The position numbers were made by a program, and so were the translations under genes. Positions 1-64,000 of a DNA stretch of 64,000 bases are shown here, one piece after another (positions within the stretch are counted from its first letter, which is position 1; each line of letters begins with the position of its first letter). The stretch lies in the NCBI GenBank assembly GCA_000004985.1, contig GG738923.1, one strand, 5' to 3'. Under the pieces are notes generated by a model. It searched no databases. It was not told the origin of the DNA and was given only the letters and a program-made list of their open reading frames with translations. The stretch comes from Naegleria gruberi (Eukaryota).

Positions 1-109
1 TTCTTTTTATGTTTTTATTAAAAATAATAATTTAAATAATACTTCTAATCATAATAATAATTTAAATTATTATTCAAATAGTTTTGAAATTGATTTTTTA
101 AAATATTTA

Positions 110-889
110 ATGTATTTTAGTTTAATTATATATGGAAATATTTATTCAATTTTAAATTGTAAACCTAAAAGAACACCTGATGATATGTCTTTACAAAAAA
201 TTGAATATTCTGAAAATGAAAAATGGTTTCAAAAAACTTCATTTATTTTTTTATCTGTTTTTTATGCTTTATCTTCTACTTTATATAGATATGAACATTT
301 AAAAATATATTCTGCTTTAATTACTATATTTGGTATTATTGGTATTATTATTTATTTATTTAAAATTAAAAATATTAATGAAATATTTGGAATTGATCAA
401 CAAATTAGACAAAATTTAATTGATGAATTTTTAAATACTAAAAAAATATTATTTAATTATTGTTTAATTTTTACAATTTTATCATTTTTATTATGTTTTT
501 TATTTGGAATTTATAAACCATTAAATAATTATATTTCTATAATTGTACATTTATGTATTTCATTAACTATATATAATTATTTTATTTTTAATTTTTATAA
601 TTTTTATTATCAAAAAGATATTTTAGATTCAAGAAGAAACAAATTAAAAATTTACTTTTTCCTAATTCCATTATTTTATTATGAAAAGAGAATATTAAGA
701 AATATTCCACTAATAATAGTAATAATAATAATGAAATTAAAGAAGAAATTTTACATGAAAAAACTGAATAAATTTATAAATTATTTAAATTTAAATCAAA
801 ATAAATTCCATAATGATCAGATGCAGGCTTACCAAATAAAGGATCTTGCAAATTTAAATTTTCAGTTCCAAATAATTTTAAATCTTTAA
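110..889 (+). CDS. Hypothetical multi-pass membrane protein. The 3' end is uncertain, because the ORF tail overlaps the convergent EEP gene and the true stop is probably earlier.
   Basis: 259-aa ORF with several hydrophobic 20-25 aa segments (IIGIIIYLF, ILSFLLCFLFGIY, HLCISLTIYNYFIF). No recognisable family. Confidence 0.35.
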   Translation: MYFSLIIYGNIYSILNCKPKRTPDDMSLQKIEYSENEKWFQKTSFIFLSVFYALSSTLYRYEHLKIYSALITIFGIIGIIIYLFKIKNINEIFGIDQQIRQNLIDEFLNTKKILFNYCLIFTILSFLLCFLFGIYKPLNNYISIIVHLCISLTIYNYFIFNFYNFYYQKDILDSRRNKLKIYFFLIPLFYYEKRILRNIPLIIVIIIMKLKKKFYMKKLNKFINYLNLNQNKFHNDQMQAYQIKDLANLNFQFQIILNL

Positions 890-1775
890 ATAATAATTTA
901 TCATTTACATTTTTAGGTATTTTATAATAAATTCTATCAAATCTTTTTCTAAAATTTTCATCTCCAATTAATTTATTAAATTTACCATCAAAAGTAAATT
1001 CCAAAGATGGTAATTCATTATTTTCATTATTTTTAAATAATTTTAAATATAAATCATTAAATCCATTTGGAAAATATTCATTTTCATTTACAATATTTAA
1101 ATCACCAAATATAAAATTAAAATTTTGATTATTTTCAAAATAATTTTCAATAAATTTTAATTGTAATTTTCTATTTTCAATTTCTTCATTTAAATTTCCA
1201 GCCTTTAAATGACATAATAATAAATTAATATTAATATTTTCTAATTCATTAATTTTTAATTCAATTTCCATTTTAATAGCACTTCTCCAATAAGATGGAA
1301 AATTAAATTTTGAAATTTCAATTTTAATATTTTCATTTTTTTTAAATAAAAATAAATTTCCAAATAAATGATTAGATCTAGAAGATTTTTCAAATTCATT
1401 TAAATCAATTTGTGAAATTTCATAATTATTTTGAATCCATGATTTTTCCAAGGCTAATTTTAAAAATTGTGGATTTGCTTCATTTAAACCAATTATATCT
1501 GCATTTAAATTTGGTAATATATTATCTAATTGATAATTAAATCTTTTTATATTATTTGGTCCATCTATACCTCCATATAATTCACTATTAAAATGATCAA
1601 ATAAAACATTATATAATGCTATACGAAGTGGTGGTATTGTTATTGATTGTGATGATTGTGATTGTGATTGTGATGATAAAGAATTTATATTGGATAAACA
1701 TGTTGATGGTGGTGAGGAAGCAGATTTTAAACAAGCCTTTGAAAGTGACCAAGTTCCATTCCGAAATGAAAACAT
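774..1775 (-). CDS. Endonuclease/exonuclease/phosphatase (EEP) family protein, TDP2-like.
   Basis: 333-aa ORF with EEP signature residues in order: LNEAN (catalytic Glu), CHL (His), GDLN (Asp/Asn), RFDRIYY, and the C-terminal PASDHYGIYFDL (SDH motif) typical of TDP2/CCR4-type EEP enzymes. Confidence 0.7.
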   Translation of the reverse strand: MFSFRNGTWSLSKACLKSASSPPSTCLSNINSLSSQSQSQSSQSITIPPLRIALYNVLFDHFNSELYGGIDGPNNIKRFNYQLDNILPNLNADIIGLNEANPQFLKLALEKSWIQNNYEISQIDLNEFEKSSRSNHLFGNLFLFKKNENIKIEISKFNFPSYWRSAIKMEIELKINELENININLLLCHLKAGNLNEEIENRKLQLKFIENYFENNQNFNFIFGDLNIVNENEYFPNGFNDLYLKLFKNNENNELPSLEFTFDGKFNKLIGDENFRKRFDRIYYKIPKNVNDKLLFKDLKLFGTENLNLQDPLFGKPASDHYGIYFDLNLNNL

Positions 1776-1853
1776 TTTTTTATTTAAAATTGAATAAAAG
1801 ACTGTGTTAGTTGTTGTATTTGATGATTATGATGTAAATTCTTGTATTTAATT

Positions 1854-2230
1854 ATTGATTGGAATATGAAGAGTACTATTATTTAATTATTATTATTATT
1901 CAGTGNNNNNNNNNNNNNNNNNNNNNNNNNNNNNNNNNNNNNNNNNNNNNNNNNNNNNNNNNNNNNNNNNNNNNNNNNNNNNNNNNNNNNNNNNNNNNNN
2001 NNNNNNNNNNNNNNNNNNNNNNNNNNNNNNNNNNNNNNNNNNNNNNNNNNNNNNNNNNNNNNNNNNNNNNNNNNNNNNNNNNNNNNNNNNNNNNNNNNNN
2101 NNNNNNNNNNNNNNNNNNNNNNNNNNNNNNNNNNNNNNNNNNNNNNNNNNNNNNNNNNNNNNNNNNNNNNNNNNNNNNNNNNNNATTGATTGGAATTTGA
2201 AGAGTACTATTATTTAATTATTATTCAGTG
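1854..2230. repeat. Direct repeat of about 50 bp flanking an assembly gap (N-run 1906..2184).
   Basis: Left flank 1854..1905 (attgattggaatatgaagagtactattatttaattatt...attcagtg) is repeated almost exactly at 2185..2230 immediately after the N-run. This is a tandem repeat spanning the gap. Confidence 0.6.
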
Positions 2231-2623
2231 ATTGGAACTCTAATGTTCTAAGGAGTTCTATTTTCATTGTACCTTATCAAAATATTAATTGCATCATCAT
2301 GGTAGAAATACAATGAATAATATTGTACTATTATTTCATTCACCATCATTATTACAATTGTTTACACTTATTCTGTTCAATAATATTCATCATTTGATGA
2401 TGGGCAACAAATCAATGATTGTAATTTACTGCTAGTTGTGGGGTATCTCCATGTTTTTGTTGTCCATTTTTGTTATGTTGACCATCAATACAAGGCTTGA
2501 ATGAACGAATCTCTCTATCTCTTTAGATCTCGTTGTTTTTAAATTGTCAAAAGAAAATATTCGAAACATTGACAAGCCTTTGAATTATTTGAATTAGCCT
2601 TCTTGAATTTTTGAAACATAAAG

Positions 2624-3972
2624 ATGTCTAACTTTAATCCCTATGATGATGATCCATTTGGTATCACTTCTTATAATACAACTGCAAATGTTACAACAAC
2701 AACAACATTAACACCTACTATTAATACTAATTCTACATACAATACTACTAATAATGCTGCTAATAGTAATAATAACATATTTAAACCACGTGCTTTTACA
2801 ACATCTCCAAATAATCAACCACAATTTAATTCAAATTATTTTCAATCATCAAATATCAATACTAATTATAATAATAACATGAATACACCAACTCATTACA
2901 ACAATAATAATACATTAACATCACCTAATAGTAATATTGGTATTATTAATAATCCAACATCAACACCTAAAAGTCCATCCTATACAACACCTAGAAGATC
3001 AACTATTGGATTTGAAGATGATTTTTCTGATACAACTATTACAACACCATTAGATACTAATTTTACAATTGAATCATCTGATTTCTTTTTATCATTGGGT
3101 TCATCTCCATCTCATAGACATACTCTCAGTGGTGCAAGTACTAATACAATTAATACTTCACCTCAATTAATGCCATCTTCTAATATTAATATGAATATGA
3201 ATCATCATTTCATAACTTCACCTAGAAGTGTTATGAATAATACAATGTCAACTGGTAATACTCAAATGATGAGTAATAATAATAGTAATAATGGTGGTGG
3301 TGCTCAAAATTCATTCTGGAATAATACATCATCTAATGTCATTACAGGTACTAATACATCACCTATTTATTCAAATGTTAATAATACACCACGTCAAAGT
3401 ATTGCAAATTCAAATGAATTTATGAATCCTTATAATAATAATACTACCACTACTACTACTACTACTACAATTGGTAATAATAATAATAATAATATTGAAA
3501 ATCCATCTATTAGTTCTGTTAAATCAATTGAAAAACAAAGTAATACTACTATGAAAAGAAGAAGTAGAACAATGTTTGAATCCAATAATAGAAATAATAA
3601 CTTTTCAAAGGATTTATTAGATTTTAATCCTTTTTCTACTAATACTACTAATAATAATACTAATACTACTACTACTACTACTAATAATAATAATAATACA
3701 ATTACAAATTCAAATGATAAAAGTCAACCTACAAGTAAAACACCATTTGATTTATTAGATTTAAAAAATTCACTTCAAGAATATGATGAATTATCAGGTG
3801 AAAGTAGTCCAGTTAATTCTAGACCAAAAAGTATGAAATTTTTAAAATCAAATTTTGATCATTTTGATTCAAATTCTTCCAATAACAATATTCGTAATTC
3901 TATTAATAGTAGTAATACTAATGATGATTCATCACCAAGTACTACTAATTCATCCATTTCCAATTCAAATAT

Positions 3973-4004
<32 letters not shown>

Positions 4005-4033
4005 CTTCCAATAATACCATAAATACTATTTAA
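2624..4033 (+). CDS. Asn/Thr/Ser-rich low-complexity protein. It may be the N-terminal extension of the downstream GOLPH3-domain ORF.
   Basis: 469-aa ORF dominated by poly-N, poly-T and NNN/TTT tracts. It ends at 4033, only 22 bp before the ATG of the next ORF, which opens in another frame from 4023. Confidence 0.5.
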
Positions 4034-4055
4034 TCAACAACAACAACAACAACAA

Positions 4056-5210
4056 ATGAATAGAGAAATATTATTTCTTGGAATGGATAATAAATTAACA
4101 ATACCTGAAAATATATTAATGATATGTTTAAGTGATTCAGGTATAGTAAAATCCTATGTTTCTGATCAAATAGAAGAATTATGTATGATGGGAATATTTT
4201 GTGAATTAATTTTACATAAAAAAATGACAACACGTCCATTGAGAGATTTATGTAAAGGTAAATTTGGATTACAAGTATTAGATTCAAAACCAATTCAAAT
4301 AACAAATAAGAGAGATACATCAATTATTGAATTATTAAATGAAGTATTAAATTTAATTAATGGAATTAATGAAAAATGTTTAGCTAAAGATGTAAATCAA
4401 ATGACAGTTAAAGATTATATTAAAATATTATGTTTAGGTAGAAAAGTTGGAAATGTTTTAATTTATAAAATTGCAAATATTTTAACTAGAATTGGTAAAC
4501 AATTAAGTGAAAGAAAAATAGTTGATTATAAAAAGACATTATTTCTATTTTTATCATTACCTATTAAAGATAAAATAGAAAGAGATAGATGTTTAAATGA
4601 ATTAATTTTATTTTTAAAAATGTTAAGAACTGAATTAGATGTACAAGATGAATTAACTTCCATTTATAGTGGTACATTAACTTATGATACTTGTACTGAA
4701 AGAATGTTAAAAAATAGACATGATTTTGTTATTTATACTTTATTAGGTATTTTTACTATGAATAATACTGATATTTTATCAAATGATATTATTAAAAATG
4801 AAAATGATAGAAAAGCATTAAAAGAACTTTCATTTTCTATTTTTAATATTAATAATAATAATAATAATGGAAATAATTCTAAAAATACTTCATTTAAGAA
4901 GCAACAACAACAATTAAAGAAACAACAACAACAACATACAACACTAATTGATGAACAATTAATGGATATGGTTGAAAGTGATGATGATGAACAATCAGAA
5001 GATAACATGTTAAGTATTAATAATAGTACTACTATTAATGGTATTAATAATACTATTGGAGGTAATAGTTTAACATCATCCAATAATAATAATTTAACAT
5101 TGGATAAAAAGACAAATATTAATTTACATCATTTTCCTGAGGGATTAAATTATTTTGAAGAAATTGCATTACAACTCAAGAGATGTATTTATGGAAGTAA
5201 TAAGCAATAA
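4056..5210 (+). CDS. GOLPH3/Vps74 (GPP34) family Golgi phosphoprotein domain protein.
   Basis: LTIPENILMICLSDSGIVKSYVSDQIEELCMMGIFCELILHKKM matches the GOLPH3 core LTLMEEVLLLGLKD..G..SFWND.IS..LRG..L.ELALRG. Downstream helices (DYIKILCLGRKVGNVLIYKIANIL, LFLFLSLPIKDK, DFVIYTLLGIF) are colinear with GOLPH3. The C-terminus has poly-N/Q tracts. Confidence 0.6.
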   Translation: MNREILFLGMDNKLTIPENILMICLSDSGIVKSYVSDQIEELCMMGIFCELILHKKMTTRPLRDLCKGKFGLQVLDSKPIQITNKRDTSIIELLNEVLNLINGINEKCLAKDVNQMTVKDYIKILCLGRKVGNVLIYKIANILTRIGKQLSERKIVDYKKTLFLFLSLPIKDKIERDRCLNELILFLKMLRTELDVQDELTSIYSGTLTYDTCTERMLKNRHDFVIYTLLGIFTMNNTDILSNDIIKNENDRKALKELSFSIFNINNNNNNGNNSKNTSFKKQQQQLKKQQQQHTTLIDEQLMDMVESDDDEQSEDNMLSINNSTTINGINNTIGGNSLTSSNNNNLTLDKKTNINLHHFPEGLNYFEEIALQLKRCIYGSNKQ

Positions 5211-5348
5211 TTGATTGATAATTGATAATTGTTATTTGATATTTGATAATAATTTTGAATTAATTGATATTTGAAATATATTTTGTAACAGTGTAAATAA
5301 AAACAATTTTAGAGAACAATGAAATTGATATTTGTTGTAAATACTTTC

Positions 5349-5392
5349 CATCAACACTAGTCATTTAAAAAGAGTAATGACTAGTGTTGATG
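5349..5392. repeat. Perfect 17-bp inverted repeat (hairpin) with a 10-nt loop in the region 3' of the GOLPH3-like gene.
   Basis: catcaacactagtcatt (5349..5365), loop taaaaagagt, then aatgactagtgttgatg (5376..5392). It is extended by outer imperfect arms actttccat (5343..5351) and atggaaagt (5412..5420). Confidence 0.8.
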
Positions 5393-5489
5393 TTTGCCAT
5401 TCATATCATAATGGAAAGTATTAGAATGTTATTTAAATCACACACGAAAGAACTGTTCAATTCAACAATATCAAAAAAAACAAAGTAAA

Positions 5490-6176
5490 ATGATTATGCA
5501 AGAATACTTCCCTATTAAGAAACAATCCTCATTCAATGTTGTTAACAATTCCAATAACAACAACAAGTCTTTAAATGTTATTGAAAAGAAACTTTCTAAA
5601 AATCCTTTAGATAATTTTCAAGTACTTGTTAGTGCTCGTCCTTCTAAACAAGTTTTCATTCCAACTGTATCATCTAATGTTGTTGAAAATTCCATTATTG
5701 TTAAGAAATTTCCATTTCCATATTTGAAAAGAAAGTCAATTAGAGTTGATTTGGTTTTGAAACAACAAAAATTGGCACAACAAAAGAAGAATTCATCACC
5801 TATTCAAAAATTGAGAAATGAAAAGAAACAATTAGAATTAGAAAATTCCAAATTGAAATCTAAATTACTAAATTTAGAAAATCAATTTAATCAATTAATT
5901 AATCAAAAATCAAAGAAAATGGTAACATTTAAACAAGAATGTGAATGTACTAAATGCCACATGTCAATTAATTCTAAATATATGAAATATCATAAGAGAA
6001 TATGTGGAAATGTTAAATTAAATAGAATTTTAAATGAAAATGATTTAAAAAGTTTACAATTAATTAAAAAGAATAATCAACAAGAACAATTATCAATTAA
6101 ACCAAAAAATAATTGGAGAAGAAAGAGACAAGAATTTATTAGACAAGTAAAATCTATCAAAAGAAATAATTTGTAA
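5490..6176 (+). CDS. Basic, coiled-coil-prone hypothetical protein with a Cys/His cluster.
   Basis: 228-aa ORF. It is Lys-rich (LENQFNQLINQKSKK heptad-like) and has CECTKCHMSINSKYMKYHKRICGNVK (C-x-C-x2-C-H...H-x3-C), possibly a zinc knuckle. Confidence 0.45.
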   Translation: MIMQEYFPIKKQSSFNVVNNSNNNNKSLNVIEKKLSKNPLDNFQVLVSARPSKQVFIPTVSSNVVENSIIVKKFPFPYLKRKSIRVDLVLKQQKLAQQKKNSSPIQKLRNEKKQLELENSKLKSKLLNLENQFNQLINQKSKKMVTFKQECECTKCHMSINSKYMKYHKRICGNVKLNRILNENDLKSLQLIKKNNQQEQLSIKPKNNWRRKRQEFIRQVKSIKRNNL

Positions 6177-6237
6177 AATATTTAATAAAAATTAAATACA
6201 ACTCTGAGTTAATAAAATTAAAATTAAAAATTAAAAT

Positions 6238-7029
6238 TTATTTTGGACAATATTTTGGAATTTCATATAAATTTAAATCTGATTGACCAATAATAAAATC
6301 AACATAATCAGTTGCACCTGGATCATTTTCTTGATTTGTAGAACGTAATGGAATTCTATCTTCCATTTTATCAGCAACTCTATGATAATATTTCATACCA
6401 TCTAAATCATCTATATTTGGAAATTGCCAAATATCACTATATAATCCTCTAAATAAACTTCTACCAATATAATTAGTAATTTGTAACCAATTAGGTGAAA
6501 TTAAAGGTAAAGTTCTAGATCTAATCCAACATTCTTGTGTTTTAGGATAAATATACCAAACAGTTGAATTCCACCATAAAATTGTAAAGTTTGTTGCACC
6601 CCATTCATTATTCATACTATAATAGGAATCAAAAAAATCAAATTTACCTAATTGATTTTTATAATCATAATATAATTTTGTCCATTGAATATCTGTATTA
6701 AATGGTGTTATTTTTAATAGGGTTGCATTAAATTGTAATGGCCATATTGGATTGGTTGGTATTATTGTATTTGTATTAGCATTAGTAGTTTTGGAATTAC
6801 TATATTTAGATAGAGTTCTAAATTTGTATTGTTGATTTAATTCTTGAATTTTTAATAATTGAAATGGAAGTGTATTTTCATAGATTTTAGTACGTGGAGT
6901 AGATGAGTGATAAATAGAAGTAGCAGTAGTAGATGATATTTTAGAACATTCACTCATGCAAGAAATGAATGCAATGATTACAATGAATATTATTGCAATA
7001 CTATTATTATAGGATTGTTGTTGTTGCAT
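6238..7029 (-). CDS. Secreted hypothetical protein (signal peptide; Trp/Tyr-rich).
   Basis: ORF begins MQQQQSYNNSIAIIFIVIIAFISCMSEC (hydrophobic signal-like segment), then a 230-aa region rich in W/Y/N with N-glycosylation sequons. No family recognised. An alternative upstream start is at 7056. Confidence 0.5.
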   Translation of the reverse strand: MQQQQSYNNSIAIIFIVIIAFISCMSECSKISSTTATSIYHSSTPRTKIYENTLPFQLLKIQELNQQYKFRTLSKYSNSKTTNANTNTIIPTNPIWPLQFNATLLKITPFNTDIQWTKLYYDYKNQLGKFDFFDSYYSMNNEWGATNFTILWWNSTVWYIYPKTQECWIRSRTLPLISPNWLQITNYIGRSLFRGLYSDIWQFPNIDDLDGMKYYHRVADKMEDRIPLRSTNQENDPGATDYVDFIIGQSDLNLYEIPKYCPK

Positions 7030-7183
7030 TTTTTTTAGAATTGATAAGATCCTCACACTGAAGTTGTACCTGTTTAAATAGGCATCCTGTTAGTGCTCAT
7101 GTTGTGGAGTAACTGAGCAGAAATTCGGAGTCTGTTACAATGTCATTTTATTATTTTGGAAAGTTGACCATTTTGAATTATTC

Positions 7184-7351
7184 GCGCCAAAATATTTACC
7201 TTTATTTTGGTGATGGAAACGTAAAAAGGTTGAAGAAATATGACGATAGTGTTTGAATATAGTTAAAATTAACTTCTTTATTGGTTTTTATGAAATGGGG
7301 TTTAAATTGACCAGTAAGTTGCGATCAAAATAAAGGTAAATATTTTGGCGC
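7184..7351. repeat. Pair of perfect 26-bp inverted repeats separated by 116 bp (MITE-like or stem-loop element) about 90 bp 3' of tRNA-Ile.
   Basis: gcgccaaaatatttacctttattttg (7184..7209) and its exact reverse complement caaaataaaggtaaatattttggcgc (7326..7351). Confidence 0.8.
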
Positions 7352-7437
7352 CAACATTTAGCAACTGCTCTTGTGTACTGTGTTAACAACAAGGTTGACA
7401 TGTAAAAAAAATCAATAAACTTTTATTCAAAAATATC

Positions 7438-7510
7438 TGCTGACCGACGGGATCGAACCGGCGACCAATGGCTTATTAGACCAACGCTCTACCGACTGAG
7501 CTACGCCAGC
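7438..7510 (-). tRNA. tRNA-Ile (anticodon AAU).
   Basis: Reverse complement reads GCTGGCGTAGCTCAGTCGGTAGAGCGTTGGTCTAATAAGCCATTGGTCGCCGGTTCGATCCCGTCGGTCA. It has a canonical D-arm (GCTC/GAGC), anticodon loop CTAATAA and T-loop GGTTCGATCC. One mismatch in the acceptor stem (G7-G66) and one in the T-stem suggest either a variant or a slight boundary error. Coordinates are +/-2. Confidence 0.7.
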
Positions 7511-7711
7511 TTCTCTAACTCCTTAATCCTTAATGAACTCATCAACTACGTTACAATTCTTGTAGGATAGCACGATAGCTGGTACCGATATCAAAAATTA
7601 ACCCAAGCAAGCCAATCCGTTTAGCTAGCGGGAATTATTGGTGATGTCACATTTCTTAAGAACATCAGAAAACTTGAAAAAAATAAGCAAACCATTCATC
7701 ATCAAAATAAC

Positions 7712-8404
7712 ATGAAAGCAAAAAAGAAAAATCTCGTGCTCCAAGGACAAGAAATATTTTCATCTGATGTTTGTTTTGAAATAATTTCCATAATTGATGA
7801 TTCGTGGTTTATTTTGAAGAATTGTTCCTTGATTTCAAAACAATTCTTTAATGTGATCAAGGAACGTTCAAAACTTTTTATCGAATTTAAAACAAAATTT
7901 ACAGAGACAAGAATTGAATTATTCATGAAAAGTCAATTTATGAACAGTATTGTTAATGTTAAATTTTCTAAAATGTTGTTTGACTCTATAGAAAAAGCCA
8001 AATTTATAACTGAAATGAAACAATTAACATTACTTGATATTGGTGGAAATCAAATTGGTGATGAAGGTATCAAACCAATAAGTAAAATGAAACAATTGAC
8101 ATCACTTTATGTTTACAATAATCAAATTGGCGTGGCAGGAGCCAAATATATTGGTGAAATGAAACAATTAACATCACTTACTATTAGTGGAAATTACATT
8201 GGTGATACAGGAGCCAAATTTATAAGTGAAATGAAACAATTAACATCACTTAATACATGCTACAATGAAATTGGTGTAGAAGGAGCCAAATCAATAAGTG
8301 AAATGAAACAATTAACATCACTTGAAATTGGTGGAAATCGAGTTGGTGATGAAGGAGCCAAATTTTTAATTGAAATGAAACGATTAAAATCACTTGATAT
8401 TTAG
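7712..8404 (+). CDS. F-box-like / leucine-rich repeat (RNI-type) protein.
   Basis: N-terminus FSSDVCFEIISIIDDSWFILKNCSLISKQFF is F-box-like. It is followed by five tandem 28-aa repeats (EMKQLTSLxIxGNxIGDEGAKxIS) typical of ribonuclease-inhibitor-type LRRs. It is a paralog of 31438..32349. Confidence 0.65.
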   Translation: MKAKKKNLVLQGQEIFSSDVCFEIISIIDDSWFILKNCSLISKQFFNVIKERSKLFIEFKTKFTETRIELFMKSQFMNSIVNVKFSKMLFDSIEKAKFITEMKQLTLLDIGGNQIGDEGIKPISKMKQLTSLYVYNNQIGVAGAKYIGEMKQLTSLTISGNYIGDTGAKFISEMKQLTSLNTCYNEIGVEGAKSISEMKQLTSLEIGGNRVGDEGAKFLIEMKRLKSLDI

Positions 8405-8735
8405 TATTGTACAGACAATCTTTTTTGTGAAGCGAACATTGTTATTATCATTAGAGCAAGTCTTGGTGGAGTGGGATTGAAACAAGCAAGGAAGCAAGGT
8501 ATTGCATAGATTGGAGCCTTAAAAAATCATTTGAAGATAAATTGTAACGTAGACTCTTAATTTCTAAAAAAGACTCTTTTTGACTTACAGTTTTATAAAA
8601 TACCGGCTTTATTATACCGTCTGAGCTATCAGAAAGGATTTAAAATTGATCATTACCAGTTTGGCAAAACAGTTAAATTGACCTCAATAAATCATTATTT
8701 GCCTTAACATCCAAAATCGATCAAATATAAAACTA

Positions 8736-8823
8736 TCCGATGAGACGGAATCGAACCGCCGACCACAGGATTACAGTTTTTCTTGCTACAGTCCCATGCT
8801 CTACCAGCTGAGCTATCATCGGT
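8736..8823 (-). tRNA. tRNA-Tyr (anticodon GUA) with an intron of about 14 nt.
   Basis: Reverse complement: CCGATGATAGCTCAGCTGGTAGAGCATGGGACTGTAG[caagaaaaactgta]ATCCTGTGGTCGGCGGTTCGATTCCGTCTCATCGGA. The acceptor stem CCGATGA/TCATCGG is perfect, the anticodon loop is CTGTAGA after intron removal, and the T-loop is GGTTCGATTCC. The intron lies 3' of anticodon position 37, as in eukaryotic tRNA-Tyr. Confidence 0.8.
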
Positions 8824-9013
8824 ATCTATCTTAACAATGAAAAGTATATGGTCTACCCATTATATCCAAAGGCTTATCTCATAAACCAAATCGTCCACAA
8901 CTGTTCTAAGAAATGAATAGTGTAAATATAGGTAAAGATCTTGAATTTACTCCTTGGTAGTACAACAAATAGTAAATTTATTTCACCACAATGAATCATC
9001 AATATTCTATAAA

Positions 9014-11108
9014 TTATTTCTTATTTGGTTGTTTGTTAGTTGATTGTAAAATTAAAGCATTTTCATCTTCTAAAACCTTTTCAGATTTTGATTGTTTAAC
9101 AGTAATTGTTGAATTATTTAAAATCAATGCCACGTGTTCACCATTATTTGTTAAATTTACAATAAATGATTTAACCATTGGATCAATTAATGGAATGTGA
9201 ATTCTCAAATCAATACAATGGAATGGATCATCAGTCAAATTACATCTTTTAACTTTTGGAATTGAACCACGAATGACACCACTTTGTGAACTTGTCATTG
9301 ATTCTGTCATTTGATGAGCTAACATGTCATTAATCCAAACTCTGAATGGTTCATCTTCACTTGCAGGAATAGCAGCATAATGAAGATAAATTCTACTCAT
9401 TTGATCATTCTTATCACCTAATTGATTAGTATCAAATGAATCATTATGTTGTTGTTTGATTCTAATATTATTTCTATTTCCTTCTTGAGTAATTAGAATT
9501 TGAATGAATTTACCATGTTGAGAGAGATTGAAATTTTGTTGAGTATAAATATTTGCTTCAGGCATATCAATTAATAGAGAAACAATGCAATCTTCTCTTG
9601 GTAGTTTTGGAAAAGTACCTCTGACAATAACTGTTTTACCAGATGGAGTTGAATCCTCTCTCTGATACATGACTGTTTTACCTTCATAAAGTAATTTAAA
9701 TGGTTTCTCAGGTGTTGCCTTAATATTGGAAATGTAAATTGCCAAATCCATAGTTTCACCAAATTCACCTTGTTGTTTCTTCTTATTTTCAATAATTTTA
9801 GAAGGTGCTTGATCTTTCTTTAATCCCATAACTTGTCTCTTCTTTTCATCATATTCTTCTTGTTCTAAAATACCTTGTTCTAATAGAGAATCTAATTTAC
9901 TCAATTGATCTCTTTGTTGAGGTGTTAATTTTAATTTCAATCCTGAATCGTCATCATCATCATCATCATCTTCATCTCCATATTCATCTTCATCTTCATC
10001 ATCATCTGGTAATAATTGTCTCTTCTTTGCTTTATATTCTTCATCTGTTAAAATTCCTGCATCAAGTAAATCTTGAAGTTTTTGTAATTGTTCTTCAACT
10101 GTTGCAGTAGAATTGGATTTCTTTGAAGATTTCTTAACAGTTGTTGTTGTAACCATAGATTCAGATGGTCTCTTTCTTTCTTCTTCCAATTTTTTACGTT
10201 GTTGTCTCAATAGAGTTTCCTTCTTTGAAATTACTTCATCCTCTGATAAAATTTCAGATTCAACTAAATTGGCCAATTTTTCCAATTGTTGAATTTGATC
10301 TGGTGTTAATAAATCTCTTTCTTCAGGTGTTAAATTTAATTTATAACCAGAGGAGGAATTAGAAGAAACAGCAGCAGTAGTAGTAGTAGATGGTTTCTTT
10401 GAAATGGTTGTACTAGCTCCTACTCTCTTTGATGATGAAATAATTGGTTGGTCATCTGAATCATCATCTTCATCTTCAGTTGTAGAATCTTGAAGAATTT
10501 TCTTTCCAATTGCAGATTTCAATGCTGATAATTCTCTATCACTATTACTTTCATCACCACCACTTACAATAACAGCTTCATCACTACTATTATCACTACT
10601 GTTAGATGAATATTTGTTTGATGTTCTATTGTTACTACTACCACCACTACTAGTAGTAGTGTTGTTGACTTGTTTGTTAATAATTGGTCGATTATTGACA
10701 ATTCTATTAGATGATGATTTAATAATTGGTTCATCATCAGAATCATCATCTGTTGATTCGGCAACAATATGTTTACGTTGTTGACTTGATGTTGATGATG
10801 TTGTTGTTGTTGTTGGTTTGGTTGTTGTTGTTGTTGATTGAGATGGTGTAGATTTTTGACTAACAATTGGTATTTCTTCTTCTTCATCTTCTTCTTCAAA
10901 GGAACCTCCCGATAAAATCTTTTTCTTTTCCTCCTCTATTAGAGTTTAGTTTTAAGTTTCGTAAGTGATGATAATACTTACCAAAATCTTCAGGATCCAT
11001 CAAACCTTGGTCAAGGAATGATTGAAGAATTTGAATTTGTTCTCTTTGCTCATCAGTAATGTTAACCATCTTGTTTTTTTTTTGATTTAAATTAATTTCG
11101 TCATTCAC
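9014..11108 (-). CDS. Protein with four SHOCT-like motifs, acidic linkers and an unknown 300-aa C-terminal domain. Two exons: 10982..11108 and 9014..10935; intron 10936..10981.
   Basis: Exon 1 (MNDEINLNQKKNKMVNITDEQREQIQILQSFLDQGLMDPEDF) ends at GTAAGT. The intron (46 nt) ends AATAG. Exon 2 is open in phase through the ORF 9014..10522. The spliced product is 682 aa. Four motifs fit the SHOCT consensus L..L.e.GiIteeE(Y/F)..kKrqLL: LQSFLDQGLMDPEDF|EEEKKKIL (split by the intron), LEKLANLVESEILSEDEVISKKETLL, LQDLLDAGILTDEEYKAKKRQLL and LDSLLEQGILEQEEYDEKKRQVM. Confidence 0.65.
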
Positions 11109-11340
11109 TTGTCAAATTTGACAATGAGATTATGAATGAAGGATTCGTTACAATGTCAATATTTAATAATACTATAACAACCTTTATTTAAAGTAAATTG
11201 GTCTTTCAATATAATCTATTTCAATATAATCTATGAATTATTTAAGGTAATATTTTCAACTAGTAAACTAATTATATAGGTAAGTAGTAGCAACAATAAT
11301 TTCAAACCCAAATGAAATTATTAATAATTTGAATAAATAA

Positions 11341-12735
11341 TTAAGAAATGTGTTGTTGAACAATGTGTTGATGATTATTAAAACCAATGCCACATTGATC
11401 ATCACCAATGAGACTCTTAATTGGTGGTAAAATCAAACCTTCTGAGGCAATTGGAGTGGCAATGGTGGTGCTTGATGAATTACTTGATGGTAAATTATTA
11501 AAACCATTAGTTGTTGTTCTACTATTGAAATTTCTATAATCACCAAGTGAAGGAATACGTTTCTTCAATGGTTGAGCATGATAATTCATAAAATTGGTTG
11601 AATGAAGAGATGAAATTGGTGGAAGAATTCTTGGAGAGGAAAACTTCTTATCAGAGGAAGCAAATTGGAATAACATTGAGGCAGCAGCTATTTCATCACC
11701 AAAATCTTGACTTTGATTTGAGGTTTGAGATTGTTCATTATAGAGACGGTGGTGATGAGTAGTAGTGTTATTACCAATGATGGAACTACTTGTTGGATGA
11801 GAATAATTATTACTCATATCAGAGAAGGAAATGTTAGAAGTGTTGAGGTGATCAATGGTTGATTCCTTATGTCCTACAACAACAATTGGTTCTTGTTCGT
11901 CATCATTTTCTTCTTCAGCAATAGGTTCCTCTTCTTCGGATGGAATGTACTCATCTTCTTCAACATCTTCTTCAGCAACAACAGTTTGTTCAATAGGCTT
12001 GCTGGAGATTTGTTGAGGAATGAAGGCTGCACTACTTGTTGAGGCAAAACCAATTCTCGAAGATGGAGAAGTTTGGATGACAACTTGTTCTTCACTGGCA
12101 GCCTCTTGTTGGTACTCAACAACCTTTCTCTTCTTACTGTGTTGGGAGGTGAGGGTAGGAGTAGAAGCAGAAACAATCTTTCTGGCTGATCTGGTTACTG
12201 GTTCTCTAATAACTTCTTCCTCTGATTCATATGAATCTTCTTCTTCCTCTGCAGATACTTCTTCTTCCTCTTCGTGGGTTCTCTTGTTCATTCCCTTCTT
12301 CTTTGGTGTAACGGTTCTAATGTATGGCCATCTGTTTTCATAACCAAGGCTGTAGAACTTTCTCTTTAAAGTTGAGACAGAAACACCAAGCTAATTTGAT
12401 AGCAATAATGGTGAGAGGATAATGTTATCCAGCGTATGATGATGACATTATTCATCATAATAAATAATTATTATTTAATTTCATAATAATTAATATATGG
12501 AATAATTAACGTTCAGAGAGAAGACAAAAACGGTTAATAACGTGTTAATTCAAAATAATGATGACAAGTTAATACAAACCTTCTTTGCAGCTTGCGATTG
12601 AGTATAAACAAAGTATTCTCTAATTGTTTCATAGGTAAGAGTGTCGAGCTTGCGATGTCTTCCCTTCTTCTTTAGACTTTTGGAAGAAGAATTGTCCAAA
12701 TAATAACTTGGATCTTCGTAGGTTAATGCGCTCAT
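11341..12735 (-). CDS. RWP-RK domain protein (putative transcription factor). Two exons: 12580..12735 and 11341..12390; intron 12391..12579.
   Basis: Exon 1 (MSALTYEDPSYYLDNSSSKSLKKKGRHRKLDTLTYETIREYFVYTQSQAAKK) joins phase-0 to LGVSVSTLKRKFYSLGYENRWPYIRTV... This reconstitutes the RWP-RK consensus (ls.e.l.kyF.l.i..AAk.LGVs.T.LKr.cR..Gi.RWP.RK). The donor is GTTTGT and the acceptor ATTAG. It is followed by an acidic (EEEEE) and Ser/Thr-rich C-terminus (ORF 11341..12291). Confidence 0.7.
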
Positions 12736-13448
12736 TGTATTATTCACGATTCAAAGAATTATTGTTGTTGTTGCTATTGAAGCAAGTTACTAAAATTATG
12801 TTTGTAAATAATTAATAGTATTAATGATGATATGGAGTCTTGGCGAAAGAGCTCACAAAAGAATAAACAAGTGCAATAATTATTGCAATAATTTGATTGT
12901 TAATATATTGTTGGGCTGTATGGTCTTGGTCAAGAATCTTCCTTGGCACGAGCGACTCTGATATTATCTTGTATGTTTTGTACAGGCAAGAATTAGCACA
13001 CAAATATGAACCAATTGAAGGTGATGAATTAGTTTTTTTTAATTTTAAAAATCTCGGAATGGCTGATGGATCTTCCAGTCGCTCAGCTTCGGAATCACCA
13101 AGCAAAACAAACGCGCACTTCAAGTATGAGATCTGTGGGAGATTTTAGTCCAGCACTTTTTTGACCTTCATTTGAAATCGCTTTGCACAAACATCTATTC
13201 TATTATTTTATGGCAATAATAATTAATCTGTACAATCTCAAGACTTGAAAATATACAATACATCTTATTAGTGATGCAAGCCGTTCTATTCGAATAACAT
13301 CCATATCACCGGTTTAATAATTTGTTTTTATCTTATTTTGATTGATTTCATTCACTACAGTCTTTTTCTCACCTTGAGTCATTTTTCTTATTTGGGTTGC
13401 TTTAGTTTTCAACACGAAATGTGCTGCAAAAGATATTTGTCAATTAAA

Positions 13449-16015
13449 TCATTCCTGATAATTTTCAAAAGAAAGAACACCTCTCATTTCGAAATATTCT
13501 ATTAAAGGGGTCAATTTGACAGTTTCATTTGCATTTGACATACAAATATGATATCCAACATTTTCCAATCCTTTGAATTCAATAAAAATCCGCATATTAG
13601 AAATAATGTTACTAATGATCACTTCTCCATCCTTGTGTTGAATGGTCAAGAAATCTGGAATACATTTAAACGACTCCATCTTATTGGTATTGAATGAGTA
13701 TTTGGCTAATAGTTGATTTCCATCAATTTTCATATCATTCAATGGACTATCATATTGATAACCACTATTTAGTAACTTCCATTTTGCAAATAGTTCAATA
13801 TTTTTACCATTCATTACATATTTAATGAGGTAGAGTGGTAATTCAAGTGCTTTCAAATCCTCATTCACAATAAAACAGTGTAGAATATCAATGAATGTAG
13901 AATTCATGAGTTTCATCTTATCTAGTAAGAAACATCGCAGAATTGGATTAGACACTTTCAGTATTTGTCCTTTGCATTCATCATTATGGAGATAATTGGC
14001 CAATTCGAACAATGATACCAATATTTGATAATACTTCTCTATTGGAGGACTTTGGATGATATTGAATTGAAGGAAACAGTTATAGAATGCAATTGTGTCG
14101 TTAGTAATCTTCTCGTGCTCAGTTTCTATTGTCAATAGAGTTGATAAATCTTTCTCCAAATATTGGCCAACAGGTTTAAACTCTCCAGTTGCTTTTGGGT
14201 TATAGCAGAACTCATTTTCATTCACAATTAATGACCTATCATGTTCAGTTCCAAAAGTTTCAAAAGCATTATGGAATCTCTTGAATTTCTGCTTTGGATG
14301 GTTTAATTTTTCCATCCACAATTTAGCTTGCAATAAATTTTTCTTCACTCCAACTCCATAATTAAAGCAATCAATGATAAATTGAATTGCCATAGTATGA
14401 TGTTGTTGAGCTGCCTTATAACCCCAATCAAATGCCTGTGCAAAATCTTTCTTTACCCAAATTCCTTCATTAAATATGCGTGCCATTTGGTATTGGGCCT
14501 CATCATGTCCATTGTTAGCAGATTTCGACAGCCATTTGTGGGCACGTTCATAATTCTTATCAGTATTGAGAAAAAACATTCCAACCTCAAATTGTGCAAG
14601 TGAGTTATCATTCTTGGCAGCTTTCAATAACCATTGAAAACCTTCTCTTTGATCCTGTTGAACATCTTGCCCATTTTTCAACATTATTCCAACGTGGTAT
14701 TGAGCCTGAGCATCCGTTTCCGCTAGTTTCATATAATATTTGAATGATCCCATAATTAATACATCAGAGGATTTTGTTACAATTTCCACATCAAAAAGCT
14801 TGGGATTATGATTAATTTTCAATACAGGATACTCTTCTAATACCTTTTTCAAAGTAAAATAGGCTGAAGAAGCTGTGGTTCCTATTGCAACTTTTAGTAG
14901 AGTTTCATTCCTTAATTTTTCACAATTTTCAACACACTTGTCAACTTGAATACACCACACTTTTGGAGTTGCTCGTAGTTTTCTAACGTGTTTAAAACCA
15001 GCAGTTGTATAATACATATCTACAAGGCCATCCTCTGATCCTGAAAATATGAAATCACCCTCAAAGATACATGTTGTCACAGGTTCTGGATGAATTTGAG
15101 ATAATTTCACAATGCATTCTCCAGAGTCACAGTCAAATATTTGAGTGCTTCCATCATCAAACGAGGCAACAAACCAATTTCTTCTATTGTAATCATTTCC
15201 TCTGTAAAAATCTACACAGTTGACTGGAGATTTTGTCTTGATCTTTTTGCTACTTGGTTTTGGTTTGCCTATTATTCACTATTTAATTTTATAAATATTC
15301 GAATAAACTTACTCGATATTTTGAAAAGACTCTTATCTGAATCTGTTTCTCTATATTCACTCAATTGCTTAAATGGAATATTCCACACAGTAACTGTTGA
15401 ATTCAAAGAACCTGAAATTACAATATCTGTATTGAAACAATTCATAGACATGGACATGACATATTTTTTTGGATCTAAACTAACATTTGACATGACGTGT
15501 TCAACAGCAAACTTCTTCTCCCAATTCCACAATAAAATTTTTCCATTATCACCACCTGCCATAATGAATGGATATTTAGGATGTACCATTAGACATCTAA
15601 CATATTCACCAAAAGGCACTCTAACAACTTCTAAATCATTTTCATAATCAATAACATGTACATTTCCCCTATCAGTACCACAAACAATATATTTCAATTG
15701 ATTAATAAATTTTAAACATCGAATAGGTGCTTTCGGTTCAATAGTAAAGGTATAGTGTAATTGTAATTCATCAGCACTATTTGATTCACCTGTTGTTGTA
15801 ACTCTAACTCTGAATACTTTAATAAAACCTTCATAGGAAGAAATTGCTAGTAGTGTTCGATCATGATTGAATTCTATTGCTTTGACATAGGGAACAAGTT
15901 GATTATTGGTGATGGGAATGGATTTTAATTCATGAGTGAGCAGAGTTTTGGAAAGATTGGGAAAGATTATCTTGTTTTGATCCGAAGTTGGCTTGAGTTT
16001 GGCAAGTAATTTCAT
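13449..16015 (-). CDS. WD40-repeat plus Sel1-repeat protein. Two exons: 15313..16015 and 13449..15268; intron 15269..15312. About 840 aa.
   Basis: Upstream ORF 15272..16015 has WD40 blades (LLAISSYEGFIKVF, IVCGTDRGNVHVIDY, IMAGGDNGKILLWNW, VISGSLNSTVTVWNI). GTAAGT donor at 15312. After a 44-nt intron the frame continues (SKPKPSSKK...FVASFDDGSTQIFDCDSGECIVKL...) into ORF 13449..15110, which carries Sel1-like repeats (AQYHVGIMLKNGQDV..., AQFEVGMFFLN..., AQYQMARIFNEGIWV..., AIQFIIDCFNYGVGV...) and an unknown C-terminal region. Confidence 0.7.
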
Positions 16016-16465
16016 TTTTTAAAATATTTTTTTAATTGTTTTAAGTAAAATAATACTTCAACTGTCAAGGGTTAAAATCTACCTGAGATCTGTTGTCATT
16101 TTTTAAGCAAGTAAACTAAAATAAGATAAAAGACTAAATGCCTAATGAAGTGATTAACATATTTTCATACTCGCCCTAATGAAATTGTTTATTAGTACAC
16201 TGAAATAATACTGCCCTATATTAATACTGGTTCAACATCCCATTTACAAAGAAGGCGCACTATTAATAATGGATGAGAGTTGTTTGAATCCATTTTCCAA
16301 ATCCTTCTTGGAGGATGCACATTTGTTCATCCCAACAAGTGAATAGACATTTTTGAGTTGGAATAGTAAAACTAATAAAATAAAAATAAATAAGTATGTA
16401 TAGTAGCCTCTTTATCCATTATGGCTAAGATTACAAAAAATTAAAAAACTTTAATTTTAAAAAAA

Positions 16466-17119
16466 ATGCCGTTACATGAAATAGTGGAAAGAATTCTGTT
16501 ATCCCGAGAAGGCAAAGAAGAAGAAGAATCAATTCCGTGGGTACAAAATGAAAGCTTTGCCAACATTGATTTTAATTCTACTCACCTCTCGGATCAAGTT
16601 GGAAAATCAGGCTTTGATATTACATTTAATTCTTGCCAATTTGAAAATTGCAAATTTAATTTAGATCTCTCCATGAAAATGTTATTTAGAAATTGTAGCT
16701 TTACTAATTGTATATTGGAAAATTCAATTCCGAAATTTTGTTGTATCAATCTGGACAAGTATGAACCCGATTATTTGTTTAATTGCAAATTTAGTGGAAA
16801 TTTTACAAGGATTCATAGAATTAATTTGAGAAGTTGTCGATTGGAGGCTAATCATGTAGAGATTGGTGATTTGGCCATTTCATTGAATGCTGATGATGAT
16901 TTTGCTTTGGAGAATTGTAATTTGCAATCAAGTAATGTTTCCATAGTTAAAGTGTGGGGAAAACAAACTCCGAAACGAGAAGGCCTCTTGAAAGCAACAC
17001 AAATTGCCAAACAGTATCACATCAGAATGATTTATTGTGATCATTGCTATTCTGTTTTCAAAAATCTTGCATTATCAAAGGAAAAGTGTTGTTCCAAGAA
17101 GTGTATCATTAACATTTAA
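16466..17119 (+). CDS. Pentapeptide-repeat-like protein.
   Basis: 217-aa ORF with 5-residue periodicity of Phe/Leu and Asn/Cys: FNSCQ FENCK FNLDL ... FRNCS FTNCI LENSI ... FNCKF SGNFT RIHRI NLRSC RLEAN. This is consistent with a right-handed quadrilateral beta-helix of pentapeptide repeats. Confidence 0.5.
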   Translation: MPLHEIVERILLSREGKEEEESIPWVQNESFANIDFNSTHLSDQVGKSGFDITFNSCQFENCKFNLDLSMKMLFRNCSFTNCILENSIPKFCCINLDKYEPDYLFNCKFSGNFTRIHRINLRSCRLEANHVEIGDLAISLNADDDFALENCNLQSSNVSIVKVWGKQTPKREGLLKATQIAKQYHIRMIYCDHCYSVFKNLALSKEKCCSKKCIINI

Positions 17120-17524
17120 TAGTATCTCACTTTATATTCTTCATATCATTTGAGAGGATGAAGATGAAAAATTTTGAAATATTACTTAAGACAAGAAGTT
17201 GGGTTTTGGTAAAGATCAAAAAAAATGTCAAGAGTATTCTACATTGCTAATATCCTTCAGTTTGATAGTGAGTTTTTTTACATTTTTTACAAGCATCAAT
17301 GATGATGATCAACAAAATTTACCATAGATTTTATTTCATACACAAATACTGATAAATTTGTCAGATTAGAGATTGATGGTAAATCTTCCTTTACTTTTAG
17401 TAATATTATCGGAGGAGACAAGAATTTATTCTTTGTTTGTGCATCTTCTAATAGACTGGTCGAGATCAATGCTGAAGAACATAATAGACATAAAACACAC
17501 AATGCAGTAAAAACTCCTATTACT

Positions 17525-18494
17525 TTGATAGATCACGATAAAGATAATAGAATAGAAATGACAAAGATTGAATATCCAAATTTGATGGAGGACTCTATTG
17601 TTTATAATATTCAATATTTTATGGGAAAGGATTATGTGTATTTAGTGGACAAAAAAAATGGGACTGTTGGATCTTTTTCTCTCAATTCAGGCCAATTGTT
17701 AGTTAACTATTATTCAGATCATAGAGGAATCAGAAAGTTTATCACTGGACCTGTTTCTTCTTGTCATGTCGTGCTGACCTATGATGGAACTATTTTTGAG
17801 AATGGAAAGGAGGTTGTTTTTTTTTCAACTGATCCACAACCGAATATTTTGAGAGCTGCATGTTGTGGAAGAGGATCAATTCTGGCTTCTTCTCATGATC
17901 TTTATGCAAGAGGAGATGATAATGTATTCTTTGCGTTTTCAGAAAAGTTTGGAGACTACAATCACAATGTTTCAGCAACAAAGTTTGTACATATTGCTAA
18001 ATTTGAACACGAAATTAGAGATATCCAATGTGGATACTTTTTTTCTGTAGTTCTTTTGCATAATAATGAATTATTGGCATGTGGCTATAATGGCTTGAAT
18101 CAATCCTCTTGGGATTCTTCCTATGGTGAGATTAAACAATTTACCAAAATTCAATACTCGTTCGGTTATATTGAGAGATTTGGCTGTTCTTCAAGAGGTA
18201 CTTGGGTTGTTAGTGGTGAGTATTTTGATGTTCTTTTTCTTATCTTTTTAAGGTGATGAGGTTACAATGGTAGGAGAGGTTGTTGAACTTTTTACAACCT
18301 TAGTTTCAAATACAGGAGTTCCAAAAATCATAAAGTTTCATCTGGAGGACTTTGATTGTGATACATTGATGAATTGTGGATGGCACTACGTGATGTACAA
18401 CCAAAACCCAAAGAAGAGTAACTATTTCAAAGAAAGACTTCATACCATGGTTGAATTGGAACTAATTACTGACCTTGGTTTCATTTGCCAATAA
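17525..18494 (+). CDS. RCC1-like (beta-propeller repeat) protein. Two exons: 17525..18215 and 18253..18494; intron 18216..18252.
   Basis: Blade-like motifs ILASSHDLYARGDDN, VVLLHNNELLACGYNGLNQSS and RGTWVVSG. GTGAGT donor and TTTAAG acceptor (37-nt intron) join in phase to GDEVTMVGEVVELF...GFICQ*. Paralogous to 32519..33862. Confidence 0.55.
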
Positions 18495-18886
18495 GGCAAC
18501 TGGAGGAAATACATTGAAGGAATCGGTTTATTCCTTAAGCACAGCATGTGTCTCTGCCAAGTTTTTAACTTGAGGAAAACTAAGGAAGTCTGGAATTTCA
18601 ATGCACTTAAAAATAGTTTCTTAACAAAACAGAATATTTGTTGAAAAGTCTGTCGCTGGTAAGAGTGAGTTTATTCAAGAATTGGAAGATCAATTTGATT
18701 CTCAAACTCATTTGACTAAGTATAACTGATGCATAACTGTTAAAAGATCCATAGGGTGAGTCAACTAATTGCCAAATGATGATTTGAAGATTAACAAATT
18801 TTAAAATTAAGGTATGAGCAATCGATCTCTTATGCACCAATTTGTTTATTAAGGCGAATTAAGGAATGATATTTATCTTTATGTAA

Positions 18887-18957
18887 TCGGGCGTGGTATA
18901 GTGGTAGCATTCCAGACTGTCACTCTGGCGACCCGGGTTCAATTCCCGGCGTTCGAG
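18887..18957 (+). tRNA. tRNA-Asp (anticodon GUC), copy 1.
   Basis: TCGGGCGTGGTATAGTGGTAGCATTCCAGACTGTCACTCTGGCGACCCGGGTTCAATTCCCGGCGTTCGAG. Acceptor stem with 2 G-U pairs, Asp-type GUAU D-stem, anticodon stem CCAGA/TCTGG with loop CTGTCAC, and T-arm CCGGG-TTCAATT-CCCGG. Confidence 0.75.
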
Positions 18958-19318
18958 TTCAATTTTATGTAGTTTTTGAAAATTTATCTTGGAGTTTTGT
19001 ATCGAAGTTTGGACATCATTTTTCTATTTTAAATATGTGTGAAAAATGTCACGAAGCATGTTTGAAACTTTTGTAGTGAGAATATGGAGAGAGTGGATAC
19101 AATATCATTCATAGAAAGCCTAATGTGTTGTTTAGGTGGTATTGTTGTGTTCTATTAATAATAATTGAAATTAAGGTATGTACCATTTGTTTGTATTGAT
19201 TTAAATTTATTGAGTTATTAGTGTTGATATATAGTTATAGTAAACAATTAAGAAAACTTGAAAGATTCAGATCAGAATTGTAACACTTGTTAGTGATTGA
19301 GTTTCTTAGTAAAAAAAA

Positions 19319-20563
19319 ATGCGAAACAATAAAGAGGGGAAAGTTAGATTTTTTCTTTGTGATTTTAAACTTCCTTCCAGTGATGATAATTCCACTCAAA
19401 TATTAAATTGGTTAAAAATCAAATTTGGCCAATTAAAATTTTCATCATTTAATTGTTCATCAATAAGAGATTTTAAATTTTGTTCCGATAATTTATTGGA
19501 AAGAATTGATAGGATGGGATTTGAAAAACCATCCTATGTGCATAGGCAGTGTATTTTTCCAATGATTCGTTCTCATGAGAGTCAAGATTATTTATTCGAA
19601 AATTGTGGTGAAGGAACAGATCGGATTGTTTCGTATGTGATTGGAATTATTGAAAGAAGATATCGAATGAGGAATGAAAAGAATGGAACGACCATTGTGA
19701 TTGGAAATGGATGGCAATGGGCATATACTGTTAGATATTTGTTAAAATCTTTAGGAGGAGATGATTTGAAAGTTTGTTTGTGTTTGGAAGGATTCAGGGC
19801 AAGTACTTTTCAAGGAAATGAGGATGTGATTGTTGGAATTTGTAACAATGTGAACAATCTTGTCAATTCTGGGTCTCTAAAAGCAAAGGATGTAAATTTA
19901 TTGATTATTGATCAAGCTAATCATTTGATTTTTGATTTAGATTGTGGTTTACATATACTGATGTGGAATTTTAATTGTAAAGTTTGTTGGTTTTGTCTAA
20001 CTGATTGTCTGAAGGAAAATCCTCTGAGAGATCCCATCAAGATTCAAATATTGAAAGATGGAACAGATTATCCTGATCTGAGAGCTTCTTACTCTAAGAA
20101 TTTTTACATTGATGTAGAAATTGAAGACTACAAATACGAAACTATCAGTGATTTATTCGATATTTTGGATGGTCTTCGAGCAGTAGTGTACTGTGAATCA
20201 GATGAGAAAGCTAAGGCAATTTGTGAAAAATTGCAAGATCGGTTTCTTGTAGCATGTTTACACAGAGGCCTTGGAGAAACACAAATTGAGGAAATTAGAC
20301 AAGATTTTAATTGGGCAAAGGTTAGATTTTTATTTACAACAGATCATTTCTCTAAACTTGAATATCATCCAGTCTTGGTGATAAACTATGATTTACCATG
20401 GCAAAATGAAAAGTATGCACTTCGACAAATCACATCAAGGTTTAGAAATACAGCAACTATCAGCTTGATACGACACGAAGACGTTATTAAGATTAGAGAA
20501 ATTGAGAAATTTTATTTCATTGAAATTCAAGAATGTCCGTATGCCATTCTCGATTACCTTTGA
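19319..20563 (+). CDS. eIF4A-like DEAD-box helicase paralog with degenerate catalytic motifs (putative pseudo-helicase).
   Basis: 414-aa ORF colinear with eIF4A. RMGFEKPSYVHRQCIFPMIRSHESQDYLFENCGEGTDR corresponds to GFEKPSAIQQRAI...AQSGTGKT, with the Q-motif kept and the Walker A GKT lost. LIIDQANHL corresponds to VLDEADEML (DEAD lost). VLVINYDLPWQNEKYALRQITSRFRN corresponds to LVINYDLP.N.E.YIHRIGRGGR (motif VI lost). Domain 2 core (AVVYCESDEKAKAICEKL...FLFTTDHFSK) is retained. Confidence 0.75.
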   Translation: MRNNKEGKVRFFLCDFKLPSSDDNSTQILNWLKIKFGQLKFSSFNCSSIRDFKFCSDNLLERIDRMGFEKPSYVHRQCIFPMIRSHESQDYLFENCGEGTDRIVSYVIGIIERRYRMRNEKNGTTIVIGNGWQWAYTVRYLLKSLGGDDLKVCLCLEGFRASTFQGNEDVIVGICNNVNNLVNSGSLKAKDVNLLIIDQANHLIFDLDCGLHILMWNFNCKVCWFCLTDCLKENPLRDPIKIQILKDGTDYPDLRASYSKNFYIDVEIEDYKYETISDLFDILDGLRAVVYCESDEKAKAICEKLQDRFLVACLHRGLGETQIEEIRQDFNWAKVRFLFTTDHFSKLEYHPVLVINYDLPWQNEKYALRQITSRFRNTATISLIRHEDVIKIREIEKFYFIEIQECPYAILDYL

Positions 20564-20716
20564 TGAATTTCGAATGAATAGAAAGACAAGAAAAGGATAT
20601 CCTTCTTTGAAAAGAATACTGCTGATATCTTCAATTTTGGATATTAATTTATACATATTAATTATTACATAGAAATTTTCCTTCAATTCATGAATTTCAA
20701 TTTGGGAAATAGAAAA

Positions 20717-21853
20717 CTAAAAGTAATTGTTAACTGTAAGGGAACTGACCTCAGGTGCTGTGAGTGCCTTAGTGAAAATCATTACATTAGCAATATATCC
20801 AGTATAGTAATAAGTTCCAGCATTGTGTCCACCAATGGTCAACTTTCCATCACTCAAATTCTTGGAGGCAATTGAAGTTGCACTGGTCTTGTATAATGAT
20901 CCGTCAATATAGAGATCAGTACCATCAGTTCTAAAAACAAATACTAAATGTCTCCAAACATCGGTTGCAAATAGGGTTCCATCAGTTACAAAAGGTGTAG
21001 TAAACTTGTCATCATAAAAACTAAACCCTTTGGCAGAAGCAACGTTGAAGAAAATGTAATTACCATTAGTACTGAAAGCCATTGCAACACCTCCATAAGG
21101 GCTCTTAAGCCACAATGAAAAGCTGTTGGAAACTGTAAGATTGACATTCACAGTAGAAGCGAGACCATTCTTCTTTCCATCGAAATAAACTGATTTACCA
21201 CCTGGGAATGGTGAATCATTGGAAAAGACTGGATTTGAAGAAGCACCTTGATTTGGATTGTTAACCAAGTGGAGAGAACCAACACTATCAGCGAAGGTAT
21301 TATTGAAATAGTAAGCATGGGCAAGATATGGAGTCATTGGTGCTGTGAAAAAGGAGGAACAAGAGGCTCCAATATATGGTTTTGTACAAGTGCAATTATT
21401 AGGAGCAATACATGAACCGTGTCCAGAGCAAACCGAAGCATTATTAGCAGCCAATCCAAAACATACTGGGACACAGTTAGGATAATTGGTAAAACCATCT
21501 TGGCATGCATTACAATCAGAACCATTGTAAGTGGAACACTGGGAATTAATGACACGAATTTCAGCATCTAATAAGGCTATTGCTGAAGCAACTTTGGACA
21601 ATTGCTTGCTTCTCAAATCAATAATGGTCTTTAAAGATGGTGCTGATGAAGAATTACTAGTAAAGAAGGTGCTGTTTAACAAGTTAATAGTATTCTCTAA
21701 CTTGGTTTTGGTGCATGCCACAGCATCTCTTTCCTTTTGTAAAGAAGCTAAATAATCCCTCAATCCACCTGTTGTTTGGTGAAGAGTAAGTGTTATATTG
21801 GCTAGTAAGAGGAAAACTACTAGCAGCGCGCAAAACCTTAGCAATTGAATCAT
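20717..21853 (-). CDS. Secreted protein with signal peptide, EGF-like Cys-rich module and a concanavalin-A-like lectin / LamG (Laminin_G_3-type) domain.
   Basis: N-terminal MIQLLRFCALLVVFLLLANITLT signal. Cys pattern CSTYNGSDCNACQDGFTNYPNCVPVC...CSGHGSCIAPNNCTCTKPYIGASC (EGF-like). C-terminal WLKSPYGGVAMAF...VWRHLVFVFRTDGTDLYIDGSLY...LTIGGHNAGTYYYTGYIANVMIFTKALTAPEV matches the LamG/pentraxin jelly-roll consensus (W.H.....DG...lYvDG......iG......f.G.i..v.i...aLs..E). Confidence 0.75.
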   Translation of the reverse strand: MIQLLRFCALLVVFLLLANITLTLHQTTGGLRDYLASLQKERDAVACTKTKLENTINLLNSTFFTSNSSSAPSLKTIIDLRSKQLSKVASAIALLDAEIRVINSQCSTYNGSDCNACQDGFTNYPNCVPVCFGLAANNASVCSGHGSCIAPNNCTCTKPYIGASCSSFFTAPMTPYLAHAYYFNNTFADSVGSLHLVNNPNQGASSNPVFSNDSPFPGGKSVYFDGKKNGLASTVNVNLTVSNSFSLWLKSPYGGVAMAFSTNGNYIFFNVASAKGFSFYDDKFTTPFVTDGTLFATDVWRHLVFVFRTDGTDLYIDGSLYKTSATSIASKNLSDGKLTIGGHNAGTYYYTGYIANVMIFTKALTAPEVSSLTVNNYF

Positions 21854-22382
21854 GTTGTTGTTGGTTGGTATTAAGGAAGATCGTACTTAATCCTGTGAGG
21901 AGTTTTTTTTGAAAACAGTGGTCCTTTTGATTGGTGCTTGTTTGGTCGCATCTTCGTTTACAGTAAAATCCACTGTAACGGATAGTTTTTTAAGGAACTG
22001 TATTGGAATGGATTGTTGAGGCTTTCAATATTGTAGATTATTGTTTATACGACTTGATAAATTGCAACCAAATCAATATGGTTGGATATTAAGCAGCGGA
22101 TATCGACTTTGAATGTGATTTTGTTGAATAAAATTGCATGAAGTTCGATTGTATGTTGTCCCTAGTGTCAGGACGGTCCTTTATTTTGTCGATCTAAAAT
22201 GAGGAAATCGCTCCCCACAAAACAAAAAACAGATGGACCAATTTAAAATAAATAATTTTGGTTTGCTGTTTTGTCTAACAAAATCAAGATTGTTTGGACC
22301 AACATAACATTAATGATTGTATGTTGTCTAGTCTGATGGTAACAGTAAAAATGGAGCCTGACATCAAAATAATAATGATAAT

Positions 22383-23336
22383 TTAAATGGAAAACTTAAT
22401 GTATTCGTGAAATTGAGCAGATGATCCAGGATAAAAATCTTGTTGAAATTGTAAATGTTTTGCTTCTTCTTGAATTGTAACAGAAGATTTAATTGTTTGA
22501 AGAGATTTGATAACATCACTTTTCGTTGGTTGTGATAGGGCATTAAGACTAATATTGAAACTATTATTGGTAGCCATTAAGGCATTTCTAATAATGTTCA
22601 TCTGTGAATCCCTTACTACACACATTAAATCCGCATATGAATATCCATCACACATTGTGGAAATCTCCTCAATTTCATCATCTTGTATTGAACTATTTCT
22701 AAATGCATCTCTCAATATCTCAATCCTTTTCTCCTTATCTGGAAGAGGAATGTGAAATCTCCTCTTAAATATTTTCCTCACAGCTGGATTAATATTCCAA
22801 GGTGTTGAGCTTATAACCAAAACAATTACCCTACTCTCACGATCATACATGGATTGGAGAAATTCTTTCAAAACTGAAATTTCCTTCTCTGAATTACTAT
22901 TCCAATCACAAAATTCCAAATCATCGATTACTATAATACTTGGTTGACTAAGTTTTGCTTTTTCAAATACTTCTTGCATTGAACGTTTAAAATCATGATC
23001 TTGAGTGTAGATTACTTCTGCTTTTATCCTTTCATCGGTGAGTATTTTCTTAGTTAAATAGGTTTTACCCTTTTCCGATCAAATCAAAATATTAAATTTA
23101 ATATTACTCTCCAAATGATCATGATATTTGCTTACCACTCCTGGACATCCGTGAATTAATATTTCATTCCAAACTTTTGCATCAGGATATTCGAGAGGGA
23201 GAAGAATACTCTCAAGAAGTTCTTCTTCAATGCTAAGTTTTTTCTGTTGCAGCTGTTGTTCTTCTTCGCTAATAGAGGAAATTGTGGAATTGTGTTGTAA
23301 CATTTTTTTGTTGTAATGTTGATTGCATTCGTACAC
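22383..23336 (-). CDS. Short AAA+ ATPase (classic AAA clade) with non-canonical Walker B and sensor-1. Two exons: 23136..23336 and 22383..23069; intron 23070..23135. 295 aa.
   Basis: Exon 1 ends ...LIHGCPGV at GTAAGC. After a 66-nt intron, exon 2 continues GKTYLTKKIL, reconstituting Walker A GCPGVGKT. Walker B is IIVIDDLEF (DD instead of DE). Sensor-1 region VIVLVISSTPWNINPA lacks the Asn. Arg-finger region RKIFKRRFHIPLPDKEKRIEIL and the helical lid ISTMCDGYSYADLMCVVRD are AAA-typical. Confidence 0.7.
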
Positions 23337-23411
23337 ATGATTGTTTATTAATAGTTTGAAAGGTCGACTTGATTAAATGATGGAACAATGTAGTAGCACC
23401 ATCGAGTGGAA

Positions 23412-24767
23412 TTATTCAATGGAGGTCTTGAAATTATAAATGTGATTGAATTTGACTTCTAATAAGCTTAGTTCTTTGATTGCGTTTTGGATCAATGAAT
23501 CAATGAGTTGAGTTTTTTCATTGGATTTCTTCTTGCATAGTTTCTTATGAGCTGATTTTGCTTCCTCTAAACATTGAATTCTATCCTTGAGAGCTCTTGG
23601 TATCCTTTCTTGCTTAATATACGAATGGGCACGATCATTTCTATCATTAATGATGGATTGAACATCTGAAAGCTTGAATAATTCTCTGAATTTCCTAACT
23701 CTGGAATTTTCGTCATCCACCATTTTGTCTTCGCATGCTAATACTGACCTAATACAATCGGTGAATATCTTATTGATGTGATTGTATTGATCCTCGATTG
23801 AAATCTTTTGTTTCTCTAAGCAAAGGGTACTTTTAAATGCTTCGAATCTTCCAAGACAAGTAATAAGCTGTTTACACAAATCAAAATTACCAGAATCAAA
23901 CAGTTTAAAGAATACCTTAATAATATCAATATCTCCTTTCAGAATTGCTTTAGCAACAAGGAGAGTGGCTGCATTCTCGGAGGGTGGGGCTGATTTCTCC
24001 CTGTGTTTCAGTACAATCCCATTCACAGTTACAGGATCCTCCATGGTAATGGTTGAAATCAAGCGAATCATCAAATCATCGTCGTTACAAATATGAGGAA
24101 TTATTTCTTTACATTTGAAAGTATTATTTTCCAATGCGGCAACCAAGTCCAGTTCTGTAAAATTAGTAGTTGATTGATCTGGTTGTTGAATCTCCTTATC
24201 AGCTGCCCATGCTGTCTCTTTTGTATCTTTTACATGTGGTTTTGTTGTTGTGCGTTTCTTCTCCTTTCCAATAGGCTTTGGGGCTGTAGTGGAACTCAAA
24301 TTAGCAACCACAGTTTTCACTACTGTAGTATTTGATGAAGAAGCAGATTGATTCGAAACTGGTAAAGGTATTCTTGCAAGTACAGTTTTGACTTGGTCAA
24401 CAATATTTGTATTTGGAATATCTTCGACAAGGTTGACAAATTCTCCAATACTATATTTGAAACCTTGATGACCGTGTAATTTCTTCTTTTCATAAGAAAT
24501 ATCAACATCATAATAGAATTTCTGTTCAAAAACATGATACAAATCAACTCTTTCATCAAACTCCCAACAATGAGAATAAAGTAATTTACACCAACTCTTC
24601 AAACATGTTCTCTTCACCCACATTCTTTCCAAGTCTGTCGATCTTTCAACATGATATTCAAGCAGCCTCTCACTCCTATCCACTTCACAATTTCCTCTGT
24701 AAATATAATGATATTTGTGATCATCTAAATAGACTCTTGCACCCAAGTTATCTGGATAAAATATCCN
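23412..24767 (-). CDS. Copy 1 of the unknown 517-aa protein gene; 5' end runs into N-gap 24768..24816 (partial).
   Basis: ORF 23412..24746 corresponds to residues about 74-517 of the complete copy. It has a one-residue indel (KRTTTKPHV vs KRTTKPHV). Confidence 0.5.
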   Translation of the reverse strand, partial: XIFYPDNLGARVYLDDHKYHYIYRGNCEVDRSERLLEYHVERSTDLERMWVKRTCLKSWCKLLYSHCWEFDERVDLYHVFEQKFYYDVDISYEKKKLHGHQGFKYSIGEFVNLVEDIPNTNIVDQVKTVLARIPLPVSNQSASSSNTTVVKTVVANLSSTTAPKPIGKEKKRTTTKPHVKDTKETAWAADKEIQQPDQSTTNFTELDLVAALENNTFKCKEIIPHICNDDDLMIRLISTITMEDPVTVNGIVLKHREKSAPPSENAATLLVAKAILKGDIDIIKVFFKLFDSGNFDLCKQLITCLGRFEAFKSTLCLEKQKISIEDQYNHINKIFTDCIRSVLACEDKMVDDENSRVRKFRELFKLSDVQSIINDRNDRAHSYIKQERIPRALKDRIQCLEEAKSAHKKLCKKKSNEKTQLIDSLIQNAIKELSLLEVKFNHIYNFKTSIE

Positions 24768-25218
24768 NNNNNNNNNNNNNNNNNNNNNNNNNNNNNNNNN
24801 NNNNNNNNNNNNNNNNTTGCCAATAAGGCAACTGGAGGAAATACATTGAAGGAATCGGTTTATTCCTTAAGCACAGCATGTGTCTCTGCCAAGTTTTTAA
24901 CTTGAGGAAAACTAAGGAAGTCTGGAATTTCAATGCACTTAAAAATAGTTTCTTAACAAAACAGAATATTTGTTGAAAAGTCTGTCGCTGGTAAGAGTGA
25001 GTTTATTCAAGAATTGGAAGATCAATTTGATTCTCAAACTCATTTGACTAAGTATAACTGATGCATAACTGTTAAAAGATCCATAGGGTGAGTCAACTAA
25101 TTGCCAAATGATGATTTGAAGATTAACAAATTTTAAAATTAAGGTATGAGCAATCGATCTCTTATGCACCAATTTGTTTATTAAGGCGAATTAAGGAATG
25201 ATATTTATCTTTATGTAA

Positions 25219-25289
25219 TCGGGCGTGGTATAGTGGTAGCATTCCAGACTGTCACTCTGGCGACCCGGGTTCAATTCCCGGCGTTCGAG
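25219..25289 (+). tRNA. tRNA-Asp (anticodon GUC), copy 2 (identical, in duplication unit 2).
   Basis: Same 71-nt sequence 6332 bp downstream of copy 1. Confidence 0.75.
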
Positions 25290-25650
25290 TTCAATTTTAT
25301 GTAGTTTTTGAAAATTTATCTTGGAGTTTTGTATCGAAGTTTGGACATCATTTTTCTATTTTAAATATGTGTGAAAAATGTCACGAAGCATGTTTGAAAC
25401 TTTTGTAGTGAGAATATGGAGAGAGTGGATACAATATCATTCATAGAAAGCCTAATGTGTTGTTTAGGTGGTATTGTTGTGTTCTATTAATAATAATTGA
25501 AATTAAGGTATGTACCATTTGTTTGTATTGATTTAAATTTATTGAGTTATTAGTGTTGATATATAGTTATAGTAAACAATTAAGAAAACTTGAAAGATTC
25601 AGATCAGAATTGTAACACTTGTTAGTGATTGAGTTTCTTAGTAAAAAAAA

Positions 25651-25914
25651 ATGCGAAACAATAAAGAGGGGAAAGTTAGATTTTTTCTTTGTGATTTTAA
25701 ACTTCCTTCCAGTGATGATAATTCCACTCAAATATTAAATTGGTTAAAAATCAAATTTGGCCAATTAAAATTTTCATCATTTAATTGTTCATCAATAAGA
25801 GATTTTAAATTTTGTTCCGATAATTTATTGGAAAGAATTGATAGGATGGGATTTGAAAAACCATCCTATGTGCATAGGCAGTGTATTTTTCCAATGATTC
25901 GTTCTCATGAGAGT
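25651..25914 (+). CDS. Second copy of the eIF4A-like degenerate helicase gene, 5' part only (truncated by N-gap 25915..27305).
   Basis: Identical N-terminal 88 codons (MRNNKEGKVRFFLCDFKL...MIRSHES) before the gap. Confidence 0.6.
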
Positions 25915-27305
25915 NNNNNNNNNNNNNNNNNNNNNNNNNNNNNNNNNNNNNNNNNNNNNNNNNNNNNNNNNNNNNNNNNNNNNNNNNNNNNNNNNNNNNN
26001 NNNNNNNNNNNNNNNNNNNNNNNNNNNNNNNNNNNNNNNNNNNNNNNNNNNNNNNNNNNNNNNNNNNNNNNNNNNNNNNNNNNNNNNNNNNNNNNNNNNN
26101 NNNNNNNNNNNNNNNNNNNNNNNNNNNNNNNNNNNNNNNNNNNNNNNNNNNNNNNNNNNNNNNNNNNNNNNNNNNNNNNNNNNNNNNNNNNNNNNNNNNN
26201 NNNNNNNNNNNNNNNNNNNNNNNNNNNNNNNNNNNNNNNNNNNNNNNNNNNNNNNNNNNNNNNNNNNNNNNNNNNNNNNNNNNNNNNNNNNNNNNNNNNN
26301 NNNNNNNNNNNNNNNNNNNNNNNNNNNNNNNNNNNNNNNNNNNNNNNNNNNNNNNNNNNNNNNNNNNNNNNNNNNNNNNNNNNNNNNNNNNNNNNNNNNN
26401 NNNNNNNNNNNNNNNNNNNNNNNNNNNNNNNNNNNNNNNNNNNNNNNNNNNNNNNNNNNNNNNNNNNNNNNNNNNNNNNNNNNNNNNNNNNNNNNNNNNN
26501 NNNNNNNNNNNNNNNNNNNNNNNNNNNNNNNNNNNNNNNNNNNNNNNNNNNNNNNNNNNNNNNNNNNNNNNNNNNNNNNNNNNNNNNNNNNNNNNNNNNN
26601 NNNNNNNNNNNNNNNNNNNNNNNNNNNNNNNNNNNNNNNNNNNNNNNNNNNNNNNNNNNNNNNNNNNNNNNNNNNNNNNNNNNNNNNNNNNNNNNNNNNN
26701 NNNNNNNNNNNNNNNNNNNNNNNNNNNNNNNNNNNNNNNNNNNNNNNNNNNNNNNNNNNNNNNNNNNNNNNNNNNNNNNNNNNNNNNNNNNNNNNNNNNN
26801 NNNNNNNNNNNNNNNNNNNNNNNNNNNNNNNNNNNNNNNNNNNNNNNNNNNNNNNNNNNNNNNNNNNNNNNNNNNNNNNNNNNNNNNNNNNNNNNNNNNN
26901 NNNNNNNNNNNNNNNNNNNNNNNNNNNNNNNNNNNNNNNNNNNNNNNNNNNNNNNNNNNNNNNNNNNNNNNNNNNNNNNNNNNNNNNNNNNNNNNNNNNN
27001 NNNNNNNNNNNNNNNNNNNNNNNNNNNNNNNNNNNNNNNNNNNNNNNNNNNNNNNNNNNNNNNNNNNNNNNNNNNNNNNNNNNNNNNNNNNNNNNNNNNN
27101 NNNNNNNNNNNNNNNNNNNNNNNNNNNNNNNNNNNNNNNNNNNNNNNNNNNNNNNNNNNNNNNNNNNNNNNNNNNNNNNNNNNNNNNNNNNNNNNNNNNN
27201 NNNNNNNNNNNNNNNNNNNNNNNNNNNNNNNNNNNNNNNNNNNNNNNNNNNNNNNNNNNNNNNNNNNNNNNNNNNNNNNNNNNNNNNNNNNNNNNNNNNN
27301 NNNNN
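25915..27305. other. Assembly gap (1391 N) inside duplication unit 2. Smaller gaps at 1906..2184 and 24768..24816.
   Basis: Runs of N. The ORFs drawn across them in the six-frame track are artefacts. Confidence 1.
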
Positions 27306-28188
27306 AATAGGGTTCATCAGTTACAAAAGGTGTAGTAAACTTGTCATCATAAAAACTAAACCCTTTGGCAGAAGCAACGTTGAAGAAAATGTAATTACCA
27401 TTAGTACTGAAAGCCATTGCAACACCTCCATAAGGGCTCTTAAGCCACAATGAAAAGCTGTTGGAAACTGTAAGATTGACTGTCACAGTAGAAGCGAGAC
27501 CATTCTTCTTTCCATCGAAATAAACTGATTTACCACCTGGGAATGGTGAATCATTGGAAAAGACTGGATTTGAAGAAGCACCTTGATTTGGATTGTTAAT
27601 CAAGTGGAGAGAACCAGCACTATCAGCGAAAGTATTATTGAAATAGTAAGCATGGGCAAGATATGGAGTCATTGGTGCTGTGAAAAAGGAGGAACAAGAG
27701 GCTCCAATATATGGTTTTGTACAAGTGCAATTATTAGGAGCAATACATGAACCGTGTCCAGAGCAAACCGAAGCATTATTAGCAGCCAATCCAAAACATA
27801 CTGGGACACAGTTAGGATAATTGGTAAAACCATCTTGGCATGTATTACAATCAGAACCATTGTAAGTGGAACACTGGGAATTAATGACACGAATTTCAGC
27901 ATCTAATAAGGCTATTGCTGAAGCAACTTTGGACAATTGCTTGCTTCTCAAATCAATAATGGTCTTTAAAGATGGTGCTGATGAAGAATTACTAGTAAAG
28001 AAGGTGCTGTTTAACAAGTTAATAGTATTCTCTAACTTGGTTTTGGTGCATGCCACAGCATCTCTTTCCTTTTGTAAAGAAGCTAAATAATCCCTCAATC
28101 CACCTGTTGTTTGTTGAAGAGTAAGTGTTATATTGGCTAGTAAGAGGAAAACTACTAGCAGCGCGCAAAACCTTAGCAATTGAATCAT
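27306..28188 (-). CDS. Second copy of the EGF/LamG secreted protein gene; N-terminal about 294 codons present, 3' end lost in N-gap.
   Basis: About 99% identical to 20962..21853. Amino-acid differences seen: H25Q, A116T, V/A and V/I changes, N/T. Confidence 0.6.
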
Positions 28189-28717
28189 GTTGTTGTTGGT
28201 TGGTATTAAGGAAGATCGTACTTAATCCTGTGAGGAGTTTTTTTTGAAAACAGTGGTCCTTTTGATTGGTGCTTGTTTGGTCGCATCTTCGTTTACAGTA
28301 AAATCCACTGTAACGGATAGTTTTTTAAGGAACTGTATTGGAATGGATTGTTGAGGCTTTCAATATTGTAGATTATTGTTTATACGACTTGATAAATTGC
28401 AACCAAATCAATATGGTTGGATATTAAGCAGCGGATATCGACTTTGAATGTGATTTTGTTGAATAAAATTGCATGAAGTTCGATTGTATGTTGTCCCTAG
28501 TGTCAGGACGGTCCTTTATTTTGTCGATCTAAAATGAGGAAATCGCTCCCCACAAAACAAAAAACAGATGGACCAATTTAAAATAAATAATTTTGGTTTG
28601 CTGTTTTGTCTAACAAAATCAAGATTGTTTGGACCAACATAACATTAATGATTGTATGTTGTCTAGTCTGATGGTAACAGTAAAAATGGAGCCTGACATC
28701 AAAATAATAATGATAAT

Positions 28718-29671
28718 TTAAATGGAAAACTTAATGTATTCGTGAAATTGAGCAGATGATCCAGGATAAAAATCTTGTTGAAATTGTAAATGTTTTGCTT
28801 CTTCTTGAATTGTAACAGAAGATTTAATTGTTTGAAGAGATTTGATAACATCACTTTTCGTTGGTTGTGATAGGGCATTAAGACTAATATTGAAACTATT
28901 ATTGGTAGCCATTAAGGCATTTCTAATAATGTTCATCTGTGAATCCCTTACTACACACATTAAATCCGCATATGAATATCCATCACATTTTGTGGAAATC
29001 TCCTCAATTTCATCATCTTGTATTGAACTATTTCTAAATGCATCTCTCAATATCTCAATCCTTTTCTCCTTATCTGGAAGAGGAATGTGAAATCTCCTCT
29101 TAAATATTTTCCTCACAGCTGGATTAATATTCCAAGGTGTTGAGCTTATAACCAAAACAATTACCCTACTCTCACGATCATACATGGATTGGAGAAATTC
29201 TTTCAAAACTGAAATTTCCTTCTCTGAATTACTATTCCAATCACAAAATTCCAAATCATCGATTACTATAATACTTGGTTGACTAAGTTTTGCTTTTTCA
29301 AATACTTCTTGCATTGAACGTTTAAAATCATGATCTTGAGTGTAGATTACTTCTGCTTTTATCCTTTCATCGGTGAGTATTTTCTTAGTTAAATAGGTTT
29401 TACCCTTTTCCGATCAAATCAAAATATTAAATTTAATATTACTCTCCAAATGATCGTGATATTTGCTTACCACTCCTGGACATCCGTGAATTAATATTTC
29501 ATTCCAAACTTTTGCATCAGGATATTCGAGAGGGAGAAGAATACTCTCAAGAAGTTCTTCTTCAATGCTAAGTTTTTTCTGTTGCAGCTGTTGTTCTTCT
29601 TCACTCACAGAGGAAATTGTGGAATTGTGTTGTAACATTTTTTTGTTGTAATGTTGATTGCATTCGTACAC
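28718..29671 (-). CDS. Second copy of the short AAA+ ATPase gene (exons 29471..29671 and 28718..29404).
   Basis: Identical structure at offset +6335. Two amino-acid differences (I/V in SSISEEE vs SSVSEEE; M/K in ISTMCDGY vs ISTKCDGY). Confidence 0.7.
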
Positions 29672-29746
29672 ATGATTGTTTATTAATAGTTTGAAAGGTC
29701 GACTTGATTAAATGATGGAACAATGTAGTAGCACCATCGAGTGGAA

Positions 29747-31300
29747 TTATTCAATGGAGGTCTTGAAATTATAAATGTGATTGAATTTGACTTCTAATAA
29801 GCTTAGTTCTTTGATTGCGTTTTGGATCAATGAATCAATGAGTTGAGTTTTTTCATTGGATTTCTTCTTGCATAGTTTCTTATGAGCTGATTTTGCTTCC
29901 TCTAAACATTGAATTCTATCCTTGAGAGCTCTTGGTATCCTTTCTTGCTTAATATACGAATGGGCACGATCATTTCTATCATTAATGATGGATTGAACAT
30001 CTGAAAGCTTGAATAATTCTCTGAATTTCCTAACTCTGGAATTTTCGTCATCCACCATTTTGTCTTCGCATGCTAATACTGACCTAATACAATCGGTGAA
30101 TATCTTATTGATGTGATTGTATTGATCCTCGATTGAAATCTTTTGTTTCTCTAAGCAAAGGGTACTTTTAAATGCTTCGAATCTTCCAAGACAAGTAATA
30201 AGCTGTTTACACAAATCAAAATTACCAGAATCAAACAGCTTAAAGAATACCTTAATTATATCAATATCTCCTTTCAGAATTGCTTTAGCAACAAGGAGAG
30301 TGGCTGCATTCTCGGAGGGTGGGGCTGATTTCTCCCTGTGTTTCAGTACAATCCCATTCACAGTTACAGGATCCTCCATGGTAATGGTTGAAATCAAGCG
30401 AATCATCAAATCATCGTCGTTACAAATATGAGGAATTATTTCTTTACATTTGAAAGTATTATTTTCCAATGCGGCAACCAAGTCCAGTTCTGTAAAATTA
30501 GTAGTTGATTGATCTGGTTGTTGAATCTCCTTATCAGCTGCCCATGCTGTCTCTTTCGTATCTTTTACATGTGGTTTTGTAGTGCGTTTCTTCTCCTTTC
30601 CAATAGGCTTTGGGGCTGTAGTGGAACTCAAATTAGCAACCACAGTTTTCACTACTGTAGTATTTGATGAAGAAGCAGATTGATTCGAAACTGGTAAAGG
30701 TATTCTTGCAAGTACAGTTTTGACTTGGTCAACAATATTTGTATTTGGAATATCTTCGACAAGGTTGACAAATTCTCCAATACTATATTTGAAACCTTGA
30801 TGACCGTGTAATTTCTTCTTTTCATAAGAAATATCAACATCATAATAGAATTTCTGTTCAAAAACATGATACAAATCAACTCTTTCATCAAACTCCCAAC
30901 AATGAGAATAAAGTAATTTACACCAACTCTTCAAACATGTTCTCTTCACCCACATTCTTTCCAAGTCTGTCGATCTTTCAACATGATATTCAAGCAGCCT
31001 CTCACTCCTATCCACTTCACAATTTCCTCTGTAAATATAATGATATTTGTGATCATCTAAATAGACTCTTGCACCCAAGTTATCTGGATTAAAATTATCC
31101 GAAATGACTTCATAAACAGATAATAATTGATTCTTGAATGGAAAATCTACTTTGATTTCTCTCGACCATTTTTCAACAACTGAATCTCCCTTGAGCATGT
31201 AAACAATAAAGGCTTTGTTGTAGAGGACATCCATCATGTACTGCTTTTTAGGATCATAATTCGGAATGTGTGTTTGTGCTTCAGAACGGAATTGAGACAT
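29747..31300 (-). CDS. Hypothetical 517-aa protein, no recognisable domain (complete copy). It lies 75 bp upstream of the AAA+ ATPase gene, co-oriented.
   Basis: Single ORF, not low-complexity. The N-terminal half is rich in conserved-looking aromatic/charged residues (RVYLDDHKYHYIYRGNCEVDRSERLLEYHVERSTDLERMWVKRTCLKSWCKLLYSHCWEFDE). The C-terminal half is alpha-helical and Lys/Glu-rich. Confidence 0.6.
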   Translation of the reverse strand: MSQFRSEAQTHIPNYDPKKQYMMDVLYNKAFIVYMLKGDSVVEKWSREIKVDFPFKNQLLSVYEVISDNFNPDNLGARVYLDDHKYHYIYRGNCEVDRSERLLEYHVERSTDLERMWVKRTCLKSWCKLLYSHCWEFDERVDLYHVFEQKFYYDVDISYEKKKLHGHQGFKYSIGEFVNLVEDIPNTNIVDQVKTVLARIPLPVSNQSASSSNTTVVKTVVANLSSTTAPKPIGKEKKRTTKPHVKDTKETAWAADKEIQQPDQSTTNFTELDLVAALENNTFKCKEIIPHICNDDDLMIRLISTITMEDPVTVNGIVLKHREKSAPPSENAATLLVAKAILKGDIDIIKVFFKLFDSGNFDLCKQLITCLGRFEAFKSTLCLEKQKISIEDQYNHINKIFTDCIRSVLACEDKMVDDENSRVRKFRELFKLSDVQSIINDRNDRAHSYIKQERIPRALKDRIQCLEEAKSAHKKLCKKKSNEKTQLIDSLIQNAIKELSLLEVKFNHIYNFKTSIE

Positions 31301-31437
31301 TTTGTTTAATTTTGAAAAAGCCTAAAATTTCTGTTCTTCAAGCCCAAAAATATTTTTTTCAAAACAAATCTTTTTGTGGAACGTGAAAAATCACATTTCC
31401 TTGTTGTTGGTTGGGAATTCAAAGATAATGTTGATCT

Positions 31438-32349
31438 TTATTCATTTTGTATTATTAAGATTTTCAGTTTTTTCATGTTAATTAGGTGTTGAACGCCTTC
31501 ATTTTCCAGAAAGTGATTATTTCTAATACAAAGCTCAGTTAAATTTTCTAGTTGACTGATTGCTTTGGCACCTTCATCCGTTATATAATTCGAGCTAACA
31601 TGCAGAATACGCAATTGTTTCATTTCACTAATATATTTGGCTCCTTCATTACCAATTTCATTTTCGCTAATGTTCAGCTCACTTAATTGTTTTAATTGAC
31701 TGATGAACTGAGCTCCTTCTATTCCGATATAGTTTTTTGTAATAGCTAATTTTCTTAATTCAGATAGTTCTCCAATAAATTTAGAGCCCTCTTTTCCAAT
31801 TCCACAGAAAACAACTTTTAATTCTCTTAATTTTTTCAGTTGACCAATTAACTTTGCTCCCTCCACTCCAATATAATTATAACCAATGTCAAGAAAAGTC
31901 AAATGACTAAGTTGACTAATAATATAAACTCCATTAATTCCAATACTATTACTACTAATATCAAGTTCAGTTAATTGTTTCAATTCACTCAAATATTTTG
32001 CTGCTTTATCGTCAATAAAATTGGAAGAAATGTACAATTTTGTTAATTGTGACATTTTCCCAAGAACTACCAAGAATTTATATTGATTTAAAACCCCATA
32101 ACCAACTTTAATCTCATAAATACGATCTAAGTATTTACTTTCCATCAATGACTTTAGTTTGGTAATTCGATCATTAAATTCAATTAAAAGTTTCGAATAC
32201 ATTCCAATAATTCTTAACCATTGTTTAGAAATTAAACAACAATTCAGCAAGATGAATTTACCATCATCAATAAAAGATATTATCTCACAACACACATCAT
32301 CAGAAAAAAATTGAGCTGCAGCAACATTCCGAAAAGTAATTTCCTTCAT
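31438..32349 (-). CDS. F-box-like / RNI-type LRR protein (paralog of 7712..8404).
   Basis: FFSDDVCCEIISFIDDGKFILLNCCLISKQWLRII followed by 28-aa LRRs (ELKQLTELDISSNSIGINGV, GAKLIGQLKKLRELKV, GAQFISQLKQLSELNISENEIGNEGAKYISEMKQLRIL). Confidence 0.65.
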   Translation of the reverse strand: MKEITFRNVAAAQFFSDDVCCEIISFIDDGKFILLNCCLISKQWLRIIGMYSKLLIEFNDRITKLKSLMESKYLDRIYEIKVGYGVLNQYKFLVVLGKMSQLTKLYISSNFIDDKAAKYLSELKQLTELDISSNSIGINGVYIISQLSHLTFLDIGYNYIGVEGAKLIGQLKKLRELKVVFCGIGKEGSKFIGELSELRKLAITKNYIGIEGAQFISQLKQLSELNISENEIGNEGAKYISEMKQLRILHVSSNYITDEGAKAISQLENLTELCIRNNHFLENEGVQHLINMKKLKILIIQNE

Positions 32350-32518
32350 TTTTTTTAAAAAAAATATAAATCGAAACTAAATTCTTTTATCCATTTTAGA
32401 TAGTAAAATATTGTAAAAATTACCTTGATAGCAATTTGCCTTAATATTAGTGCTGAGTGAACTTGCTTTCATTGTAACGCTGCATTAATAATGAAATTTA
32501 AAAATTATTTTAAAAAAA

Positions 32519-33862
32519 ATGCAAATTCATTTTCAATGCTGCCAACAAACAGAGAGTCCACTTGTAGCCTACGACCAAAGCAAATCGGAGGGTAAAATTC
32601 TACTAGATAAAATTAAAGGATGGAGAAATGAGCAACATGAGGTTGAATTTTCTCATTTTCTTGCGAGGAGAGATCGAACCTTTGCTATTACTCGTTCCGA
32701 TCATCAAATTTATTGGATCACAAGATCAATGTGTCATAAATTAGAAAATAGAATGAAGGTTTATTTTGTTGCATCGTCATATGGACATGTTATGTTTCTG
32801 ACTGATCCGATAGATCAAAATACAGGAAATTGTGTGGCATACAATCCTCATGGATATACTGTTCATCGATTACCTAATGGACATTCCTATACAGTTCCAA
32901 AGAAATCATCAGTAATTGGATTTCGTTTACATGGAAGTGCTGAATTATTTGGGGGTGAAACTAAAACTTTCTCACTTGATTTATCTGATCCTGGCATGCT
33001 AGAATTTCTCCATATGCAAGATGTTGAGAAATGTTTAGATATCAATGAATATGTTGTTTACATGAGTTGTGCGGCATATACGAGTATTTTATTAACAAAT
33101 CATGGAAGATTGATGATATGTGGTTCTAATGGATTTGGTGAATTAGGATTTGATGTAAAAGACAATAAGACTGAAAAACTTGATGTTCATCCAATTCATA
33201 AACAAGACCCAAACTTGTTCTTTACTAAAACAGCATGTGGAGATCACAATATTGTTGTTATTACTAAGGAAGGGTTAGTATACGTAACTGGTTACAACTC
33301 TAGTAATGAATTGTAAGTATTTTTTTATTACTATATAATATTGAAGTTTCTTAGAGGACTAAGCTCAACATCTTCTGTTTTCCAATTACAACCATCAAAA
33401 TTGTTTAATGAATACGCTGCAAAAGATCCATTCATTGATGTTGCTTGTCACTATTATGGAGCTATTCTATTGGGCAAATCAGGATCTGTTTATATAAGTG
33501 GAGGAAGTCAAAAGCATGTAAGGAAATACTCAATTCCGCCATCTCATGACATGTTTTCTCAATATTTAAATGTTGGATCTAATTCTAATAGTTTATTCGC
33601 TATAGCTAACAACGAAACAAGCATTTTATTGACACAATTTTCCAGAGAAGGAGATAATATTTACCATACTGCTCATAATTATTGTTATGATTCTCACAGA
33701 TATTCCTCAACAATTACTGGCAGCGAAAATAATACTATGACTTGTATATTATTAAGGAATGAAACCATCAATACCAAGTTCCAATCTAATTTAGCACTTC
33801 ATTTATCATTATACAATGGTGAAAATGAAAAGACCTTTAGTGATTTAATAATAAAGGTCTAG
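32519..33862 (+). CDS. RCC1-like repeat protein (paralog of 17525..18494). Two exons: 32519..33312 and 33355..33862; intron 33313..33354.
   Basis: LMICGSNGFGELGFD, HNIVVITKEGLVYVTGYNSSNEL|GLSSTSSVF, GAILLGKSGSVYISGG. GTAAGT donor and TTCTTAG acceptor (42 nt), in phase with ORF 33341..33862. Confidence 0.6.
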
Positions 33863-34530
33863 AGGATTTAATTCCTAAACTAACCTATTTAAACTGGAAT
33901 TCATTCACTAAGTACCCACTCTAATAAGGGAGCTACAGAAATTATACTCTTAATACTCTTTGATAATCCAACCCAATATGATTTTCAATGGATTACAGTA
34001 GTAACATGTAGATTGTGCGTACTACAGGGCTATTAGAACTATTTTTCCAAATTAATCAAGATTACAATCAGCACAATTATATTTGATGGTTACAGAATGC
34101 AATACAGAATATCCATTCGTAAATTCTTGAATCTTATCAGGTAACGACTTCGAAAACAATTAATGTCACAACCTACTGTGTTTCGTTGATCTTTTGAAAG
34201 ATTCCATATTTAGAAGCATTAGCCACAATAACACTTACTATTGAAGAGTTTCAAGTCACTACTTGTCCAACTGAATCCAAATTCAAACAACAATATTTGA
34301 CTATTGTTACTCCTTAGGAAGGGATGACAAACTAGCATCGGTTCACTTACTATGTGAAATTTATTCGAGTGTTCCAAGTCTTACCAATGAATTTCCATGG
34401 TTTTTTTGTACGCATTTTTCAATTATTACATATTCAAGAGGTATTTCTAAAGCAAGAATTTCTAACAAATTATTACGAGGGCTAGTTTAGTTTTGGTCTA
34501 GGCAACCACAAAAAAACAATTTGAATCCGA

Positions 34531-37500
34531 ATGGCATGCATGAAAGATATGGTGCTCGCTTCGCACACGACACTCAGACAGGTTTCACATCATGTTGTGC
34601 TTGTGATATTGTTGTTTCTTACTCTCTTTCTCAAAGAAGGCCTCTATGCCTATCAGTTCTCCACTCAATTCACAAATAGTCAGCTCGTGTGGAATCATAT
34701 CGACTCTCAATTTGTCAACAAGACGGAAAAGATTGGTTTCATGACCTTTACCTTCTCTTCTACAAAGAATACTCTAGCATGGGAGGTGGTTAATCCTTCA
34801 GTGTATCCCATGCCACAATTCGACACTTTGAATGAGACATTGGTCTTTGCACATTTTCGATTAATTCATAAGAACTTATTGGGCAATAGTGGAAACAATT
34901 TATTCTTGCCTTCTTCAGAGTATTTTGATTACAAAGTGAAAAGGAATGAAGATGGTCTTGATTTGAGCTTTGAAAAACTCTGTTTAAACTTAAATATTAA
35001 GGAAATATCTAGTGCTACTGATGTTATCGACATTCCAGAATTATACAAAAACAAGTATTACATGCAATGGTTTACTTTACAATTGAACATCACTCAACTA
35101 CGAATGGAATTATCATCATTGGTGGCCATCAATGAAACTTTTACAGTTGAATACTACACTAACAAATTATTGAATGAAGTCAAACAGGGTGACTATTCCT
35201 ATTCATCACTCTTACTATTGAATTCTTCTATTACTCAGGCTTCACCAATCAAAACTTCTTCAGATCCAGTTACTAATATTTGTTCTTCAACCTCGCCTGT
35301 GATAGCATTTGCTTGGAACTCATGGAAACTGTGGTTTGTAGTTGTTTTTCTCCTTTTAATGCTAGCTCTATTGATCTTCTCAGTTTGGAGGCCTTATATT
35401 GTTATTATTGTGATTGTTGTCATCTTCAATTTGGCAGGTATTCTGACACTTGATCAAACACTTGCAGGGTTCGCTAATAGTGGTACACTTGTAATTGGTC
35501 TATTGTTTCCCATTGTAAAACCTCTCACTCAGAATTCTTTGGTGTTGAAATTTTCCAAATTTTTATTTGGTTCTCCCATCCAATTCAAAAATATGAAAAG
35601 CAGCAAGCTTCTTCAACACTTATCATTGTTGATACCTACATTGAGAATGTGTTTGGTTTTTTCATTGATTGGAGCTTTTGTGAATAATACACCGGTTGTG
35701 GTATTGGGTTTACCTATAGTTATGGAATGGGCCAGGCAACATAATGTTTCCCCTTCAAAGTTTCTCATGGCACTTTCCTTCATTACTTCTGGGAGTGGAT
35801 TTTTAACATCGATTGGAAATTCATCAAACATTGTGGCGAGCGGAATATTTTCAACATATGGCTATGATGCATTGACATTTTATGAGTTTTTCTATCTGGG
35901 AAGTATTTTGTGTGTTGTAACAATACTCTATCTCATTACATATGGCTTGTGGATTGTTCCAGATGAAATTAGAGGTGAATCAAAAAAAATGAAAAGAACC
36001 ACCATTAATTTTGCTAAAAAAGCTGGTAAAATACTTCACAATTCAAAAACCAGATTTGAAGAGTTTATAGCTGTTGTAAGAATGAATGAATTATCATCCC
36101 AAGATCCTCATACAAAGCCATTTATGCTGTACAGTAACTTGTTGGGAAAAAATGAAGCAAAAATTCTGAAAACGTTAGATTTGGATAGCATTGAGCTTGT
36201 CGAAGTTATTAGAAAATGTGAAAAGAAAGCAGAAGAAACTATTTCTCAAATCAAACCAGAAACTTCAACAGATAATATTCAAGTATCCAACTCTGAACAT
36301 ACTAATGAAACTCCAAATAATGGTGATGAATCTCCAACAAGCTCAGACAGTGGATCAATAGAAATTGACATGAAAAAAATCGAACATGTAAAGCATACGA
36401 TAATTAAGGATACAGATGAAACCAAAAGAATCAAACCAGTTCCTGAAGATTTCCTTATTGAAAAAGATGACATTTTAATATTCAAAGGAAACGCCAAATC
36501 TATTTTGAAACTTCAAGCCATGGTATTAGAAATTGAGGATTACGAAGAAGAAAGTTCGCCTAAACAAAATACTGACCGAGTAACAACCTTCAACTCAACA
36601 ACAGAAGAGGAAACAGTGATGAAAAATTCTCCATCTCAACTCTCCTTAATGAGCAGCTCCTCCCAAGATGAGTTAATCCCAAATGGTAGCAATAGAATTG
36701 ATTCTCCAGTTGTTGGAGGTCAAAATGATATTGTTGCCAGGTTGCATTCCAATCTTAAGAAAAATCATCCAACCAATGAAAACTCTCAAAATCCAACAAA
36801 AGAACAAGACCAGAAAGAAGATAAAAGTGCAGACCTGAGTCAGCTTGAGTTCTTTGAGGTGGTTATTGGTTCATCGAACCCGTGTGTAGGGGAGAATTAT
36901 GAATTCTTTGAGAAAAGATATCAGGTAACAGTATTGGCTATTAGAAATATGTTTTATGACGAGAAACCATCAGAAAGCTCGGATCAAGGTTTGAGAAATT
37001 TTCAAGTGTACACAGGTGATACCATTCTCTTATTAGGTAAAACGAGATTTTATATGAATTATCATAATTCCACAAGAGAATTCTACATGATATCAAGATT
37101 CTCTGAAGTTTCACCACAAGATAATCAATTCAATCAAAGACCATTCCAACTCAGAATTCCATTCACAAATAAGGTCTATCGTCTATGGTGGTGGGAACAT
37201 TGGATTTTCTTATTCTTTTCAGCAATGATTGCCTGTACGATTGCTGGATATTCAATGGTTCAATGTAGTTTAGTGACATTTTGTGTTGTCATTATGTTTG
37301 GCTTGATTTCTCCCACAGATGCCATTGAAAGCATTGATTGGGCTCTTGTAGCACTTGTTGGAGCATCTTTTGGAATTGGAAGTGCTATCACTCAGAGTGG
37401 AGTTGGTCAAGGAATTACTCAAGTATTGAAACTTGCAAATGTGCCACATATTTTATTACCTGCTTTCATAACTGCAATTACCTTAGTGGTAGCAAATGTA

Positions 37501-37782
37501 ATTACAAGTAGTGCTGTGGTGGCAATATGTATCCCAATAGCTGTAGCTATTGCTCAATCATATGGATTGAATGCTAGATGTTTTGTAATGTGCGTCATTT
37601 ATGCATCTCAATCAGTATTTACATTTCCTTTAGGATTTTCTGGAAATATGTTAGTGATGGGTGTTGGAAATTACAAATTTGTAGATTTTGTGAAGGCAGG
37701 GGTTCCCCTTACAATATTATATTGGTTGATTATCAGCGTGCTTGTACCTGCTATTTGGGGATTGGATATTCCAAACTTTTAA
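34531..37782 (+). CDS. Large anion-permease-type transporter of the ArsB/NhaD/CitMHS (YfbS-like) superfamily with two cytoplasmic TrkA-C (RCK_C) domains and a 250-aa N-terminal extracytoplasmic domain.
   Basis: 1083 aa. TM half 1 (WKLWFVVVFLLL...FANSGTLVIGLLFPIV...VLGLPIVMEWARQHNVSPSKFLMALSFITSGSGFLTSIGNSSNIVASGIF). Central region with two TrkA-C-like segments (DFLIEKDDILIFKGNAKSILKLQAMVLEIED; LEFFEVVIGSSNPCVGENYEFFEKRYQVTVLAIRNMF...VYTGDTILLLGK). TM half 2 (LISPTDAIESIDWALVALVGASFGIGSAITQSGV...FVMCVIYASQSVFTFPLGFSGNMLVMGVGNYKFVDFVKAGVPL). Confidence 0.75.
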   Translation: MACMKDMVLASHTTLRQVSHHVVLVILLFLTLFLKEGLYAYQFSTQFTNSQLVWNHIDSQFVNKTEKIGFMTFTFSSTKNTLAWEVVNPSVYPMPQFDTLNETLVFAHFRLIHKNLLGNSGNNLFLPSSEYFDYKVKRNEDGLDLSFEKLCLNLNIKEISSATDVIDIPELYKNKYYMQWFTLQLNITQLRMELSSLVAINETFTVEYYTNKLLNEVKQGDYSYSSLLLLNSSITQASPIKTSSDPVTNICSSTSPVIAFAWNSWKLWFVVVFLLLMLALLIFSVWRPYIVIIVIVVIFNLAGILTLDQTLAGFANSGTLVIGLLFPIVKPLTQNSLVLKFSKFLFGSPIQFKNMKSSKLLQHLSLLIPTLRMCLVFSLIGAFVNNTPVVVLGLPIVMEWARQHNVSPSKFLMALSFITSGSGFLTSIGNSSNIVASGIFSTYGYDALTFYEFFYLGSILCVVTILYLITYGLWIVPDEIRGESKKMKRTTINFAKKAGKILHNSKTRFEEFIAVVRMNELSSQDPHTKPFMLYSNLLGKNEAKILKTLDLDSIELVEVIRKCEKKAEETISQIKPETSTDNIQVSNSEHTNETPNNGDESPTSSDSGSIEIDMKKIEHVKHTIIKDTDETKRIKPVPEDFLIEKDDILIFKGNAKSILKLQAMVLEIEDYEEESSPKQNTDRVTTFNSTTEEETVMKNSPSQLSLMSSSSQDELIPNGSNRIDSPVVGGQNDIVARLHSNLKKNHPTNENSQNPTKEQDQKEDKSADLSQLEFFEVVIGSSNPCVGENYEFFEKRYQVTVLAIRNMFYDEKPSESSDQGLRNFQVYTGDTILLLGKTRFYMNYHNSTREFYMISRFSEVSPQDNQFNQRPFQLRIPFTNKVYRLWWWEHWIFLFFSAMIACTIAGYSMVQCSLVTFCVVIMFGLISPTDAIESIDWALVALVGASFGIGSAITQSGVGQGITQVLKLANVPHILLPAFITAITLVVANVITSSAVVAICIPIAVAIAQSYGLNARCFVMCVIYASQSVFTFPLGFSGNMLVMGVGNYKFVDFVKAGVPLTILYWLIISVLVPAIWGLDIPNF

Positions 37783-37899
37783 CCAAAGTACAGTTAACCA
37801 ATACATTGGAGATTAAAAGTTAAGGATCATATTGATCATATATGCAATATTAGATCTTTACATAATATGATATTGGAATAAACATGTCAAAAGAATATA

Positions 37900-40254
37900 T
37901 TATTCTTTATTTTCCTGTTTTTTAGCCAGTCTCTTGTTCAATCCATTTCCAGAAATTGTTGTGAAGAAATTACTATCAATTACACTAATTTCCTGCGTTC
38001 CCCTACAAAGTGTTGTTCTGATTTTGAATTTCCCTTCCTTTTGAGAGGAGAAACCGAGCCAAACCTCTTCAATAATCCTTTGTTTGTATTCATTCTTGAC
38101 TTGAACCTTTTTCAAGTTCTTTAGATACTGCAATTTTTCTTGGCCTTTCTTTAATTTGATCAAATCAAATTTCAATGTGTAAACCTCTTGATCCTTACTA
38201 TTTGGGCTTAGTTTTGGCGATGATTCAAATTCAGGTATAATCAAATCTACCTTAATGGCCTCCACATACTTATCATAAACTATTCCATCCGCAACATTCT
38301 GAATAGTTAAATATTCAGAGCTATTTGGAGCTTCTTCAAGAAGAATTTGAGCTTTCTCCAGTTGTTTAACGTTGGTCATCTTATTCGAAGTATTGTAACT
38401 AATAATTTTGAAATCATCTTGTTTTTTAGATTGATTCTTTCCAAAATTAGTTTCTTGAGTAAACTCAATTTTTCTAATATTTGTTGGTGATCCACTACTA
38501 CTATTCGATTGGAAAGCATCTGATTGTTTTCGTTTTTTAGACGAAACACTTGTTGAAGAAACTAAAGGTGAACCAGAAGGAGTGGAAGGTGATGAAAAAC
38601 CCATATTAGTGTTATTAGTACTAAGTACTGGGAAGTGTATTGGAGTGGTTGGAGTACTTCCTGTACTATTGCTTTTCCTCGATGATGATGATTTACTTCT
38701 CTTCTCACTCTTGACTGTTACAATGTTTGATGGTTGAATTGATGGTTGTGATGAGGATGGTGTGGAAATAGGAGTAGTATTAGAAATTTGTGGTATTACT
38801 GTTGCAGTTTGTGGTATTGCTGGAGGAGGTGATTGTCGAGCATCCAGTGTACATGATACTTGTCCACGTTCTTGAAGAAATTGCAGAATAGTTGGTGAAT
38901 TAGTTTGACAAGTGTCATTATTCGAATTACTAGTATTAGTTGTGGAATAAGTAGTAGTATTAGTTGTGGTCATTGGTGTTGTAGTCGTTGGAGTGGAAAT
39001 AGGAGTAGAAATTGGAGTAATATTATTATTATTGGAAACTACATTAATTGGTGAAATAGTTATTCCTGCTGTGGTTGTTGAAGGTTTAGGAAGTTGTTGA
39101 TAATTTTCATCAATTACAAATCCATTAGTTTTAGCTTTATCAGATCCATCCGATGAAGTAGAAACATTATTAATATCATGATGATGATTGACCAAATTTG
39201 AATTATTTTGATGATATGAATTATTAATTGGATAGGGTGGAGATGATGGAATTGAGTGATAATAGGGTGGATAATGTTGTGGATGTGGTGGTGGATAGTT
39301 TGGATATCCATGATGATGATAATAAGGAGGATATTGATGAGTATTATAATTATTTGAATAATGATGATGAGGAGGATATGGAGGAAGAATATTATTATTG
39401 ACTGCACTACTCGACATTACTTGAGAACTTGCGTGCATAGTTGGAGAAGTTGGTTGACTAGAAGGTGAAACTATTGCCGAATTATTTGGTTGTGTTGATT
39501 GTGGAGGAGGTGGCTGAGGATAATATGATAATGGAGGTGGAGGAAAGTTTGTATATCCATAACCAGTAGGAATTGGTTGTGTTGCTATTGGACATGTTGA
39601 AGGATTTTGTGTTAAATAGGATTGTGGAAGTGGTGGCAATGGAGGATGTGGATGATGATTGTACATGTCAATATTTCTTTCAATAATTAAATTATTAATA
39701 TTTGAAGTGCTAGTTGATGCCTGATGAAGTATCTGGTTTACTGCATCATCACATGTAGAGTCATTACCCAAATCTGATAGTAAAACATTGTCATTCAAAT
39801 TGGTATTATTATTAATATTAGTATTGACTTCCAATAGTTGTCTCAATTCTTCAATAAAATTGGGATTATTTTCTGATATATCTGGCAGTAACATCCTATT
39901 GTTGCCTCTCACACTTTCTTCAAGGTTAGTTGAAGTGGATGTGTTGTTGTTGATTGAGGAGGAGATAAAGTATTGTTCTGCTTGTTCTGTTTGTTGATGG
40001 ATTAACGATTGTTGGAGTGTGAAAAGGGTTACTTGATCTGGTTGAGTAGTTGTCATATTATTTTGATTGGCAACAGTTGCGAGTATTTGTTGAAACAACT
40101 CATCAGGAACGCCTTGTTGGGAGTTATGATTGTTTTCGGATGGTATCGAATCAATATTGTTGAATGAAATATCTTCTTGGTTCGTGTTCTGGTCAAAGAA
40201 ATTGTTATTATTGTTTTGCATGTGCATGTAATAGTATTGAAAGAGTTCAATCAT
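37900..40254 (-). CDS. Low-complexity Gln/Asn/Pro/His/Tyr-rich protein with a conserved-looking 200-aa C-terminal region (unknown function).
   Basis: 784-aa ORF. Prion-like tracts (PPYPPHHHYSNNYNTHQYPPYYHHHGYPNYPPPHPQHYPPYY). Non-repetitive C-terminus (KIEFTQETNFG...VWLGFSSQKEGKFKIRTTLCRGTQEISVIDSNFF). Confidence 0.55.
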   Translation of the reverse strand: MIELFQYYYMHMQNNNNNFFDQNTNQEDISFNNIDSIPSENNHNSQQGVPDELFQQILATVANQNNMTTTQPDQVTLFTLQQSLIHQQTEQAEQYFISSSINNNTSTSTNLEESVRGNNRMLLPDISENNPNFIEELRQLLEVNTNINNNTNLNDNVLLSDLGNDSTCDDAVNQILHQASTSTSNINNLIIERNIDMYNHHPHPPLPPLPQSYLTQNPSTCPIATQPIPTGYGYTNFPPPPLSYYPQPPPPQSTQPNNSAIVSPSSQPTSPTMHASSQVMSSSAVNNNILPPYPPHHHYSNNYNTHQYPPYYHHHGYPNYPPPHPQHYPPYYHSIPSSPPYPINNSYHQNNSNLVNHHHDINNVSTSSDGSDKAKTNGFVIDENYQQLPKPSTTTAGITISPINVVSNNNNITPISTPISTPTTTTPMTTTNTTTYSTTNTSNSNNDTCQTNSPTILQFLQERGQVSCTLDARQSPPPAIPQTATVIPQISNTTPISTPSSSQPSIQPSNIVTVKSEKRSKSSSSRKSNSTGSTPTTPIHFPVLSTNNTNMGFSSPSTPSGSPLVSSTSVSSKKRKQSDAFQSNSSSGSPTNIRKIEFTQETNFGKNQSKKQDDFKIISYNTSNKMTNVKQLEKAQILLEEAPNSSEYLTIQNVADGIVYDKYVEAIKVDLIIPEFESSPKLSPNSKDQEVYTLKFDLIKLKKGQEKLQYLKNLKKVQVKNEYKQRIIEEVWLGFSSQKEGKFKIRTTLCRGTQEISVIDSNFFTTISGNGLNKRLAKKQENKE

Positions 40255-41037
40255 ATGTTATTGAGTTTTGAATATTGTTTGTTGGTGTTTTTTTGTTGTG
40301 AAGAAAATCTAATACTTTTTCACACAACAATCAAACAAATTGTTTCCTGCAGCAAGTATTTTGTGTTTGCGTGTTTTTCATTTTTCTAAACTAGGTTTCG
40401 ATTGTCGCATTCGGTTCGCCCCTTACGAAAGTTTCTCCAAACTGAGAGTTGAAGGTTGTGAAAAATGATATGATGGATCGAATGAGGGAAATATACTTTA
40501 ACCCTTTGCTCATTCATTGATTTTTTACACAGTGCGTGTGCTGGCTTAATGATTGCATGTTCTATTAGATTCGAATTATTTGTGCGTAAATAGTTTCTTT
40601 CCTGTTTACATGCAACGTTGACCTTTTAGAGTATTGTTTTAATTGGCCCTTTTCCTCCAATGATGATTCACATTGTATGAGATAATAATCCAAGTGAACG
40701 ATGATGTCGATAAGGTCATGTGCTGGTGTTCATTCAACTAGCCTTTAAAGGTATTTAACTTCGGAACGCATTTACAAAAGAGCCTACCACTTTAGTGGGT
40801 AATAGGAAAGTTGTACTTTACCACAGACCATGTTGAAAAACACAGAGACTCTACATAAGAAGGAAGTGAAGTAACGCAATCCAATCAACAAAATAGTTAT
40901 TCGTAATAATAACAAGATGACTGTTGTTTTTTTTAGGCTCTCAATTAATTGCACGTTTCAATGTGGCGGGAACATTAAAAACATTAAAAAAACCTTAAAA
41001 TCATTATCGTTACCAGCATCATCACGTTTAATACAAA

Positions 41038-41803
41038 ATGGGCGGAAAGATTTCACGTGAAGAGATGAAGACTCTCCGTAAGGAGACTCGAGGAAAACTC
41101 GATCAAAAGGAGATTCAAAAGTATCATAAATTTTGGTTTGATCTTTACAAGGACGGAAATATGACCAAGGAAGGATTTGTAAAGTTTGCACAATTGGCAC
41201 TTCCGAATGTATGTAATTGATGATCAAATTTTAAAATATTTATTGTTTAATAATAATTTATTGATGATATTATTATTTAGTGGGATGGACAAACTGATGT
41301 TGATTATCTTTTCAGAGCTATGGATAACAATAATGATGGAACTGTCACGGTAGGTATTTTATCAAAATTTGTGAATGATAATTGTCGTTATATAGTTCAA
41401 GGAATTTTTATTATTCCAATCGATTACTGCTCCATCAGCTGAACCATTGAATCCTATGGAATTAATTGATCTTGCTTTTGATATGTATGATGAAGATCGT
41501 GATGGGTAAGTTGTCAACTAATCAATAATTATTTAATTTTCAATAGATTTGTCACTGTTGATGAAATGCGTGAGTCCTTGCACAACATGTTCAAGGCCAA
41601 AGGTATGAATGTAAATGATCCAAATGTAAAGAACCAAATTGAAAATAGAATTAATAATTTATTGAGTCTTGCCGATAAGAATAATGACGGAAAGTTAACT
41701 GTAAGTAATTTTATTAGAAATTGTATGAAACTAAAGTTTATAATAGAGAGAAGAAATTTTCACCGCCTGTGAAAAGGATCCACAAATTGTTGCCATGTTT
41801 TAA
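41038..41803 (+). CDS. N-myristoylated EF-hand calcium sensor of the NCS/recoverin (frequenin-like) family. Five exons: 41038..41208, 41281..41349, 41396..41505, 41547..41700, 41747..41803. 186 aa.
   Basis: MGGKIS N-terminus (Gly2, Ser6 myristoylation consensus). EF loops DNNNDGTVTFKEF, DEDRDGFVTVDEM and DKNNDGKLTREEI each span an intron. The C-terminus ACEKDPQIVAMF resembles NCS-1 (KADPSIVQALS). All introns are GT(A/AGG)...AG, 42-72 nt, and phases are checked against ORF-track frames. Confidence 0.8.
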
Positions 41804-42187
41804 TTTATTTGTAAATAATATAATTGTGTATAAAGATTACATTTACAATAATGTATTCACTACAACAAATATTTCAAATCTTTTGTTGTTATAATGGATT
41901 GGAATGTTTAAAGTAATTAATGATTGGATAATGTTTGAAAATAATTGAGATGGTTTGCCGAATCTCTTCGGTTGTAAAATGTATCTCTCAATTTTTACTG
42001 ACCTCTTACAAACAGCTCAGAATATATGAAGGACTAAGTCGTCTTATTATCTGAGGATCTTATCCTTAATCCTCTTATTAGCCTCCGATTTTTAACTCCT
42101 ACTTCCTCGGAGTCATCATTTCATGCCTTTCAACTTCTCTCACGTTTCTTTAACAAACAACTCAAAAAAAATATTTCAACAACAAGA

Positions 42188-44000
42188 ATGGTGCGCTCAT
42201 CATCTCTCATTGTGATGGCAATGATTCTCATCATTGCTACTGCCAATGTAATGTCTTTAACTCCAACTCCTGTGAGAAATGTTCCTGGCTTTGTTGGCGA
42301 TATTAAATTTGCTCAGTATGCTGGTTTTGTTCCAGTCAATGTTACTGCTCAAAGAAATTTATTCTACTGGTTTGTTGAATCACAAAATAATCCAAGCACT
42401 GATCCTGTTGTGTTGTGGTAAGTATTAGCATCAATATCATGCATTTTCAATAACTCACATTATATATTCATTGTCATCCAATGACTCTTTTGAATAATAA
42501 ACAGGATGAATGGTGGTCCTGGGTATGTTATATAGTAATTTGAAATGGAGTTTGGATAATTTAATTATTATTTTAATAGATGCTCATCATTGGGTAAGTA
42601 ATTTTGTTGAATTTTGTTGAATTTTAACATGATGATTAAATTCTAAAACTAACATTCTAAATTAAATAATAGATGGTTTTGTTACTGAACATGGTCCATT
42701 CCTTTTGAATGATGGACAAACACTTCGTGAAAATGAATATTCATGGAATAAGAGAGTTAACATGATTTATTTGGAATCACCATTTGAAGTTGGATACTCA
42801 TATTCTGTTCAAAAGGATTTAGTTTGGAATGATGTTAAATCTGCTGATGATGTTGTTAAATTCTTGCATACTTTCTTCTTTGAATTGTTCCCTCAATTTG
42901 CTAAGAATCCATTCTACATTGCTGCTGAATCATATGGTGGTCACTAGTAAGTTATCAATTATAATTGAACTATTTACCAATGAATCATTTTACTCAACCT
43001 TCAAATGAATGAATTGAATATGATAATTTTCACTTACATACAGTGGTCCAACAAGTGCTGTTGCTGTTTTACGTTCTGGATATCCATTCAATTTGAAGGG
43101 TTTCATTGTTGCCAATGGTATTATGGATGATCGTGAAGATACCAACTCTATTCCAATATTCATGTATCAACACTCTTTAATTTCCAAGTCTGCTTATGAT
43201 GAAGGTTTGGCCAAGTGTAGAGGTGATTTCTATGCCAATCAACAATTGCCAGAATGTGCTGATGTCATTTCTAATTATTATACCTCAATTGTTGGTATCA
43301 ATCCATATGATATCTATGATAAGTGTGTTGGAGATGTTGGTCCATTCGATGCTGCCACTTCTAACACTGATATTTTAAAGCAAAATGGATGGTTCAAGAC
43401 TTTGACTAAGAAGCAACCATATGACACAAAGATTCATCCACTTTTCACATTGAGTCAAAGAGTTGGTTCAGGTGGTAAGTTTTATTATACATTTTCATGA
43501 TAGCTCACAATTTTTCATCAATTTTTTTAACACTCACAGCTCCATGTTTGGCTTACAAACCACAAGAATATTGGTTCAATCTCCCACAAGTTAAGGCTGC
43601 TTTGAATGCTAACTCAATGCCAGCTGGTCACAAATGGCAAATGTGTAATGATGTTGTTAATGGAAATTACAATAGAACTTATTCTTCAATGATCCCATTC
43701 TATCAAGAATTACTTTCTAAGGGTATTAGAGGCCTCTTTGTCTCAGGAGATGTTGATTTGGCAGTTAATTCATTGGGTTCTCAAAACGGTATCTATGCCT
43801 TAATGAAAACAATGAATGGTTCCATTAAAACTCCATTCACTTCTTGGTCAACCAACAAGCAAGTCACTGGTTTCTATCAAATTTGGAGTGCAGGAAGTAC
43901 CACTTTAACATTCAAGACTGTTAAGGGAGCTGGTCACATGATCCCAATGAAGTATCCAGCATTATCTCAAAAAGCCTTTTATGATTTCGTTTTTGCTTAA
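42188..44000 (+). CDS. Serine carboxypeptidase (peptidase S10). Six exons including two micro-exons: 42188..42417, 42505..42522, 42580..42593, 42673..42946, 43044..43474, 43540..44000. 475 aa.
   Basis: Signal peptide. The spliced product reads ...DPVVLW|MNGGPG|CSSL|DGFVTEHGPF... (S10 motif WLNGGPGCSS). Catalytic Ser in AAESYGGHY (split across intron 4 as ...GGH|Y). GFIVANGIMDD. Catalytic His in GAGHMIPM. All splice junctions are GTAAGT/GTATGT...AG and phase-consistent with ORF-track frames. Confidence 0.85.
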
Positions 44001-44144
44001 TCAGCTTAATTTATTAGATAAAAAAAGTAATTTTAAATTTTCACTCAATATTATTGAATTTTATATTTTAATACATGTAAGACAAAATCAAAATAATAAA
44101 ACATTTCATTTGAAATTTTTCAAAAAACTTTAAAAATTAAAAAA

Positions 44145-45305
44145 ATGATAAACTCACAAAATTCTCATCATCAACAACACAACAAGAATCTTCCTTCATC
44201 CTCTTCTTTAAAATTTCCAATTCAACTACCGAGTAGTTATACAACAGCACCCGAATGGGCTGTAGGATTAGAGGAAAAACCAAAATATTCCTATCATTTA
44301 CAAGTGATCAAGGAAGGCGAATTACAACCCGAAACAATCGACATTTCAAAACAAGGCTTTTATGTGTTTGGTAAACAAGAAGATTTAAGTCATATTGTCT
44401 GTGAGAATATTACAATATCTAGACAGCATTGTATTATTCAACATGCAAAGAACGGAAGAGTTTATTTATATGATTTAGCGAGTGCTAATGGAACATTTTG
44501 GAATAACAAAAAACATCAATGTAAAGCTCGGAAATATATTCCTCTGTGGCTTGGAAATTCATTCATGATAGCAATGAGTACACGATCATATGTATTAAGT
44601 GTTGGAGAGGAAGATGAGGAAGCAGTAAGAAAATTGGAAGATGAATTGAAGAGAAAGAAAACATCATTGGAATTGGAGGAAATTAAAAAGAAAAAAGCAG
44701 AAAAGAGAAAGAAAAGCTATGATAGTGATGGTGAAGAAATTGTGGAAGATAAAATACCAGAAGATTATGATGCCAATGAAGACAATAGAAATAAGAGACT
44801 GAGAATTGAAGATCAATTGACAAGTGAAATGTATGAATTTGATGATAGAGAATTTTATAATTCATCTAAAAAGACAGAAGATAATACCATTTCAATAATT
44901 GATACTAAACCTACTGATATGCAGGGATTATTGGATAAACAAGAACAAATCAAGCTTCAATTGGTTGGTTTAAGAAAAGAATTAGATAAGGAAATTGAAA
45001 TGTTAGAACAACAGAAGAATTCTTCAGTTGAAGATGAAGAGGAAGATGAACTAGAAAAATACATGGCTACTATCAAGACCAGTCTCATTACACAAAATAC
45101 TGAGAAGAAGAATAAGATTGAAGAAGAAATTAAGAAACTGGAGGATGAATTGGTTCAGGTTCAAGATCTCATTTCTAAAACAAAACCTGTGGCAGACAAG
45201 AAGCAAAATAAGAAACAAGCACAAGATGCTGAAATAATGAGAGATCGTCTCACTAGGGATATGTTTATTCAACAACAAAAACCTGCCATGAATAGTTCAG
45301 AGTAA
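44145..45305 (+). CDS. FHA-domain protein (NIPP1/SNIP1-like) with an acidic coiled-coil C-terminal half.
   Basis: FYVFGKQEDLSHIVCENITISRQHCIIQHAKNGRVYLYDLASANGTFWNNKK...SFMIAMSTRSYVL matches the FHA core of NIPP1 (YLFGRN.DLCDF.IDH.SCSRVHAALVYH...FLIDLNSTHGTFLG...SFGASTRAYTL). Followed by an E/K-rich heptad region. Confidence 0.7.
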   Translation: MINSQNSHHQQHNKNLPSSSSLKFPIQLPSSYTTAPEWAVGLEEKPKYSYHLQVIKEGELQPETIDISKQGFYVFGKQEDLSHIVCENITISRQHCIIQHAKNGRVYLYDLASANGTFWNNKKHQCKARKYIPLWLGNSFMIAMSTRSYVLSVGEEDEEAVRKLEDELKRKKTSLELEEIKKKKAEKRKKSYDSDGEEIVEDKIPEDYDANEDNRNKRLRIEDQLTSEMYEFDDREFYNSSKKTEDNTISIIDTKPTDMQGLLDKQEQIKLQLVGLRKELDKEIEMLEQQKNSSVEDEEEDELEKYMATIKTSLITQNTEKKNKIEEEIKKLEDELVQVQDLISKTKPVADKKQNKKQAQDAEIMRDRLTRDMFIQQQKPAMNSSE

Positions 45306-45435
45306 TACATGATAATTCTTTTTTGACAATGTGGTTGAAGATTTTACATTAAATTCCTCATCATTCCATTTGATAGAAACCAAATAGCTTTTCAGATTTG
45401 AAGAATAGTCATGACCTTCTCTTATCACACAAAAA

Positions 45436-46500
45436 ATGCAACAACGCATATCAGGAGATCTCATCACAGTTATCATTCAATTTCTTCCGATAGATGATCG
45501 TTTTAGATTTTGTAGAATTAACACAACATGGTTTGGAGCTATTCAAAGTTTACAAAATATGTGGAAAGATGTTTTAATTAATTTCTTACATATTGATCGA
45601 ATTTATTGTGGAGGATTGAATGAATGCATGGAGGAATATAAAAAATCTTCAGTTGAGTGTTGTGAAGAAGATTGGATGAAACTGGCTCAGCACGAATTTT
45701 CTAGACTTCCTAGGAAGATTCAAAGTGGATCCAAAACTCTTGACTCATCCCACTATGGAAATGTTAATCTGGTCAGGAATTGGACGTCACCATTTTCTCT
45801 AGATACTGGAAACAAATTTGTAATTAATTTTCCTGAATCTATTTCATATTATGAATTTTCTTACGATTTGAGGAAGGAAACAGGAAAGTCCAATAAGAAA
45901 TTAACCAATATATATACAACTTGTTTAGTGTATGAATTGTTAACATTGGGTGATTATGTTCCAAATATTGCTCAAGATTTAGTCAAGGTCTTTCCGTGGA
46001 TGAGCAATGTTAGTTTGCATAATTTTGTTAGGCCTATTTCGTTTGCTTCTGTATTATTGTGCACTTTACAAAATGATAACAGAGATAAATTTCAAACATT
46101 AGTTGAAAAAGAGGTGATGGATACCATACTTCCCAATGATATTATTTATGAAAGAGGACGTAATACAATTATTCGCTCATCAGATATTACTCCTGGTTTG
46201 GTATTGGATAGCTTAAAAACTCAGGGATTATCAAGCATTGAATTTGGTCCAAATATTGATATACCAAGTTGTGAGTGGCTACCACTCTTCAAAACTTTTA
46301 CAAATGGATTGGAAATTGAAAAAAATCATAAAGCAAGATTGAACCTTGCTTCAACATTCCTATTTTCATTGTACTATCAAGATGAAAACTCAATTCTCTC
46401 AGGACGCCAAAGCTGTGATGAGCTTACAGTGTTTTTTAACATTGAACCAAATGGAAGAGTTGTAAAACTTGTGAGAAGTGAATCTAGGGAATATTATTAA
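45436..46500 (+). CDS. F-box-like domain protein (otherwise unknown).
   Basis: N-terminus GDLITVIIQFLPIDDRFRFCRINTTWFGAIQSLQNMWKDV (F-box-like LP.E....I...L......R...V...W). Rest unrecognised. Confidence 0.5.
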   Translation: MQQRISGDLITVIIQFLPIDDRFRFCRINTTWFGAIQSLQNMWKDVLINFLHIDRIYCGGLNECMEEYKKSSVECCEEDWMKLAQHEFSRLPRKIQSGSKTLDSSHYGNVNLVRNWTSPFSLDTGNKFVINFPESISYYEFSYDLRKETGKSNKKLTNIYTTCLVYELLTLGDYVPNIAQDLVKVFPWMSNVSLHNFVRPISFASVLLCTLQNDNRDKFQTLVEKEVMDTILPNDIIYERGRNTIIRSSDITPGLVLDSLKTQGLSSIEFGPNIDIPSCEWLPLFKTFTNGLEIEKNHKARLNLASTFLFSLYYQDENSILSGRQSCDELTVFFNIEPNGRVVKLVRSESREYY

Positions 46501-46530
46501 ATATTTCTCTCAAATGAAATTGAAAGGTTT

Positions 46531-48039
46531 TTATTCGTAGACCCAAGTAACAAATTTAGTAGAGGCTTTGACATTGAAATTGAAACTCCATCCTGAAGGG
46601 ATGTAAATACAATCATTTGTTTTGATTTCAGTTTCTGTATCTTCTCCAGATGGTGAACTTAATTGAACCAATTGAGAATATTGTGATGTATCTGCTATCA
46701 TACAGACAGTAAACTTGTTAGAATTTTCTTTTCTTCCAACTCTTATCAATTGATCCTTCTTTGGATTAGCAAACCAAATTTCTGAGTTGACTGTCTTTAA
46801 AGTTGAAAATTGGTCCAAGCTTATTGGGAAATCATATTCGAATTCGTGTTCCTTCAGGTTTGGAGTAAAAGGAACTCTATAAACTGAGGAAGGTAATTTG
46901 TCCATGTTAACCAATGTAATTGATACTCCTTTCCTTTTGATATATTTTGAAAGTTGTTTCTTCATCTTGTTGAGTTTCCTAATGAATTCCTTATTGGAGG
47001 TAAATTCCTTCTTCCATGTTGAGGAGGAAATCCACTTGTTACTATACTTCTTCAAAACAATTGGTTTTGATTGACTCAGATAGTTTTCAAAGTTTTCCCT
47101 ATATTTCTCAGGAGAAAGTGTTAAAACCAACTCAGCTGGTGGTACAACTGTTTGTGAAGCAGTAGAATCACCACCTTGGGAACGAGAAAAGACGCTCGTA
47201 ATCCTTTCCCATAAAGAAGGACCTGAAGATGGTGCCTCCTGTTTTTGTACTTCTGGTGACGCTATCTTTCCTTCTTGTGGTGTTCCTTCGTTTCTAATAA
47301 TTGGGGGCACATTAACTGATGACGAATTGAACATTGGAACAACAAACATGACCAACAATGCAATCAGTGATAAAACCAACAAGATAATCAAAGAATACTT
47401 AATGATTGGTGAACTTGTCCATACTCGTATGTGATTAATAAATCTTCTAATTAGTCTTCCCAATTTTGAGTTAGCAAATTTGGTTTTTCCTTCCATAGCT
47501 GGTTTAGCTATTGGTGAATCATCAACATTGTCTTTTCTATTAATCACACCACTGGAACTAGCAGTTGAATTCGATTGACCAAACAAATCCAAATTTCTGT
47601 TTAAATCTATTTTAGGTAATGTTTTTTCCAAATCACGATGATTATCAACTACTTCAAACCCATTATTCTCATCAAAAACATTACTATTTGATGTTGTTGA
47701 ATTTGTATGACTTGTTGTATCATTATTTGATGCAATATTTGATGTAGCAAGTGATGAAGTTGTTGCCTTTGATTTAACTAATTGAAAGACACTTGATTTA
47801 CCACTAGTTGTCGATGTATTATTGTTCCTTCGAGTTCTAACAGTTGCATTGGCTGATGTTGGGCTGAGTAATGAAGCATCCAATGATGATGCATTCTTCT
47901 TTGTTGTAACAGATTCGGAAACATTTGATGCTTCATTATTTGATGATGAAGAAGAAGGAGAAGATGATGTGGTTACAGTACCATTTGTTGTTGTTTGTTT
48001 TGGCTCTTCCATGTCTAATTCGAAACTCTGGGCAGCCAT
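46531..48039 (-). CDS. Single-pass membrane protein with a Ser/Thr/Asn-rich N-terminal half and an unknown 250-aa C-terminal domain.
   Basis: 502-aa ORF. TM segment IIKYSLIILLVLSLIALLVMFVVPMF. C-terminal region non-repetitive (…CIYIPSGWSFNFNVKASTKFVTWVYE). Confidence 0.5.
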   Translation of the reverse strand: MAAQSFELDMEEPKQTTTNGTVTTSSSPSSSSSNNEASNVSESVTTKKNASSLDASLLSPTSANATVRTRRNNNTSTTSGKSSVFQLVKSKATTSSLATSNIASNNDTTSHTNSTTSNSNVFDENNGFEVVDNHRDLEKTLPKIDLNRNLDLFGQSNSTASSSGVINRKDNVDDSPIAKPAMEGKTKFANSKLGRLIRRFINHIRVWTSSPIIKYSLIILLVLSLIALLVMFVVPMFNSSSVNVPPIIRNEGTPQEGKIASPEVQKQEAPSSGPSLWERITSVFSRSQGGDSTASQTVVPPAELVLTLSPEKYRENFENYLSQSKPIVLKKYSNKWISSSTWKKEFTSNKEFIRKLNKMKKQLSKYIKRKGVSITLVNMDKLPSSVYRVPFTPNLKEHEFEYDFPISLDQFSTLKTVNSEIWFANPKKDQLIRVGRKENSNKFTVCMIADTSQYSQLVQLSSPSGEDTETEIKTNDCIYIPSGWSFNFNVKASTKFVTWVYE

Positions 48040-48749
48040 ATTATTAATTCAAAGATTTTAAAAATCCACAATGATGAAAGGCAACCAATTATTCGCTTCT
48101 GCAATATCTATTATTGTGTGTTCTTTTTTTTACGAAGGTAATGCAGCACGAATCAATCGAAAATATTCGAAACAACAAAATGCTGAGGTGGAATGTTACG
48201 TAGTTTCGTCCCTTTTCACAATCAAATGAGCGGTCTTTTCAAAAGGACAATTGAGTCACTGAATACTTGTCGTCCAATCCAAAAAACTTCTAATGGATAG
48301 TAAAATGATGTTAACTTTCAAAATTTCTGAATTATTGTTTAAAGAGTTCCAATGAATGGGTTGTTGTCGTGTTGCATACAAAGTTTCAATTTGAAAAAAG
48401 CCTCTTCAACAATGCAGCACTTCAAATCGATCTATTTTTTTTTGATTGTATGAAAGCGCGCCTTTCCCAATCATCAAAGCTTCCCGATTAGGTTTGTTGT
48501 AAGGAGAGAGCGAATTAGAGTTCATCTGTGTGTAATAGAGTACTTTTCGAAACAATATTATCATCATCATAATGATAATGATAATAATTGGTGTGGTGTT
48601 AGAGAGTACTTTTTAGTTACTTGAAATTTATTGTTCATCCTAATATCTGTAGATTGAGAATCTTTGCTCTTTCGATTGGTTGTGTGAGATTTCGAATAGT
48701 TTGGAGGGAAAATTGGGGTTACGATAGGAAGTTTAATGAGGGGAAATTC

Positions 48750-50421
48750 TCATCTCTTTAAGCATACTGTAATTTTCTGTTTGATAATATTAAAAAAGAG
48801 TGTGAAAAGTAAAATGGCAGATAATGCAATCATTATAAATCCAAATGATTTGAATTGGTAAATTGCATTCAGAGCTAAAACTTCTTTTCCAACTAGAAAT
48901 TGGACGAATACTTGGAATAAATTAGCCAATGCAGAGTTGAATGAAAAGATGGCTGCAAATCTGGTCAATTTGAGACCTTTTGCAATTTGTGAAAATGCCA
49001 AAACGTATAAAAATTCAAATAAGCAATGATAAATGACAAATAACAAGTAGGCAAGAAATATTGGGCATTTCCCATTCCAACTCATTACTAATAGACAAAA
49101 TCCACAAATAAAGCATAAACTAATTGCCATTAGTTTGCCTTTCCATGATTTGATCCATTTTCCTAATCTGGATGGAATCATTGTAATGAGACTTGCACAT
49201 GCATAGGCAACTGCTGTAAGAACACCATTGAAAGTCATGTCCTTGTTGAGTGTTTTGAAGAATGCTTGATAATAGGAGAGTGCTAACATGTGAACTGCTA
49301 TTCCAATAATACAGTAAATACTCCAAAATACAACTGAATAATCATCCGTATAGCATTTCTTAACTTCCATTACAAAATTGAAAGCTCTTTTGAAGAGATT
49401 AATGAAAAATTCTTTGATTTTCAATCCAATTGAATGACATTTTGAATGTTCATGTTCAGATTCTAACCCCAACTCATCCACAATTGAAATTAATTCATCC
49501 TCAGGTGTTCTACTTTCGTCAGAGTGGAATTTTGATTCTTTTGGTTGTTCTGACATGGATCTGACATAATTCTTTGGTGATGGAAAGTGAAATACTGAAG
49601 TGTACAAACATGGAATTGTACATGCAAACCCAATGTAATATAAAACATGAATTGGGACACCTAGATAGAACAGAGTTTGACCAACGATAGCTCCCAATAC
49701 TTGACCCAATAGGATACATGTTCTTGACATACTTGTCTATTTAATATTATATTATACTCAATATTGAAATAATTTCCAGAAAACTTACTAAGAATTGATA
49801 AGAAGATGGCTCACTTGAGTGATAAATCAATGCCAAATAAGTTTGATCAGTAGAGTATAATACAGCAAGTACAATCTCTGAAACCTGTAACATCCAAACT
49901 AAATCTATGCTACTGAAATATTCAATAAACATTGTTGAAATTAAACACAAAATTCCAAATGTTAAAATCCACTTGTGGCCCAACCATTTCTGTTCAGACA
50001 TGATACCAACAAGTAATTGCACAACTGGCATTGAATAAGTCCATATTGGAAAAATGTCAAAGAGTACTGCTTTTAAAGTAATCCCTTTGGAAAGTAAAAA
50101 TTCAACAAGGAATGGTTGTTGTGGATGTACGGTTCGGAAGAATGAATAGATGGCAAATGGTAAAATAATTCGAAGAGAGAGTGATGATGGTAATTTCTTT
50201 GTCTTTTTCTTGAGAGATGAAGATGTATAGAGTGGTGAATTCAAGAGGAGAAGATCTTCTTCGGAATTGTTATTAACTGAAGTCATGTCATGAGAGAATG
50301 AAGAAGAATAGGTGTGTAATTTGAATGATGATAATTTTTTCAGATTTTTCAAGTTGCTGACGTTAGTGTTAAACATTGATTCGACCATTCCAAAAAGAAA
50401 CTGTGAAAATATTTGACACAC
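48750..50421 (-). CDS. SLC19 family transporter (reduced folate carrier / thiamine transporter-like, MFS). Two exons: 49789..50421 and 48750..49736; intron 49737..49788. 539 aa.
   Basis: Exon 1 ends ...SSYQFL at GTAAGT. The 52-nt intron ends AAATAG. Exon 2 begins TSMSRTCILLGQVLGAIVGQTL... The joined sequence (FPIWTYSMPVVQLLVG...EIVLAVLYSTDQTYLALIYHSSEPSSYQFLTSMSRTCILLGQVLGAIVGQTLFYLGVPIHVLYYIGFA) is colinear with RFC/ThTr1 (TPVLSYSYLAVLVPVFLLTDYLRY...ELFYSVTMAARIAYSSYIFSLV.P.RYQR.AGYSRAA.LLGVF.SSVLGQ.LV). Confidence 0.8.
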
Positions 50422-50455
50422 CTAATTACAATATAAATTACAATGGTTTTTTAAT

Positions 50456-51845
50456 TTAAGCATAATAATTCAAAGCAACCTTCTTCTTGGCTTGGACAGC
50501 AGCAACACCTTCCATAAAATCTTCATGCATAACTTGGGTGGCATCTCTCCTCAAAGCAATCATACCAGCTTCAACACAAACGGCCTTCATTTGAGCACCA
50601 TTAAAGTCTTCACAACAACGAGAAATTTCTTCCCAGTTAACATCTTCATGAACTGTCATTCTCTTTGAGTGAATCTTCAAAATTTGTACACGTCCCTTTT
50701 CGTCAGGAAGAGGGAATTCAATCTTACGATCGATACGACCTGATCTCAATAAAGCAGGATCCAAAATATCGATACGGTTAGTAGCAGCAATAACCTTAAC
50801 TCGAGTATCTTGTGAGAAACCATCCATTTGATTCAACAATTCAAGCATAGTTCTTTGTACTTCTCTGTCACCTGACTTGTCAGAACCGAATCTCTTTGTA
50901 CCAATAGCATCCAATTCGTCAATAAAGATAATAGCTGGAGCTTTTTCTCTAGCCAATGCAAAAGCATCACGAACCAATTTAGCACCATCTCCGATAAACA
51001 TTTGGACCAATTGAGGACCAGCCAATTTCAAGAATGTAGCTTTAGTTTGAGCAGCACAAGCACGAGCCAAGAGAGTTTTACCTGTACCTGGTGGACCATA
51101 GAGCAACACTACAAAGTTTTTAACAACAATGATTACTTAATCAAAATTACTTACCTCCTTTTGGTGGTGAAATACCAATTTTTGTGAATCTATCAGCTTG
51201 ATTCATAGGTAATACAATAGCTTCATACATTTCCTTGATTTGGGCAGCACATCCACCAATATCACTATAATCTTCCTTTGGCTTTTCATCAACTTCCATA
51301 GCCTTGACACGAGAGTCATATTCAGAAGGAAGTTTTTCCAATACTAAGAAACTATCCTTGTTGACACCAACTAATTCACCTGGTTTAAGATCTTCGGAAT
51401 CAACCAATCCTATAACTGGCAAATAAATAGTTTGTCTTGTACTAGTTTTTATGACTGCTGATTTACCCTTTCTTTCTTCATCAAGATCAACACTCGATCC
51501 GTCTTGTATAATTTCTTCATTTTCATCAGTTTCCAAAATCTAGAAAACAAATCAATAACAATATTAATTAATCCGGATTCTTGTTAATCCACTTACCTCT
51601 ACCACAGTAGCGACGAGATATGGTAATTGTTTGTTAAGTTTAATCTTTTCTACATTTTCCTTTATCTTTTCTTTCATTGTATTTTCCTCATATTGAATAC
51701 GCTTTTTCTCATTCCTAAAAACGTGGATTTCATTATCGATCAGTCTTGATCTGTGTTCAATTTCATCGGTGCTAGCACAAGCAATGTCTTCTCCAAAAGT
51801 TTCTAAAACTTCGTCCTTGGTCCACTTCTTTTGTGATGATTGCAT
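50456..51845 (-). CDS. psmC3: 26S proteasome regulatory subunit 6A (Rpt5 / PSMC3 / TBP-1). Three exons: 51597..51845, 51155..51539, 50456..51108. 428 aa.
   Basis: Near-identical to PSMC3 over the AAA domain ([73 protein letters not shown]...[17 protein letters not shown]...[38 protein letters not shown]...[28 protein letters not shown]...HED.MEG...VQAKKK..L.YYA) and the N-terminal coiled-coil/OB region. Introns of 57 and 46 nt (GTAAGT...TAG), with phases checked against the three ORF-track segments. Confidence 0.9.
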
Positions 51846-52168
51846 TTTTTATCTTTTGTTTGATGTATTTCTTTGTATGCTGGTAAGAGTTTAAAAATAA
51901 CTACTTGTTCCTGTGCAGAAAAAATTCCATCCATCTAAAAATAAAAATCAAATATTAAGAAGAGATTAATGGAAGAACATCCAAAGTGTTATTAATGTAG
52001 TAAGGTGAAAGATTGGAGGATTTTGAAGAATAAAATCTAATACAATGAGGAATGATGAAAACAAGCAAAAGAATCATAAATATGTTGTAAGCACATTGAT
52101 CAAGTAACACGTTTTGAAAAGACTGAATCTATATTTATTAAACGTGATGAAGAATAATAATCAAAAAA

Positions 52169-53335
52169 ATGATTAATAACCAACAACAAATCAAACACGA
52201 AGAATTGCAACAAGCTATGAAGAATTTAGATTCAGTTATTCAGTCATGGAATTATGACATGACAAAACGAGAGAAGGAATTCCAAGAATTAAAAGAAGTG
52301 TCAACAAAATACCAGTTCGGAGAAGGTGAAATAATCAAATTAAATATTGGAGGAAAGAAATTTAATGTGATGAAGGAAACACTCAGCCAGAAAATAATCA
52401 GAATAGATTATGACAGTGAGGAGGATGGTGAGGATGAAGAAAAAAAGTATTATCCTCCACATTTATTTTCTGCACTTGTTTCTGGCATGCACAATCTCAC
52501 AAAAGACGAATCAGATTACATATTTATTGATAGGTAAGTTTACATTGGAATATAGTGTCTAATTTTAAATAGGGATGGAAGATTCTTTCCTTATGTATTG
52601 AATTATTTGAGATCTGGAGGGTTTTTGAATTGTTTTGTTTTACCATCTGACAAACACATTTTGGAATGCCTTTATGTGGAGGCTAGATACTACAACATGC
52701 AGGGATTAGTGGAGTTGATTGAGCGTACAGTTACTGGAATTGCTAAATTGTACCCAGAAAGTCCTCAATTATCCAGAAAGAAATTTGAAAGCAAAATACT
52801 GTCTGATACTCAATCTAAGAGATTATATACCGAGATTTTGGAAGGTATTGAAAAGGGAATTCCACGACTTTTATTCAGAGCATCTGAAAATGGATTTACA
52901 GGATCTGATTTCCATTCCAAATGTGATGCTAAAGGAAGAACTGTAACCATTATCAAATCAACAAATGGTGCAATATTTGGAGGTTATGCAGCAACAAGTT
53001 GGACCAGTAACTCTTCTTATTGTTTTGATAGTAATTGTTTTCTGTTTAGTATTATTTCTGGAAGTGGTGAGGAAAGATTTACAAAAATGAAAAACGATGG
53101 AATTCACCATTCAAACACTTATTCTATTTATTGTAACCCTAACCAAGGTCCTTCATTTGGAGGAGGACACGACATTTGTATCTCAAACAATCCAAAAGCA
53201 CAAGAAAATTACAGCAATCTTGGTCATTCCTTTTCTCTTACAGGCCAAACTTATGGAACAGCAACAATTAAGAGCTATCTTGCTGGTGCTTACAATTTCA
53301 GTGTTGAGGATTATGAAGTGTTTGCTCTTCAATAA
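52169..53335 (+). CDS. BTB/POZ (KCTD-type tetramerisation) + TLDc domain protein. Two exons: 52169..52533 and 52573..53335; intron 52534..52572.
   Basis: IKLNIGGKKFNVMKETLSQ...YIFIDR|DGRFFPYVLNYLRSGG (T1/BTB of KCTD type), joined across a GTAAGT...AAATAG intron. C-terminal TLDc (LLFRASENGFTGSDFHSKCDAKGRTVTIIKSTNGAIFGGYAATSW...FLFSI...DYEVFAL). Confidence 0.75.
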
Positions 53336-53632
53336 ATTGGAGGGAATTAATTATAAATATAAACAAGAAAATATTGTAAAAAGGGCGAAAATACTTTACA
53401 AAAAAATTATACAAAAATCATCTAATGCAGTACCTTATCTTTTGCTCATAAATAGAACTCTTTTACCTCAATATTTATTGATTGACATTAATAATTCAAT
53501 TTTTGTAGAAGGAGCGAATTCGCACAGTGTGCCATTCGAATCTCTATCGAACATTACAAAAATAGGTTCTGCGGGGTAATGGAAAACTGTTAAAAACAGC
53601 AAGTCCCCTTTATCAATTGCCAAATCAACAAG

Positions 53633-55231
53633 ATGAAAAAAACCACACAACAACAACAAATTATCAAGCAACTCATTACCAAGCTGATCCTCACAGAGAA
53701 GGCTTCAAGAAGAGGATTTTCCAAGAGTATCATTCCATTGCTGAACAATCAAACACAGAATAATTTTGAAGATAAGACAGAGTTTCAATATGCCTATAGA
53801 CAATGCGATAAGGAAAGAGAATTGGCACCTTTTTGCAATATGACAAGTAAGACTCTTAGCAAAATGACTTTCAACCATGGAAATTACTTTAAAGCCACCA
53901 TTCCGAATCAATTATACTCTCAAGTTGAAATAAATCCAATTCAACATCAACAACACGAATTGAGATTCTCTGTTCAATATAATGAAGCAATTATGGAGAG
54001 AAGAGTTAGGGAAGAGAGTATAGATGCAAATATTGACTTGTCTATTGTGTATAATTATTCGAAAATGACTCCAGCATCGTTATCTGTTTCTACTTTGGTG
54101 GAGTTTGTTGAAAACACATCAATTAATAGTTTAGTTTTGTCTTCAGGTTGGTTGATTGAAGAACTTCGTATTAGGTTGGCACAACAGGTGCAACTCCTTG
54201 ATGAAATGCCTCATGGTCTCAATCTTATGCCTTCCATACGGTAAGTATATTTTCCATTTATAGCAAGATACCAAGAAATAATAATATTTATAACACTGTA
54301 ATGTATCCATTTAATAATATTTCCCTAAATAGTATCGTCAGAGATTGGTACTTGACCAGTTTTAAACAATTGTATCAAATCAAAAGCAAGCCACGAAATA
54401 GAAGTGAAGAAATTGAATTTACCAATGTGATTAGAACCATCTACGATCGACACAATCCAACAATGGTTAGTGTTGCAGGTGGTGTTGCTGAATTGAAAGA
54501 AGAATTGAAAAAGACCATGTTAGAATATATTGATTATACCAATTATTCATCATTGAAGGATCATTTAGATTCATTCTATATCAATAGAATTGGTATTAGA
54601 ACTGTAAGTTATTTTCTATTTCTTTTTGAATAATTAACATTTCGAATAGTTATTGGAACATCATTTGTCTCTTCATGATCAAGTTGAAAATCCAAATTGT
54701 AATCTTTCAAAACTGATTTGTAAAAATACTAATCCAATTCTGGTGGCAAATAGAGCAATTAAAGATGCTCAAGATTGGTGTCTTGCTCATTATGGAAAGT
54801 TTCCACAAGTAATTGTCTCAACAAGTGGAAATCAAGATGATTTATTATTCCCATACGTGCCGAACCATTTACAATTCCAACTTATTGAATTGTTAATTAA
54901 TTCCATGAGAGCAGTTGTTGAAAATCACACAGATTCCCTTCCACCTGTTGGAATCTTAATGAGCAGTTCTCAAGATGAAGTCACCATTAGAATTAGTGAT
55001 GAAGGAAAGGGAATTCCAAGAAAGGATATGCCTCAATTGTTCTCCTACTTGTATTCTACTGCTAGTGTTAGAAAGGAGATAGTCAATCAAGATGGTAAAC
55101 AGGGATCTGTTGCAGGTTTTGGATTTGGCTTACCTCTCGTCAAACTCTACTCCAAATATTGGGGTGGTGAATTTAAACTCAATTCAGTTTCAGGTTATGG
55201 AACTGATGCTTACTTGTACTTTACAAAGTAA
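53633..55231 (+). CDS. Mitochondrial PDK/BCKDK-family protein kinase (GHKL ATPase fold). Three exons: 53633..54240, 54333..54603, 54650..55231.
   Basis: ELRIRLAQQVQLLDEMP (ELPVRLA box), YINRIGIRT|LLEHHLSL (NRIGIRMLI.QH), HLQFQLIELLINSMRAVVE (N-box), ISDEGKGIP (G1 box DxGxG) and FGFGLPLVKLYSKYWGGEFKL.SV.GYGTDAYLY (G2 box GFGYGLP). Two introns (92 and 46 nt), in phase with the three ORF-track segments. Confidence 0.8.
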
Positions 55232-55447
55232 TATTATAATATTTGTAACATTAGAATGTAAATAAAATCCATCATGTAAATTATCTGGTAATTAGCTCTT
55301 TGAACTCTTTCTAAAAATTTTACACAAATTGACTCCATCACAATTTTTCACAGAGTTGAAAGAACAACAACAAATGGAGTTTTCAATCCTTCCTTTGTAA
55401 CACAAATTTCTCCAAATATAATCTTTTCAATAAATTCCAATAGTTTA

Positions 55448-56971
55448 TTGTTCATTACAAAAGAGAATCAAGAATCTCTTGAACGCATGAATGGGTTTCC
55501 ATCAAGTCCATTTTCCTTCAATCAATTCATTTTGGTGAGGAATTTTAAAAGCAACTTTAAAAAAATGCAAAAACAACAACAACAATTAATGAAACAAACA
55601 TTGAAGGCAGCAGTCTCCTTGAAGAAGATTAACAAATTTGGTACTGTTGTTGGTAATGTTGTTCATCTCTCGGAAAATAAGAGAAGATTTACTTCATCAC
55701 TTATTAATGGAACATCATCTTGTAGTAGTAGTAATAATAATAATAGCTTTGATAAGAGAGTGAGAGGAATTTATTTTGATTTTGGTGCTACAACACCAAC
55801 AGATCCTAGAGTACTTGATGCCATGCTTCCGTTCATGACAGAAGTTTATGGTAATCCACACTCTAGAACACACGAATTTGGTTGGGATTCTGAGAAGGCT
55901 GTCGAATTGGCTAGAAAACAAGTTGGTGATTTAATCGGAGCAAGTCCTAAGGAAATTGTATTTACAAGTGGAGCAACAGAATCGAATAATACTGCATTGA
56001 AAGGTGTTGCTCGTTTCGTAAAGGATAAGAAGAAACATATTATTACAACACAAACAGAACATAAATGTGTTTTGGATACTTGTAGACATTTAGAAGAAGA
56101 AGGATTTACAGTAACATATTTACCAGTACAAAAGAATGGATTAATTGATTTGGCAGAATTGGAAAAGGCCATTACACCAGAAACTGCTTTGGTCAGTGTC
56201 ATGTTCGTTAATAATGAAATTGGTGTGATACAACCAATCAAGGAAATTGGTGCTTTATGTAGAAAGAACAAGGTTTTATTACACACTGATGCTGCTCAAG
56301 CTTTTGGTAAAATTCCAATTAATGTTGATGATATGAATATTGATTTAATGTCAATCAGTGGTCACAAGATTTATGGTCCAAAAGGTATTGGTGCTCTCTA
56401 TGTTAGAAGAAAGCAGCCAAGAGTTAGAATTCATCCACTCATTAATGGTGGTGGTCAAGAAGGTGGTCGTAGATCAGGTACATTGGCTGCTCCATTGTGT
56501 GTTGGTTTGGGGGAAGCAGCAAGAATTGCTTCTGAAGAAATGGAAAGAGATTTAACTCATGTCACTCAATTATCTCAAAAACTTATTAGTAGCCTTAGAA
56601 CTAGATGTGAACACGTTATTTTGAATGGTGATGAAAATTTGAGATATCCTGGTAATGTTAACATTAGTTTTGAATTTGTTGAAGGCGAAAGTTTATTGAT
56701 GGCTTTGAATTCTGTCGCTTTATCATCAGGTAGTGCTTGTACTAGTGCTTCCCTTGAACCAAGCTATGTATTACGTGCTTTGGGAGTTTCTGAAGAAGTA
56801 GCTCACACATCACTTCGTTTTGGTATTGGTAGATTTACAACTGAGGAAGAAATTGATTTTGTAATTAACAAGACTGCTACTGAAGTATTAAGATTGAGAG
56901 AACTGAGTCCACTCTATGAAATGTTCAAAGAAGGTGTTGATATTTCCAAGATTCAATGGAATGAACACTAA
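55448..56971 (+). CDS. nfs1: Mitochondrial cysteine desulfurase NFS1 (IscS homolog). The physiological start is probably the internal Met at 55565 ([21 protein letters not shown] presequence).
   Basis: Colinear with IscS/NFS1 throughout: [36 protein letters not shown]-Lys motif [20 protein letters not shown], active-site loop [18 protein letters not shown], and C-terminal ...QWNEH. Confidence 0.9.
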
Positions 56972-57400
56972 GTTTCAAAAGTGTAAATAAATCAATATTG
57001 TTAAATCATTATGAAAGCTTCAAATCAACTATAATTCTCCGGTAAGCATTACAAATTAACATTACAATGAAAAATAGGTGTTCAAAAGTGAGCTTACTCT
57101 TGAACGTCTTCTTATTGAACGTTGAAACGAATAAGTAGAAAGTTGAGGACACAAATTTTAGAACGAACGGACAATGAGAAGACTGCTATCCAACGATCAC
57201 AACAATTATGCTGATCATTGCGTACTCATATTACCTGACAATATATTTGCACAACATGGTTGAATTACTTTATCAGTACCTTATTATCGTTATCATCACT
57301 CAATGTCCAACAAGTGTAAGATGATGCTATTATCTAATTTCCCTCCAATATTTTTGCCATCAGGATTGATCCGCCTAATATTAAAATTCTCAAGAAAAAA

Positions 57401-59014
57401 ATGTCCACACAAGAGGCAACATCAACATTATCGGCAATGGAATCATTGTCTCGATACGTCAACATCTTTAACAAACTTGCCGATATTCTTGTTGGAGAGT
57501 TTCAAAATCACCCATATCGTTCATTGATTGATGTTTCAATTATTGTTTTAATTGTTTGGTATTTGATGAGCAAGAGACGTTCAGCTGTGCCACCACAAAA
57601 ACTTTCCAAGAAACAAGAAGATGAAATTATTGAAGATTGGGAACCTGTACCACTTGTTCCAACCTCTGATGATAGCAATGTTGATGCTACAATTAATGCT
57701 ATGAAGGAACATGAATATGTCGTCACTTCAGTTGCCGATGTTGAATTCACTGTTGAAGGAAAGAAGGACAAGGTTATTAACTTTGGTACTAATAACTTTT
57801 TGGGTTTTATTGGTGATAAGGATATTCATGAAAAGTGTAAGGATACTGTTCGTGAATATGGTGTTGGTAGTTGTGGTCCTCGTGGTTTCTATGGTACTAT
57901 TGATGTTCATCTTGATTTTGAAAAGTTGTGTGCCAAGTTTATGGGAACCGAAGCTTGTATTTTGTACTCTTTCGGTTTTTGTACAGTCAGTTCTGTTATT
58001 CCAGCATTTTCCAAGCGTGAAGATGTTATTCTTTGTGATGAAGCTTGTAATTATGCCATCAAGACTGGTTGTCATTTAGCCCGTTCAACTGTTGGTTACT
58101 TTAAACATAATAATGTTAAAGCTCTTGAAGATATGATGAAGGAAATTGTTGCAAATGATAATGGTGCCACTCCAAAGAATCGTCGTTTCATTGTTGTTGA
58201 AGGTGTTTATGAAAATAATGGTGATATTGCTAATTTGAAGGAAATTATTGCTTTGAAGAAGAAATATGTCGGATTTAGAATTATTCTTGATGATAGTTAT
58301 GGTGTTGGTGTTTTGGGTAAAACTGGTAGAGGAACAATTGAACACTTTGGTTTGGATATTAATGATTTTGAAATTGTTTGTGTTAACATGGAAAATTCAT
58401 TCGGATCTGTTGGTGGTGTTTGTGTTGGATCTAACATTATTGTTGATCACCAAAGATTATCTGGTGCTGGTTACTGTTTCTCTGCTTCTTTGCCTCCATA
58501 TTTGTCAACTGCTGCTATTGAAGCTATGAATAAGCTTGATACTAATCCTGATAGCTATTTGGTTCCACTCCAAAAGAATGTTACCCTCCTCTCTGAAACT
58601 CTTAACAAGAAGATTTCATTCAAGAATTCCAAGTTGGTTCTTCTCCATGAAGATAAATGTCCAATCTTCCACATTCGTCTTGCTGATGATCACCCTGCTA
58701 AGGCTGCTTTACTTGAAGCTAAGAAGCAAGTTGACCAATTCAAGTCCAAGAAGAATAAGAAGCAAATGGCTCAAGCCAGTATTCTTTTCTATGAAGAAAG
58801 AAATAAGGTTCAACAAAAGTTCAAGGATATTGTTTCTAAGGCTATTGACCAAGGAGTTGCTGTCGTTTGTCCAAATTATACACACAGAGAAATTACCTTA
58901 CCTGAACCAGGTTTGAGATTATCAGTCTCTTCCAAACATACCAAACAACACCTTGAAAAGTGTGCTGATGTTTTGTCTTCTCTTTTTGCGGAAATTTTGC
59001 CATCAAAGATGTAA
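57401..59014 (+). CDS. sptA: Serine palmitoyltransferase subunit 1 (LCB1/SPTLC1).
   Basis: N-terminal TM helix. Alpha-oxoamine synthase fold (NFLGFIGDKDIHEKC...GSCGPRGFYGTIDVHLDFE...ILYSFGFCTVSSVIPAF). The PLP-Lys position reads NSFGSVGG, i.e. lacks the lysine, as expected for the non-catalytic LCB1 subunit. Confidence 0.85.
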   Translation: MSTQEATSTLSAMESLSRYVNIFNKLADILVGEFQNHPYRSLIDVSIIVLIVWYLMSKRRSAVPPQKLSKKQEDEIIEDWEPVPLVPTSDDSNVDATINAMKEHEYVVTSVADVEFTVEGKKDKVINFGTNNFLGFIGDKDIHEKCKDTVREYGVGSCGPRGFYGTIDVHLDFEKLCAKFMGTEACILYSFGFCTVSSVIPAFSKREDVILCDEACNYAIKTGCHLARSTVGYFKHNNVKALEDMMKEIVANDNGATPKNRRFIVVEGVYENNGDIANLKEIIALKKKYVGFRIILDDSYGVGVLGKTGRGTIEHFGLDINDFEIVCVNMENSFGSVGGVCVGSNIIVDHQRLSGAGYCFSASLPPYLSTAAIEAMNKLDTNPDSYLVPLQKNVTLLSETLNKKISFKNSKLVLLHEDKCPIFHIRLADDHPAKAALLEAKKQVDQFKSKKNKKQMAQASILFYEERNKVQQKFKDIVSKAIDQGVAVVCPNYTHREITLPEPGLRLSVSSKHTKQHLEKCADVLSSLFAEILPSKM

Positions 59015-59387
59015 AATATTTATTTGTTAAATAATAATTAAAAAATTCAAATATACAATAATAATTCAAGATACAATGATGTGTTATTATTAATATAAGA
59101 AATATTAAGAATTTATAAGAGCTCCTTCTTTCACATTGTATCATTCACCTCAGTACACTGTAGTGAATAGATGAACAAACATATTATAATATTAATTAAG
59201 GTTTATGAGATGATTATAATATTAAAGTATGATCACTCAATTTTTGAAACATTTTTACTTAAATATTACTTGTATGCCCAAGCGGACCAAAAACTGGATA
59301 TTAAACCCCTTCAACTGTCAAACAACAAAATGGTTAATTATTATTAATTGCGAGATAAGATTCGAGGGATCATCTCAAAAAAAAACG

Positions 59388-60956
59388 ATGCATTCCAAAC
59401 GTACATTCTTATTGGCATGTTGCTTTGCCTTGATGTTGTGTTGTCAACTTTGGGCTGCATTCGTGCATGCTCAACAATTAGACGAAACTTCTACCTCCAA
59501 AACTTCACAAGCTTCCAGAAGTACAATTAGAGAATTCATTCTCGATCCAACTACTCGTCAAGTCATCGATCAAATGAAAATTGCAGTCAGCTCTGAACAA
59601 GAAGTTGAAATTGCTGAGAATTTCGTATTGATTGCTGCAAAATTGAGAGAAATTTATGAAACTATTCCAAAAGAAAGATTTGACGAAAGTGAAATTATTC
59701 AATTGAGAGAGGAATTATTGGAACTCATTCAATTCTTTACCAGAAAAGCCAATCGTCCAAGTGTTGACATGATGAAATATTCATTGATTCAAAGTGCTAC
59801 CGAAAGATATGTAAACGAAACTCAAAAGAAAAAAGATCTTTCTAAAAATAGTGAAGAATCTGATGCTGAATGGATCACTGCTGCCTTGAATATTGCCAGT
59901 AGTGTCATGAATATTGCAAATGACATTGGTACTTATCATGAAAAGATTTCCAAAGTTGGTAATTTCATTGCTAATCAAGTTTCTAATGGTTTGGATAAAG
60001 TTGGACTTAAGAAAGCTTCTGGATGGGCTAAAGATTTAGGAAATGGTATTTCAAAATTCTCAAATGAAAAGATTGCCCCAATTGAAAACAAAATTGCCAA
60101 GAAAATTGCACCAGTTGTCAAATCAGCTCCATTCCAAGCTGTCAGAAGAACTTTAAATGTTGTCACTGGAGTTATGAGTTTGAAATCTGGATTAAACCTG
60201 TTGGGTATGGCAAAGAATGTTAAATTACCAAAGAATTTCTCAGCCCTCAAGTCATCAATCAAAACAACCACAAAAGCTGCCAAATCACTTTTCAAGAATA
60301 AGCAAGCTCGTAGTCGTTTCTCAAGAATTGCCAAATTGACTGGAAAGAGAGCATACAGAACTTTCAAGAAGGCAGATTTAAAGACCAAGTACAAGACTGT
60401 TAAATCCTTATATGGAGGTGCTAAATCTATTAAGGGTGCTTTGACTTTTAAGAGAAATGAAAGAAAGCCAAGACAATCCAATAGAAGAAATAATCAAAAT
60501 AACAGATCTAGACAATATGGAAGAAATAGAAGAAACCAAAATGGAAGAAGAAATAACAGATCAAATGGAAGACAAAGAAACAATTCTCGTTCCACCAATA
60601 ATAATAGAAGAGGCGGTAGAAGAGGTGGCAACAGAGGTGGCAGATCAGTCAATCGTAACAATCAAAGAAGAAATAATAACAGATCACGTGGAGGACAAGG
60701 AAGAAGAAACAATGGTTCAAGAAGAGGTGGTAACAGAGGTAATACTTCAAGAAATTCTCCAAGAAGACACAACACTGGTGGCAGATCTCGTCAATCCAAT
60801 AACAATAGAAGAAGAAGCAACTCTAGACCATCTTATGGAAATAGAGGAGGTAGATCATCTTATAGAAATTCTTCACCAAGAAGATCTTCACCAAGTAGAG
60901 GATACTCTCGTGGTGGTGGATCTAGATCATCATCTCGTGGAGGTGGTAGATCATGA
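59388..60956 (+). CDS. Secreted basic protein with a helical N-terminal domain and an Arg/Gly/Ser/Asn-rich repetitive tail (RGG/RS-like). A TGA at 60954 interrupts the repeat, and the frame stays open to 61010.
   Basis: Start at the Met of MHSKRTFLLACCFALMLCCQLWAAFVHA (signal peptide). The ORF track lists a longer upstream-extended ORF from 59229. The central Lys-rich region (KSLFKNKQARSRFSRIAKLTGKRAYRTFKK) is followed by a tail of about 170 aa of R/N/G/S (…RRGGRRGGNRGGRS…SRGGGRS*). Confidence 0.6.
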   Translation: MHSKRTFLLACCFALMLCCQLWAAFVHAQQLDETSTSKTSQASRSTIREFILDPTTRQVIDQMKIAVSSEQEVEIAENFVLIAAKLREIYETIPKERFDESEIIQLREELLELIQFFTRKANRPSVDMMKYSLIQSATERYVNETQKKKDLSKNSEESDAEWITAALNIASSVMNIANDIGTYHEKISKVGNFIANQVSNGLDKVGLKKASGWAKDLGNGISKFSNEKIAPIENKIAKKIAPVVKSAPFQAVRRTLNVVTGVMSLKSGLNLLGMAKNVKLPKNFSALKSSIKTTTKAAKSLFKNKQARSRFSRIAKLTGKRAYRTFKKADLKTKYKTVKSLYGGAKSIKGALTFKRNERKPRQSNRRNNQNNRSRQYGRNRRNQNGRRNNRSNGRQRNNSRSTNNNRRGGRRGGNRGGRSVNRNNQRRNNNRSRGGQGRRNNGSRRGGNRGNTSRNSPRRHNTGGRSRQSNNNRRRSNSRPSYGNRGGRSSYRNSSPRRSSPSRGYSRGGGSRSSSRGGGRS

Positions 60957-61085
60957 TCTCGTGGAAGTGGTAGATCAGGATCTCGTGGTGGTCGTGGAGG
61001 AAGACGTTAAATAAATTCTTAACACACTATTCTCTACTGATCAATGAAAAAACGAAATAGAAAGGAAAGTGATTATTTATTTAAG

Positions 61086-64000
61086 CTAAAGAGAAGAAAT
61101 AACTGCAAAGATACAATAGAACATAAACAAATAATTGACATAACCAATGCTGTTAACATCATTTGTCTTTGGTTGAGTTGAATTACCGAATGAAGCAGAT
61201 GGTTGAATTGGTTGTGTTGCATTTCCAACTGTTAATTGATTATATGGTTGAATGTCATATTTAGTGTCAAACATTGAGGATTCTGCCTTGAAGGTAATAG
61301 TTTCATTCTTCAAATTGGCAACAGGTGCATTCACTTTTGGAACAAATTCAAAAGCCAAAGTTTGTTGGTTTACCAAAACAAAGTTGACCGAAGAGAAGAA
61401 AGTTGTCAAGCTTGAAGAACTCATTCTAAACAAATTGAAATTAGCAGCAGAAGACTGAGTTGTGATATTGCTTATAAAGTTCTTATCCCAGGCGTGATTA
61501 TCATCCAATATCTTGACATGAATTAAAGTAGTTTCAGATGTTGAGAATGAAGATGTAAAAGTTGAAGGTTGACCATTTGTGATGAAACTTAAAGAAAGTT
61601 GAGTAGCCTTCAATTCCAATGTAGACATTGTAAATCTACATTTTCTATCAGAGTATAACATGATAATGGATCCATGTTGAGAAAGTAATGAAATAGACAT
61701 CTTCTCTCCCTTCAAAGATAATGAACTACTAGAAGCATAAATTGAATTCGAATCTGAGAAAGAAGGAGAAGCAACTTGACCCTTCTTATTGACATACAGA
61801 TCAATATTACAATCATCCTGGGTGGTAACTTGGAAGATAAGACCCTTAACGTTATTCAATTCATACTTGTAGTATTTTTCGTAAGCAATGTCAATGTACA
61901 TATTTCCAGACACTTCTGGATCAATTGTGAGTTGACCAATGGCTCTTGTATTAATTTTAGAGTAATCAAGACTTTGAGCAATTTCTAATTGTCTTGTAAT
62001 GGCTAAAGTGCTTTCAATGGTTAATTGAATATATCTATTAGAAGTGTCAACTTTACAAAGAGAATTAATTGTTGCAATTGGTGAAATCAAAATTGCACCA
62101 TCAGAAAGAATGACAGTTTCTAATGTGGCTAAAACCTCTGCATTATTGGACATGACATGTGCTTTAACCCAATCCAATTGGACAACTTTACCATTAGTTG
62201 AATCAATTACTCTTAAAAAGAGGTTATTCCAGTCAATTGAGCTAGAACATGGAATTGCAAAGGCACCAACTTCTGATGAGGCCAATTTCTTGACCAATGA
62301 AGGGATACCATTTAAGAGTTTGTGATTGTGAATCAAGTTAACATTTACAGATTCTGAGCTTGTTCTATTAGGTGACAAGTAAAAAGTGTCAAAAGTCGAT
62401 GGAATTGGAATTGAAATTGGTGAACTTCCAATTGAGTATAAACCACTATTCATATTCAATGATTCATCAATAGAATTTGAGAAAGAAACCTTAGCTGACT
62501 TGGTGGATGAAAGTTTAACATATGGGAAAATGGAATTCTTTGCAACTTGTTGTTCAATCAACACATTTGTAGATAAACTCGAACTAGTCAACTGAGAGGC
62601 CATATATGGATCAAATCTAATAGATTCAATTATTACTTGATTAATAGGAACCAATTGAGCTACAACAATTTGAATCTTTGGAATGCTATTTCCATAATTA
62701 TTTTCCAATGAGAATGTGAAATGATGAATTCTGGATGGTAAGATTTCAACATTTCCAGTTTGTGTTTCGATATACTGGTACTTCTTGCCCTTGGTTTGGT
62801 AAATATTGTAATTGGAAATCCAACCTTCGTATACGAGAATGTCAAAACTTCCTTTGGCTTGCAGAGTTACCACATATCTATTCGAAACTGTTTCAACAGC
62901 TTGCACAAATGTATTCAAACTCATTGTATCACGAATAATCTCAGACAATCTGACAGTTGTTTTTGGATACACCATTCTATAGGCAATTGCATTTACAAAG
63001 TTGATATTAGCTCCAGAATATCCATAAATAGTAAAGTTTCTTGGAGCATTTTGAGAATAGTAATAATAGTAACCATTTTCAATCAAGGGAATAAATTGGA
63101 ATGGAAGACCTGTGATAGAACGATCAGATCTAAATGCCACAAAGTTATTGTCAAGGAAGGTCTTTTGGTGGTCAAAGTCAAATGTCGTAGTTGTTCCTAT
63201 TTGATAAGAACCTGTTGGTACATCCCTAAATCTGACAACTCTATCAGTAATATGAATATATGCAGAGACAATTCCACTTTCAAATATTTTAGTTGTAACT
63301 GTTGGTGCACTACCATAAACATTTGACAAATTAAAAATCTTAACCAAAATGTCAATATTAGACCACCAATGATCTTCAATTATCTTCACACTAATATAAT
63401 AGTTTGGAGTGAATGTAAAGGTACATCCAAATTTACAATTAATTGAGTCAGTTGAGTATTTGTAACCACTTGGTGGAGATGTACCAGTTGAGTATTCGAT
63501 GAAGTAATAGTTATCACTTGGTGCAATTTTAATTTCAAAGTAAAAGCTAACCATATCACTAATACCTTTCAGTGAAGGGATAGCATTTCCAGGTGAGTAG
63601 ACAGAATTGCTATCTACTGCTTTGTATGAAGAACTTTGTAAAGAATAACTTCCACTCAATAATGGAATAGCTGTCTTTTGAATGAAAGTCAATTCTTTGT
63701 CAACTTTGAGAATTTCATTGTTGATGGTAACATCGACTTGATAGGAAGATTCTACCTTACCAAATAATTGATACTCTGATAGGGATGCGGCTAATGCTTG
63801 AGCAGAGAGTTCAGCAATCAACTTGGGTTTGATTGCAACAGTTGTTGTAACCAAACTCCAGATTGTAATGTCAAAAACAGGATAAAGAGAAAATGTAGTG
63901 GTAGAAGAAGCTTCTAATCTTAAACCAGGAGAGCTGGATGACCATTCGAAACCTGCTCCAGTTCTAACAGGTCCATAACCAGTACCAGAAGCATATTGAT
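61086..64000 (-). CDS. Large Ser/Thr-rich extracellular protein with a hydrophobic C-terminus (GPI-anchor-like). 5' end lies beyond the window (partial).
   Basis: The frame is open from 61086 to the window edge (>970 codons; the ORF-track M at 63854 is an alternative-start artefact). C-terminus ...NSIGYVNYLFMFYCIFAVISSL. Many N-glycosylation sequons. No known domain recognised. Confidence 0.55.
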   Translation of the reverse strand, partial: QYASGTGYGPVRTGAGFEWSSSSPGLRLEASSTTTFSLYPVFDITIWSLVTTTVAIKPKLIAELSAQALAASLSEYQLFGKVESSYQVDVTINNEILKVDKELTFIQKTAIPLLSGSYSLQSSSYKAVDSNSVYSPGNAIPSLKGISDMVSFYFEIKIAPSDNYYFIEYSTGTSPPSGYKYSTDSINCKFGCTFTFTPNYYISVKIIEDHWWSNIDILVKIFNLSNVYGSAPTVTTKIFESGIVSAYIHITDRVVRFRDVPTGSYQIGTTTTFDFDHQKTFLDNNFVAFRSDRSITGLPFQFIPLIENGYYYYYSQNAPRNFTIYGYSGANINFVNAIAYRMVYPKTTVRLSEIIRDTMSLNTFVQAVETVSNRYVVTLQAKGSFDILVYEGWISNYNIYQTKGKKYQYIETQTGNVEILPSRIHHFTFSLENNYGNSIPKIQIVVAQLVPINQVIIESIRFDPYMASQLTSSSLSTNVLIEQQVAKNSIFPYVKLSSTKSAKVSFSNSIDESLNMNSGLYSIGSSPISIPIPSTFDTFYLSPNRTSSESVNVNLIHNHKLLNGIPSLVKKLASSEVGAFAIPCSSSIDWNNLFLRVIDSTNGKVVQLDWVKAHVMSNNAEVLATLETVILSDGAILISPIATINSLCKVDTSNRYIQLTIESTLAITRQLEIAQSLDYSKINTRAIGQLTIDPEVSGNMYIDIAYEKYYKYELNNVKGLIFQVTTQDDCNIDLYVNKKGQVASPSFSDSNSIYASSSSLSLKGEKMSISLLSQHGSIIMLYSDRKCRFTMSTLELKATQLSLSFITNGQPSTFTSSFSTSETTLIHVKILDDNHAWDKNFISNITTQSSAANFNLFRMSSSSLTTFFSSVNFVLVNQQTLAFEFVPKVNAPVANLKNETITFKAESSMFDTKYDIQPYNQLTVGNATQPIQPSASFGNSTQPKTNDVNSIGYVNYLFMFYCIFAVISSL

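What the first reader, a model, noticed from the sequence alone, without database searches (positions are those of the whole stretch)
2624..5210. Asn/Thr-rich ORF and GOLPH3-domain ORF separated by 22 bp in overlapping frames, a probable single gene split by a frameshift
ORF 2624..4033 (frame 2) stops at 4033. The GOLPH3-like ORF frame is already open from 4023 and its ATG is at 4056. A promoter is unlikely to fit in 22 bp, and GOLPH3 proteins normally carry an N-terminal extension before the LTLxE core, whereas this ORF has only 13 aa. A single-base indel near aaatactatttaatc would fuse them into a protein of about 860 aa.
Basis: seen in the sequence. Interest (0 to 1): 0.5.

Follow-up and report, generated by a model that had tools for sequence, protein, structure and literature searches.

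The report
One Naegleria gene split by frameshift
Two adjacent open reading frames in this Naegleria gruberi sequence are the two halves of one gene for a distant relative of the Golgi protein GOLPH3; a one-base frame break separates them, and it is probably a flaw in the draft genome or a broken allele, so the finding is ordinary but corrects the annotation.

Summary
ORF1 (2624-4033) ends at a TAA at 4031-4033. The ORF2 frame is open from 4023 and its ATG is at 4056. Deleting any one base in 4020-4033 gives a single 861-aa ORF.

The window is from Naegleria gruberi. The orthologs in N. fowleri (FDP41_007461, 695 aa) and N. lovaniensis (C9374_010454, 699 aa), and two more distant relatives, are single uninterrupted ORFs. 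Their N-terminal halves align with ORF1 motif by motif, and their C-terminal halves align with ORF2. The upstream neighbour gene is conserved. ORF1 and ORF2 are therefore one gene.

An intron is unlikely. At least 11 introns in this window are 39-97 nt long with GT[AG]AGT donors. No such donor lies within 1-7313, and the shortest frame-restoring GT..AG is 127 nt with donor GTACTA.

I could not tell whether the frameshift is an assembly error or a real allele, because no independent N. gruberi data were reachable. The same window contains an unmerged haplotype duplication and single-base indels at contig ends.

"GOLPH3-like" holds only as remote homology. Pfam GPP34 does not hit ORF2, but profile and fold comparisons do. 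The residues that align to the GOLPH3 pocket for the Golgi lipid PI4P are not conserved.

The annotated model NAEGRDRAFT_82043 is truncated. Interest is low.

The parts
2624..4033 (+). ORF1 is the N-terminal half of the gene (469 aa). It is Asn/Thr/Ser-rich and probably disordered. It carries conserved short motifs: FNPYDDDPF 2633-2659, PRRSTIGFEDDF 2990-3025, NFTIES..SPSHRHTLSG 3059-3133, NTPRQS 3383-3400, ENPSISSVKS 3497-3526, KRRSRTMFE 3554-3580, SKDLLDFNPF 3605-3634 and RPKSMK 3821-3838.
   Evidence: The motifs are colinear with the N-terminal halves of N. fowleri P0003 and N. lovaniensis P0009. KRRSRTM..LLDF is also present in L001 in the same frame as the ORF2 homolog.
4020..4033 (+). 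This is the frameshift window, TAAATACTATTTAA. Removing any one base here joins frame 2 to frame 0. The A-run at 4021-4023 and the T-run at 4029-4031 are the simplest sites.
4034..4055 (+). This is the 22-nt 'spacer', which contains (CAA)7. In the ORF2 frame it reads Q7, the same codon and residue run used inside ORF2 at 4906-4937. It is therefore most simply coding linker, not intergenic DNA.
4056..5210 (+). ORF2 is the C-terminal half of the gene (384 aa). It holds a divergent GOLPH3/Vps74-like (GPP34 superfamily) domain from L14 (4095) to about residue 195 (4640), then a poorly modelled helical region, low-complexity inserts and a conserved C-terminal helix, FPEGL..ALQLKRCIYG (5133-5195).
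4224..5210 (+). This is the extent of the existing annotation NAEGRDRAFT_82043 (XP_002669671.1, 328 aa). It starts at M57 of ORF2, so it lacks the first conserved helices of the domain and all of ORF1.

Best explanation
ORF1 and ORF2 are one protein-coding gene of Naegleria gruberi. It is the ortholog of N. fowleri FDP41_007461 and N. lovaniensis C9374_010454. The intact product would be about 861 aa. It would have a long, low-complexity, probably disordered N-terminal half studded with conserved short motifs, joined by an Asn/Gln-rich linker to a C-terminal divergent GOLPH3/Vps74-like domain. In the deposited sequence the frame is broken by one extra base within 4020-4033, inside that linker. 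I think the extra base is most likely not biological. It would then be a consensus error of the Sanger draft assembly, possibly where two haplotypes that differ in repeat length were merged. In that case the cell makes the full-length protein. By analogy with GOLPH3/Vps74, I infer that the protein is a peripheral endomembrane adaptor: the helical domain would dock on a membrane or client, and the disordered half would recruit partners. What is shown here: one gene, remote GOLPH3 homology, and no canonical intron. What is inferred: the break is an artefact, and the function.
For: There are six lines of support. (1) Four relatives with DNA in hand are continuous ORFs across the junction: L003 5001-7088, L005 5001-7100, L004 5001-6434 and L001 1-1305. 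(2) ORF1 and ORF2 align colinearly with those proteins (E 5e-28 and 3e-113; ORF1 against the upstream part of L001, E 4e-6), and the upstream neighbour is orthologous. (3) Both halves are intact over 469 and 384 codons, so the break is recent or unreal. (4) The two frames overlap, so a single one-base change repairs the gene, and the 22-nt spacer reads as a poly-Q run in the ORF2 frame. (5) The assembly is a Sanger draft (PMC9928731, Table 1) and is visibly imperfect in this window. There are N gaps at 1906-2184, 24767-24816 and 25915-27305. A 6.3-kb segment is present twice on either side of a gap, at 99.4-100% identity. Single-base indels lie within 10 nt of contig ends. (6) For GOLPH3 homology: hhalign gives 98.4% probability, E 7.9e-15; the profile hits Vps74 at E 6.6e-5; the Foldseek top 8 matches are all GOLPH3 or Vps74; and the bridging proteins P0006 and P0007 pass the Pfam GPP34 gathering score.
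Against: No independent N. gruberi reads, transcripts or second assembly could be reached. ORF1, ORF2 and two fused versions are absent from the protein collection, and two metagenome scans found nothing. 'Artefact' therefore rests on priors. The break is about 1.85 kb from the nearest gap, not at a contig end, and the A and T runs are only 3 nt long, so this is not a classic error site. Haplotypes in this strain really do differ by indels (one 3-nt indel in 3.8 kb), so a real frameshift allele is almost as likely. An ATG lies 23 nt after the stop, so ORF2 could in principle be translated on its own.
Confidence: 0.5

Rival explanations
1. The frameshift is real. One haplotype, or the whole NEG-M laboratory strain, carries a 1-nt insertion in the linker of this gene. 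That allele is broken and yields the 469-aa disordered half. ORF2 would be made, at most, by inefficient reinitiation.
For: The ortholog evidence is the same as for the one-gene reading. The two near-identical copies in this window show real allelic differences, including an indel (17 mismatches and a 3-nt indel in 3.8 kb). Naegleria is described as mainly a heterozygous diploid (PMC9928731). The site is not at a contig end.
Against: Both halves show no further damage, so the mutation would have to be very recent or heterozygous. The gene is conserved from N. fowleri to more distant relatives, which argues for selection against loss of function.
Confidence: 0.32
2. An unconventional spliceosomal intron removes the stop and restores the frame. 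Examples are 3939-4065 (127 nt, donor GTACTA) and 3894-4065 (172 nt, donor GTAATT), giving a product of about 804-819 aa.
For: GT..AG pairs of length 3n+1 exist that keep the conserved ILFLG..LTIPE start of the domain. N. gruberi genes do have introns.
Against: At least 11 introns that join ORFs in this window all use GT[AG]AGT donors and are 39-97 nt long. No GTRAGT occurs on either strand in 1-7313. Donors at or before 3831 would delete or cut the conserved RPKSMK motif. The putative intron reads as the same Asn/Ser/Thr-rich sequence in the ORF1 frame as the rest of ORF1. The orthologs have no intron here.
Confidence: 0.07
3. A real gene fission has occurred. In N. gruberi the ancestral gene has become two functional genes, an IDR protein and a stand-alone GOLPH3-like protein, and ORF2 is expressed from a promoter inside ORF1 or by termination-reinitiation.
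For: Both ORFs are intact. ORF2 keeps the whole domain and has an ATG 23 nt after the ORF1 stop. The existing annotation treats ORF2 as its own gene.
Against: A 22-nt gap made of CAA repeats leaves no room for a 3' end plus a promoter. All four relatives are fused. The overlap of the two open frames is exactly what a one-base slip produces.
Confidence: 0.05
4. The break is bypassed by programmed +1 ribosomal frameshifting at AUU-UAA-U (4028-4034). The ribosome slips from AUU to UUU at the stop and continues into ORF2, giving ...NTINQQQ....
For: The required shift is +1 and the site is a codon followed directly by a stop, which formally resembles known +1 sites such as Euplotes AAA-UAA (recalled, not tested). 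Both halves are intact.
Against: The relatives do not share the frameshift; all are continuous. tRNA-Ile re-pairing on UUU is poor. I know of no report of such recoding in Naegleria. The other ORF junctions I examined in the window are explained by ordinary introns.
Confidence: 0.03

Closest known systems
Naegleria fowleri FDP41_007461 (695 aa) and Naegleria lovaniensis C9374_010454 (699 aa), both annotated 'hypothetical protein'
   Same: They have the same domain order and the same conserved motifs in the same order. The C-terminal half is 50-51% identical and the conserved blocks of the N-terminal half about 36% identical. The start is the same (M..FNPYDDDPF) and the upstream neighbour gene is orthologous.
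   Different: They are single uninterrupted ORFs. The N. gruberi copy is about 165 aa longer because of Asn/Thr/Gln-rich insertions, lies in 22-23% G+C DNA, and is frame-broken in the deposited sequence.
GOLPH3 / yeast Vps74 (Pfam GPP34, PF05719; structures 3KN1, 2ZIH)
   Same: ORF2 has the same helical fold start (LTLMEEVLLLGL.. against LTIPENILMICL..) and an equivalent of the FLLFD..HP hairpin region (KKTLFLFLSLPIKD). The homology is detectable by profile and by fold. Like GOLPH3 and Vps74, the repaired protein has an unstructured N-terminal extension before the domain.
   Different: ORF2 and its Naegleria orthologs do not reach the Pfam GPP34 threshold. The PI4P-pocket residues (Vps74 W88/R97/K178/R181; PMC2806290) align to V35/M44/A140/L143 (alignment). 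The N-terminal extension is about 480 aa instead of about 60. There is an extra C-terminal region of about 190 aa with its own conserved terminal helix.

Membership tests
GOLPH3/Vps74 (Pfam GPP34, PF05719) | The sequence matches the PF05719 model at or above the gathering score (29.1 bits). | tested here: not met
   There was no hit for ORF2 at E<=10, nor for P0003 or P0005.
GOLPH3/Vps74 (Pfam GPP34, PF05719) | Profile-level homology to bona fide GPP34-domain proteins. | tested here: met
   The ORF2 family profile hits P0006 and P0007 at E 3e-7 and 1e-5 in 1.84 billion proteins, and these pass the GPP34 gathering score with 38.2 and 47.7 bits. hhalign of A4 against A5 gives 98.4% probability, E 7.9e-15, over 154 columns. 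Profile A3 hits Vps74 2zih_A at E 6.6e-5.
GOLPH3/Vps74 (Pfam GPP34, PF05719) | The GOLPH3 fold. | tested here: met
   The top 8 Foldseek matches of the AF2 model against PDB are all GOLPH3 or Vps74 (E 5e-4 to 2e-2, prob 1.00), and the next hit has E 2.5. One caveat applies: the model has mean pLDDT 51.6, only residues 12-153 are confident, and TM-scores are 0.3-0.5.
GOLPH3/Vps74 (Pfam GPP34, PF05719) | PI4P-binding pocket residues (GOLPH3 W81, R90, R171, R174; Vps74 W88, R97, K178, R181; PMC2806290). | tested here: not met
   In the HMMER alignment to Vps74 these positions correspond to V35, M44, A140 and L143 of ORF2. R145 and K148 lie nearby, so a small alignment shift cannot be excluded.
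GOLPH3/Vps74 (Pfam GPP34, PF05719) | A short unstructured N-terminus with a basic cluster that binds coatomer, and Golgi localisation. | not testable with these tools
   A basic cluster (KRRSR, 3554-3568) is conserved, but it lies about 170 aa upstream of the domain. Binding and localisation need experiments.
Orthologous group of FDP41_007461 / C9374_010454 | Colinear N-terminal motifs plus the C-terminal domain, and conserved gene neighbourhood. | tested here: met
   See alignment A2 and the tblastn results with the orthologous upstream neighbour.
Orthologous group of FDP41_007461 / C9374_010454 | A single uninterrupted ORF. | tested here: not met
   The deposited N. gruberi sequence has the frame break at 4020-4033. 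This break is the finding itself.
N. gruberi spliceosomal intron (as seen in this window) | A GT[AG]AGT donor, a length of about 40-100 nt and a YAG acceptor. | tested here: not met
   There is no GTRAGT in 1-7313. The shortest frame-restoring GT..AG is 127 nt with donor GTACTA.

The most novel reading that the evidence does not exclude
The extra base is real and present in all copies, and the cell still makes the full-length protein by programmed +1 frameshifting at AUU-UAA. Alternatively, it makes two separate proteins by termination-reinitiation across the 22-nt spacer. Either would be a first case of such recoding, or of a very young gene fission, in a heterolobosean.
Probability: 0.04. 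Interest if true: 0.6.

Novelty: new member of a known kind. Interest (0 to 1): 0.2.

Why it matters
The main value is for annotation. The N. gruberi reference lists only a truncated 328-aa 'hypothetical protein' (NAEGRDRAFT_82043), where the organism almost certainly encodes, or until recently encoded, a protein of about 861 aa. The family is also unannotated in N. fowleri and N. lovaniensis, and it can now be described as a divergent GOLPH3/Vps74-like protein with a very long disordered N-terminal half. That is a modest lead for people studying the unstacked Golgi and membrane traffic of Naegleria. The case also shows that indels in the 2010 Sanger assembly can split genes, which affects gene counts and ortholog tables built on it.

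Tried and rejected
Several approaches gave nothing or were rejected.

- Pfam on ORF1 and ORF2 found nothing.
- A PDB sequence search with a 2-sequence profile gave only noise. The 9-sequence profile was needed to reach Vps74.
- I looked for independent N. gruberi data. Exact look-ups of ORF1, ORF2, P0001 and two repaired 861-aa versions found only the one NCBI entry, P0001.
- The close soil relative P0004 has no contig on record.
- Two metagenome scans, one with protein patterns and one with a degenerate DNA pattern, found nothing.
- A word-index search with the least repetitive part of ORF1 returned no candidates, although P0003 shares words with it. That index is therefore lossy, and it says nothing about whether ORF1 has an annotated model.
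- Literature searches for the locus tags found nothing.
- The intron hypothesis was examined by enumerating all frame-restoring GT..AG pairs and was rejected on donor sequence, length and conservation.
- A readthrough explanation was rejected because the two ORFs are in different frames, and the ORF1 frame hits another stop at 4061-4063.

Full report
**Source and observation.** The window is from Naegleria gruberi. ORF2 is 100% identical to NAEGRDRAFT_82043 (XP_002669671.1), a 328-aa model on a 326,815-bp scaffold.

- ORF1 runs from 2624 to 4033 in frame 2 and ends at a TAA at 4031-4033.
- The other frame has its last stop at 4020-4022. It then reads ILFNQQQQQQQ, followed by M at 4056, and runs to 5210.
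- The gap between the ORFs is 22 nt, and 13 residues precede LTIPE.
- Removing any one base in 4020-4033 yields a single 861-aa ORF.
- In DNA of this composition (23% G+C, stop probability 0.093 per codon), open frames of 469 and 395 codons have chance probabilities near 1e-20 and 2e-17.

**One gene or two.** An exhaustive profile search found only eight related representative proteins, which is a small family.
- Two relatives carry long N-terminal extensions before the ORF2-like part. P0003 is 695 aa with the domain at 345-694. P0005 is 477 aa with the domain at 98-474.
- P0003 is N. fowleri FDP41_007461. A further search returned N. lovaniensis C9374_010454 (P0009, 699 aa).
- Their genes are single uninterrupted ORFs in genomic DNA: L003 5001-7088 and L005 5001-7100. 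The P0005 gene (L004 5001-6434) is also uninterrupted. The metagenomic contig L001 is one open frame from base 1 to 1305.
- In the multiple alignment, the N-terminal halves of the N. fowleri and N. lovaniensis proteins match ORF1 block by block. The blocks are M..FNPYDDDPF, PRRxTIGFEDDF, TIESxDFxLSxxSxPSHRHTxSG, NTPRQS, ENPxISxxKS, KRRSRTMFE, SKDLLDF and RPxSMK. Their C-terminal halves match ORF2.
- tblastn gives E 5e-28 for ORF1 and 3e-113 for ORF2 against the N. fowleri locus.
- The gene upstream in the window (110-889) is orthologous to the gene upstream in both other species.
- L001 carries the KRRSRTM..LLDF motif of ORF1 in the same frame as its ORF2-like part.

ORF1 and ORF2 are therefore the two halves of one ancestral gene, and the N. 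gruberi locus is its ortholog.

**Is the break an intron?** I collected the introns that join ORFs elsewhere in this window. They are:
- 10936-10981 (-)
- 15269-15312 (-)
- 18216-18273 (+)
- 33313-33354 (+)
- 42947-43043 (+)
- 43475-43539 (+)
- 49737-49788 (-)
- 51109-51154 (-)
- 51540-51596 (-)
- 52534-52572 (+)
- 54604-54649 (+)

All have GTAAGT or GTGAGT donors and are 39-97 nt long. Pfam hits confirm that several of them sit inside real genes for a folate carrier, a proteasomal AAA ATPase and a BCKDK/PDK-type kinase.

No GTRAGT occurs on either strand anywhere in 1-7313. The frame-restoring GT..AG pairs that keep the conserved start of the domain all end at 4065. Their donors are GTACTA (127 nt), GTAATA, GTAGTA, GTAATT, GTATGA, GTGAAA and GTAAAA. 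Those at or before 3831 would delete or cut the conserved RPKSMK motif. The stretch that would be removed reads, in the ORF1 frame, as the same Asn/Ser/Thr-rich sequence as the rest of ORF1. An intron is therefore unlikely; I put it at about 7%.

**Error or real mutation.** This could not be settled.
- Exact look-ups of ORF1, ORF2 and two repaired versions found nothing beyond the NCBI entry.
- The metagenome scans were empty.
- The only N. gruberi assembly in a 2023 pangenome survey is the Sanger one (PMC9928731, Table 1).

Some evidence bears on the priors. This window has three N gaps. The segment 18485-24766 is present again at 24817-31100, directly across a 50-N gap, at 99.4-100% identity. 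That looks like two haplotypes, or unmerged contig ends, laid in tandem. The two copies differ by 17 substitutions, one 3-nt indel and three single-base indels. All three single-base indels lie within 10 nt of a contig end. The assembly therefore contains single-base indel errors, and the strain also has genuine allelic indels.

The break at 4020-4033 is not at a contig end. Both halves are otherwise undamaged, and the gene is conserved across the genus. I estimate about 50% for a consensus or assembly artefact and about 32% for a real, recent or heterozygous frameshift allele. The remaining 18% is divided among an odd intron (7%), a true fission (5%), programmed +1 frameshifting (3%) and possibilities not listed.

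**What the protein is.** Pfam does not recognise ORF2 or its Naegleria orthologs. Three independent lines still link it to GOLPH3/Vps74.
- The family profile reaches P0006 and P0007 (E 3e-7 and 1e-5). These pass the Pfam GPP34 gathering score, and hhalign between the two groups gives 98.4% probability, E 7.9e-15.
- A 9-sequence profile hits yeast Vps74 in the PDB at E 6.6e-5. It aligns LTIPENILMICLSD with LTLMEEVLLMGLRD, and KKTLFLFLSLPIKD with the FLFDMATHPIAD hairpin region.
- An AlphaFold model has mean pLDDT of only 51.6, though residues 12-153 are confident. Its eight best PDB matches are all GOLPH3 or Vps74, with a clean gap to the noise.

The PI4P-pocket residues defined by Wood et al. 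(PMC2806290) align to V35, M44, A140 and L143. Lipid recognition may therefore differ from GOLPH3.

The N-terminal half is 24% Asn, 17% Thr and 15% Ser, and only short motifs are conserved. Several of them (DPF, NPF, DLLDF, a KRRSR cluster) resemble coat- or adaptor-binding motifs. That resemblance is recalled from memory and was not tested. The most likely function, by inference only, is a peripheral endomembrane adaptor.

**Verdict.** The existing gene model is truncated at M57 (position 4224) and omits ORF1. The finding is ordinary (interest 0.2). It is either a draft-assembly or allele-level frameshift in a gene that can now be described as a divergent GOLPH3-like family member.

Noticed in passing
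window 18485-24766 and 24817-31100: A 6.3-kb segment is present twice in tandem across a 50-N gap. The copies are 100% identical over the first 1.1 kb and 99.4% over 3.8 kb. Copy 2 contains a 1391-N gap. The copies differ by 17 substitutions, one 3-nt indel and three 1-nt indels next to contig ends. This is probably two haplotypes or unmerged contig ends, not a real duplication.
   Followed up: partly
window 4224-5210: The annotated model NAEGRDRAFT_82043 starts at the internal Met57 of ORF2. It therefore lacks the first conserved helices (LTIPENILMICLSDSGIVK, IEELCMMGIFCEL) of the GOLPH3-like domain.
   Followed up: yes
window 10936-10981, 15269-15312, 18216-18273, 33313-33354, 42947-43043, 43475-43539, 49737-49788, 51109-51154, 51540-51596, 52534-52572, 54604-54649: The introns in this window are very uniform. 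The donor is GTAAGT (once GTGAGT), the length is 39-97 nt and the acceptor is mostly TAG or CAG. This makes a useful local yardstick for gene models.
   Followed up: partly
window 774-1775 (-) and 110-889 (+): A 333-aa ORF on the minus strand overlaps, by about 115 nt, the 3' end of the conserved upstream neighbour (110-889). It has no counterpart in the syntenic N. fowleri and N. lovaniensis loci and no Pfam hit. An N gap (1906-2184) follows it.
   Followed up: no
window 2624-5210 compared with the rest: The gene lies in DNA of 22-23% G+C, whereas most of the window is 30-35%. Relative to its orthologs, the N. gruberi copy has been inflated throughout by AAT, ACT/ACA and CAA repeat insertions (Asn, Thr and Gln runs).
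   Followed up: partly
window 48753-51596 (-) and 52151-55228 (+): Runs of adjacent ORFs in different frames here are ordinary multi-exon genes. Pfam identifies a reduced-folate-carrier family protein, a proteasomal AAA ATPase, a TLDc-domain protein and a BCKDK/PDK-type kinase.
   Followed up: partly
P0006, P0007, P0008 (no locus): These are three proteins of unknown origin. Two pass Pfam GPP34. They share the LSIPEKILL..CEL start with the Naegleria family and also have N-terminal extensions of about 75-95 aa. They bridge the Naegleria family to canonical GOLPH3.
   Followed up: partly

Follow-up and report, generated by a model that had tools for sequence, protein, structure and literature searches.

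The locus described here lies on the minus strand of a 64,000-nucleotide stretch of Naegleria gruberi DNA (assembly GCA_000004985.1, contig GG738923.1), which we call the window and which is AT-rich, with 31% GC. It is occupied by a two-exon gene, and all coordinates of its parts given below refer to the minus strand. Exon 1 (10982..11069, CDS nucleotides 1-88) begins with an ATG at 11069 and encodes MVNITDEQREQIQILQSFLDQGLMDPEDF together with the first base of codon 30, while exon 2 (9014..10935, 1922 nt, CDS nucleotides 89-2010) includes the TAA stop at 9014-9016. Between them lies a spliceosomal intron of 46 nt in phase 1 (10936..10981, GTAAGT...AATAG), whose removal yields an ORF of 669 aa; in unspliced DNA the frame of exon 1 closes at a stop after 57 aa. 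The first-pass annotation of this stretch had predicted the intron, and its coordinates proved exact: it is needed for the 669-aa ORF and agrees with the public gene model. The start that it had placed at 11108, with a protein beginning MNDE, did not hold up, as the codon there is GTG, which a caller of bacterial ORFs would accept; translation begins at the first ATG, at 11069 (MVNITDEQ...). The spliced product is identical over its full length to N. gruberi XP_002669724.1/EFC36980.1 (NAEGRDRAFT_82045), and the same 669-aa protein is UniProt entry D2W1V1, currently titled 'SHOCT domain-containing protein'. Both the SHOCT label of D2W1V1 and the gene model with its intron are already public; a literature search on the locus tags and accessions returned no match.

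Other features surround the gene. About 190 nt downstream of its stop is a tRNA gene with an intron (8736-8822, minus strand), which matches the full Rfam tRNA model at 54.8 bits and was not reported by ARAGORN, whose output comprised only a tRNA-Ile and two tRNA-Asp genes. Read by eye, the anticodon loop is CU-GUA followed by an insert of about 14 nt, which points to a tRNA-Tyr(GUA) and the intron usual for it. Two pairs of direct repeats share an offset of 6,332 nt, and the first pair takes in both tRNA-Asp(GTC) genes, those at 18887 and 25219 (18465-19602 versus 24797-25934, 96.5% identical; 24218-24781 versus 30550-31113, 92.9% identical). These repeats suggest that a segment of about 6.3 kb has been duplicated in tandem and may be present three times, with indels. 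An LRR ORF on the plus strand (7712-8404), built of repeated MKQLTSL...GNxIGDxGAK units, adjoins the SHOCT gene, and at the locus of the N. fowleri ortholog an LRR gene is also adjacent, although the two genes are oriented differently relative to each other. Upstream of the SHOCT gene, also on the minus strand, the neighbour (11341-12291) is an acidic, Ser/Thr-rich ORF of 316 aa in which no domain is obvious.

Are the repeated hairpin motifs of this protein true SHOCT domains? The Pfam SHOCT model (PF09851) matches the whole protein at 75.9 bits (E 1.5e-21) in four stretches and so exceeds its gathering cut-off of 27 bits. Motif 1 (aa 10-37, 10913..11042) consists of EQIQILQSFLDQGLMDPEDF followed by EEEKKKIL and scores 28.6 bits alone. 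It is interrupted by the intron between Pfam model positions 20 and 21, which bears out the earlier view that one motif is split; in unspliced DNA the match of the SHOCT model to the exon 1 ORF is limited to positions 1-20. Motif 3 (aa 311-338, 10010..10093, EQLQKLQDLLDAGILTDEEYKAKKRQLL) scores 39.2 bits alone over model positions 1-28 of 28, and motif 4 (aa 372-399, 9827..9910, DQLSKLDSLLEQGILEQEEYDEKKRQVM) scores 33.0 bits alone. Each of these three lies above the curated cut-off when taken individually, with 27-28 model positions covered, and each has the turn glycine. Motif 2 (aa 245-272, 10208..10291, QQLEKLANLVESEILSEDEVISKKETLL), the fourth stretch of the whole-protein scan, is divergent: scanned alone against Pfam it gives no SHOCT match, its turn glycine is replaced by Ser-Glu and its aromatic residue by Val, and its second helix extends into a basic stretch, RQQRKKLEEERKR. 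In the full-length AF2 model all four positions are rendered as alpha-hairpins of two helices and a tight turn (pLDDT 80-93). This agrees with the family pattern of two short amphipathic helices around a turn with the signature G-[IL]-[IL]-[ST]-x-x-E-[FY], from whose glycine motif 2 departs. The helices span residues 6-20 and 26-37 in motif 1 (pLDDT 80-93), 309-321 and 327-337 in motif 3, and 368-382 and 388-398 in motif 4; motif 2 is modelled as the same helix-turn-helix hairpin, with helices at 241-255 and 261-284 and a pLDDT of about 90. The models GvpG, DUF1707 and SHOCT_2 gave weaker matches that overlap the same stretches as SHOCT and add nothing to it.

Motifs that are short and biased in composition, one of which finds no Pfam match by itself, could be generic amphipathic helices rich in E, K and L that resemble SHOCT by chance. 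We place very little weight on this reading. When the residues were shuffled within the motifs, none of nine shuffles matched SHOCT at E<=10, whereas the motifs in native order on the same GS linkers scored 87.1 bits; moreover, the G-[IL]-[ILM] turn and the E-E-[YF]-x3-K-[KR] pattern are kept in orthologs. Because three motifs pass the cut-off individually over nearly the whole model and the shuffle control is empty, chance resemblance is refuted. The motifs are genuine SHOCT domains, three of them secure and one divergent. The profile search and the shuffles therefore sustain the SHOCT assignment made by the first-pass annotation, and its count of four stands for motifs 1, 3 and 4 on their own scores and for motif 2 as a divergent copy recognised in the context of the whole protein. 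A scan of the window, with a seed HMM in the case of SHOCT, found no further copy of this domain, nor of the C-terminal beta unit described below.

A full-length search identified orthologs in N. fowleri (FDP41_007456, 681 aa, 55% identity) and Willaertia magna (ABK040_011078, 611 aa), as well as an ENA ortholog of 521 aa that lacks the N-terminal part; identity with the N. fowleri and Willaertia proteins ranges from 54 to 58%. Motifs 2-4 are conserved throughout the four aligned sequences, as is motif 1 wherever the N-terminus is present, in three of them. Motif 2 is nearly invariant in the alignment of three orthologs, and the best-conserved part of the protein is the C-terminal ~240 aa. The Willaertia ortholog carries an extra, fifth SHOCT at its C-terminus. 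By threading the ortholog proteins onto the N. fowleri and Willaertia locus DNA, we found that each gene has a single intron, located after CDS nucleotide 88 in phase 1, between ...DF and EEEK..., and measuring 224 nt in N. fowleri and 93 nt in Willaertia magna as compared with 46 nt in N. gruberi. As the same position and phase inside a SHOCT motif recur in three orthologous genes, the comparison argues strongly that the splice is real and old.

The same intron bears on the origin of the gene. SHOCT is overwhelmingly a bacterial and archaeal domain (843 of about 880 species), and the single plant SHOCT protein was judged to be likely bacterial contamination (PMC3581485), so that contamination or recent horizontal transfer deserves to be weighed here. 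A spliceosomal intron in motif 1 with a position and phase common to N. gruberi, N. fowleri and Willaertia speaks against this origin, as do orthologs that are 54-58% identical in the latter two, the setting of the gene, next to eukaryotic genes and a tRNA gene with an intron in a window of 31% GC, and the finding of the fused beta unit in eukaryotic contexts only. On the question of horizontal acquisition that the first-pass annotation had raised, the intron and the orthologs make a recent transfer or contamination very unlikely: the intron conserved within the SHOCT motif marks these as long-resident eukaryotic genes. An ancient transfer of the SHOCT module from bacteria is possible.

How does this protein compare with what is known of SHOCT? 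The founding paper (Eberhardt, Bartholdson, Punta and Bateman 2013, PLoS One 8:e57848; PMC3581485) found the domain in 19 species of eukaryotes, among them trypanosomes, Dictyostelium, oomycetes and N. gruberi. In a section of its own, N. gruberi is credited with 14 SHOCT proteins, of which two have three copies and one, D2VS68, has eight; N-terminal SHOCTs are documented as well, in the CorA and Tic20 proteins of trypanosomes (PMC3581485). D2W1V1, which the supplementary text of the same paper does not list, could be one of its two three-copy Naegleria proteins. The protein studied here shares with the family (PF09851) the 28-residue two-helix hairpin signature, with three copies above the cut-off and four modelled hairpins. 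Most members are bacterial and have a single C-terminal copy, whereas this eukaryotic protein has four that are N-terminal and internal: one lies at the extreme N-terminus, three are clustered between aa 245 and 399, and none is C-terminal. It differs further in that one copy is split by an intron and one, motif 2, is without the turn glycine. Nevertheless, a C-terminal position is a tendency of SHOCT and no requirement, given the N-terminal and multi-copy exceptions in the founding paper, N. gruberi included. The earlier suggestion that a tandem array at the N-terminus of a eukaryotic protein is unusual was accordingly overtaken in advance, both by the N. gruberi arrays and N-terminal SHOCTs published in 2013 (PMC3581485) and by the UniProt title. 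A different SHOCT protein of N. fowleri, the 69.5-kDa 'SHOCT domain-containing protein' A0A6A5CCE5, is reported among the most abundant proteins of conditioned medium and as extracellular-vesicle cargo (PMC12089049, PMC9312180). We considered it as an ortholog or paralog and draw no link, its mass being unlike that of the N. fowleri ortholog (76.9 kDa) and paralog (90.4 kDa).

The SHOCT hairpins are separated by linkers (aa 40-225, 285-306 and 340-364) that are modelled as disordered. The longest of these (aa 40-225, 10349..10906) is acidic, Ser/Thr-rich and of low complexity, and is predicted to be disordered with pLDDT below 50; taken slightly wider, at aa 41-245, it contains 70 S+T and 35 D+E residues and has a pI of 4.4. 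Among orthologs the linkers differ in length and sequence, and this one is weakly conserved. Within aa 40-225 there are short islands that orthologs do conserve, in which a small hydrophobic core comes after an acidic run (EEEEIPIVS, DDDSDDEPIIKSS, EAV[IV]VSGGD and DDSDDQPIISS). To judge by sequence, these islands resemble short linear motifs, such as acidic-hydrophobic patches of a SUMO-interaction-like type. Pfam and PDB matches in the linker (the hNIFK FHA-binding motif at E 0.06-0.29, dematin and lectins) were weak and were set aside as low-complexity noise. The whole protein is acidic, with a mass of 75 kDa and a pI of 4.8. It has no hydrophobic segment, the maximum 19-residue Kyte-Doolittle average being 1.08, and it is predicted to be soluble, without a signal peptide or transmembrane segment.

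The C-terminal region was described in the first-pass annotation as a novel globular domain of 300 aa. In our models it is a tandem pair of ~105-aa beta-sandwich domains of Ig/prealbumin-like type. Unit 1 (aa 427-528, 9440..9745) is modelled by AF2 with eight strands at pLDDT above 90 and bears the motifs NI[KP]A[ST]xxxPF, FNL[ST]xxGxF and KQQxxDxF; unit 2 (aa 545-648, 9080..9391) is likewise modelled with eight strands. An AF2 model of the pair has a pLDDT of 90.8 and displays two 8-stranded sandwiches. A unit HMM scores 101 bits on unit 1 and 86.6 bits on unit 2, values that are partly circular as the HMM was seeded from this protein. Independent evidence comes from BLASTP, which aligns unit 1 with unit 2 at E 8e-7 (23% identity over 104 aa) and points to an internal duplication, and from phmmer, whose relatives reach E 1e-41. 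The supposed 300-aa domain thus resolves into two units related by duplication, and with about 30 representative relatives it is no orphan. That the C-terminal domain is uncharacterised was correctly seen, in that a Pfam match is absent: the beta unit found none in this protein or in any family member. A profile search against PDB sequences gave only insignificant matches (2mmp, E 0.0085 over 60 aa; 3hn5, E 0.13).

An exhaustive search was needed to reveal the family. When the C-terminal 268 aa were used as query, a word-indexed homolog search gave no match, and with the domain profile as query it yielded just two short proteins from metagenomes. HMMER run exhaustively over 1.84 billion representatives retrieved 32 proteins at E<=1e-3, and 10 of these also passed E<=1e-30. 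The named relatives among them are N. fowleri FDP41_005133, Willaertia ABK040_015809 and Acrasis kona AKO1_011358, and the rest come from metagenomic or unannotated assemblies. Two proteins (P0029 and P0033) were rejected as members; they are bacterial LRR or T9SS proteins that had matched via short repeats, and the unit HMM detects neither. Iteration of the unit HMM collected 75 unit copies in 34 proteins, mostly in tandem pairs, and Pfam SHOCT is present in 19 of these 34. The layout that recurs is SHOCT(n)-beta-beta-(SHOCT), and a single family member was seen to have a globular partner of another kind, a C2 domain. All named sources of the family are heterolobosean (Naegleria, Willaertia, Acrasis), and the two metagenome contigs that we checked are eukaryotic, with genes for CFAP77, dynamin, F-box, BTB, TPR/MLP1 and RGS-guanylate cyclase proteins. 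We tentatively raise the possibility that the beta unit constitutes an undescribed domain family that has co-evolved with SHOCT and whose known sources are heteroloboseans and allied eukaryotes.

Within the heteroloboseans, N. fowleri FDP41_007456 (the ortholog) and FDP41_005133, Willaertia ABK040_011078 (the ortholog) and ABK040_015809, and Acrasis AKO1_011358 share the ~105-aa beta unit and SHOCT hairpins with the N. gruberi protein. In these proteins the beta unit usually occurs as a tandem pair, and the SHOCTs are borne on low-complexity linkers. Their copy numbers vary: the Acrasis protein (1049 aa) and similar proteins of ~1050-1070 aa carry a far larger number of SHOCTs, together with one more beta unit at the N-terminus and a SHOCT at the C-terminus, and short forms of about 230-320 aa comprise beta-beta with or without one C-terminal SHOCT. 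The heterolobosean relatives are annotated only as 'hypothetical' or SHOCT-containing. Among known structures, the beta pair resembles the extracellular domain of PepT1/PepT2 (PDB 5a9h, 5a9i, 5a9d), with 7-11% identity and a TM-score of 0.25-0.30 that is low owing to a different inter-domain geometry. The PepT1/PepT2 domain lies outside the cell, as an insertion in a membrane transporter, whereas the N. gruberi protein is predicted to be soluble and intracellular; the likeness is one of fold and does not argue for homology. A parallel in architecture is offered by the bacterial SHOCT-like fusions (Toastrack, band-7, PLD-N) described by Ravi et al. (2024, mSystems, PMC11237479), in which the bihelical module is found at either end of unrelated globular domains; these proteins are predicted to be intracellular, with assembly at the inner membrane face. 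They typically have one or two copies and lie in membrane-stress operons, whereas here there is no operon and the beta-sandwich partner was found in eukaryotic contexts only.

What might such a protein do? Taken as a whole, the explanation that we consider best, and somewhat probable, is that of an annotated protein with four SHOCT domains and a beta-sandwich pair acting as a soluble multivalent adaptor. We have high confidence in the descriptive part of this account, namely the architecture, conservation, family and fold, while the adaptor mechanism is put forward tentatively. According to this mechanism, the protein would serve as a soluble multivalent adaptor or scaffold in which the conserved beta-sandwich pair offers the surface for specific binding, the NIPASxxxPF loop being a candidate for the site. 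Attachment to a common partner would be of low affinity and driven by the avidity of several flexibly tethered SHOCT hairpins. This partner might be the cytoplasmic face of a membrane, as SHOCT-like domains in bacteria have been predicted to anchor assorted intracellular domains at the inner membrane face (PMC11237479), or it might be a protein. The family member that fuses beta units to a C2 domain is counted in support of the adaptor.

Alternatively, the SHOCT hairpins may associate with one another, in which case four per chain could build a homo-oligomer, a network or a condensate, with the beta pair as recruited cargo. In its favour, SHOCT helices are amphipathic, they coincide with predicted coiled coils in 91 proteins, and they are frequently met with in the company of oligomeric proteins (PMC3581485). 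Proteins that form networks also typically pair multivalency with long, disordered acidic linkers. However, the only direct test was negative: when oligomerisation was first proposed, a bacterial SHOCT was fused to Cd4d3+4 and analysed by size-exclusion chromatography, and none was found (PMC3581485). The full-length AF2 model, built on 4 sequences and with a pTM of only 0.26, is a single-chain model from which no contact between SHOCT hairpins can be read. We therefore regard self-association as doubtful, and the description of SHOCT as an oligomerisation module, which the first-pass annotation had adopted, is a hypothesis whose size-exclusion test failed to support it (PMC3581485). A further reading concerns the beta pair. 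By analogy with domain 4 of cholesterol-dependent cytolysins, C2 domains and the starch-binding modules CBM20/41, the beta pair might be a lipid or carbohydrate binder, an assignment that seems rather unlikely as it draws on generic fold neighbours only. On this reading the beta pair would tether the protein to membranes or glycans and the SHOCT array would be its free interacting end.

The SHOCT finding itself was already known, and the residual novelty, which is modest, resides in the beta-unit family. A duplicated beta unit that has no Pfam model and recurs together with SHOCT is a candidate new domain family for curators. SHOCT has been without an established function since 2013, be it oligomerisation, nucleic-acid binding or membrane anchoring, and proteins in which its repeats lie beside one conserved globular partner are a reasonable place to search for its ligand. 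If the proposed family and its association with SHOCT are correct, the SHOCT(n)-beta-beta proteins would for the first time give a tractable means of identifying a SHOCT ligand, as they would offer a eukaryotic multivalent array that can be tagged and is ready for pull-down and imaging.

What the first reader, a model, noticed from the sequence alone, without database searches (positions are those of the whole stretch)
18485..31300. Recent tandem segmental duplication of a 6.3-kb five-gene cassette, with assembly gaps at the junction
The stretch from 18485 to about 24767 is repeated at 24817 to about 31150 with a constant offset (6332-6335 bp) and about 99% identity. Protein-level differences are few: AAA ATPase I/V and M/K; LamG protein H/Q, A/T, V/A, V/I, N/T; a one-codon indel in the 517-aa protein. 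Each unit carries tRNA-Asp(GUC), a degenerate eIF4A-like gene, an EGF+LamG secreted protein, a short AAA+ ATPase and an unknown 517-aa protein. The unit junction coincides with N-gap 24768..24816, and unit 2 has a 1391-N gap. This is either a very young tandem duplication or two haplotypes/alleles mis-joined in tandem by the assembler.
Basis: seen in the sequence. Interest (0 to 1): 0.65.

Follow-up and report, generated by a model that had tools for sequence, protein, structure and literature searches.

The report
Unmerged haplotype contigs mimicking a duplication
The apparent 6.3-kb tandem duplication in this Naegleria gruberi scaffold is most likely one locus written twice, because the assembler failed to merge the two slightly different parental copies at a scaffold gap; it is ordinary, but it has left a spurious tRNA gene, extra gene copies and one chimeric protein in the public annotation.

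Summary
The repeat is in the sequence. 18485-19582 equals 24817-25914 at 100% over 1,098 bp, and 20970-24766 equals 27306-31100 at 99.4%. Both ends of the repeat are contig ends, not places where similarity decays. Copy 1 stops at the last base before the 50-N gap, and copy 2 starts at the first base after it. The tail of one contig therefore overlaps the head of the next ("duplicated overlapping contigs"). The window is Naegleria gruberi NEG-M, by my recollection a Sanger shotgun assembly. [quoted passage not shown] The copies differ by 0.45% in one part and 0% in the other. The only frame-breaking differences are 1-nt homopolymer indels within 10 nt of contig ends. Neither copy is complete, and together they make exactly one gene set. 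A 98%-identical environmental relative runs straight from the unit end into the right flank. It produced a chimeric annotated protein, NAEGRDRAFT_75286. Proof needs read depth or the existing Nanopore re-assembly, neither available here. A real young duplication stays at about 10%. Interest is low.

The parts
18485..24766 (.). Copy 1: the last 6,282 bp of the upstream contig (contig A), ending at the last base before the 50-N gap
   Evidence: The final 13 nt (ggataaaatatcc) differ from copy 2 (ggattaaaattatcc) only by two 1-nt T deletions, i.e. a ragged read-tail end.
24767..24816 (.). 50-N scaffold gap between contig A and the next contig. It looks like a placeholder or minimum size, unlike the 279-N and 1,391-N gaps (inference).
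   Evidence: The repeat abuts it on both sides.
24817..25914 (.). Small contig B1 (1,098 bp) between two gaps, 100% identical to 18485-19582. It is a 'duplicated contained contig'.
25915..27305 (.). 1,391-N gap standing for the 1,387 bp present in copy 1 (19583-20969)
27306..31100 (.). Copy 2: the first 3,795 bp of contig B2, 99.4% identical to 20970-24766. Contig B2 then continues into unique right flank.
   Evidence: There is a 1-nt C-homopolymer deletion 9 nt from the contig start.
18267..18494 (+). Last exon of the upstream RCC1-like gene. The left edge of the repeat (18485) lies 10 nt before its stop codon.
18887..18957 (+). tRNA-Asp(GTC), copy 1
25219..25289 (+). tRNA-Asp(GTC), copy 2. 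It is identical to copy 1 and probably the same gene counted twice.
19319..20563 (+). Divergent eIF4A-like helicase ORF (414 aa; only Helicase_C recognised; about 27% identical to eIF4A). Annotated as NAEGRDRAFT_54002. It is complete only in copy 1; copy 2 keeps codons 1-88 (25651-25914).
20717..21853 (-). Secreted EGF + Laminin_G_3 protein (378 aa), complete only in copy 1. The copy-2 fragment is 27306-28188.
22383..23303 (-). Short AAA+ ATPase gene, apparently two exons, with the Walker A motif (GCPG|KGKT) split by a short intron. The copy-2 equivalent is 28718-29638.
   Evidence: exon structure inferred from frames.
29747..31300 (-). 517-aa protein with no Pfam family (NAEGRDRAFT_54005), complete only here. 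The repeat ends 200 nt inside its 5' part.
23412..24766 (-). Copy-1 version of the same gene, cut by the end of contig A (first 73 codons missing). It carries the +1 codon (TTT) allele.
23415..28188 (-). Annotated chimeric gene model NAEGRDRAFT_75286 / XP_002669729.1 (710 aa). Residues 1-283 are the copy-2 LamG fragment (28188-27340). Residues 283-710 are the copy-1 517-aa gene fragment (24698-23415). Its 'intron' spans both N gaps.

Best explanation
This is most likely an assembly artefact: a false 'heterotype' duplication, also called duplicated overlapping contigs.

The window is part of a 326,815-bp scaffold of Naegleria gruberi, which I take to be the heterozygous diploid strain NEG-M. 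By my recollection it was assembled from about 8x Sanger shotgun reads at JGI.

Proposed mechanism (inferred):
- At this locus the two haplotypes differ by about 0.5%, and the assembler did not merge them.
- Contig A carries the left flank plus the locus from one haplotype and runs out of reads 200 nt short of the start codon of the 517-aa gene.
- Contigs B1 and B2 carry the same locus from the other haplotype at low coverage, which explains the internal 1.39-kb gap. They continue into the right flank.
- Mate pairs ordered the contigs A, B1, B2. The true distance between A and B1 is negative (about -6.3 kb), which a scaffold cannot express, so a nominal 50-N gap was written.

The result reads as a tandem repeat with a period of 6,332-6,336 nt, but the genome probably holds one copy per haplotype.

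Shown here: the geometry, the divergence, the ragged contig ends, the complementarity of the two copies, the organism, and the effect on annotation. Inferred: that reads of two haplotypes underlie the two copies, and that the 50-N gap is a floor value.
For: 1. Both ends of the repeat are defined only by contig ends. Copy 1 ends at 24766, the last base before the gap. Copy 2 starts at 24817, the first base after it. Similarity never decays into unrelated sequence.
2. The organism is N. gruberi. P0123 is NAEGRDRAFT_54002 at 100% identity on a 326,815-bp scaffold.
3. [quoted passage not shown] The copies show 17 substitutions plus one in-frame 3-nt indel in about 3.78 kb (0.45%), next to 1,098 bp with no difference.
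5. All interior ORFs stay intact in both copies. At 11 sites that can be compared with an independent 98% relative (L001), copy 1 has the relative's state at 8 and copy 2 at 3. I take this to mean both copies carry real variants rather than sequencing noise.
6. The copies are complementary. Copy 1 lacks the 5' end of the 517-aa gene and copy 2 lacks 1,387 bp, so the union is exactly one complete gene set.
7. In the relative (ENA ERZ929261 contig k127_8321, L001) one contig runs without a break from the AAA gene through the position equivalent to 24766/31100 into the LRR gene of the right flank. It encodes a full-length 518-aa protein with the copy-1 type extra codon.
8. The literature gives this geometry as the hallmark of false duplications, most frequent in Sanger assemblies. 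A gap between duplicated pairs on one scaffold is a listed criterion (Ko et al. 2022, PMC9516828). Of 'duplicated overlapping contigs', 80-97% were judged mis-assembled by mate pairs in the chicken, chimpanzee and cow assemblies (Kelley & Salzberg 2010, PMC2864568).
Against: - No reads, mate pairs or depth data for NEG-M could be examined, so the decisive criteria (haploid depth on both copies, mate pairs that fit better after merging) are untested.
- The geometry is also what a true tandem duplication would give if the assembler broke exactly at the junction, because the junction would then be hidden in the 50-N gap.
- The first 1,098 bp are 100% identical. It is not obvious why an assembler would keep a separate contig for sequence without any haplotype difference. 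It may have been dragged in by mate links.
- The relative's single-copy arrangement says nothing about a duplication younger than the roughly 2% split between it and NEG-M.
- The Sanger/JAZZ origin of the assembly is from my memory of Fritz-Laylin et al. 2010, which I could not open.
Confidence: 0.85

Rival explanations
1. A real, very young tandem segmental duplication of about 6.3 kb exists in the N. gruberi NEG-M genome. The assembler could separate the two copies by their 0.5% divergence but could not cross the junction, and left the 50-N gap there. Copy 1 of the 517-aa gene would then be a 5'-truncated pseudogene fused to the tail of the RCC1-like gene. There would be a second tRNA-Asp and second copies of the helicase-like, LamG and AAA genes.
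For: The period is constant, and the copies are adjacent and in the same orientation. A gap at a repeat junction is also expected for true repeats. All interior ORFs are intact in both copies. Between 3% and 20% of overlapping-contig cases in Kelley & Salzberg's three heterozygous assemblies were not confirmed as mis-assemblies.
Against: - No junction sequence is visible. Contig A follows the 517-aa gene to its very last base.
- The divergence equals the organism's allelic polymorphism.
- In a heterozygous region, a true duplication should yield up to four sequence versions, yet only two are seen.
- Ragged contig ends and a 1.39-kb hole in copy 2 suggest half coverage rather than full coverage.
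- The relative shows no branch at the unit end.
- Young 6-kb duplications at a given site are rare compared with false duplications at gaps in Sanger assemblies.
Confidence: 0.1
2. This is an artefact, but of the 'homotype' kind. Reads of one and the same sequence were split into two contigs because of sequencing errors, not because of haplotype differences. A variant of this idea is that the duplication exists on only one of the two haplotypes, as a heterozygous structural variant.
For: Contig B1 (24817-25914) is 100% identical to contig A, which is the homotype pattern for that piece. The indels at the contig ends are error-like.
Against: The interior differences are clean substitutions, two dinucleotide changes and one in-frame codon indel. 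None breaks an ORF. Each copy shares some states with the independent relative L001. That pattern fits real alleles rather than read errors. Nothing in the sequence points to a hemizygous duplication.
Confidence: 0.05

Closest known systems
Duplicated overlapping / contained contigs (Kelley & Salzberg 2010, Genome Biol 11:R28, PMC2864568)
   Same: Two neighbouring contigs of one scaffold align at their facing ends (contig A tail versus contig B2 head, 3.8 kb at 99.4%). A small contig (B1) is wholly contained in its neighbour. The organism is a heterozygous diploid, and the result looks like a recent segmental duplication.
   Different: Their call rests on mate-pair distances before and after merging, which could not be examined here. 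Their cases are vertebrates; this one is a protist genome with mosaic heterozygosity.
False heterotype duplications (Ko et al. 2022, Genome Biol 23:205, PMC9516828; VGP terminology)
   Same: There is a gap between the duplicated pair on the same scaffold, there are haplotype-level differences between the copies, and there are false gene gains and chimeric gene models. Here these are a second tRNA-Asp, second AAA and 517-aa genes, and the chimera NAEGRDRAFT_75286.
   Different: Haploid read depth and single-copy k-mers, two of their four criteria, are untested here.
Genuine young tandem segmental duplication
   Same: The copies are head-to-tail at a constant period, have more than 99% identity and carry intact ORFs.
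   Different: No junction is observed. The repeat edges are contig ends. Neither copy is complete. The divergence is indistinguishable from allelic polymorphism.

Membership tests
False heterotype duplication / duplicated overlapping contigs (assembly artefact) | The two copies lie on different contigs of one scaffold, separated by an assembly gap | tested here: met
   The 50-N gap at 24767-24816 lies exactly between the copies.
False heterotype duplication / duplicated overlapping contigs (assembly artefact) | The alignment runs to the facing ends of the contigs (tail of one, head of the next) | tested here: met
   Copy 1 ends at 24766 and copy 2 starts at 24817. The alignment reaches both gap edges.
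False heterotype duplication / duplicated overlapping contigs (assembly artefact) | Differences between copies are at the level of the organism's heterozygosity and look like real alleles | tested here: met
   Divergence is 0.45% in 3.78 kb and 0% in 1.1 kb, against a published mosaic with a 0.58% mean. ORFs are intact, and both copies share states with the relative L001.
False heterotype duplication / duplicated overlapping contigs (assembly artefact) | Read depth at haploid level (about half of the flanks) on both copies | not testable with these tools
   No reads of N. gruberi NEG-M are reachable. Exact-protein look-ups found no other assembly of this strain.
False heterotype duplication / duplicated overlapping contigs (assembly artefact) | Mate pairs or long reads fit better when the contigs are merged, and an independent long-read assembly shows a single copy | not testable with these tools
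   A Nanopore/Flye re-assembly exists (PMC12695648) but is not held in any collection I could search.
True tandem segmental duplication | A novel junction: the end of the unit joined to the start of the unit | tested here: inconclusive
   No junction is present in the window. Contig A follows the single-copy sequence to its last base, and the rest would be hidden in the 50 N.
True tandem segmental duplication | Each copy is a full unit with its own flank continuity | tested here: not met
   Copy 1 lacks 200 nt of the 517-aa ORF and copy 2 lacks 1,387 bp. Together they give one complete unit.
True tandem segmental duplication | Duplication or a branch at the unit end seen in independent data | tested here: not met
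   The only independent data are from a 98% relative. Its contig L001 passes from the unit end into the right flank without a break. This does not exclude a strain-specific event.

The most novel reading that the evidence does not exclude
The duplication is real. In that case N. gruberi NEG-M acquired, within roughly the time needed to accumulate 0.4% divergence, a 6.3-kb tandem copy. The copy carries tRNA-Asp, a divergent eIF4A-like helicase, a secreted EGF/LamG protein and an AAA+ ATPase. It also carries a 5'-truncated copy of a lineage-restricted 517-aa gene. The LamG copies would already differ at 5 amino-acid positions against 1 synonymous change.
Probability: 0.1. Interest if true: 0.25.

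Novelty: not a real feature. Interest (0 to 1): 0.08.

Why it matters
Biologically it matters little, but it has practical consequences. The N. gruberi reference is widely used for reconstructing early eukaryote gene content.

If this is an artefact, this locus inflates the reference in several ways:
- It adds one tRNA-Asp gene.
- It adds an extra AAA+ ATPase gene.
- It adds an extra copy of the 517-aa gene.
- It carries a chimeric protein, XP_002669729.1 / NAEGRDRAFT_75286, in which a LamG N-terminus is fused to an unrelated C-terminus. That protein is now in NCBI, UniRef and EukProt, and it could be misread as a domain fusion or as a recent paralogue.

The case also shows a quick sequence-only screen for such errors. 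The signs are a repeat whose two edges coincide with the two edges of an N gap, divergence close to the heterozygosity of the organism, and error-like indels confined to contig ends.

Tried and rejected
- Exact-protein look-ups of window ORFs, to find other assemblies of the same strain. I tried the 517-aa protein, LamG, LRR and both AAA alleles, and the annotated P0123. All were 'not on record'.
- A look-up of the top NFS1 hit, P0003. It turned out to be a bacterial isc operon and was irrelevant. P0004 is an 89% heterolobosean relative from another part of the window.
- A scan of JGI metagenome contigs with the eIF4A-like protein, which found no relative. A relative's flank continuity cannot decide a strain-specific event, and no junction pattern can be designed because the junction would lie in the gap.
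- The metagenome contig L006, which I hoped would cross the left edge (18485). It is collinear only down to about 18558 and unrelated upstream, so it is uninformative.
- Fritz-Laylin et al. 2010, which could not be opened. The heterozygosity figure is therefore cited second-hand, and the assembly method is from my memory.
- The idea that the differences are sequencing noise (homotype artefact). I rejected it for the interior of the copies. The reasons are that the changes are clean, the ORFs are preserved, and each copy shares some states with L001.
- The 279-N gap at 1906-2184. I checked it through the self-BLAST and it has no duplicated flanks.
Full report
**Observation**

The window has three N runs: 1906-2184 (279 N), 24767-24816 (50 N) and 25915-27305 (1,391 N). 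Its GC content is 31.8%.

A self-BLAST finds one long repeat, in two blocks:
- 18485-19582 = 24817-25914, 1,098 bp at 100% identity.
- 20970-24766 = 27306-31100, 3,799 columns at 99.4%, with 17 mismatches and 4 gap openings.

The 1,391-N run replaces the 1,387 bp that lie between the two blocks in copy 1. ARAGORN finds tRNA-Asp(GTC) at 18887-18957 and 25219-25289.

- a helicase-like ORF with only Helicase_C recognised
- an EGF + Laminin_G_3 protein
- an AAA fragment
- a 517-aa ORF without a family

The gap starts at 24767, and the repeat ends at 31100.

**Anatomy of the repeat edges**

This is the key point. Copy 1 ends at 24766, the last base before the 50-N gap. Copy 2 begins at 24817, the first base after it.

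The other two edges, 18485 and 31100, are simply the positions that correspond to those contig ends. Nowhere does similarity fade into unrelated sequence, so the repeat is an overlap between the tail of one contig and the head of the next.

- The left edge lies 10 nt before the stop codon of the upstream RCC1-like gene's last exon (18267-18494).
- The right edge lies 200 nt inside the 517-aa ORF (29747-31300, minus strand).

Neither copy is complete. Copy 1 lacks the first 73 codons of the 517-aa gene. Copy 2 lacks most of the helicase-like gene and the 3' end of the LamG gene. Their union is exactly one complete set.

**Differences between the copies**

In the interior there are 17 substitutions and one in-frame 3-nt indel in about 3.78 kb, which is 0.45%. 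Two of the changes are dinucleotide changes. The first 1,098 bp have none.

If differences were spread evenly, 17 of 17 falling outside the 1,098 bp has a probability of about 0.013 by my arithmetic, (3780/4878)^17. The divergence is therefore patchy.

The only frame-breaking differences are single-base homopolymer indels within 10 nt of contig ends:
- cc to c at 20979, 9 nt into contig B2
- two T deletions in the last 13 nt of contig A

I read these as read-tail errors. Contig A follows the 517-aa gene sequence to its last base, and no junction sequence is present.

**Organism**

- The mitochondrial cysteine desulfurase ORF (55448-56971) is closest to Naegleria lovaniensis (82%) and Willaertia magna (81%).
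- The helicase-like ORF is 100% identical to 'predicted protein [Naegleria gruberi]' NAEGRDRAFT_54002, on a 326,815-bp record.
- The 517-aa ORF is NAEGRDRAFT_54005.

The window is therefore the N. gruberi reference. By my recollection of Fritz-Laylin et al. 2010 this is strain NEG-M, assembled at JGI from Sanger shotgun reads. I could not open that paper.

[quoted passage not shown] It is regarded as diploid (PMC9928731). The 0.45% and 0% pattern between the copies is what two alleles of this organism should look like.

**Independent sequence**

A metagenome assembly (ENA ERZ929261, run ERR1078381) contains a relative that is about 98% identical.

- Contig L001 (5,346 bp) is collinear with window 28675-32351. 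It runs from the AAA gene through the position equivalent to 24766/31100 into the LRR gene of the right flank, without a break. It encodes a full-length 518-aa protein with the extra codon seen in copy 1.
- At the 11 comparable variant sites, copy 1 agrees with L001 at 8 and copy 2 at 3. I take this to mean both copies carry real variants.
- Contig L006 covers 18558-20757 but is unrelated further upstream, so it does not inform on the left edge.

The relative gives no sign of a tandem junction, but it cannot exclude an event specific to NEG-M.

**Comparison with what is known**

Kelley & Salzberg (PMC2864568) describe this configuration. [quoted passage not shown] They call these 'duplicated overlapping contigs', and small ones wholly inside a neighbour 'duplicated contained contigs'.

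In their chicken, chimpanzee and cow assemblies, mate pairs confirmed 5,698 of 5,947, 13,159 of 13,571 and 1,094 of 1,366 such overlaps as mis-assemblies.

Ko et al. (PMC9516828) list four hallmarks of false duplications:
- half read depth
- a gap between the duplicated pair on the same scaffold
- discordant read pairs
- single-copy heterozygous k-mers

They found false duplications to be highest in Sanger assemblies and mostly of the heterotype (two-haplotype) kind.

Here contig B1 (24817-25914) is a contained contig, and contig B2 (27306 onward) overlaps the tail of contig A. The features testable from sequence are met. The read-based features are not testable here.

**Consequence for annotation**

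The public protein NAEGRDRAFT_75286 / XP_002669729.1 (710 aa) is a chimera.
- Residues 1-283 map at 100% to 28188-27340, the copy-2 LamG fragment with all five copy-2 variants.
- Residues 283-710 map to 24698-23415, the copy-1 517-aa gene with the extra codon.
- Its 'intron', 27339-24699, spans both N gaps and all of contig B1.

If the artefact reading is right, the reference also counts tRNA-Asp, the AAA gene and the 517-aa gene twice.

**Verdict**

The best explanation, at about 0.85, is that unmerged haplotype contigs were placed in tandem across a nominal gap, so this is not a biological duplication.

A real young tandem duplication stays at about 0.10. The same geometry would arise if the assembler had broken exactly at a true junction, and no reads could be examined.

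A homotype artefact or a hemizygous structural variant takes the remaining 0.05 or so.

The decisive data exist. Nanopore reads and a Flye re-assembly of N. gruberi are described in PMC12695648 and PMC12344493, but neither is reachable with these tools.

Interest is low. The value lies in flagging the chimeric protein and the duplicated genes for users of the reference.

Noticed in passing
window 23415-28188 (-): The annotated protein NAEGRDRAFT_75286 / XP_002669729.1 (710 aa) fuses the copy-2 LamG N-terminus (28188-27340) to the copy-1 517-aa gene (24698-23415). Its 'intron' contains both N gaps. It is a chimera created by the assembly structure, and it is present in NCBI, UniRef and EukProt.
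   Followed up: yes
window 25915-27305: The 1,391-N gap is within 4 nt of the 1,387 bp it stands for in copy 1. That is unusually exact for a mate-pair size estimate. It might instead be masked sequence of nearly preserved length. Unexplained.
   Followed up: no
L001 1-1588 and L006 1-352 (ENA ERZ929261, run ERR1078381, PRJEB11402): A metagenome holds an organism about 98% identical to N. gruberi at this locus. Collinearity stops at window positions of about 18558 and 32351. Beyond these the relative has a NUDIX gene and a longer (432-aa) LRR gene on one side and unrelated sequence on the other. It also has a 175-nt insertion near window 18630.
   Followed up: partly
window 19319-20563 (+): The eIF4A-like ORF is only about 27% identical to eIF4A proteins, and Pfam recognises only its Helicase_C half. 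The only close relatives found are the N. gruberi model and the metagenome relative. It looks like a lineage-restricted, possibly catalytically degenerate DEAD-box derivative. The annotated model (349 aa) starts 65 codons downstream of the first ATG of the ORF.
   Followed up: partly
window 29747-31300 (-): The 517-aa protein has no Pfam family. It has one 40%-identical paralogue in N. gruberi (NAEGRDRAFT_70540, on another scaffold). That paralogue's near-identical environmental counterpart lies next to an RGS-domain gene in the metagenome.
   Followed up: no
window 22383-23303 (-) and 28718-29638 (-): The 'short AAA+ ATPase' seems to be a two-exon gene whose Walker A motif (GCPG|KGKT) is split by a short intron. 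The 198-aa ORF is only its second exon.
   Followed up: partly
window 7989-8405: A tandem array with a 72-nt period (5.7 copies, 73-79% matches). I take it to encode 24-residue leucine-rich repeats, inferred from the period and the repeat unit. The ORF was not translated or scanned against Pfam.
   Followed up: no
window 9014-10522 (-): An ORF with two SHOCT domains. To my knowledge this is mainly a bacterial domain, so it may be a candidate for lateral gene transfer into Naegleria.
   Followed up: no

What the first reader, a model, noticed from the sequence alone, without database searches (positions are those of the whole stretch)
22383..23336. Minimal AAA+ ATPase with non-canonical Walker B (DDLE) and missing sensor-1 Asn, sitting 75 bp downstream of an unknown 517-aa gene
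A classic-clade AAA module (Walker A GCPGVGKT restored only after splicing a 66-nt intron) with almost no N-terminal substrate domain (about 45 aa). Walker B reads IIVIDDLEF and the sensor-1 region reads SSTPW instead of ATN. It may therefore bind but hydrolyse ATP poorly. It is co-oriented with, and only 75 bp 3' of, the domain-less 517-aa protein gene (23412.. and 29747..31300), and the pair is duplicated together. This suggests a functional pairing, or a mis-split single locus.
Basis: partly seen in the sequence, partly recalled or inferred. Interest (0 to 1): 0.55.

Follow-up and report, generated by a model that had tools for sequence, protein, structure and literature searches.

The report
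Degenerate stand-alone AAA module in Naegleria
This is a real but heavily degenerate, species-restricted relative of the VPS4/spastin/katanin ATPases in Naegleria gruberi that has lost almost every catalytic and substrate-pulling residue, while its supposed partnership with the upstream gene and their joint duplication are not supported.

Summary
A 66-nt GT-AG intron (23070-23135, minus strand) joins two ORFs into a 284-aa classic AAA protein with an intact Walker A (GCPGVGKT), Walker B IIVIDDLE and SSTPW at sensor 1. The organism is Naegleria gruberi (Heterolobosea), not an amoebozoan. RefSeq annotates only exon 2 (198 aa, no P-loop).

The degeneration goes further than reported. Both trans arginine fingers are lost (RRF to KIF). 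Pore loop 1 reads TQDH instead of K-aromatic-x-G. Pore loop 2 is shortened, and there is no MIT or other N-domain. Its best matches by sequence and fold are the meiotic clade (VPS4, spastin, katanin, FIGNL1), including the clade's C-terminal helix.

It is an orphan: nothing exceeds about 35% identity among 1.84 billion representative proteins.

The pairing idea fails. The only paralogue of the 517-aa protein is followed by an RGS gene, not an AAA gene. A second strain has a 10-nt indel in the 108-nt spacer, which also holds two in-frame stops.

The "duplication" is a 6.3-kb block that also carries a tRNA-Asp and a secreted-protein gene. Both ends of homology are assembly gaps, so unmerged haplotypes are the likeliest cause.

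Best reading: a nucleotide-binding, non-hydrolysing, non-translocating pseudo-ATPase. A decaying duplicate is the main rival.

The parts
23136..23303 (-). AAA gene exon 1 (M1-V56): short acidic/Gln-rich N-terminus, the N-terminal AAA helix, and the first half of Walker A (G52-C-P-G-V56 at 23150-23136)
   Evidence: The ATG at 23303 lies in an A-rich context. The frame is open only 11 codons further upstream, with no ATG there.
23070..23135 (-). 66-nt intron, GTAAGC...AAAAG, with an in-frame TGA if retained
   Evidence: Removing it restores GCPGVGKT and gap-free alignment to homologues.
22383..23069 (-). AAA gene exon 2 (G57-I284 plus stop). G57-K-T59 at 23069-23061. Pore-loop-1 equivalent T78-Q-D-H81 at 23006-22995. 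Walker B D105-D106 at 22925-22920. Sensor-1 S143-S-T-P-W147 at 22811-22797. Arg-finger positions K155-I156 at 22775-22770. Lid domain and C-terminal helix follow.
   Evidence: This ORF alone is the RefSeq model NAEGRDRAFT_75285 (198 aa, starting at M87).
23304..23411 (-). 108-nt spacer between the stop of the 517-aa-family ORF and the AAA ATG. The two ORFs share a frame but are separated by two TAA stops.
   Evidence: In strain contig L002 this spacer carries a 10-nt insertion and 5 substitutions.
23412..24766 (-). Copy 1 of the 517-aa-family ORF, cut off by the 50-N assembly gap at 24767-24816
   Evidence: The RefSeq model NAEGRDRAFT_75286 (710 aa) is a chimera spliced across the gaps.
28718..29638 (-). 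Second copy of the AAA gene (exon 2 28718-29404, intron 29405-29470, exon 1 29471-29638). It differs by 2 aa (I11V, M195K).
   Evidence: RefSeq NAEGRDRAFT_75287.
29747..31300 (-). Full-length 517-aa ORF (NAEGRDRAFT_54005). No Pfam, NCBIfam or PDB match. Conserved N-terminal Cys/His-rich block, variable linker, helical C-terminal third.
18485..24766 (.). First copy of the ~6.33-kb redundant block: tRNA-Asp, Laminin_G_3/EGF secreted-protein gene, AAA gene and most of the 517-aa ORF
   Evidence: 18485-19582 equals 24817-25914 (100%, 1098 bp) and 20970-24766 equals 27306-31100 (99.4%). Also.
24767..31100 (.). Second copy of the block. It starts at the 50-N gap and contains a 1391-N gap (25915-27305) that matches the real 1387-bp spacing in copy 1.

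Best explanation
The locus encodes a separate, two-exon, 284-aa protein. It is a fast-evolving derivative of the meiotic clade of classic AAA ATPases (VPS4/CdvC, spastin, katanin, fidgetin), so far seen only in N. gruberi.

What it keeps (shown):
- the alpha/beta nucleotide-binding fold
- an intact P-loop
- the Mg-binding Walker B Asp
- the lid domain
- the clade's C-terminal helix

What it has lost (shown):
- the catalytic Walker B Glu (now Asp)
- the sensor-1 Asn (now Ser)
- both trans-acting Arg fingers (now Lys and Ile)
- the pore-loop-1 aromatic motif (now TQDH)
- the basic pore loop 2
- any MIT or other N-terminal targeting domain

Inferred mechanism. It can probably still bind nucleotide, but it cannot hydrolyse at a useful rate. 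It cannot activate a neighbouring subunit and cannot grip or translocate a polypeptide. It therefore acts, if at all, as a pseudo-ATPase: a nucleotide-dependent scaffold, or a non-catalytic subunit that docks on rings or spirals of canonical relatives through the retained oligomerisation surfaces.

The upstream 517-aa gene is simply a neighbour in a compact genome. The apparent tandem duplication is most likely two unmerged haplotype contigs.
For: Gene model and motifs.

Clade assignment:
- The best single-domain sequence matches all carry Vps4_C. VPS4B is the best single-stretch PDB hit at 88.6 bits.
- CdvC is the best NCBIfam model.
- The C-terminal half aligns to the very end of spastin (E=2e-5) and katanin.
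- 42 of the top 50 Foldseek PDB hits to the AF2 model (pLDDT 77) are Vps4, FIGNL1, spastin or katanin.

Functional meaning of the lost residues (PMC6279391): pore-loop mutations abolish severing. Arg fingers act in trans and are required for ATPase activity. The C-terminal helix is clade-specific and needed for hexamerisation.

Long-term constraint: the protein has diverged to about 30% identity with every relative yet keeps a 284-codon open frame, where chance expectation is about 1e-10. The frame and splice sites are also intact in an independent strain.

Separate gene.

Assembly redundancy.
Against: - No expression or protein evidence could be obtained.
- No orthologue exists in any other sampled species, so conservation of the degenerate motifs cannot be tested.
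- Allele and strain differences give dN/dS of roughly 0.5-1.4 from only 6-10 changes, which is indistinguishable from neutrality.
- Nucleotide binding is inferred from motifs only. The N-terminal adenine-contacting loop is also poorly conserved.
- The AF2 model lacked exon 1 and used a meiotic-clade alignment, which biases the fold ranking.
Confidence: 0.6

Rival explanations
1. It is a decaying partial duplicate of a meiotic-clade AAA gene: a recent pseudogene in the making with no present function. The ORF is still open only because too little time has passed.
For: - Orphan status.
- Loss of the N-domain and of nearly all functional motifs.
- Allele and strain changes are mostly non-synonymous (4N:2S and 6N:1S). 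The neighbouring 517-aa ORF shows 6N:11S, with binomial p=8e-5 for constraint.
- The RefSeq model is only a fragment.
Against: - Divergence to about 30% identity from every relative requires hundreds of substitutions. Under neutrality these would have introduced stops and frameshifts in a 68% A+T sequence.
- Fold-critical residues remain (P-loop, PW, IPLPD, lid, C-terminal helix).
- The splice sites are intact in all three alleles.
- The AAA versus 517 difference in N:S is not significant (Fisher p=0.12-0.26).
Confidence: 0.25
2. The AAA module and the 517-aa protein form a functional pair. The 517-aa protein would supply in trans the missing N-terminal substrate or targeting domain.
For: - The genes are co-oriented and 108 nt apart.
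- The adjacency is retained in a second strain.
- The AAA protein lacks an N-domain of its own.
Against: - The only paralogue of the 517-aa protein has an RGS gene, not an AAA gene, downstream.
- Short spacers are the rule in this window, for example 137 nt between the LRR gene and the 517-aa gene.
- The co-duplication covers four genes and is probably an assembly artefact.
- The two genes appear to be under different levels of constraint.
- The second strain is only 1.8% diverged, so retained adjacency says little.
Confidence: 0.1
3. It is an active, non-canonical ATPase. Asp106 would serve as the catalytic base and Ser144 as sensor 1, as other polar residues do in some AAA+ clades.
For: - Walker A and the Mg-binding Asp are intact.
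- Polar sensor-1 substitutes occur in other AAA+ families (own knowledge).
Against: - Both trans Arg fingers are replaced (K155, I156), and pore loops 1 and 2 are degenerate.
- Arg-finger mutation alone inactivates katanin and spastin (PMC6279391).
Confidence: 0.05
4. The 517-aa ORF and the AAA ORF are one mis-split gene, joined by splicing or read-through.
For: In the reference the two ORFs are in the same frame.
Against: - Two in-frame TAA stops lie between them, and only a non-canonical GTCAAA donor could bridge them.
- A 10-nt insertion in the spacer of the other strain destroys the frame relationship.
- The paralogue ends at the equivalent position without an AAA domain.
Confidence: 0.02

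Closest known systems
VPS4 / archaeal CdvC (meiotic-clade AAA ATPases that disassemble ESCRT-III)
   Same: - Best sequence relatives (VPS4B 88.6 bits; VPS4-like P0138 100 bits; CdvC is the best NCBIfam model).
- Best Foldseek hits.
- Shares the P-loop, the 'PW' and 'IPLPD' signatures, the lid domain and the C-terminal helix.
   Different: - No MIT domain.
- No VPS4 beta-domain insert.
- Walker B Glu, sensor-1 Asn, both Arg fingers and both pore loops are lost.
Spastin / katanin p60 / fidgetin-like 1 (microtubule-severing and related meiotic-clade enzymes)
   Same: - Same domain length and no beta-domain.
- The C-terminal half aligns to the end of spastin (E=2e-5) and katanin.
- TM about 0.76-0.78 to spastin AAA structures.
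- N. gruberi itself has a canonical spastin, D2VS83 (PMC11772885).
   Different: It lacks the MIT domain and microtubule-binding linker, the pore-loop residues needed for severing and the Arg fingers needed for ATPase activity (PMC6279391).
Degenerate VPS4-like paralogues in other lineages: P0135 (396 aa, from SRA assemblies, on a contig with a repeat-rich neighbouring ORF that I read as BspA-like LRR, not tested) and the Mya arenaria 'VPS4-like' proteins (P0113)
   Same: - P0135 shares Walker B IDDIDF, sensor-1 SSTPWNIDP and a shortened pore loop 1.
- P0113 shares the DD Walker B and a non-Asn sensor 1.
   Different: - P0135 keeps a weak MIT domain (21.9 bits, below Pfam's 30-bit cut-off), the VPS4 beta-domain and one Arg finger.
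- It is only about 31-33% identical and comes from an unrelated organism, so the shared states look convergent.
- No wider family was found around either protein.
Non-hydrolysing AAA domains used as assembly modules, such as NSF D2 (own knowledge, not tested here), and KATNAL2, a katanin homologue that does not sever microtubules (PMC6279391)
   Same: The concept is the same: a classic-clade AAA domain with a DD-type Walker B that binds but barely hydrolyses ATP and serves oligomerisation or regulation.
   Different: - NSF D2 is a domain inside a larger active enzyme, whereas this is a stand-alone 284-aa protein.
- By sequence it is closer to NSF D1 and VPS4 than to NSF D2.

Membership tests
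Classic AAA (Pfam PF00004) | Significant match to the AAA domain profile plus the AAA lid | tested here: met
   PF00004 E=3e-15, 57.3 bits against cut-off 21.2. AAA_lid_3 E=6.8e-6, 26.0 bits against 27.2. 252 PDB AAA chains match at E<=1e-3.
Classic AAA (active ATPase) | Walker A GxxGxGK[ST] | tested here: met
   G52-C-P-G-V-G-K-T59 after splicing
Classic AAA (active ATPase) | Walker B hhhhDE with a catalytic Glu | tested here: not met
   I-I-V-I-D105-D106. The Glu is replaced by Asp in every alignment.
Classic AAA (active ATPase) | Second region of homology: sensor-1 Asn and two trans Arg fingers | tested here: not met
   AATNxPW becomes VISSTPW (Asn to S144). RRF becomes K155-I156-F157.
Classic AAA unfoldase/translocase | Pore loop 1 K-[W/Y/F]-x-G and a basic pore loop 2 | tested here: not met
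   The pore-loop-1 position reads T78-Q-D-H81. A 6-8-residue deletion lies just upstream. Pore loop 2 lacks the RR pair and is 2 residues shorter.
Meiotic clade (VPS4, spastin, katanin, fidgetin) | Clade-specific C-terminal helix (alpha12, Pfam Vps4_C) | tested here: inconclusive
   Vps4_C scores only E=0.046, 14.1 bits against cut-off 21.3. However, the C-terminal half aligns to the end of spastin (E=2e-5) and katanin. AF2 predicts a terminal helix at residues 255-268 with pLDDT 81-89. The archaeal VAT D2 domain matches this region equally well.
Meiotic clade (VPS4, spastin, katanin, fidgetin) | Closest relatives by sequence and fold are clade members | tested here: met
   Caveat: the AF2 alignment was built from clade members.
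Meiotic clade (VPS4, spastin, katanin, fidgetin) | N-terminal MIT (or LisH) targeting domain plus linker | tested here: not met
   Only about 22 residues precede the AAA module. There is no room for upstream exons, because the neighbouring ORF ends 108 nt upstream.
VPS4 proper | Beta-domain insert in the lid that binds Vta1/LIP5 | tested here: not met
   Absent in alignment A1.
Conserved gene pair / fused locus (AAA + 517-aa protein) | Adjacency or fusion conserved in paralogues or other taxa | tested here: not met
   The paralogue NAEGRDRAFT_70540 is followed by an RGS gene. No homologues of either gene were found elsewhere. The spacer indel and stops argue against fusion.
True tandem segmental duplication | A sequenced junction between the end of copy 1 and the start of copy 2 | not testable with these tools
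   The junction lies in the 50-N gap at 24767-24816. Both limits of homology are contig ends. The independent contig L002 shows the genes once but ends 70 bp beyond the matched region.

The most novel reading that the evidence does not exclude
A stand-alone, nucleotide-binding but catalytically dead meiotic-clade subunit inserts into, or caps, spirals or rings of Naegleria's canonical spastin, katanin or Vps4. It would use the retained C-terminal-helix interface and so tune polymer disassembly, for example during the amoeba-flagellate transition. Because it has neither Arg fingers nor pore loops, it would act as a natural 'poison subunit'. Independent emergence of the same motif set (DD, SST, shortened pore loop) in an unrelated protist VPS4 paralogue would then point to a recurrent regulatory solution.
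Probability: 0.1. Interest if true: 0.55.

Novelty: new variant of a known kind. Interest (0 to 1): 0.25.

Why it matters
If the protein is expressed, it would be a naturally occurring, N-domain-less pseudo-ATPase derived from the VPS4/severing-enzyme clade. That would make it a small model for how AAA rings are regulated by dead subunits, and for how such genes degenerate.

The practical outcomes are more certain:
- Two RefSeq models (NAEGRDRAFT_75285 and NAEGRDRAFT_75287) lack their first exon and P-loop.
- One model (NAEGRDRAFT_75286) is a chimera built across assembly gaps.
- A 6.3-kb stretch of this scaffold is probably redundant haplotype sequence.

Beyond that, the locus is a lineage-specific orphan of modest general interest.

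Tried and rejected
- Fusion of the two ORFs. I enumerated all GT..AG introns that could bridge them. Only a non-canonical GTCAAA donor works. The idea is also contradicted by the 10-nt spacer indel and by the end point of the paralogue.
- Searches for orthologues or conserved adjacency. These were the word-indexed search, the exhaustive HMMER search of 1.84 billion representatives and two JGI metagenome scans. They found nothing beyond N. gruberi itself and one paralogue of the 517-aa protein.
- Structure of the 517-aa protein. The AF2 model has pLDDT 41.6, and only the C-terminal helices are confident. Foldseek gave no hit at E<=0.001. Profile searches against PDB and NCBIfam were empty. Its function remains unknown.
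- P0135 as a true family member that would reveal an ancestral MIT domain. Rejected: identity is only about 31-33% (29% by BLASTP), it has a VPS4-type beta-domain, and it sits on an AT-rich contig next to a repeat-rich ORF that looks BspA-like. It therefore comes from an unrelated organism.
- Expression evidence from the literature. No paper mentions the locus tags, and no supplement was held.
- Full-length structure prediction.

Full report
**What is there.** The window is AT-rich eukaryotic DNA (about 33% G+C). An exact protein match identifies it as Naegleria gruberi (Heterolobosea), not an amoebozoan.

On the minus strand, two ORFs (23079-23336 and 22383-22979) are joined by removing a 66-nt GTAAGC...AAAAG intron at 23135-23070. 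Exon 1 is 23303-23136 and exon 2 is 23069-22383. Together they give an 855-nt CDS of 284 aa.

The splice rebuilds the P-loop G52-C-P-G-V|G-K-T59, and the product aligns with homologues across the junction without a gap. If the intron is retained, it contributes an in-frame TGA.

Pfam AAA scores E=3e-15 (57.3 bits, cut-off 21.2) and AAA_lid_3 scores E=6.8e-6. A 284-codon open frame at this base composition has a chance expectation of about 1e-10.

**Motif audit.** I used HMMER alignments to VAT, Cdc48 and p97 and a MAFFT alignment with eleven VPS4-, katanin- and KATNAL2-like proteins.

- Walker B is I101-I-V-I-D105-D106-L-E108. The catalytic Glu is an Asp.
- With the conserved Pro-Trp as anchor, AATNxPW reads V-I-S143-S144-T145-P-W147. 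The sensor-1 Asn is therefore S144.
- The two arginines that precede the conserved Phe (RRF in spastin, VPS4 and katanin; R359 and R362 in p97 by my recollection of the numbering) correspond to K155 and I156. Both trans Arg fingers are gone.
- Pore loop 1 (K-[W/Y/F]-x-G) aligns with T78-Q-D-H81, and there is a 6-8-residue deletion just upstream.
- Pore loop 2 lacks its RR pair and is shorter.
- Six residues are missing between the N-terminal helix and strand beta1.
- The canonical 'D-I/V-A-G-L' nucleotide-contacting stretch is not recognisable.

What remains is the P-loop, the Mg-binding Asp, 'PW', 'IPLPD', the lid domain and a C-terminal helix. A canonical proteasomal Rpt-type AAA gene in the same window (50456-51536, minus strand) shows all the normal motifs (MFIGDG, DELD, ATN) and serves as an internal control.

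The review PMC6279391 gives the functional meaning of these residues. Pore-loop mutations abolish severing. Arg fingers act in trans and are required for ATPase activity. The C-terminal helix is clade-specific and needed for hexamerisation.

**Which AAA family.** Tandem-AAA proteins top the E-value lists only because two domains add up. Ranked by single domain, the best matches are all meiotic-clade proteins carrying Pfam Vps4_C, with MIT, KATNA1_MIT or LisH N-domains.

- VPS4B is the best single-stretch PDB hit at 88.6 bits, against 70.6 bits for VAT D2.
- Archaeal CdvC is the best NCBIfam model.
- The C-terminal 119 residues align to the very end of spastin (E=2e-5) and katanin. p97 and Cdc48 match only the lid, although VAT D2 matches as far as the clade members do.
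- An AF2 model of exon 2 (pLDDT 77.3) finds Vps4, FIGNL1, spastin or katanin in 42 of the top 50 PDB hits. This is biased, because the input alignment was built from clade members.

The protein has no VPS4 beta-domain and no MIT domain. By descent it is a meiotic-clade derivative. By function-defining features it fails the test for an active member.

**Distribution and constraint.** An exhaustive HMMER search of 1.84 billion representative proteins found only the protein itself below 1e-30. Everything else is 22-36% identical. A profile search and two metagenome scans added nothing.

An independent ENA assembly contig (L002, 98.2% identical) carries the genes once in the order NUDIX, LRR, 518-aa ORF, AAA. 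The ORF and splice sites are intact there.

Differences among the three alleles are few:

| Gene | Comparison | Non-synonymous : synonymous | Approximate dN/dS |
|---|---|---|---|
| AAA | copy 1 vs L002 | 4 : 2 | about 0.5 |
| AAA | copy 2 vs L002 | 6 : 1 | about 1.4 |
| 517-aa ORF | copy 2 vs L002 | 6 : 11 | about 0.14 |

The AAA values are not distinguishable from neutrality. The 517-aa ORF is clearly constrained (binomial p=8e-5). The contrast between the two genes is not significant (Fisher p=0.12-0.26).

Against a long-dead pseudogene stands the fact that the protein has diverged to about 30% identity yet kept an open frame and its fold-critical residues. This is an inference.

**The 517-aa neighbour and the pairing idea.** The 517-aa ORF (NAEGRDRAFT_54005) has no Pfam, NCBIfam or PDB match. 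AF2 is confident only for the C-terminal helices, and the fold search was uninformative.

Its single homologue is the N. gruberi paralogue NAEGRDRAFT_70540 (40% identity). That protein ends at the equivalent position and is followed 288 nt later by an RGS gene, not an AAA gene.

The two ORFs here share a reading frame but are separated by two TAA stops. No canonical donor could bridge them. In L002 the 108-nt spacer carries a 10-nt insertion plus five substitutions, which destroys the frame relationship. Spacers of this size are normal in the window, for example 137 nt between the LRR gene and the 517-aa gene. A fused gene is effectively excluded, and a functional pair has no positive support.

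**The duplication.** Self-comparison gives two blocks:

- 18485-19582 equals 24817-25914 (100% identity, 1098 bp, including tRNA-Asp-GTC).
- 20970-24766 equals 27306-31100 (99.4% identity, 17 mismatches, 4 indels).

The unit is about 6.33 kb and contains a tRNA gene, a Laminin_G_3/EGF secreted-protein gene, the AAA gene and most of the 517-aa ORF.

Every limit of homology is a contig end. Copy 1 stops at the 50-N gap and copy 2 starts right after it. The 1391-N gap inside copy 2 equals the true 1387-bp spacing in copy 1. No junction sequence exists.

The 0.45% mismatch level fits what I recall of the allelic heterozygosity reported for the N. gruberi genome (own recollection, not verified here). 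Dovetailing, unmerged haplotype contigs are the most economical explanation. A very recent true tandem duplication cannot be excluded. Either way, the block is not evidence that the 'pair' is a unit. The RefSeq model NAEGRDRAFT_75286 (710 aa) is a chimera spliced across these gaps.

**Mechanism.** Shown: the sequence features and clade affinity described above.

Inferred: the protein probably binds nucleotide, because Walker A and the Mg-binding Asp are intact. It should not hydrolyse efficiently, because it has no catalytic Glu and no sensor-1 Asn. It cannot stimulate a neighbour, because it has no Arg fingers. It cannot thread a substrate, because it has no pore loops. It has no targeting domain.

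The retained oligomerisation elements suggest that any activity is exerted by assembling with itself or with canonical relatives. N. gruberi has a conserved spastin, D2VS83 (PMC11772885).

The main rival is a decaying duplicate. Similar motif losses in an unrelated protist VPS4 paralogue (P0135) and in clam VPS4-like proteins (P0113) show that such degenerate copies arise repeatedly.

**Verdict.** This is a new degenerate variant of a known kind, of modest interest (0.25) until expression and partners are shown.

Noticed in passing
window 22383-22979 and 28718-29314; 23412-28188: There are RefSeq annotation problems. NAEGRDRAFT_75285 and NAEGRDRAFT_75287 are 198-aa fragments that miss exon 1 and the P-loop. 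NAEGRDRAFT_75286 (710 aa) fuses the N-terminus of the secreted Laminin_G/EGF protein to the truncated 517-aa ORF across two assembly gaps.
   Followed up: yes
window 18887-18957 and 25219-25289: Two identical tRNA-Asp (GTC) genes lie inside the 100%-identical 1098-bp block (18485-19582 equals 24817-25914). This showed that the redundant unit is 6.3 kb rather than the gene pair alone.
   Followed up: yes
window 50456-51536 (minus strand): This is a canonical proteasome Rpt-type AAA gene with all the normal motifs (MFIGDG pore loop, DELD, ATN). It also seems to have an intron just upstream of its Walker A. It is a useful in-genome contrast to the degenerate AAA.
   Followed up: partly
L003 737-1927 (P0135), with a neighbouring ORF at L003 2542-4245: A 396-aa VPS4-like protein from SRA assemblies (25-28% G+C contig, next to a repeat-rich 567-aa ORF that I read as BspA-like LRR, not tested) carries the same derived states as the Naegleria protein: Walker B IDDIDF, sensor-1 SSTPWNIDP and a shortened pore loop 1. 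This looks like convergent degeneration of a VPS4 paralogue. The organism was not identified.
   Followed up: partly
window 29747-31300; L001 444-2003: The 517-aa protein family has two N. gruberi paralogues and no homologue elsewhere. It has a strongly conserved N-terminal block rich in Cys, His and Trp (NLGARVYL...YRGxCxxDRSE...HVER...WCK..YSHCWExDER..LYHVF), a variable linker and a conserved helical C-terminal third (MVDDENSRV). It is under purifying selection (6N:11S) but has no recognisable fold.
   Followed up: partly
L002 1-1588 versus window beyond 32351: The independent strain contig stops matching the window upstream of 32351. Its LRR gene is 432 aa against 303 aa here and is preceded by a NUDIX gene. 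Its last 70 bp downstream of the AAA gene also differ. These suggest structural differences between strains.
   Followed up: no
window 1-8000: G+C is markedly lower here (16-28%) than in the rest of the window (about 30-35%). There is a 279-N gap at 1906-2184 and a tRNA-Ile (AAT) at 7438-7510. This region was not examined.
   Followed up: no

What the first reader, a model, noticed from the sequence alone, without database searches (positions are those of the whole stretch)
29747..31300. 517-aa protein with no recognisable domain, part of the duplicated cassette
Non-repetitive ORF with a Trp/Tyr/His/Cys-rich N-terminal half (…RVYLDDHKYHYIYRGNCEVDRSERLLEYHVERSTDLERMWVKRTCLKSWCKLLYSHCWEFDERVDLYHVFEQKFYYDVD…) and a helical charged C-terminal half. 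None of the family signatures I can recall match. It is the most clearly novel coding element in the window.
Basis: inference. Interest (0 to 1): 0.5.

Follow-up and report, generated by a model that had tools for sequence, protein, structure and literature searches.

The report
Annotated Naegleria orphan protein, function unknown
The 517-residue ORF is a real, selectively constrained gene of the amoeboflagellate Naegleria gruberi that is already deposited as an uncharacterised "predicted protein"; it has one diverged paralogue and no detectable relative or known domain elsewhere, so it is an ordinary lineage-restricted orphan.

Summary
The ORF at 29747..31300 (-) is there exactly as described: 517 aa, ATG to stop, non-repetitive. 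It is identical to GenBank XP_002669731.1 / UniProt D2W1W0 (NAEGRDRAFT_54005, "predicted protein") of Naegleria gruberi. The organism is therefore a heterolobosean, not an amoebozoan.

Pfam, NCBIfam, PHROGs, PADLOC, PDB sequences (single sequence and profile), a profile search of 1.84 billion representative proteins and three contig scans found only two relatives. One is a 99% identical strain variant. The other is a 40% identical paralogue (NAEGRDRAFT_70540).

The gene is under purifying selection (dN/dS about 0.13 between strains). It has two conserved blocks, residues about 18-202 and 271-500, joined by a poorly conserved basic Ser/Thr/Pro/Lys linker. AlphaFold2 failed on the N-terminal block (pLDDT below 50). 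It gave a moderate-confidence helical bundle for the C-terminal block, which matches only generic bundles.

The "duplicated cassette" is a 6.3-kb direct repeat, 99.5% identical, whose junction is exactly a 50-N scaffold gap. It is probably two haplotypes placed in tandem. The second ORF copy is cut by that gap.

My best guess at function is a soluble adaptor or scaffold, held at low confidence. About half of the other large ORFs tested in this window also lack Pfam hits, so this one is not unusual.

The parts
29747..31300 (-). Complete intron-less CDS of 517 aa plus stop. It equals NAEGRDRAFT_54005 / XP_002669731.1 / D2W1W0_NAEGR.
   Evidence: ORF. Sequence is identical to P0124. The paralogue aligns end to end and shares the MSQ start. 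dN/dS against the strain variant on L002 is 0.13.
30695..31249 (-). Conserved N-terminal block, residues about 18-202, rich in Tyr/His/Trp. Seven Cys/His positions are invariant between the paralogues: H87, C94, H106, C127, H133, C134, H145. The fold was not resolved.
   Evidence: 48% identity to the paralogue over residues 18-200. Invariant columns. AF2 pLDDT 35-45, with only low-confidence strands.
30491..30694 (-). Variable linker, residues about 203-270. It is basic (pI 9.7), rich in Ser/Thr/Pro/Lys and probably disordered.
   Evidence: 26% identity to the paralogue, with gaps. AF2 pLDDT 23-26 and no secondary structure. A 3-nt in-frame indel (TT/TTT Thr run) differs among the copies and the strain variant.
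29801..30490 (-). Conserved C-terminal all-helical block, residues about 271-500. Motifs include LCKQ..CLGR, FTDC.R and MVDDENSRV.
29750..29800 (-). C-terminal tail, residues 501-517. It lies within a heptad-like amphipathic stretch that begins near residue 482, and it is absent from the paralogue.
   Evidence: Heptad scan. The paralogue ends at the equivalent of residue about 501.
23412..24766 (-). Second copy of the ORF, residues about 68-517, 99.6% identical over the aligned residues 70-517. It is truncated by the N gap and not by a mutation.
   Evidence: There is no in-frame stop up to the gap.
24767..24816 (.). 50-N scaffold gap lying exactly at the junction of the two 6.3-kb repeat copies.
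18485..31098 (.). Two head-to-tail copies of a 6.28-kb unit (18485-24766 and 24817-31098). Each carries tRNA-Asp, a DEAD-box-like helicase gene, an EGF/LamG gene, an AAA gene and most of the target ORF. Copy 2 also contains a 1391-N gap (25915-27305).
   Evidence: 4891 comparable bases, 22 mismatches (0.45%), 2 indels. tRNAs. Pfam results.

Best explanation
Shown: this is a real, intact, single-exon protein-coding gene of Naegleria gruberi, NAEGRDRAFT_54005. It belongs to a two-member family found so far only in N. gruberi and a closely related strain. It encodes a soluble 60-kDa protein with no signal peptide and no transmembrane segment. Two conserved blocks are separated by a fast-evolving basic Ser/Thr/Pro/Lys linker.

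Inferred: the C-terminal block folds as an antiparallel helical bundle. The N-terminal block is a compact, partly beta-stranded domain whose many invariant aromatic, charged and Cys/His residues form a binding surface.

The most likely mode of action is therefore a non-enzymatic adaptor or scaffold. The helical domain would mediate protein-protein association, the N-domain would bind a partner or ligand, and the flexible linker would act as a tether and possible regulatory or targeting segment.

The neighbouring 'second copy' is most likely an assembly artefact: two haplotypes of a heterozygous diploid scaffolded in tandem.
For: Identity and reality of the gene:
- The sequence exactly matches XP_002669731.1.
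- A strain variant on an independent metagenome contig has the same neighbours, LRR - ORF - AAA.
- There are 11 synonymous against 6 non-synonymous codon differences; dN 0.0049, dS 0.036.
- The 40% identical paralogue is colinear over 96% of the length.

Architecture:
- Block-wise identity to the paralogue is 48%, 26% and 43%.
- AF2 predicts helices from 271 to 516 with pLDDT 50-80.
- The maximum Kyte-Doolittle 19-residue mean is 1.47 and the N-terminus is polar.

No enzyme or other family signal appeared in any profile search.

Artefact reading of the duplication:
- The junction coincides with the 50-N gap.
- The copies diverge by 0.45%.
- The last 9 bases before the gap are noisy.
- Naegleria is described as mainly a heterozygous diploid (PMC9928731).
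Against: The adaptor function is an inference from architecture alone. No expression, localisation or interaction data were found. The N-domain structure prediction failed (pLDDT 35-45), so 'binding domain' is not distinguished from 'enzyme'. The density of invariant Asp/Glu/Arg/His/Cys residues (DRSE, HVER, SHCWE.DER) would also fit a catalytic or metal site. The helical-bundle model rests on an alignment with only about two effective sequences.
Confidence: 0.4

Rival explanations
1. The N-terminal block is an enzyme with a Cys/His-based active site, for example a circularly permuted papain-like (NlpC/P60, LRAT/PLAAT-type) hydrolase or acyltransferase, or a small nuclease. The helical domain would then be a regulatory or targeting module.
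For: H87, C94, H106, C127, H133, C134 and H145, plus many acidic and basic residues, are invariant between paralogues that are only 48% identical in this block. By eye, 'HYIYRG ... EYHVE ... SHCWEF' recalls the H-box and NCEHF motifs of PLAAT/LRAT proteins. That resemblance comes from memory and is a lead only.
Against: hhalign of the N-domain profile against PDB-verified PLAAT3 gives probability 0.6%, and it aligns a different Cys. Scores against I-TevI GIY-YIG and PLAAT3 are no better than those against reversed sequences. There is no Pfam LRAT, NLPC_P60, peptidase or nuclease hit even at E<=10 on sub-segments. The His-to-Cys spacing of 28 residues is far shorter than in PLAAT3 (78).
Confidence: 0.15
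2. It is a nuclear nucleic-acid- or chromatin-binding protein. The aromatic N-domain would be a Tudor/SH3-like barrel or a metal-stabilised module, and the basic linker would carry a nuclear localisation signal.
For: The linker is basic, with lysine clusters in both paralogues (KEKKR in this protein, ARKKQKV in the paralogue) and pI 9.7. Low-confidence AF2 strands around residues 77-119 and the pattern G-x-x-V-x-L ... Y-x-G ... V-E loosely resemble Tudor strands. This too is from memory and is a lead only.
Against: hhalign against the SMN, 53BP1, PHF1, FMRP-Agenet and HP1 chromo sequences gives probabilities of 0.8% or less, equal to the reversed-sequence controls. There are no Pfam royal-family hits. 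The basic clusters are not positionally conserved. There is no classical CxxC or CxxH zinc spacing.
Confidence: 0.15
3. The 6.3-kb repeat is a genuine, very recent tandem duplication. If so, the genome carries one full and one 5'-truncated copy of the gene.
For: The copies are not identical: 22 substitutions and 2 indels in 4.9 kb.
Against: The only junction is hidden by a fixed 50-N gap, so no sequence supports it. The sequence degenerates in the last 9 bases before the gap, as at a contig end. Divergence of 0.45% is in the range expected for alleles. The 3-nt indel that distinguishes the copies also segregates in the independent strain, as expected of allelic variation.
Confidence: 0.3
4. 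The family was recently acquired from a virus or mobile element, which would explain its absence from other Naegleria species.
For: The distribution is restricted to N. gruberi even though N. lovaniensis and Willaertia magna proteins are in the searched database. There are two dispersed paralogues on different scaffolds.
Against: There was no hit in IMG/VR contigs, PHROGs or BFVD structures (best E 0.012, TM 0.2 or less). GC content matches the surrounding genes. The flanking genes are ordinary and their order is kept in a second strain. No terminal repeats were found around the gene.
Confidence: 0.07
5. The ORF is spurious or a decaying pseudogene.
For: No transcript or protein evidence was retrieved.
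Against: The open frame is 517 codons long in 33% GC DNA. A full-length paralogue at 40% identity shows block-wise conservation. Synonymous changes outnumber non-synonymous ones between strains.
Confidence: 0.03

Closest known systems
NAEGRDRAFT_70540 (XP_002674501.1, D2VNL2), the N. gruberi paralogue
   Same: It has the same length (519-523 aa), the same MSQ start and the same three-part architecture. It is 40% identical overall, with 48% in the N block and 43% in the C block, and all the Cys/His and charged motifs are shared.
   Different: It lies on a different scaffold with different neighbours, next to an RGS-domain gene. The linker is unalignable. It lacks the C-terminal heptad-like tail. 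It is equally uncharacterised.
[not shown]
   Different: Sequence identity is 5-10%. The hits are functionally heterogeneous and include de novo designs. Foldseek found nothing below E 0.6. The model has mean pLDDT 41. This is a resemblance in shape only and does not indicate family membership.
Species-restricted genes of unknown function in Naegleria (pangenome study, PMC9928731)
   Same: That study reports hundreds of species-specific genes per Naegleria species, mostly of unknown function. This gene fits that class.
   Different: That paper does not name this gene. The class is defined by distribution, not by mechanism.
PLAAT/LRAT permuted NlpC/P60 enzymes
   Same: By eye only, a His-containing strand motif lies upstream of a Cys-x-x-Phe motif.
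   Different: There is no statistical similarity, the spacing differs and there is no Pfam hit. It is not a member on present evidence.

Membership tests
N. gruberi predicted protein NAEGRDRAFT_54005 (deposited gene model) | Identical amino-acid sequence | tested here: met
   P0124 (XP_002669731.1, 517 aa) is the same sequence as the window ORF. It is a cluster member at 90% or more with P0001.
Any Pfam-A / NCBIfam / PHROGs / PADLOC family | Score at or above the family threshold, or at least a weak hit shared by both paralogues | tested here: not met
   The best Pfam hit was 13.7 bits against a cut-off of 27.8. No sub-threshold hit is shared by the two paralogues on 10 sub-segments. The other libraries gave E>=0.037 or nothing.
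Any protein with a solved structure (sequence level) | phmmer or hmmsearch E<=0.001 against PDB chains | tested here: not met
   No hits for the full length or the full-length profile. The N-domain profile gave ferritin at E 0.13 and NRF2 at E 0.21, which is chance level.
LRAT/PLAAT (permuted NlpC/P60) | Profile similarity covering the H-box His, the second His and the NCEHF Cys in register | tested here: not met
   hhalign probability is 0.6%, the alignment is not in register, and the result is comparable to the reversed-sequence nulls. There is no PF04970 hit.
LRAT/PLAAT (permuted NlpC/P60) | Papain-like alpha+beta fold with Cys at a helix N-terminus facing His on a strand | tested here: inconclusive
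   The N-domain models have pLDDT 35-45, which is too poor to judge.
Tudor / royal-family SH3-like barrels | Profile similarity to Tudor, Agenet or chromo domains | tested here: not met
   hhalign probabilities were 0.8% or less, the same as the reversed controls.
GIY-YIG nucleases | GIY...YIG...R...E motif set with profile similarity | tested here: not met
   hhalign probability was 0.3% against the I-TevI domain (sequence from memory); the reversed control scored 0.8%. There is no PF01541 hit.
Virus- or mobile-element-derived gene | Homologue in viral sequence or structure collections | tested here: not met

The most novel reading that the evidence does not exclude
The two conserved blocks are previously unseen folds. 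On this reading the family is an innovation of the N. gruberi clade, with a new Cys/His- and acid-dependent activity, catalytic or metal-binding, in the N-terminal domain.
Probability: 0.15. Interest if true: 0.4.

Novelty: already known. Interest (0 to 1): 0.15.

Why it matters
It matters little as it stands. The gene has been in GenBank and UniProt since the 2010 N. gruberi genome as an uncharacterised predicted protein, and species-restricted genes of unknown function are common in Naegleria.

The work has three modest uses:
(i) It shows that the gene is real, constrained and has a paralogue, so it is a usable example of a taxonomically restricted two-domain family.
(ii) It flags that this stretch of the reference scaffold probably contains a haplotype-in-tandem misassembly.
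(iii) It flags that the neighbouring deposited model NAEGRDRAFT_75286 (710 aa) is a chimera spliced across two N gaps.

If the N-domain proved to be a new enzyme fold, it would be of moderate interest to protein-evolution specialists.

Tried and rejected
Searches that found nothing beyond the strain variant and the paralogue:
- Word-indexed homology search with the single sequence and with the alignment.
- Full HMMER profile search of 1.84e9 representative proteins.
- Degenerate-pattern scans of bacterial/archaeal genomes, JGI metagenomes and IMG/VR.
- A second metagenome scan with the invariant MVDDENSRV motif. It gave four 57%-GC contigs that match only the 9-mer. The one with a longer weak alignment is a bacterial subtilase.

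Other approaches that led nowhere:
- Domain libraries and PDB sequence searches, including sub-segments and profiles, gave only chance-level hits.
- Three motif resemblances that I recalled by eye (LRAT/PLAAT, Tudor-like barrel, GIY-YIG) scored at the level of reversed-sequence controls and were dropped.
- Literature and supplement searches for the gene, protein and UniProt identifiers found no mention. The Naegleria differentiation microarray paper and the genome paper are not held.
- A tblastn of the protein against the window found no further copies.

Full report
OBSERVATION

The ORF is present exactly as reported: 29747..31300 on the minus strand, ATG start, 517 codons plus stop, with the quoted peptide. 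The local GC content is about 33%. At that composition stop codons occur at roughly 7.5% of random codons, so an open frame of this length is not a chance event (about 4e-18 per start, by my arithmetic). The region holds no repeat beyond a 16-nt tandem.

The compositional description also holds. Residues 1-200 have Tyr 8.0%, His 4.0%, Trp 2.0% and Cys 2.0%. Residues 271-517 are Lys/Asp/Glu-rich with no Trp and are predicted helical throughout.

IDENTITY AND ORGANISM

The homology search returned only two clusters. An exact look-up of their members shows that the cluster of the 99% hit contains XP_002669731.1 / EFC36987.1 / D2W1W0_NAEGR. This is the 'predicted protein NAEGRDRAFT_54005' of Naegleria gruberi, 517 aa, and its sequence is the window ORF.

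A conserved neighbour points the same way. The cysteine desulfurase at 55448-56971 has its best named hits in Naegleria lovaniensis (82%) and Willaertia magna (81%). The window is therefore the N. gruberi reference scaffold. The organism is a heterolobosean (Discoba), not an amoebozoan, and the gene has been deposited as an uncharacterised model.

IS IT A REAL GENE?

Yes, on three lines of evidence.

First, a strain variant (P0001, 518 aa) lies on an independent ENA metagenome contig, L002. There it has the same neighbours: F-box-like/LRR gene, then the ORF, then a two-exon AAA gene.

Second, against that variant there are 11 synonymous and 6 non-synonymous codon differences plus one in-frame Thr codon. 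This gives dN 0.0049 and dS 0.036, a ratio of about 0.13.

Third, there is a second N. gruberi gene, NAEGRDRAFT_70540 (XP_002674501.1). It is represented by P0002 from the same metagenome. It is 40% identical and colinear over 96% of the length, and it shares the MSQ start.

Conservation is block-wise: 48% for residues 18-200, 26% with gaps for 201-270, and 43% for 271-500. The protein has no hydrophobic segment long enough for a membrane span (maximum Kyte-Doolittle 19-residue mean 1.47) and a polar N-terminus. It is therefore most likely soluble and intracellular.

SEARCH FOR RELATIVES AND DOMAINS

- Pfam-A at E<=10 gave only a 13.7-bit FlaC_arch match, against a cut-off of 27.8.
- Ten sub-segments of the two paralogues gave no hit common to both.
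- NCBIfam, PHROGs and PADLOC gave nothing meaningful.
- PDB sequences gave nothing for the single sequence or the full profile. The N-domain profile gave two chance-level hits, ferritin at E 0.13 and NRF2 at E 0.21.
- A HMMER profile of the family, run against 1.84 billion representative proteins with no word filter, found only the same two clusters. So did the alignment-seeded word search.
- Pattern-plus-tblastn scans of bacterial/archaeal genomes, JGI metagenomes and IMG/VR found no relative.
- A scan for the invariant MVDDENSRV nonamer found only unrelated high-GC bacterial contigs.

N. lovaniensis and W. magna proteins are demonstrably in the searched collection. The family is therefore either confined to the N. 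gruberi lineage or too diverged elsewhere to be recognised.

STRUCTURE

With only about two effective sequences, AlphaFold2 gave mean pLDDT 41 for the full length. Residues 1-267 were below 50. Residues 271-516 formed 13 helices at pLDDT about 50-80. The N-domain run alone gave pLDDT 35.

Fold searches with the full model were uninformative:
- Foldseek against the PDB gave nothing below E 0.6.
- BFVD viral structures gave nothing, with E>=0.012 and TM 0.2 or less.
- The afdb50 library was not available.

The only structural statement I would make is that the C-terminal block is probably an up-down helical bundle.

LEADS TESTED AND DROPPED

Reading the invariant residues by eye suggested three resemblances:
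- the H-box and NCEHF motifs of permuted NlpC/P60 (PLAAT/LRAT) enzymes;
- a Tudor-like strand pattern;
- a GIY-YIG-like pattern.

I verified my PLAAT3 sequence against PDB entries and ran hhalign. The probability was 0.6% and the alignment was out of register. A small panel of PLAAT3, I-TevI, SMN, 53BP1, PHF1, FMRP and HP1 all scored 0.8% or less, indistinguishable from reversed-sequence controls. None of these assignments is supported. The shallow profile gives the test little power, so the fold-level question stays open.

THE 'DUPLICATED CASSETTE'

Positions 18485-24766 and 24817-31098 are two head-to-tail copies of a 6.28-kb unit. Over 4891 comparable bases they differ by 22 substitutions (0.45%) and two indels.

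Several features point to an artefact:
- The junction between the copies is exactly a 50-N gap (24767-24816).
- The last nine bases before that gap are noisy.
- Copy 2 contains a further 1391-N gap.
- The first copy of the ORF (23412..24766) is open right up to the gap, so it is cut by the gap and not by mutation.
- The 3-nt indel that distinguishes the copies also segregates in the independent strain.

Naegleria is described as mainly a heterozygous diploid (PMC9928731). The simplest reading is that two haplotypes were scaffolded in tandem. I put this at about 0.7, against 0.3 for a genuine very recent duplication.

One consequence is that the deposited 710-aa model NAEGRDRAFT_75286 is a chimera. 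It joins the first 283 residues of the EGF/LamG gene of copy 2 to residue 92 onward of the copy-1 ORF, across both gaps.

MECHANISM

What is shown: the protein is constrained, soluble and has two blocks joined by a variable basic linker.

What is inferred: the C-terminal block is a helical-bundle interaction domain, and the N-terminal block is a binding domain rich in invariant aromatic, charged and Cys/His residues.

My best guess is a lineage-specific adaptor or scaffold. I put the gene's reality and identity at about 0.95, the architecture at about 0.6 and the adaptor function at about 0.3. An enzymatic or metal-binding N-domain is a live alternative. No expression or localisation data could be found.

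CONTEXT AND VERDICT

Of 29 other ORFs tested in this window, 14 have no Pfam hit. Several are larger than this one: 784, 922 and 575 aa. Species-restricted genes of unknown function number in the hundreds per Naegleria species (PMC9928731).

The finding is a correct observation of an ordinary, already-annotated orphan gene. Interest is low. The most useful by-products are the probable misassembly and the chimeric neighbouring gene model.

Noticed in passing
window 23412-28188 (-): The deposited model NAEGRDRAFT_75286 (XP_002669729.1, 710 aa) is a chimera. Its first 283 residues come from the EGF/Laminin_G_3 secreted-protein gene of repeat copy 2. These are spliced, across the 1391-N and 50-N gaps, to residue 92 onward of the copy-1 ORF.
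   Followed up: partly
window 18887-18957 and 25219-25289 (+); 7438-7510 (-); 8736-8822 (-): tRNA-Asp(GTC) appears twice only because it lies inside the repeated 6.3-kb unit. There is also a tRNA-Ile(AAT). Rfam additionally calls an 87-nt tRNA that ARAGORN missed, probably because it contains an intron.
   Followed up: no
window 9014-10522 (-): A 502-aa ORF carries two SHOCT domains (PF09851, E 1.6e-16). To my knowledge this short domain is mostly seen in bacteria and archaea, so it is unusual in a eukaryotic nuclear scaffold.
   Followed up: no
window 28718-29671 (-), and copy at 22383-23336: The gene immediately downstream of the target is a short two-exon AAA ATPase (PF00004 plus AAA_lid_3). 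It has a katanin/Vps4-like 'RRFHIPLPDKEKRIEIL' segment. In the ORF as read, 'HGCPG' stands where a canonical Walker A would be expected. This may be a degenerate ATPase, or the motif may be completed after splicing.
   Followed up: no
window 31438-32349 (-): The upstream neighbour is an RNI-type LRR protein (LRR_6, E 3e-29). Its N-terminus reads like an F-box; that is my inference from the sequence. Strain contig L002 calls it as 432 aa, which suggests an intron or a longer 5' exon.
   Followed up: no
window 1-6000: The left end of the window has much lower GC (16-23%) than the rest (30-35%) and a 279-N gap (1906-2184). It also has several ORFs of 230-470 aa with no Pfam hit.
   Followed up: no
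window 37900-40254 (-), 61086-63854 (-), 59229-60956 (+), 46531-48039 (-), 45436-46500 (+): Five further large ORFs (784, 922, 575, 502 and 354 aa) also lack any Pfam domain. The target is therefore not uniquely 'domain-less' in this window.
   Followed up: partly
L001 and L002 (ENA ERZ929261, run ERR1078381, project PRJEB11402): A sample labelled as a metagenome contains contigs about 99% identical to N. gruberi NEG-M (dS 0.036 in the target gene). It therefore includes a closely related Naegleria strain and could serve as a second genome for population comparisons.
   Followed up: partly
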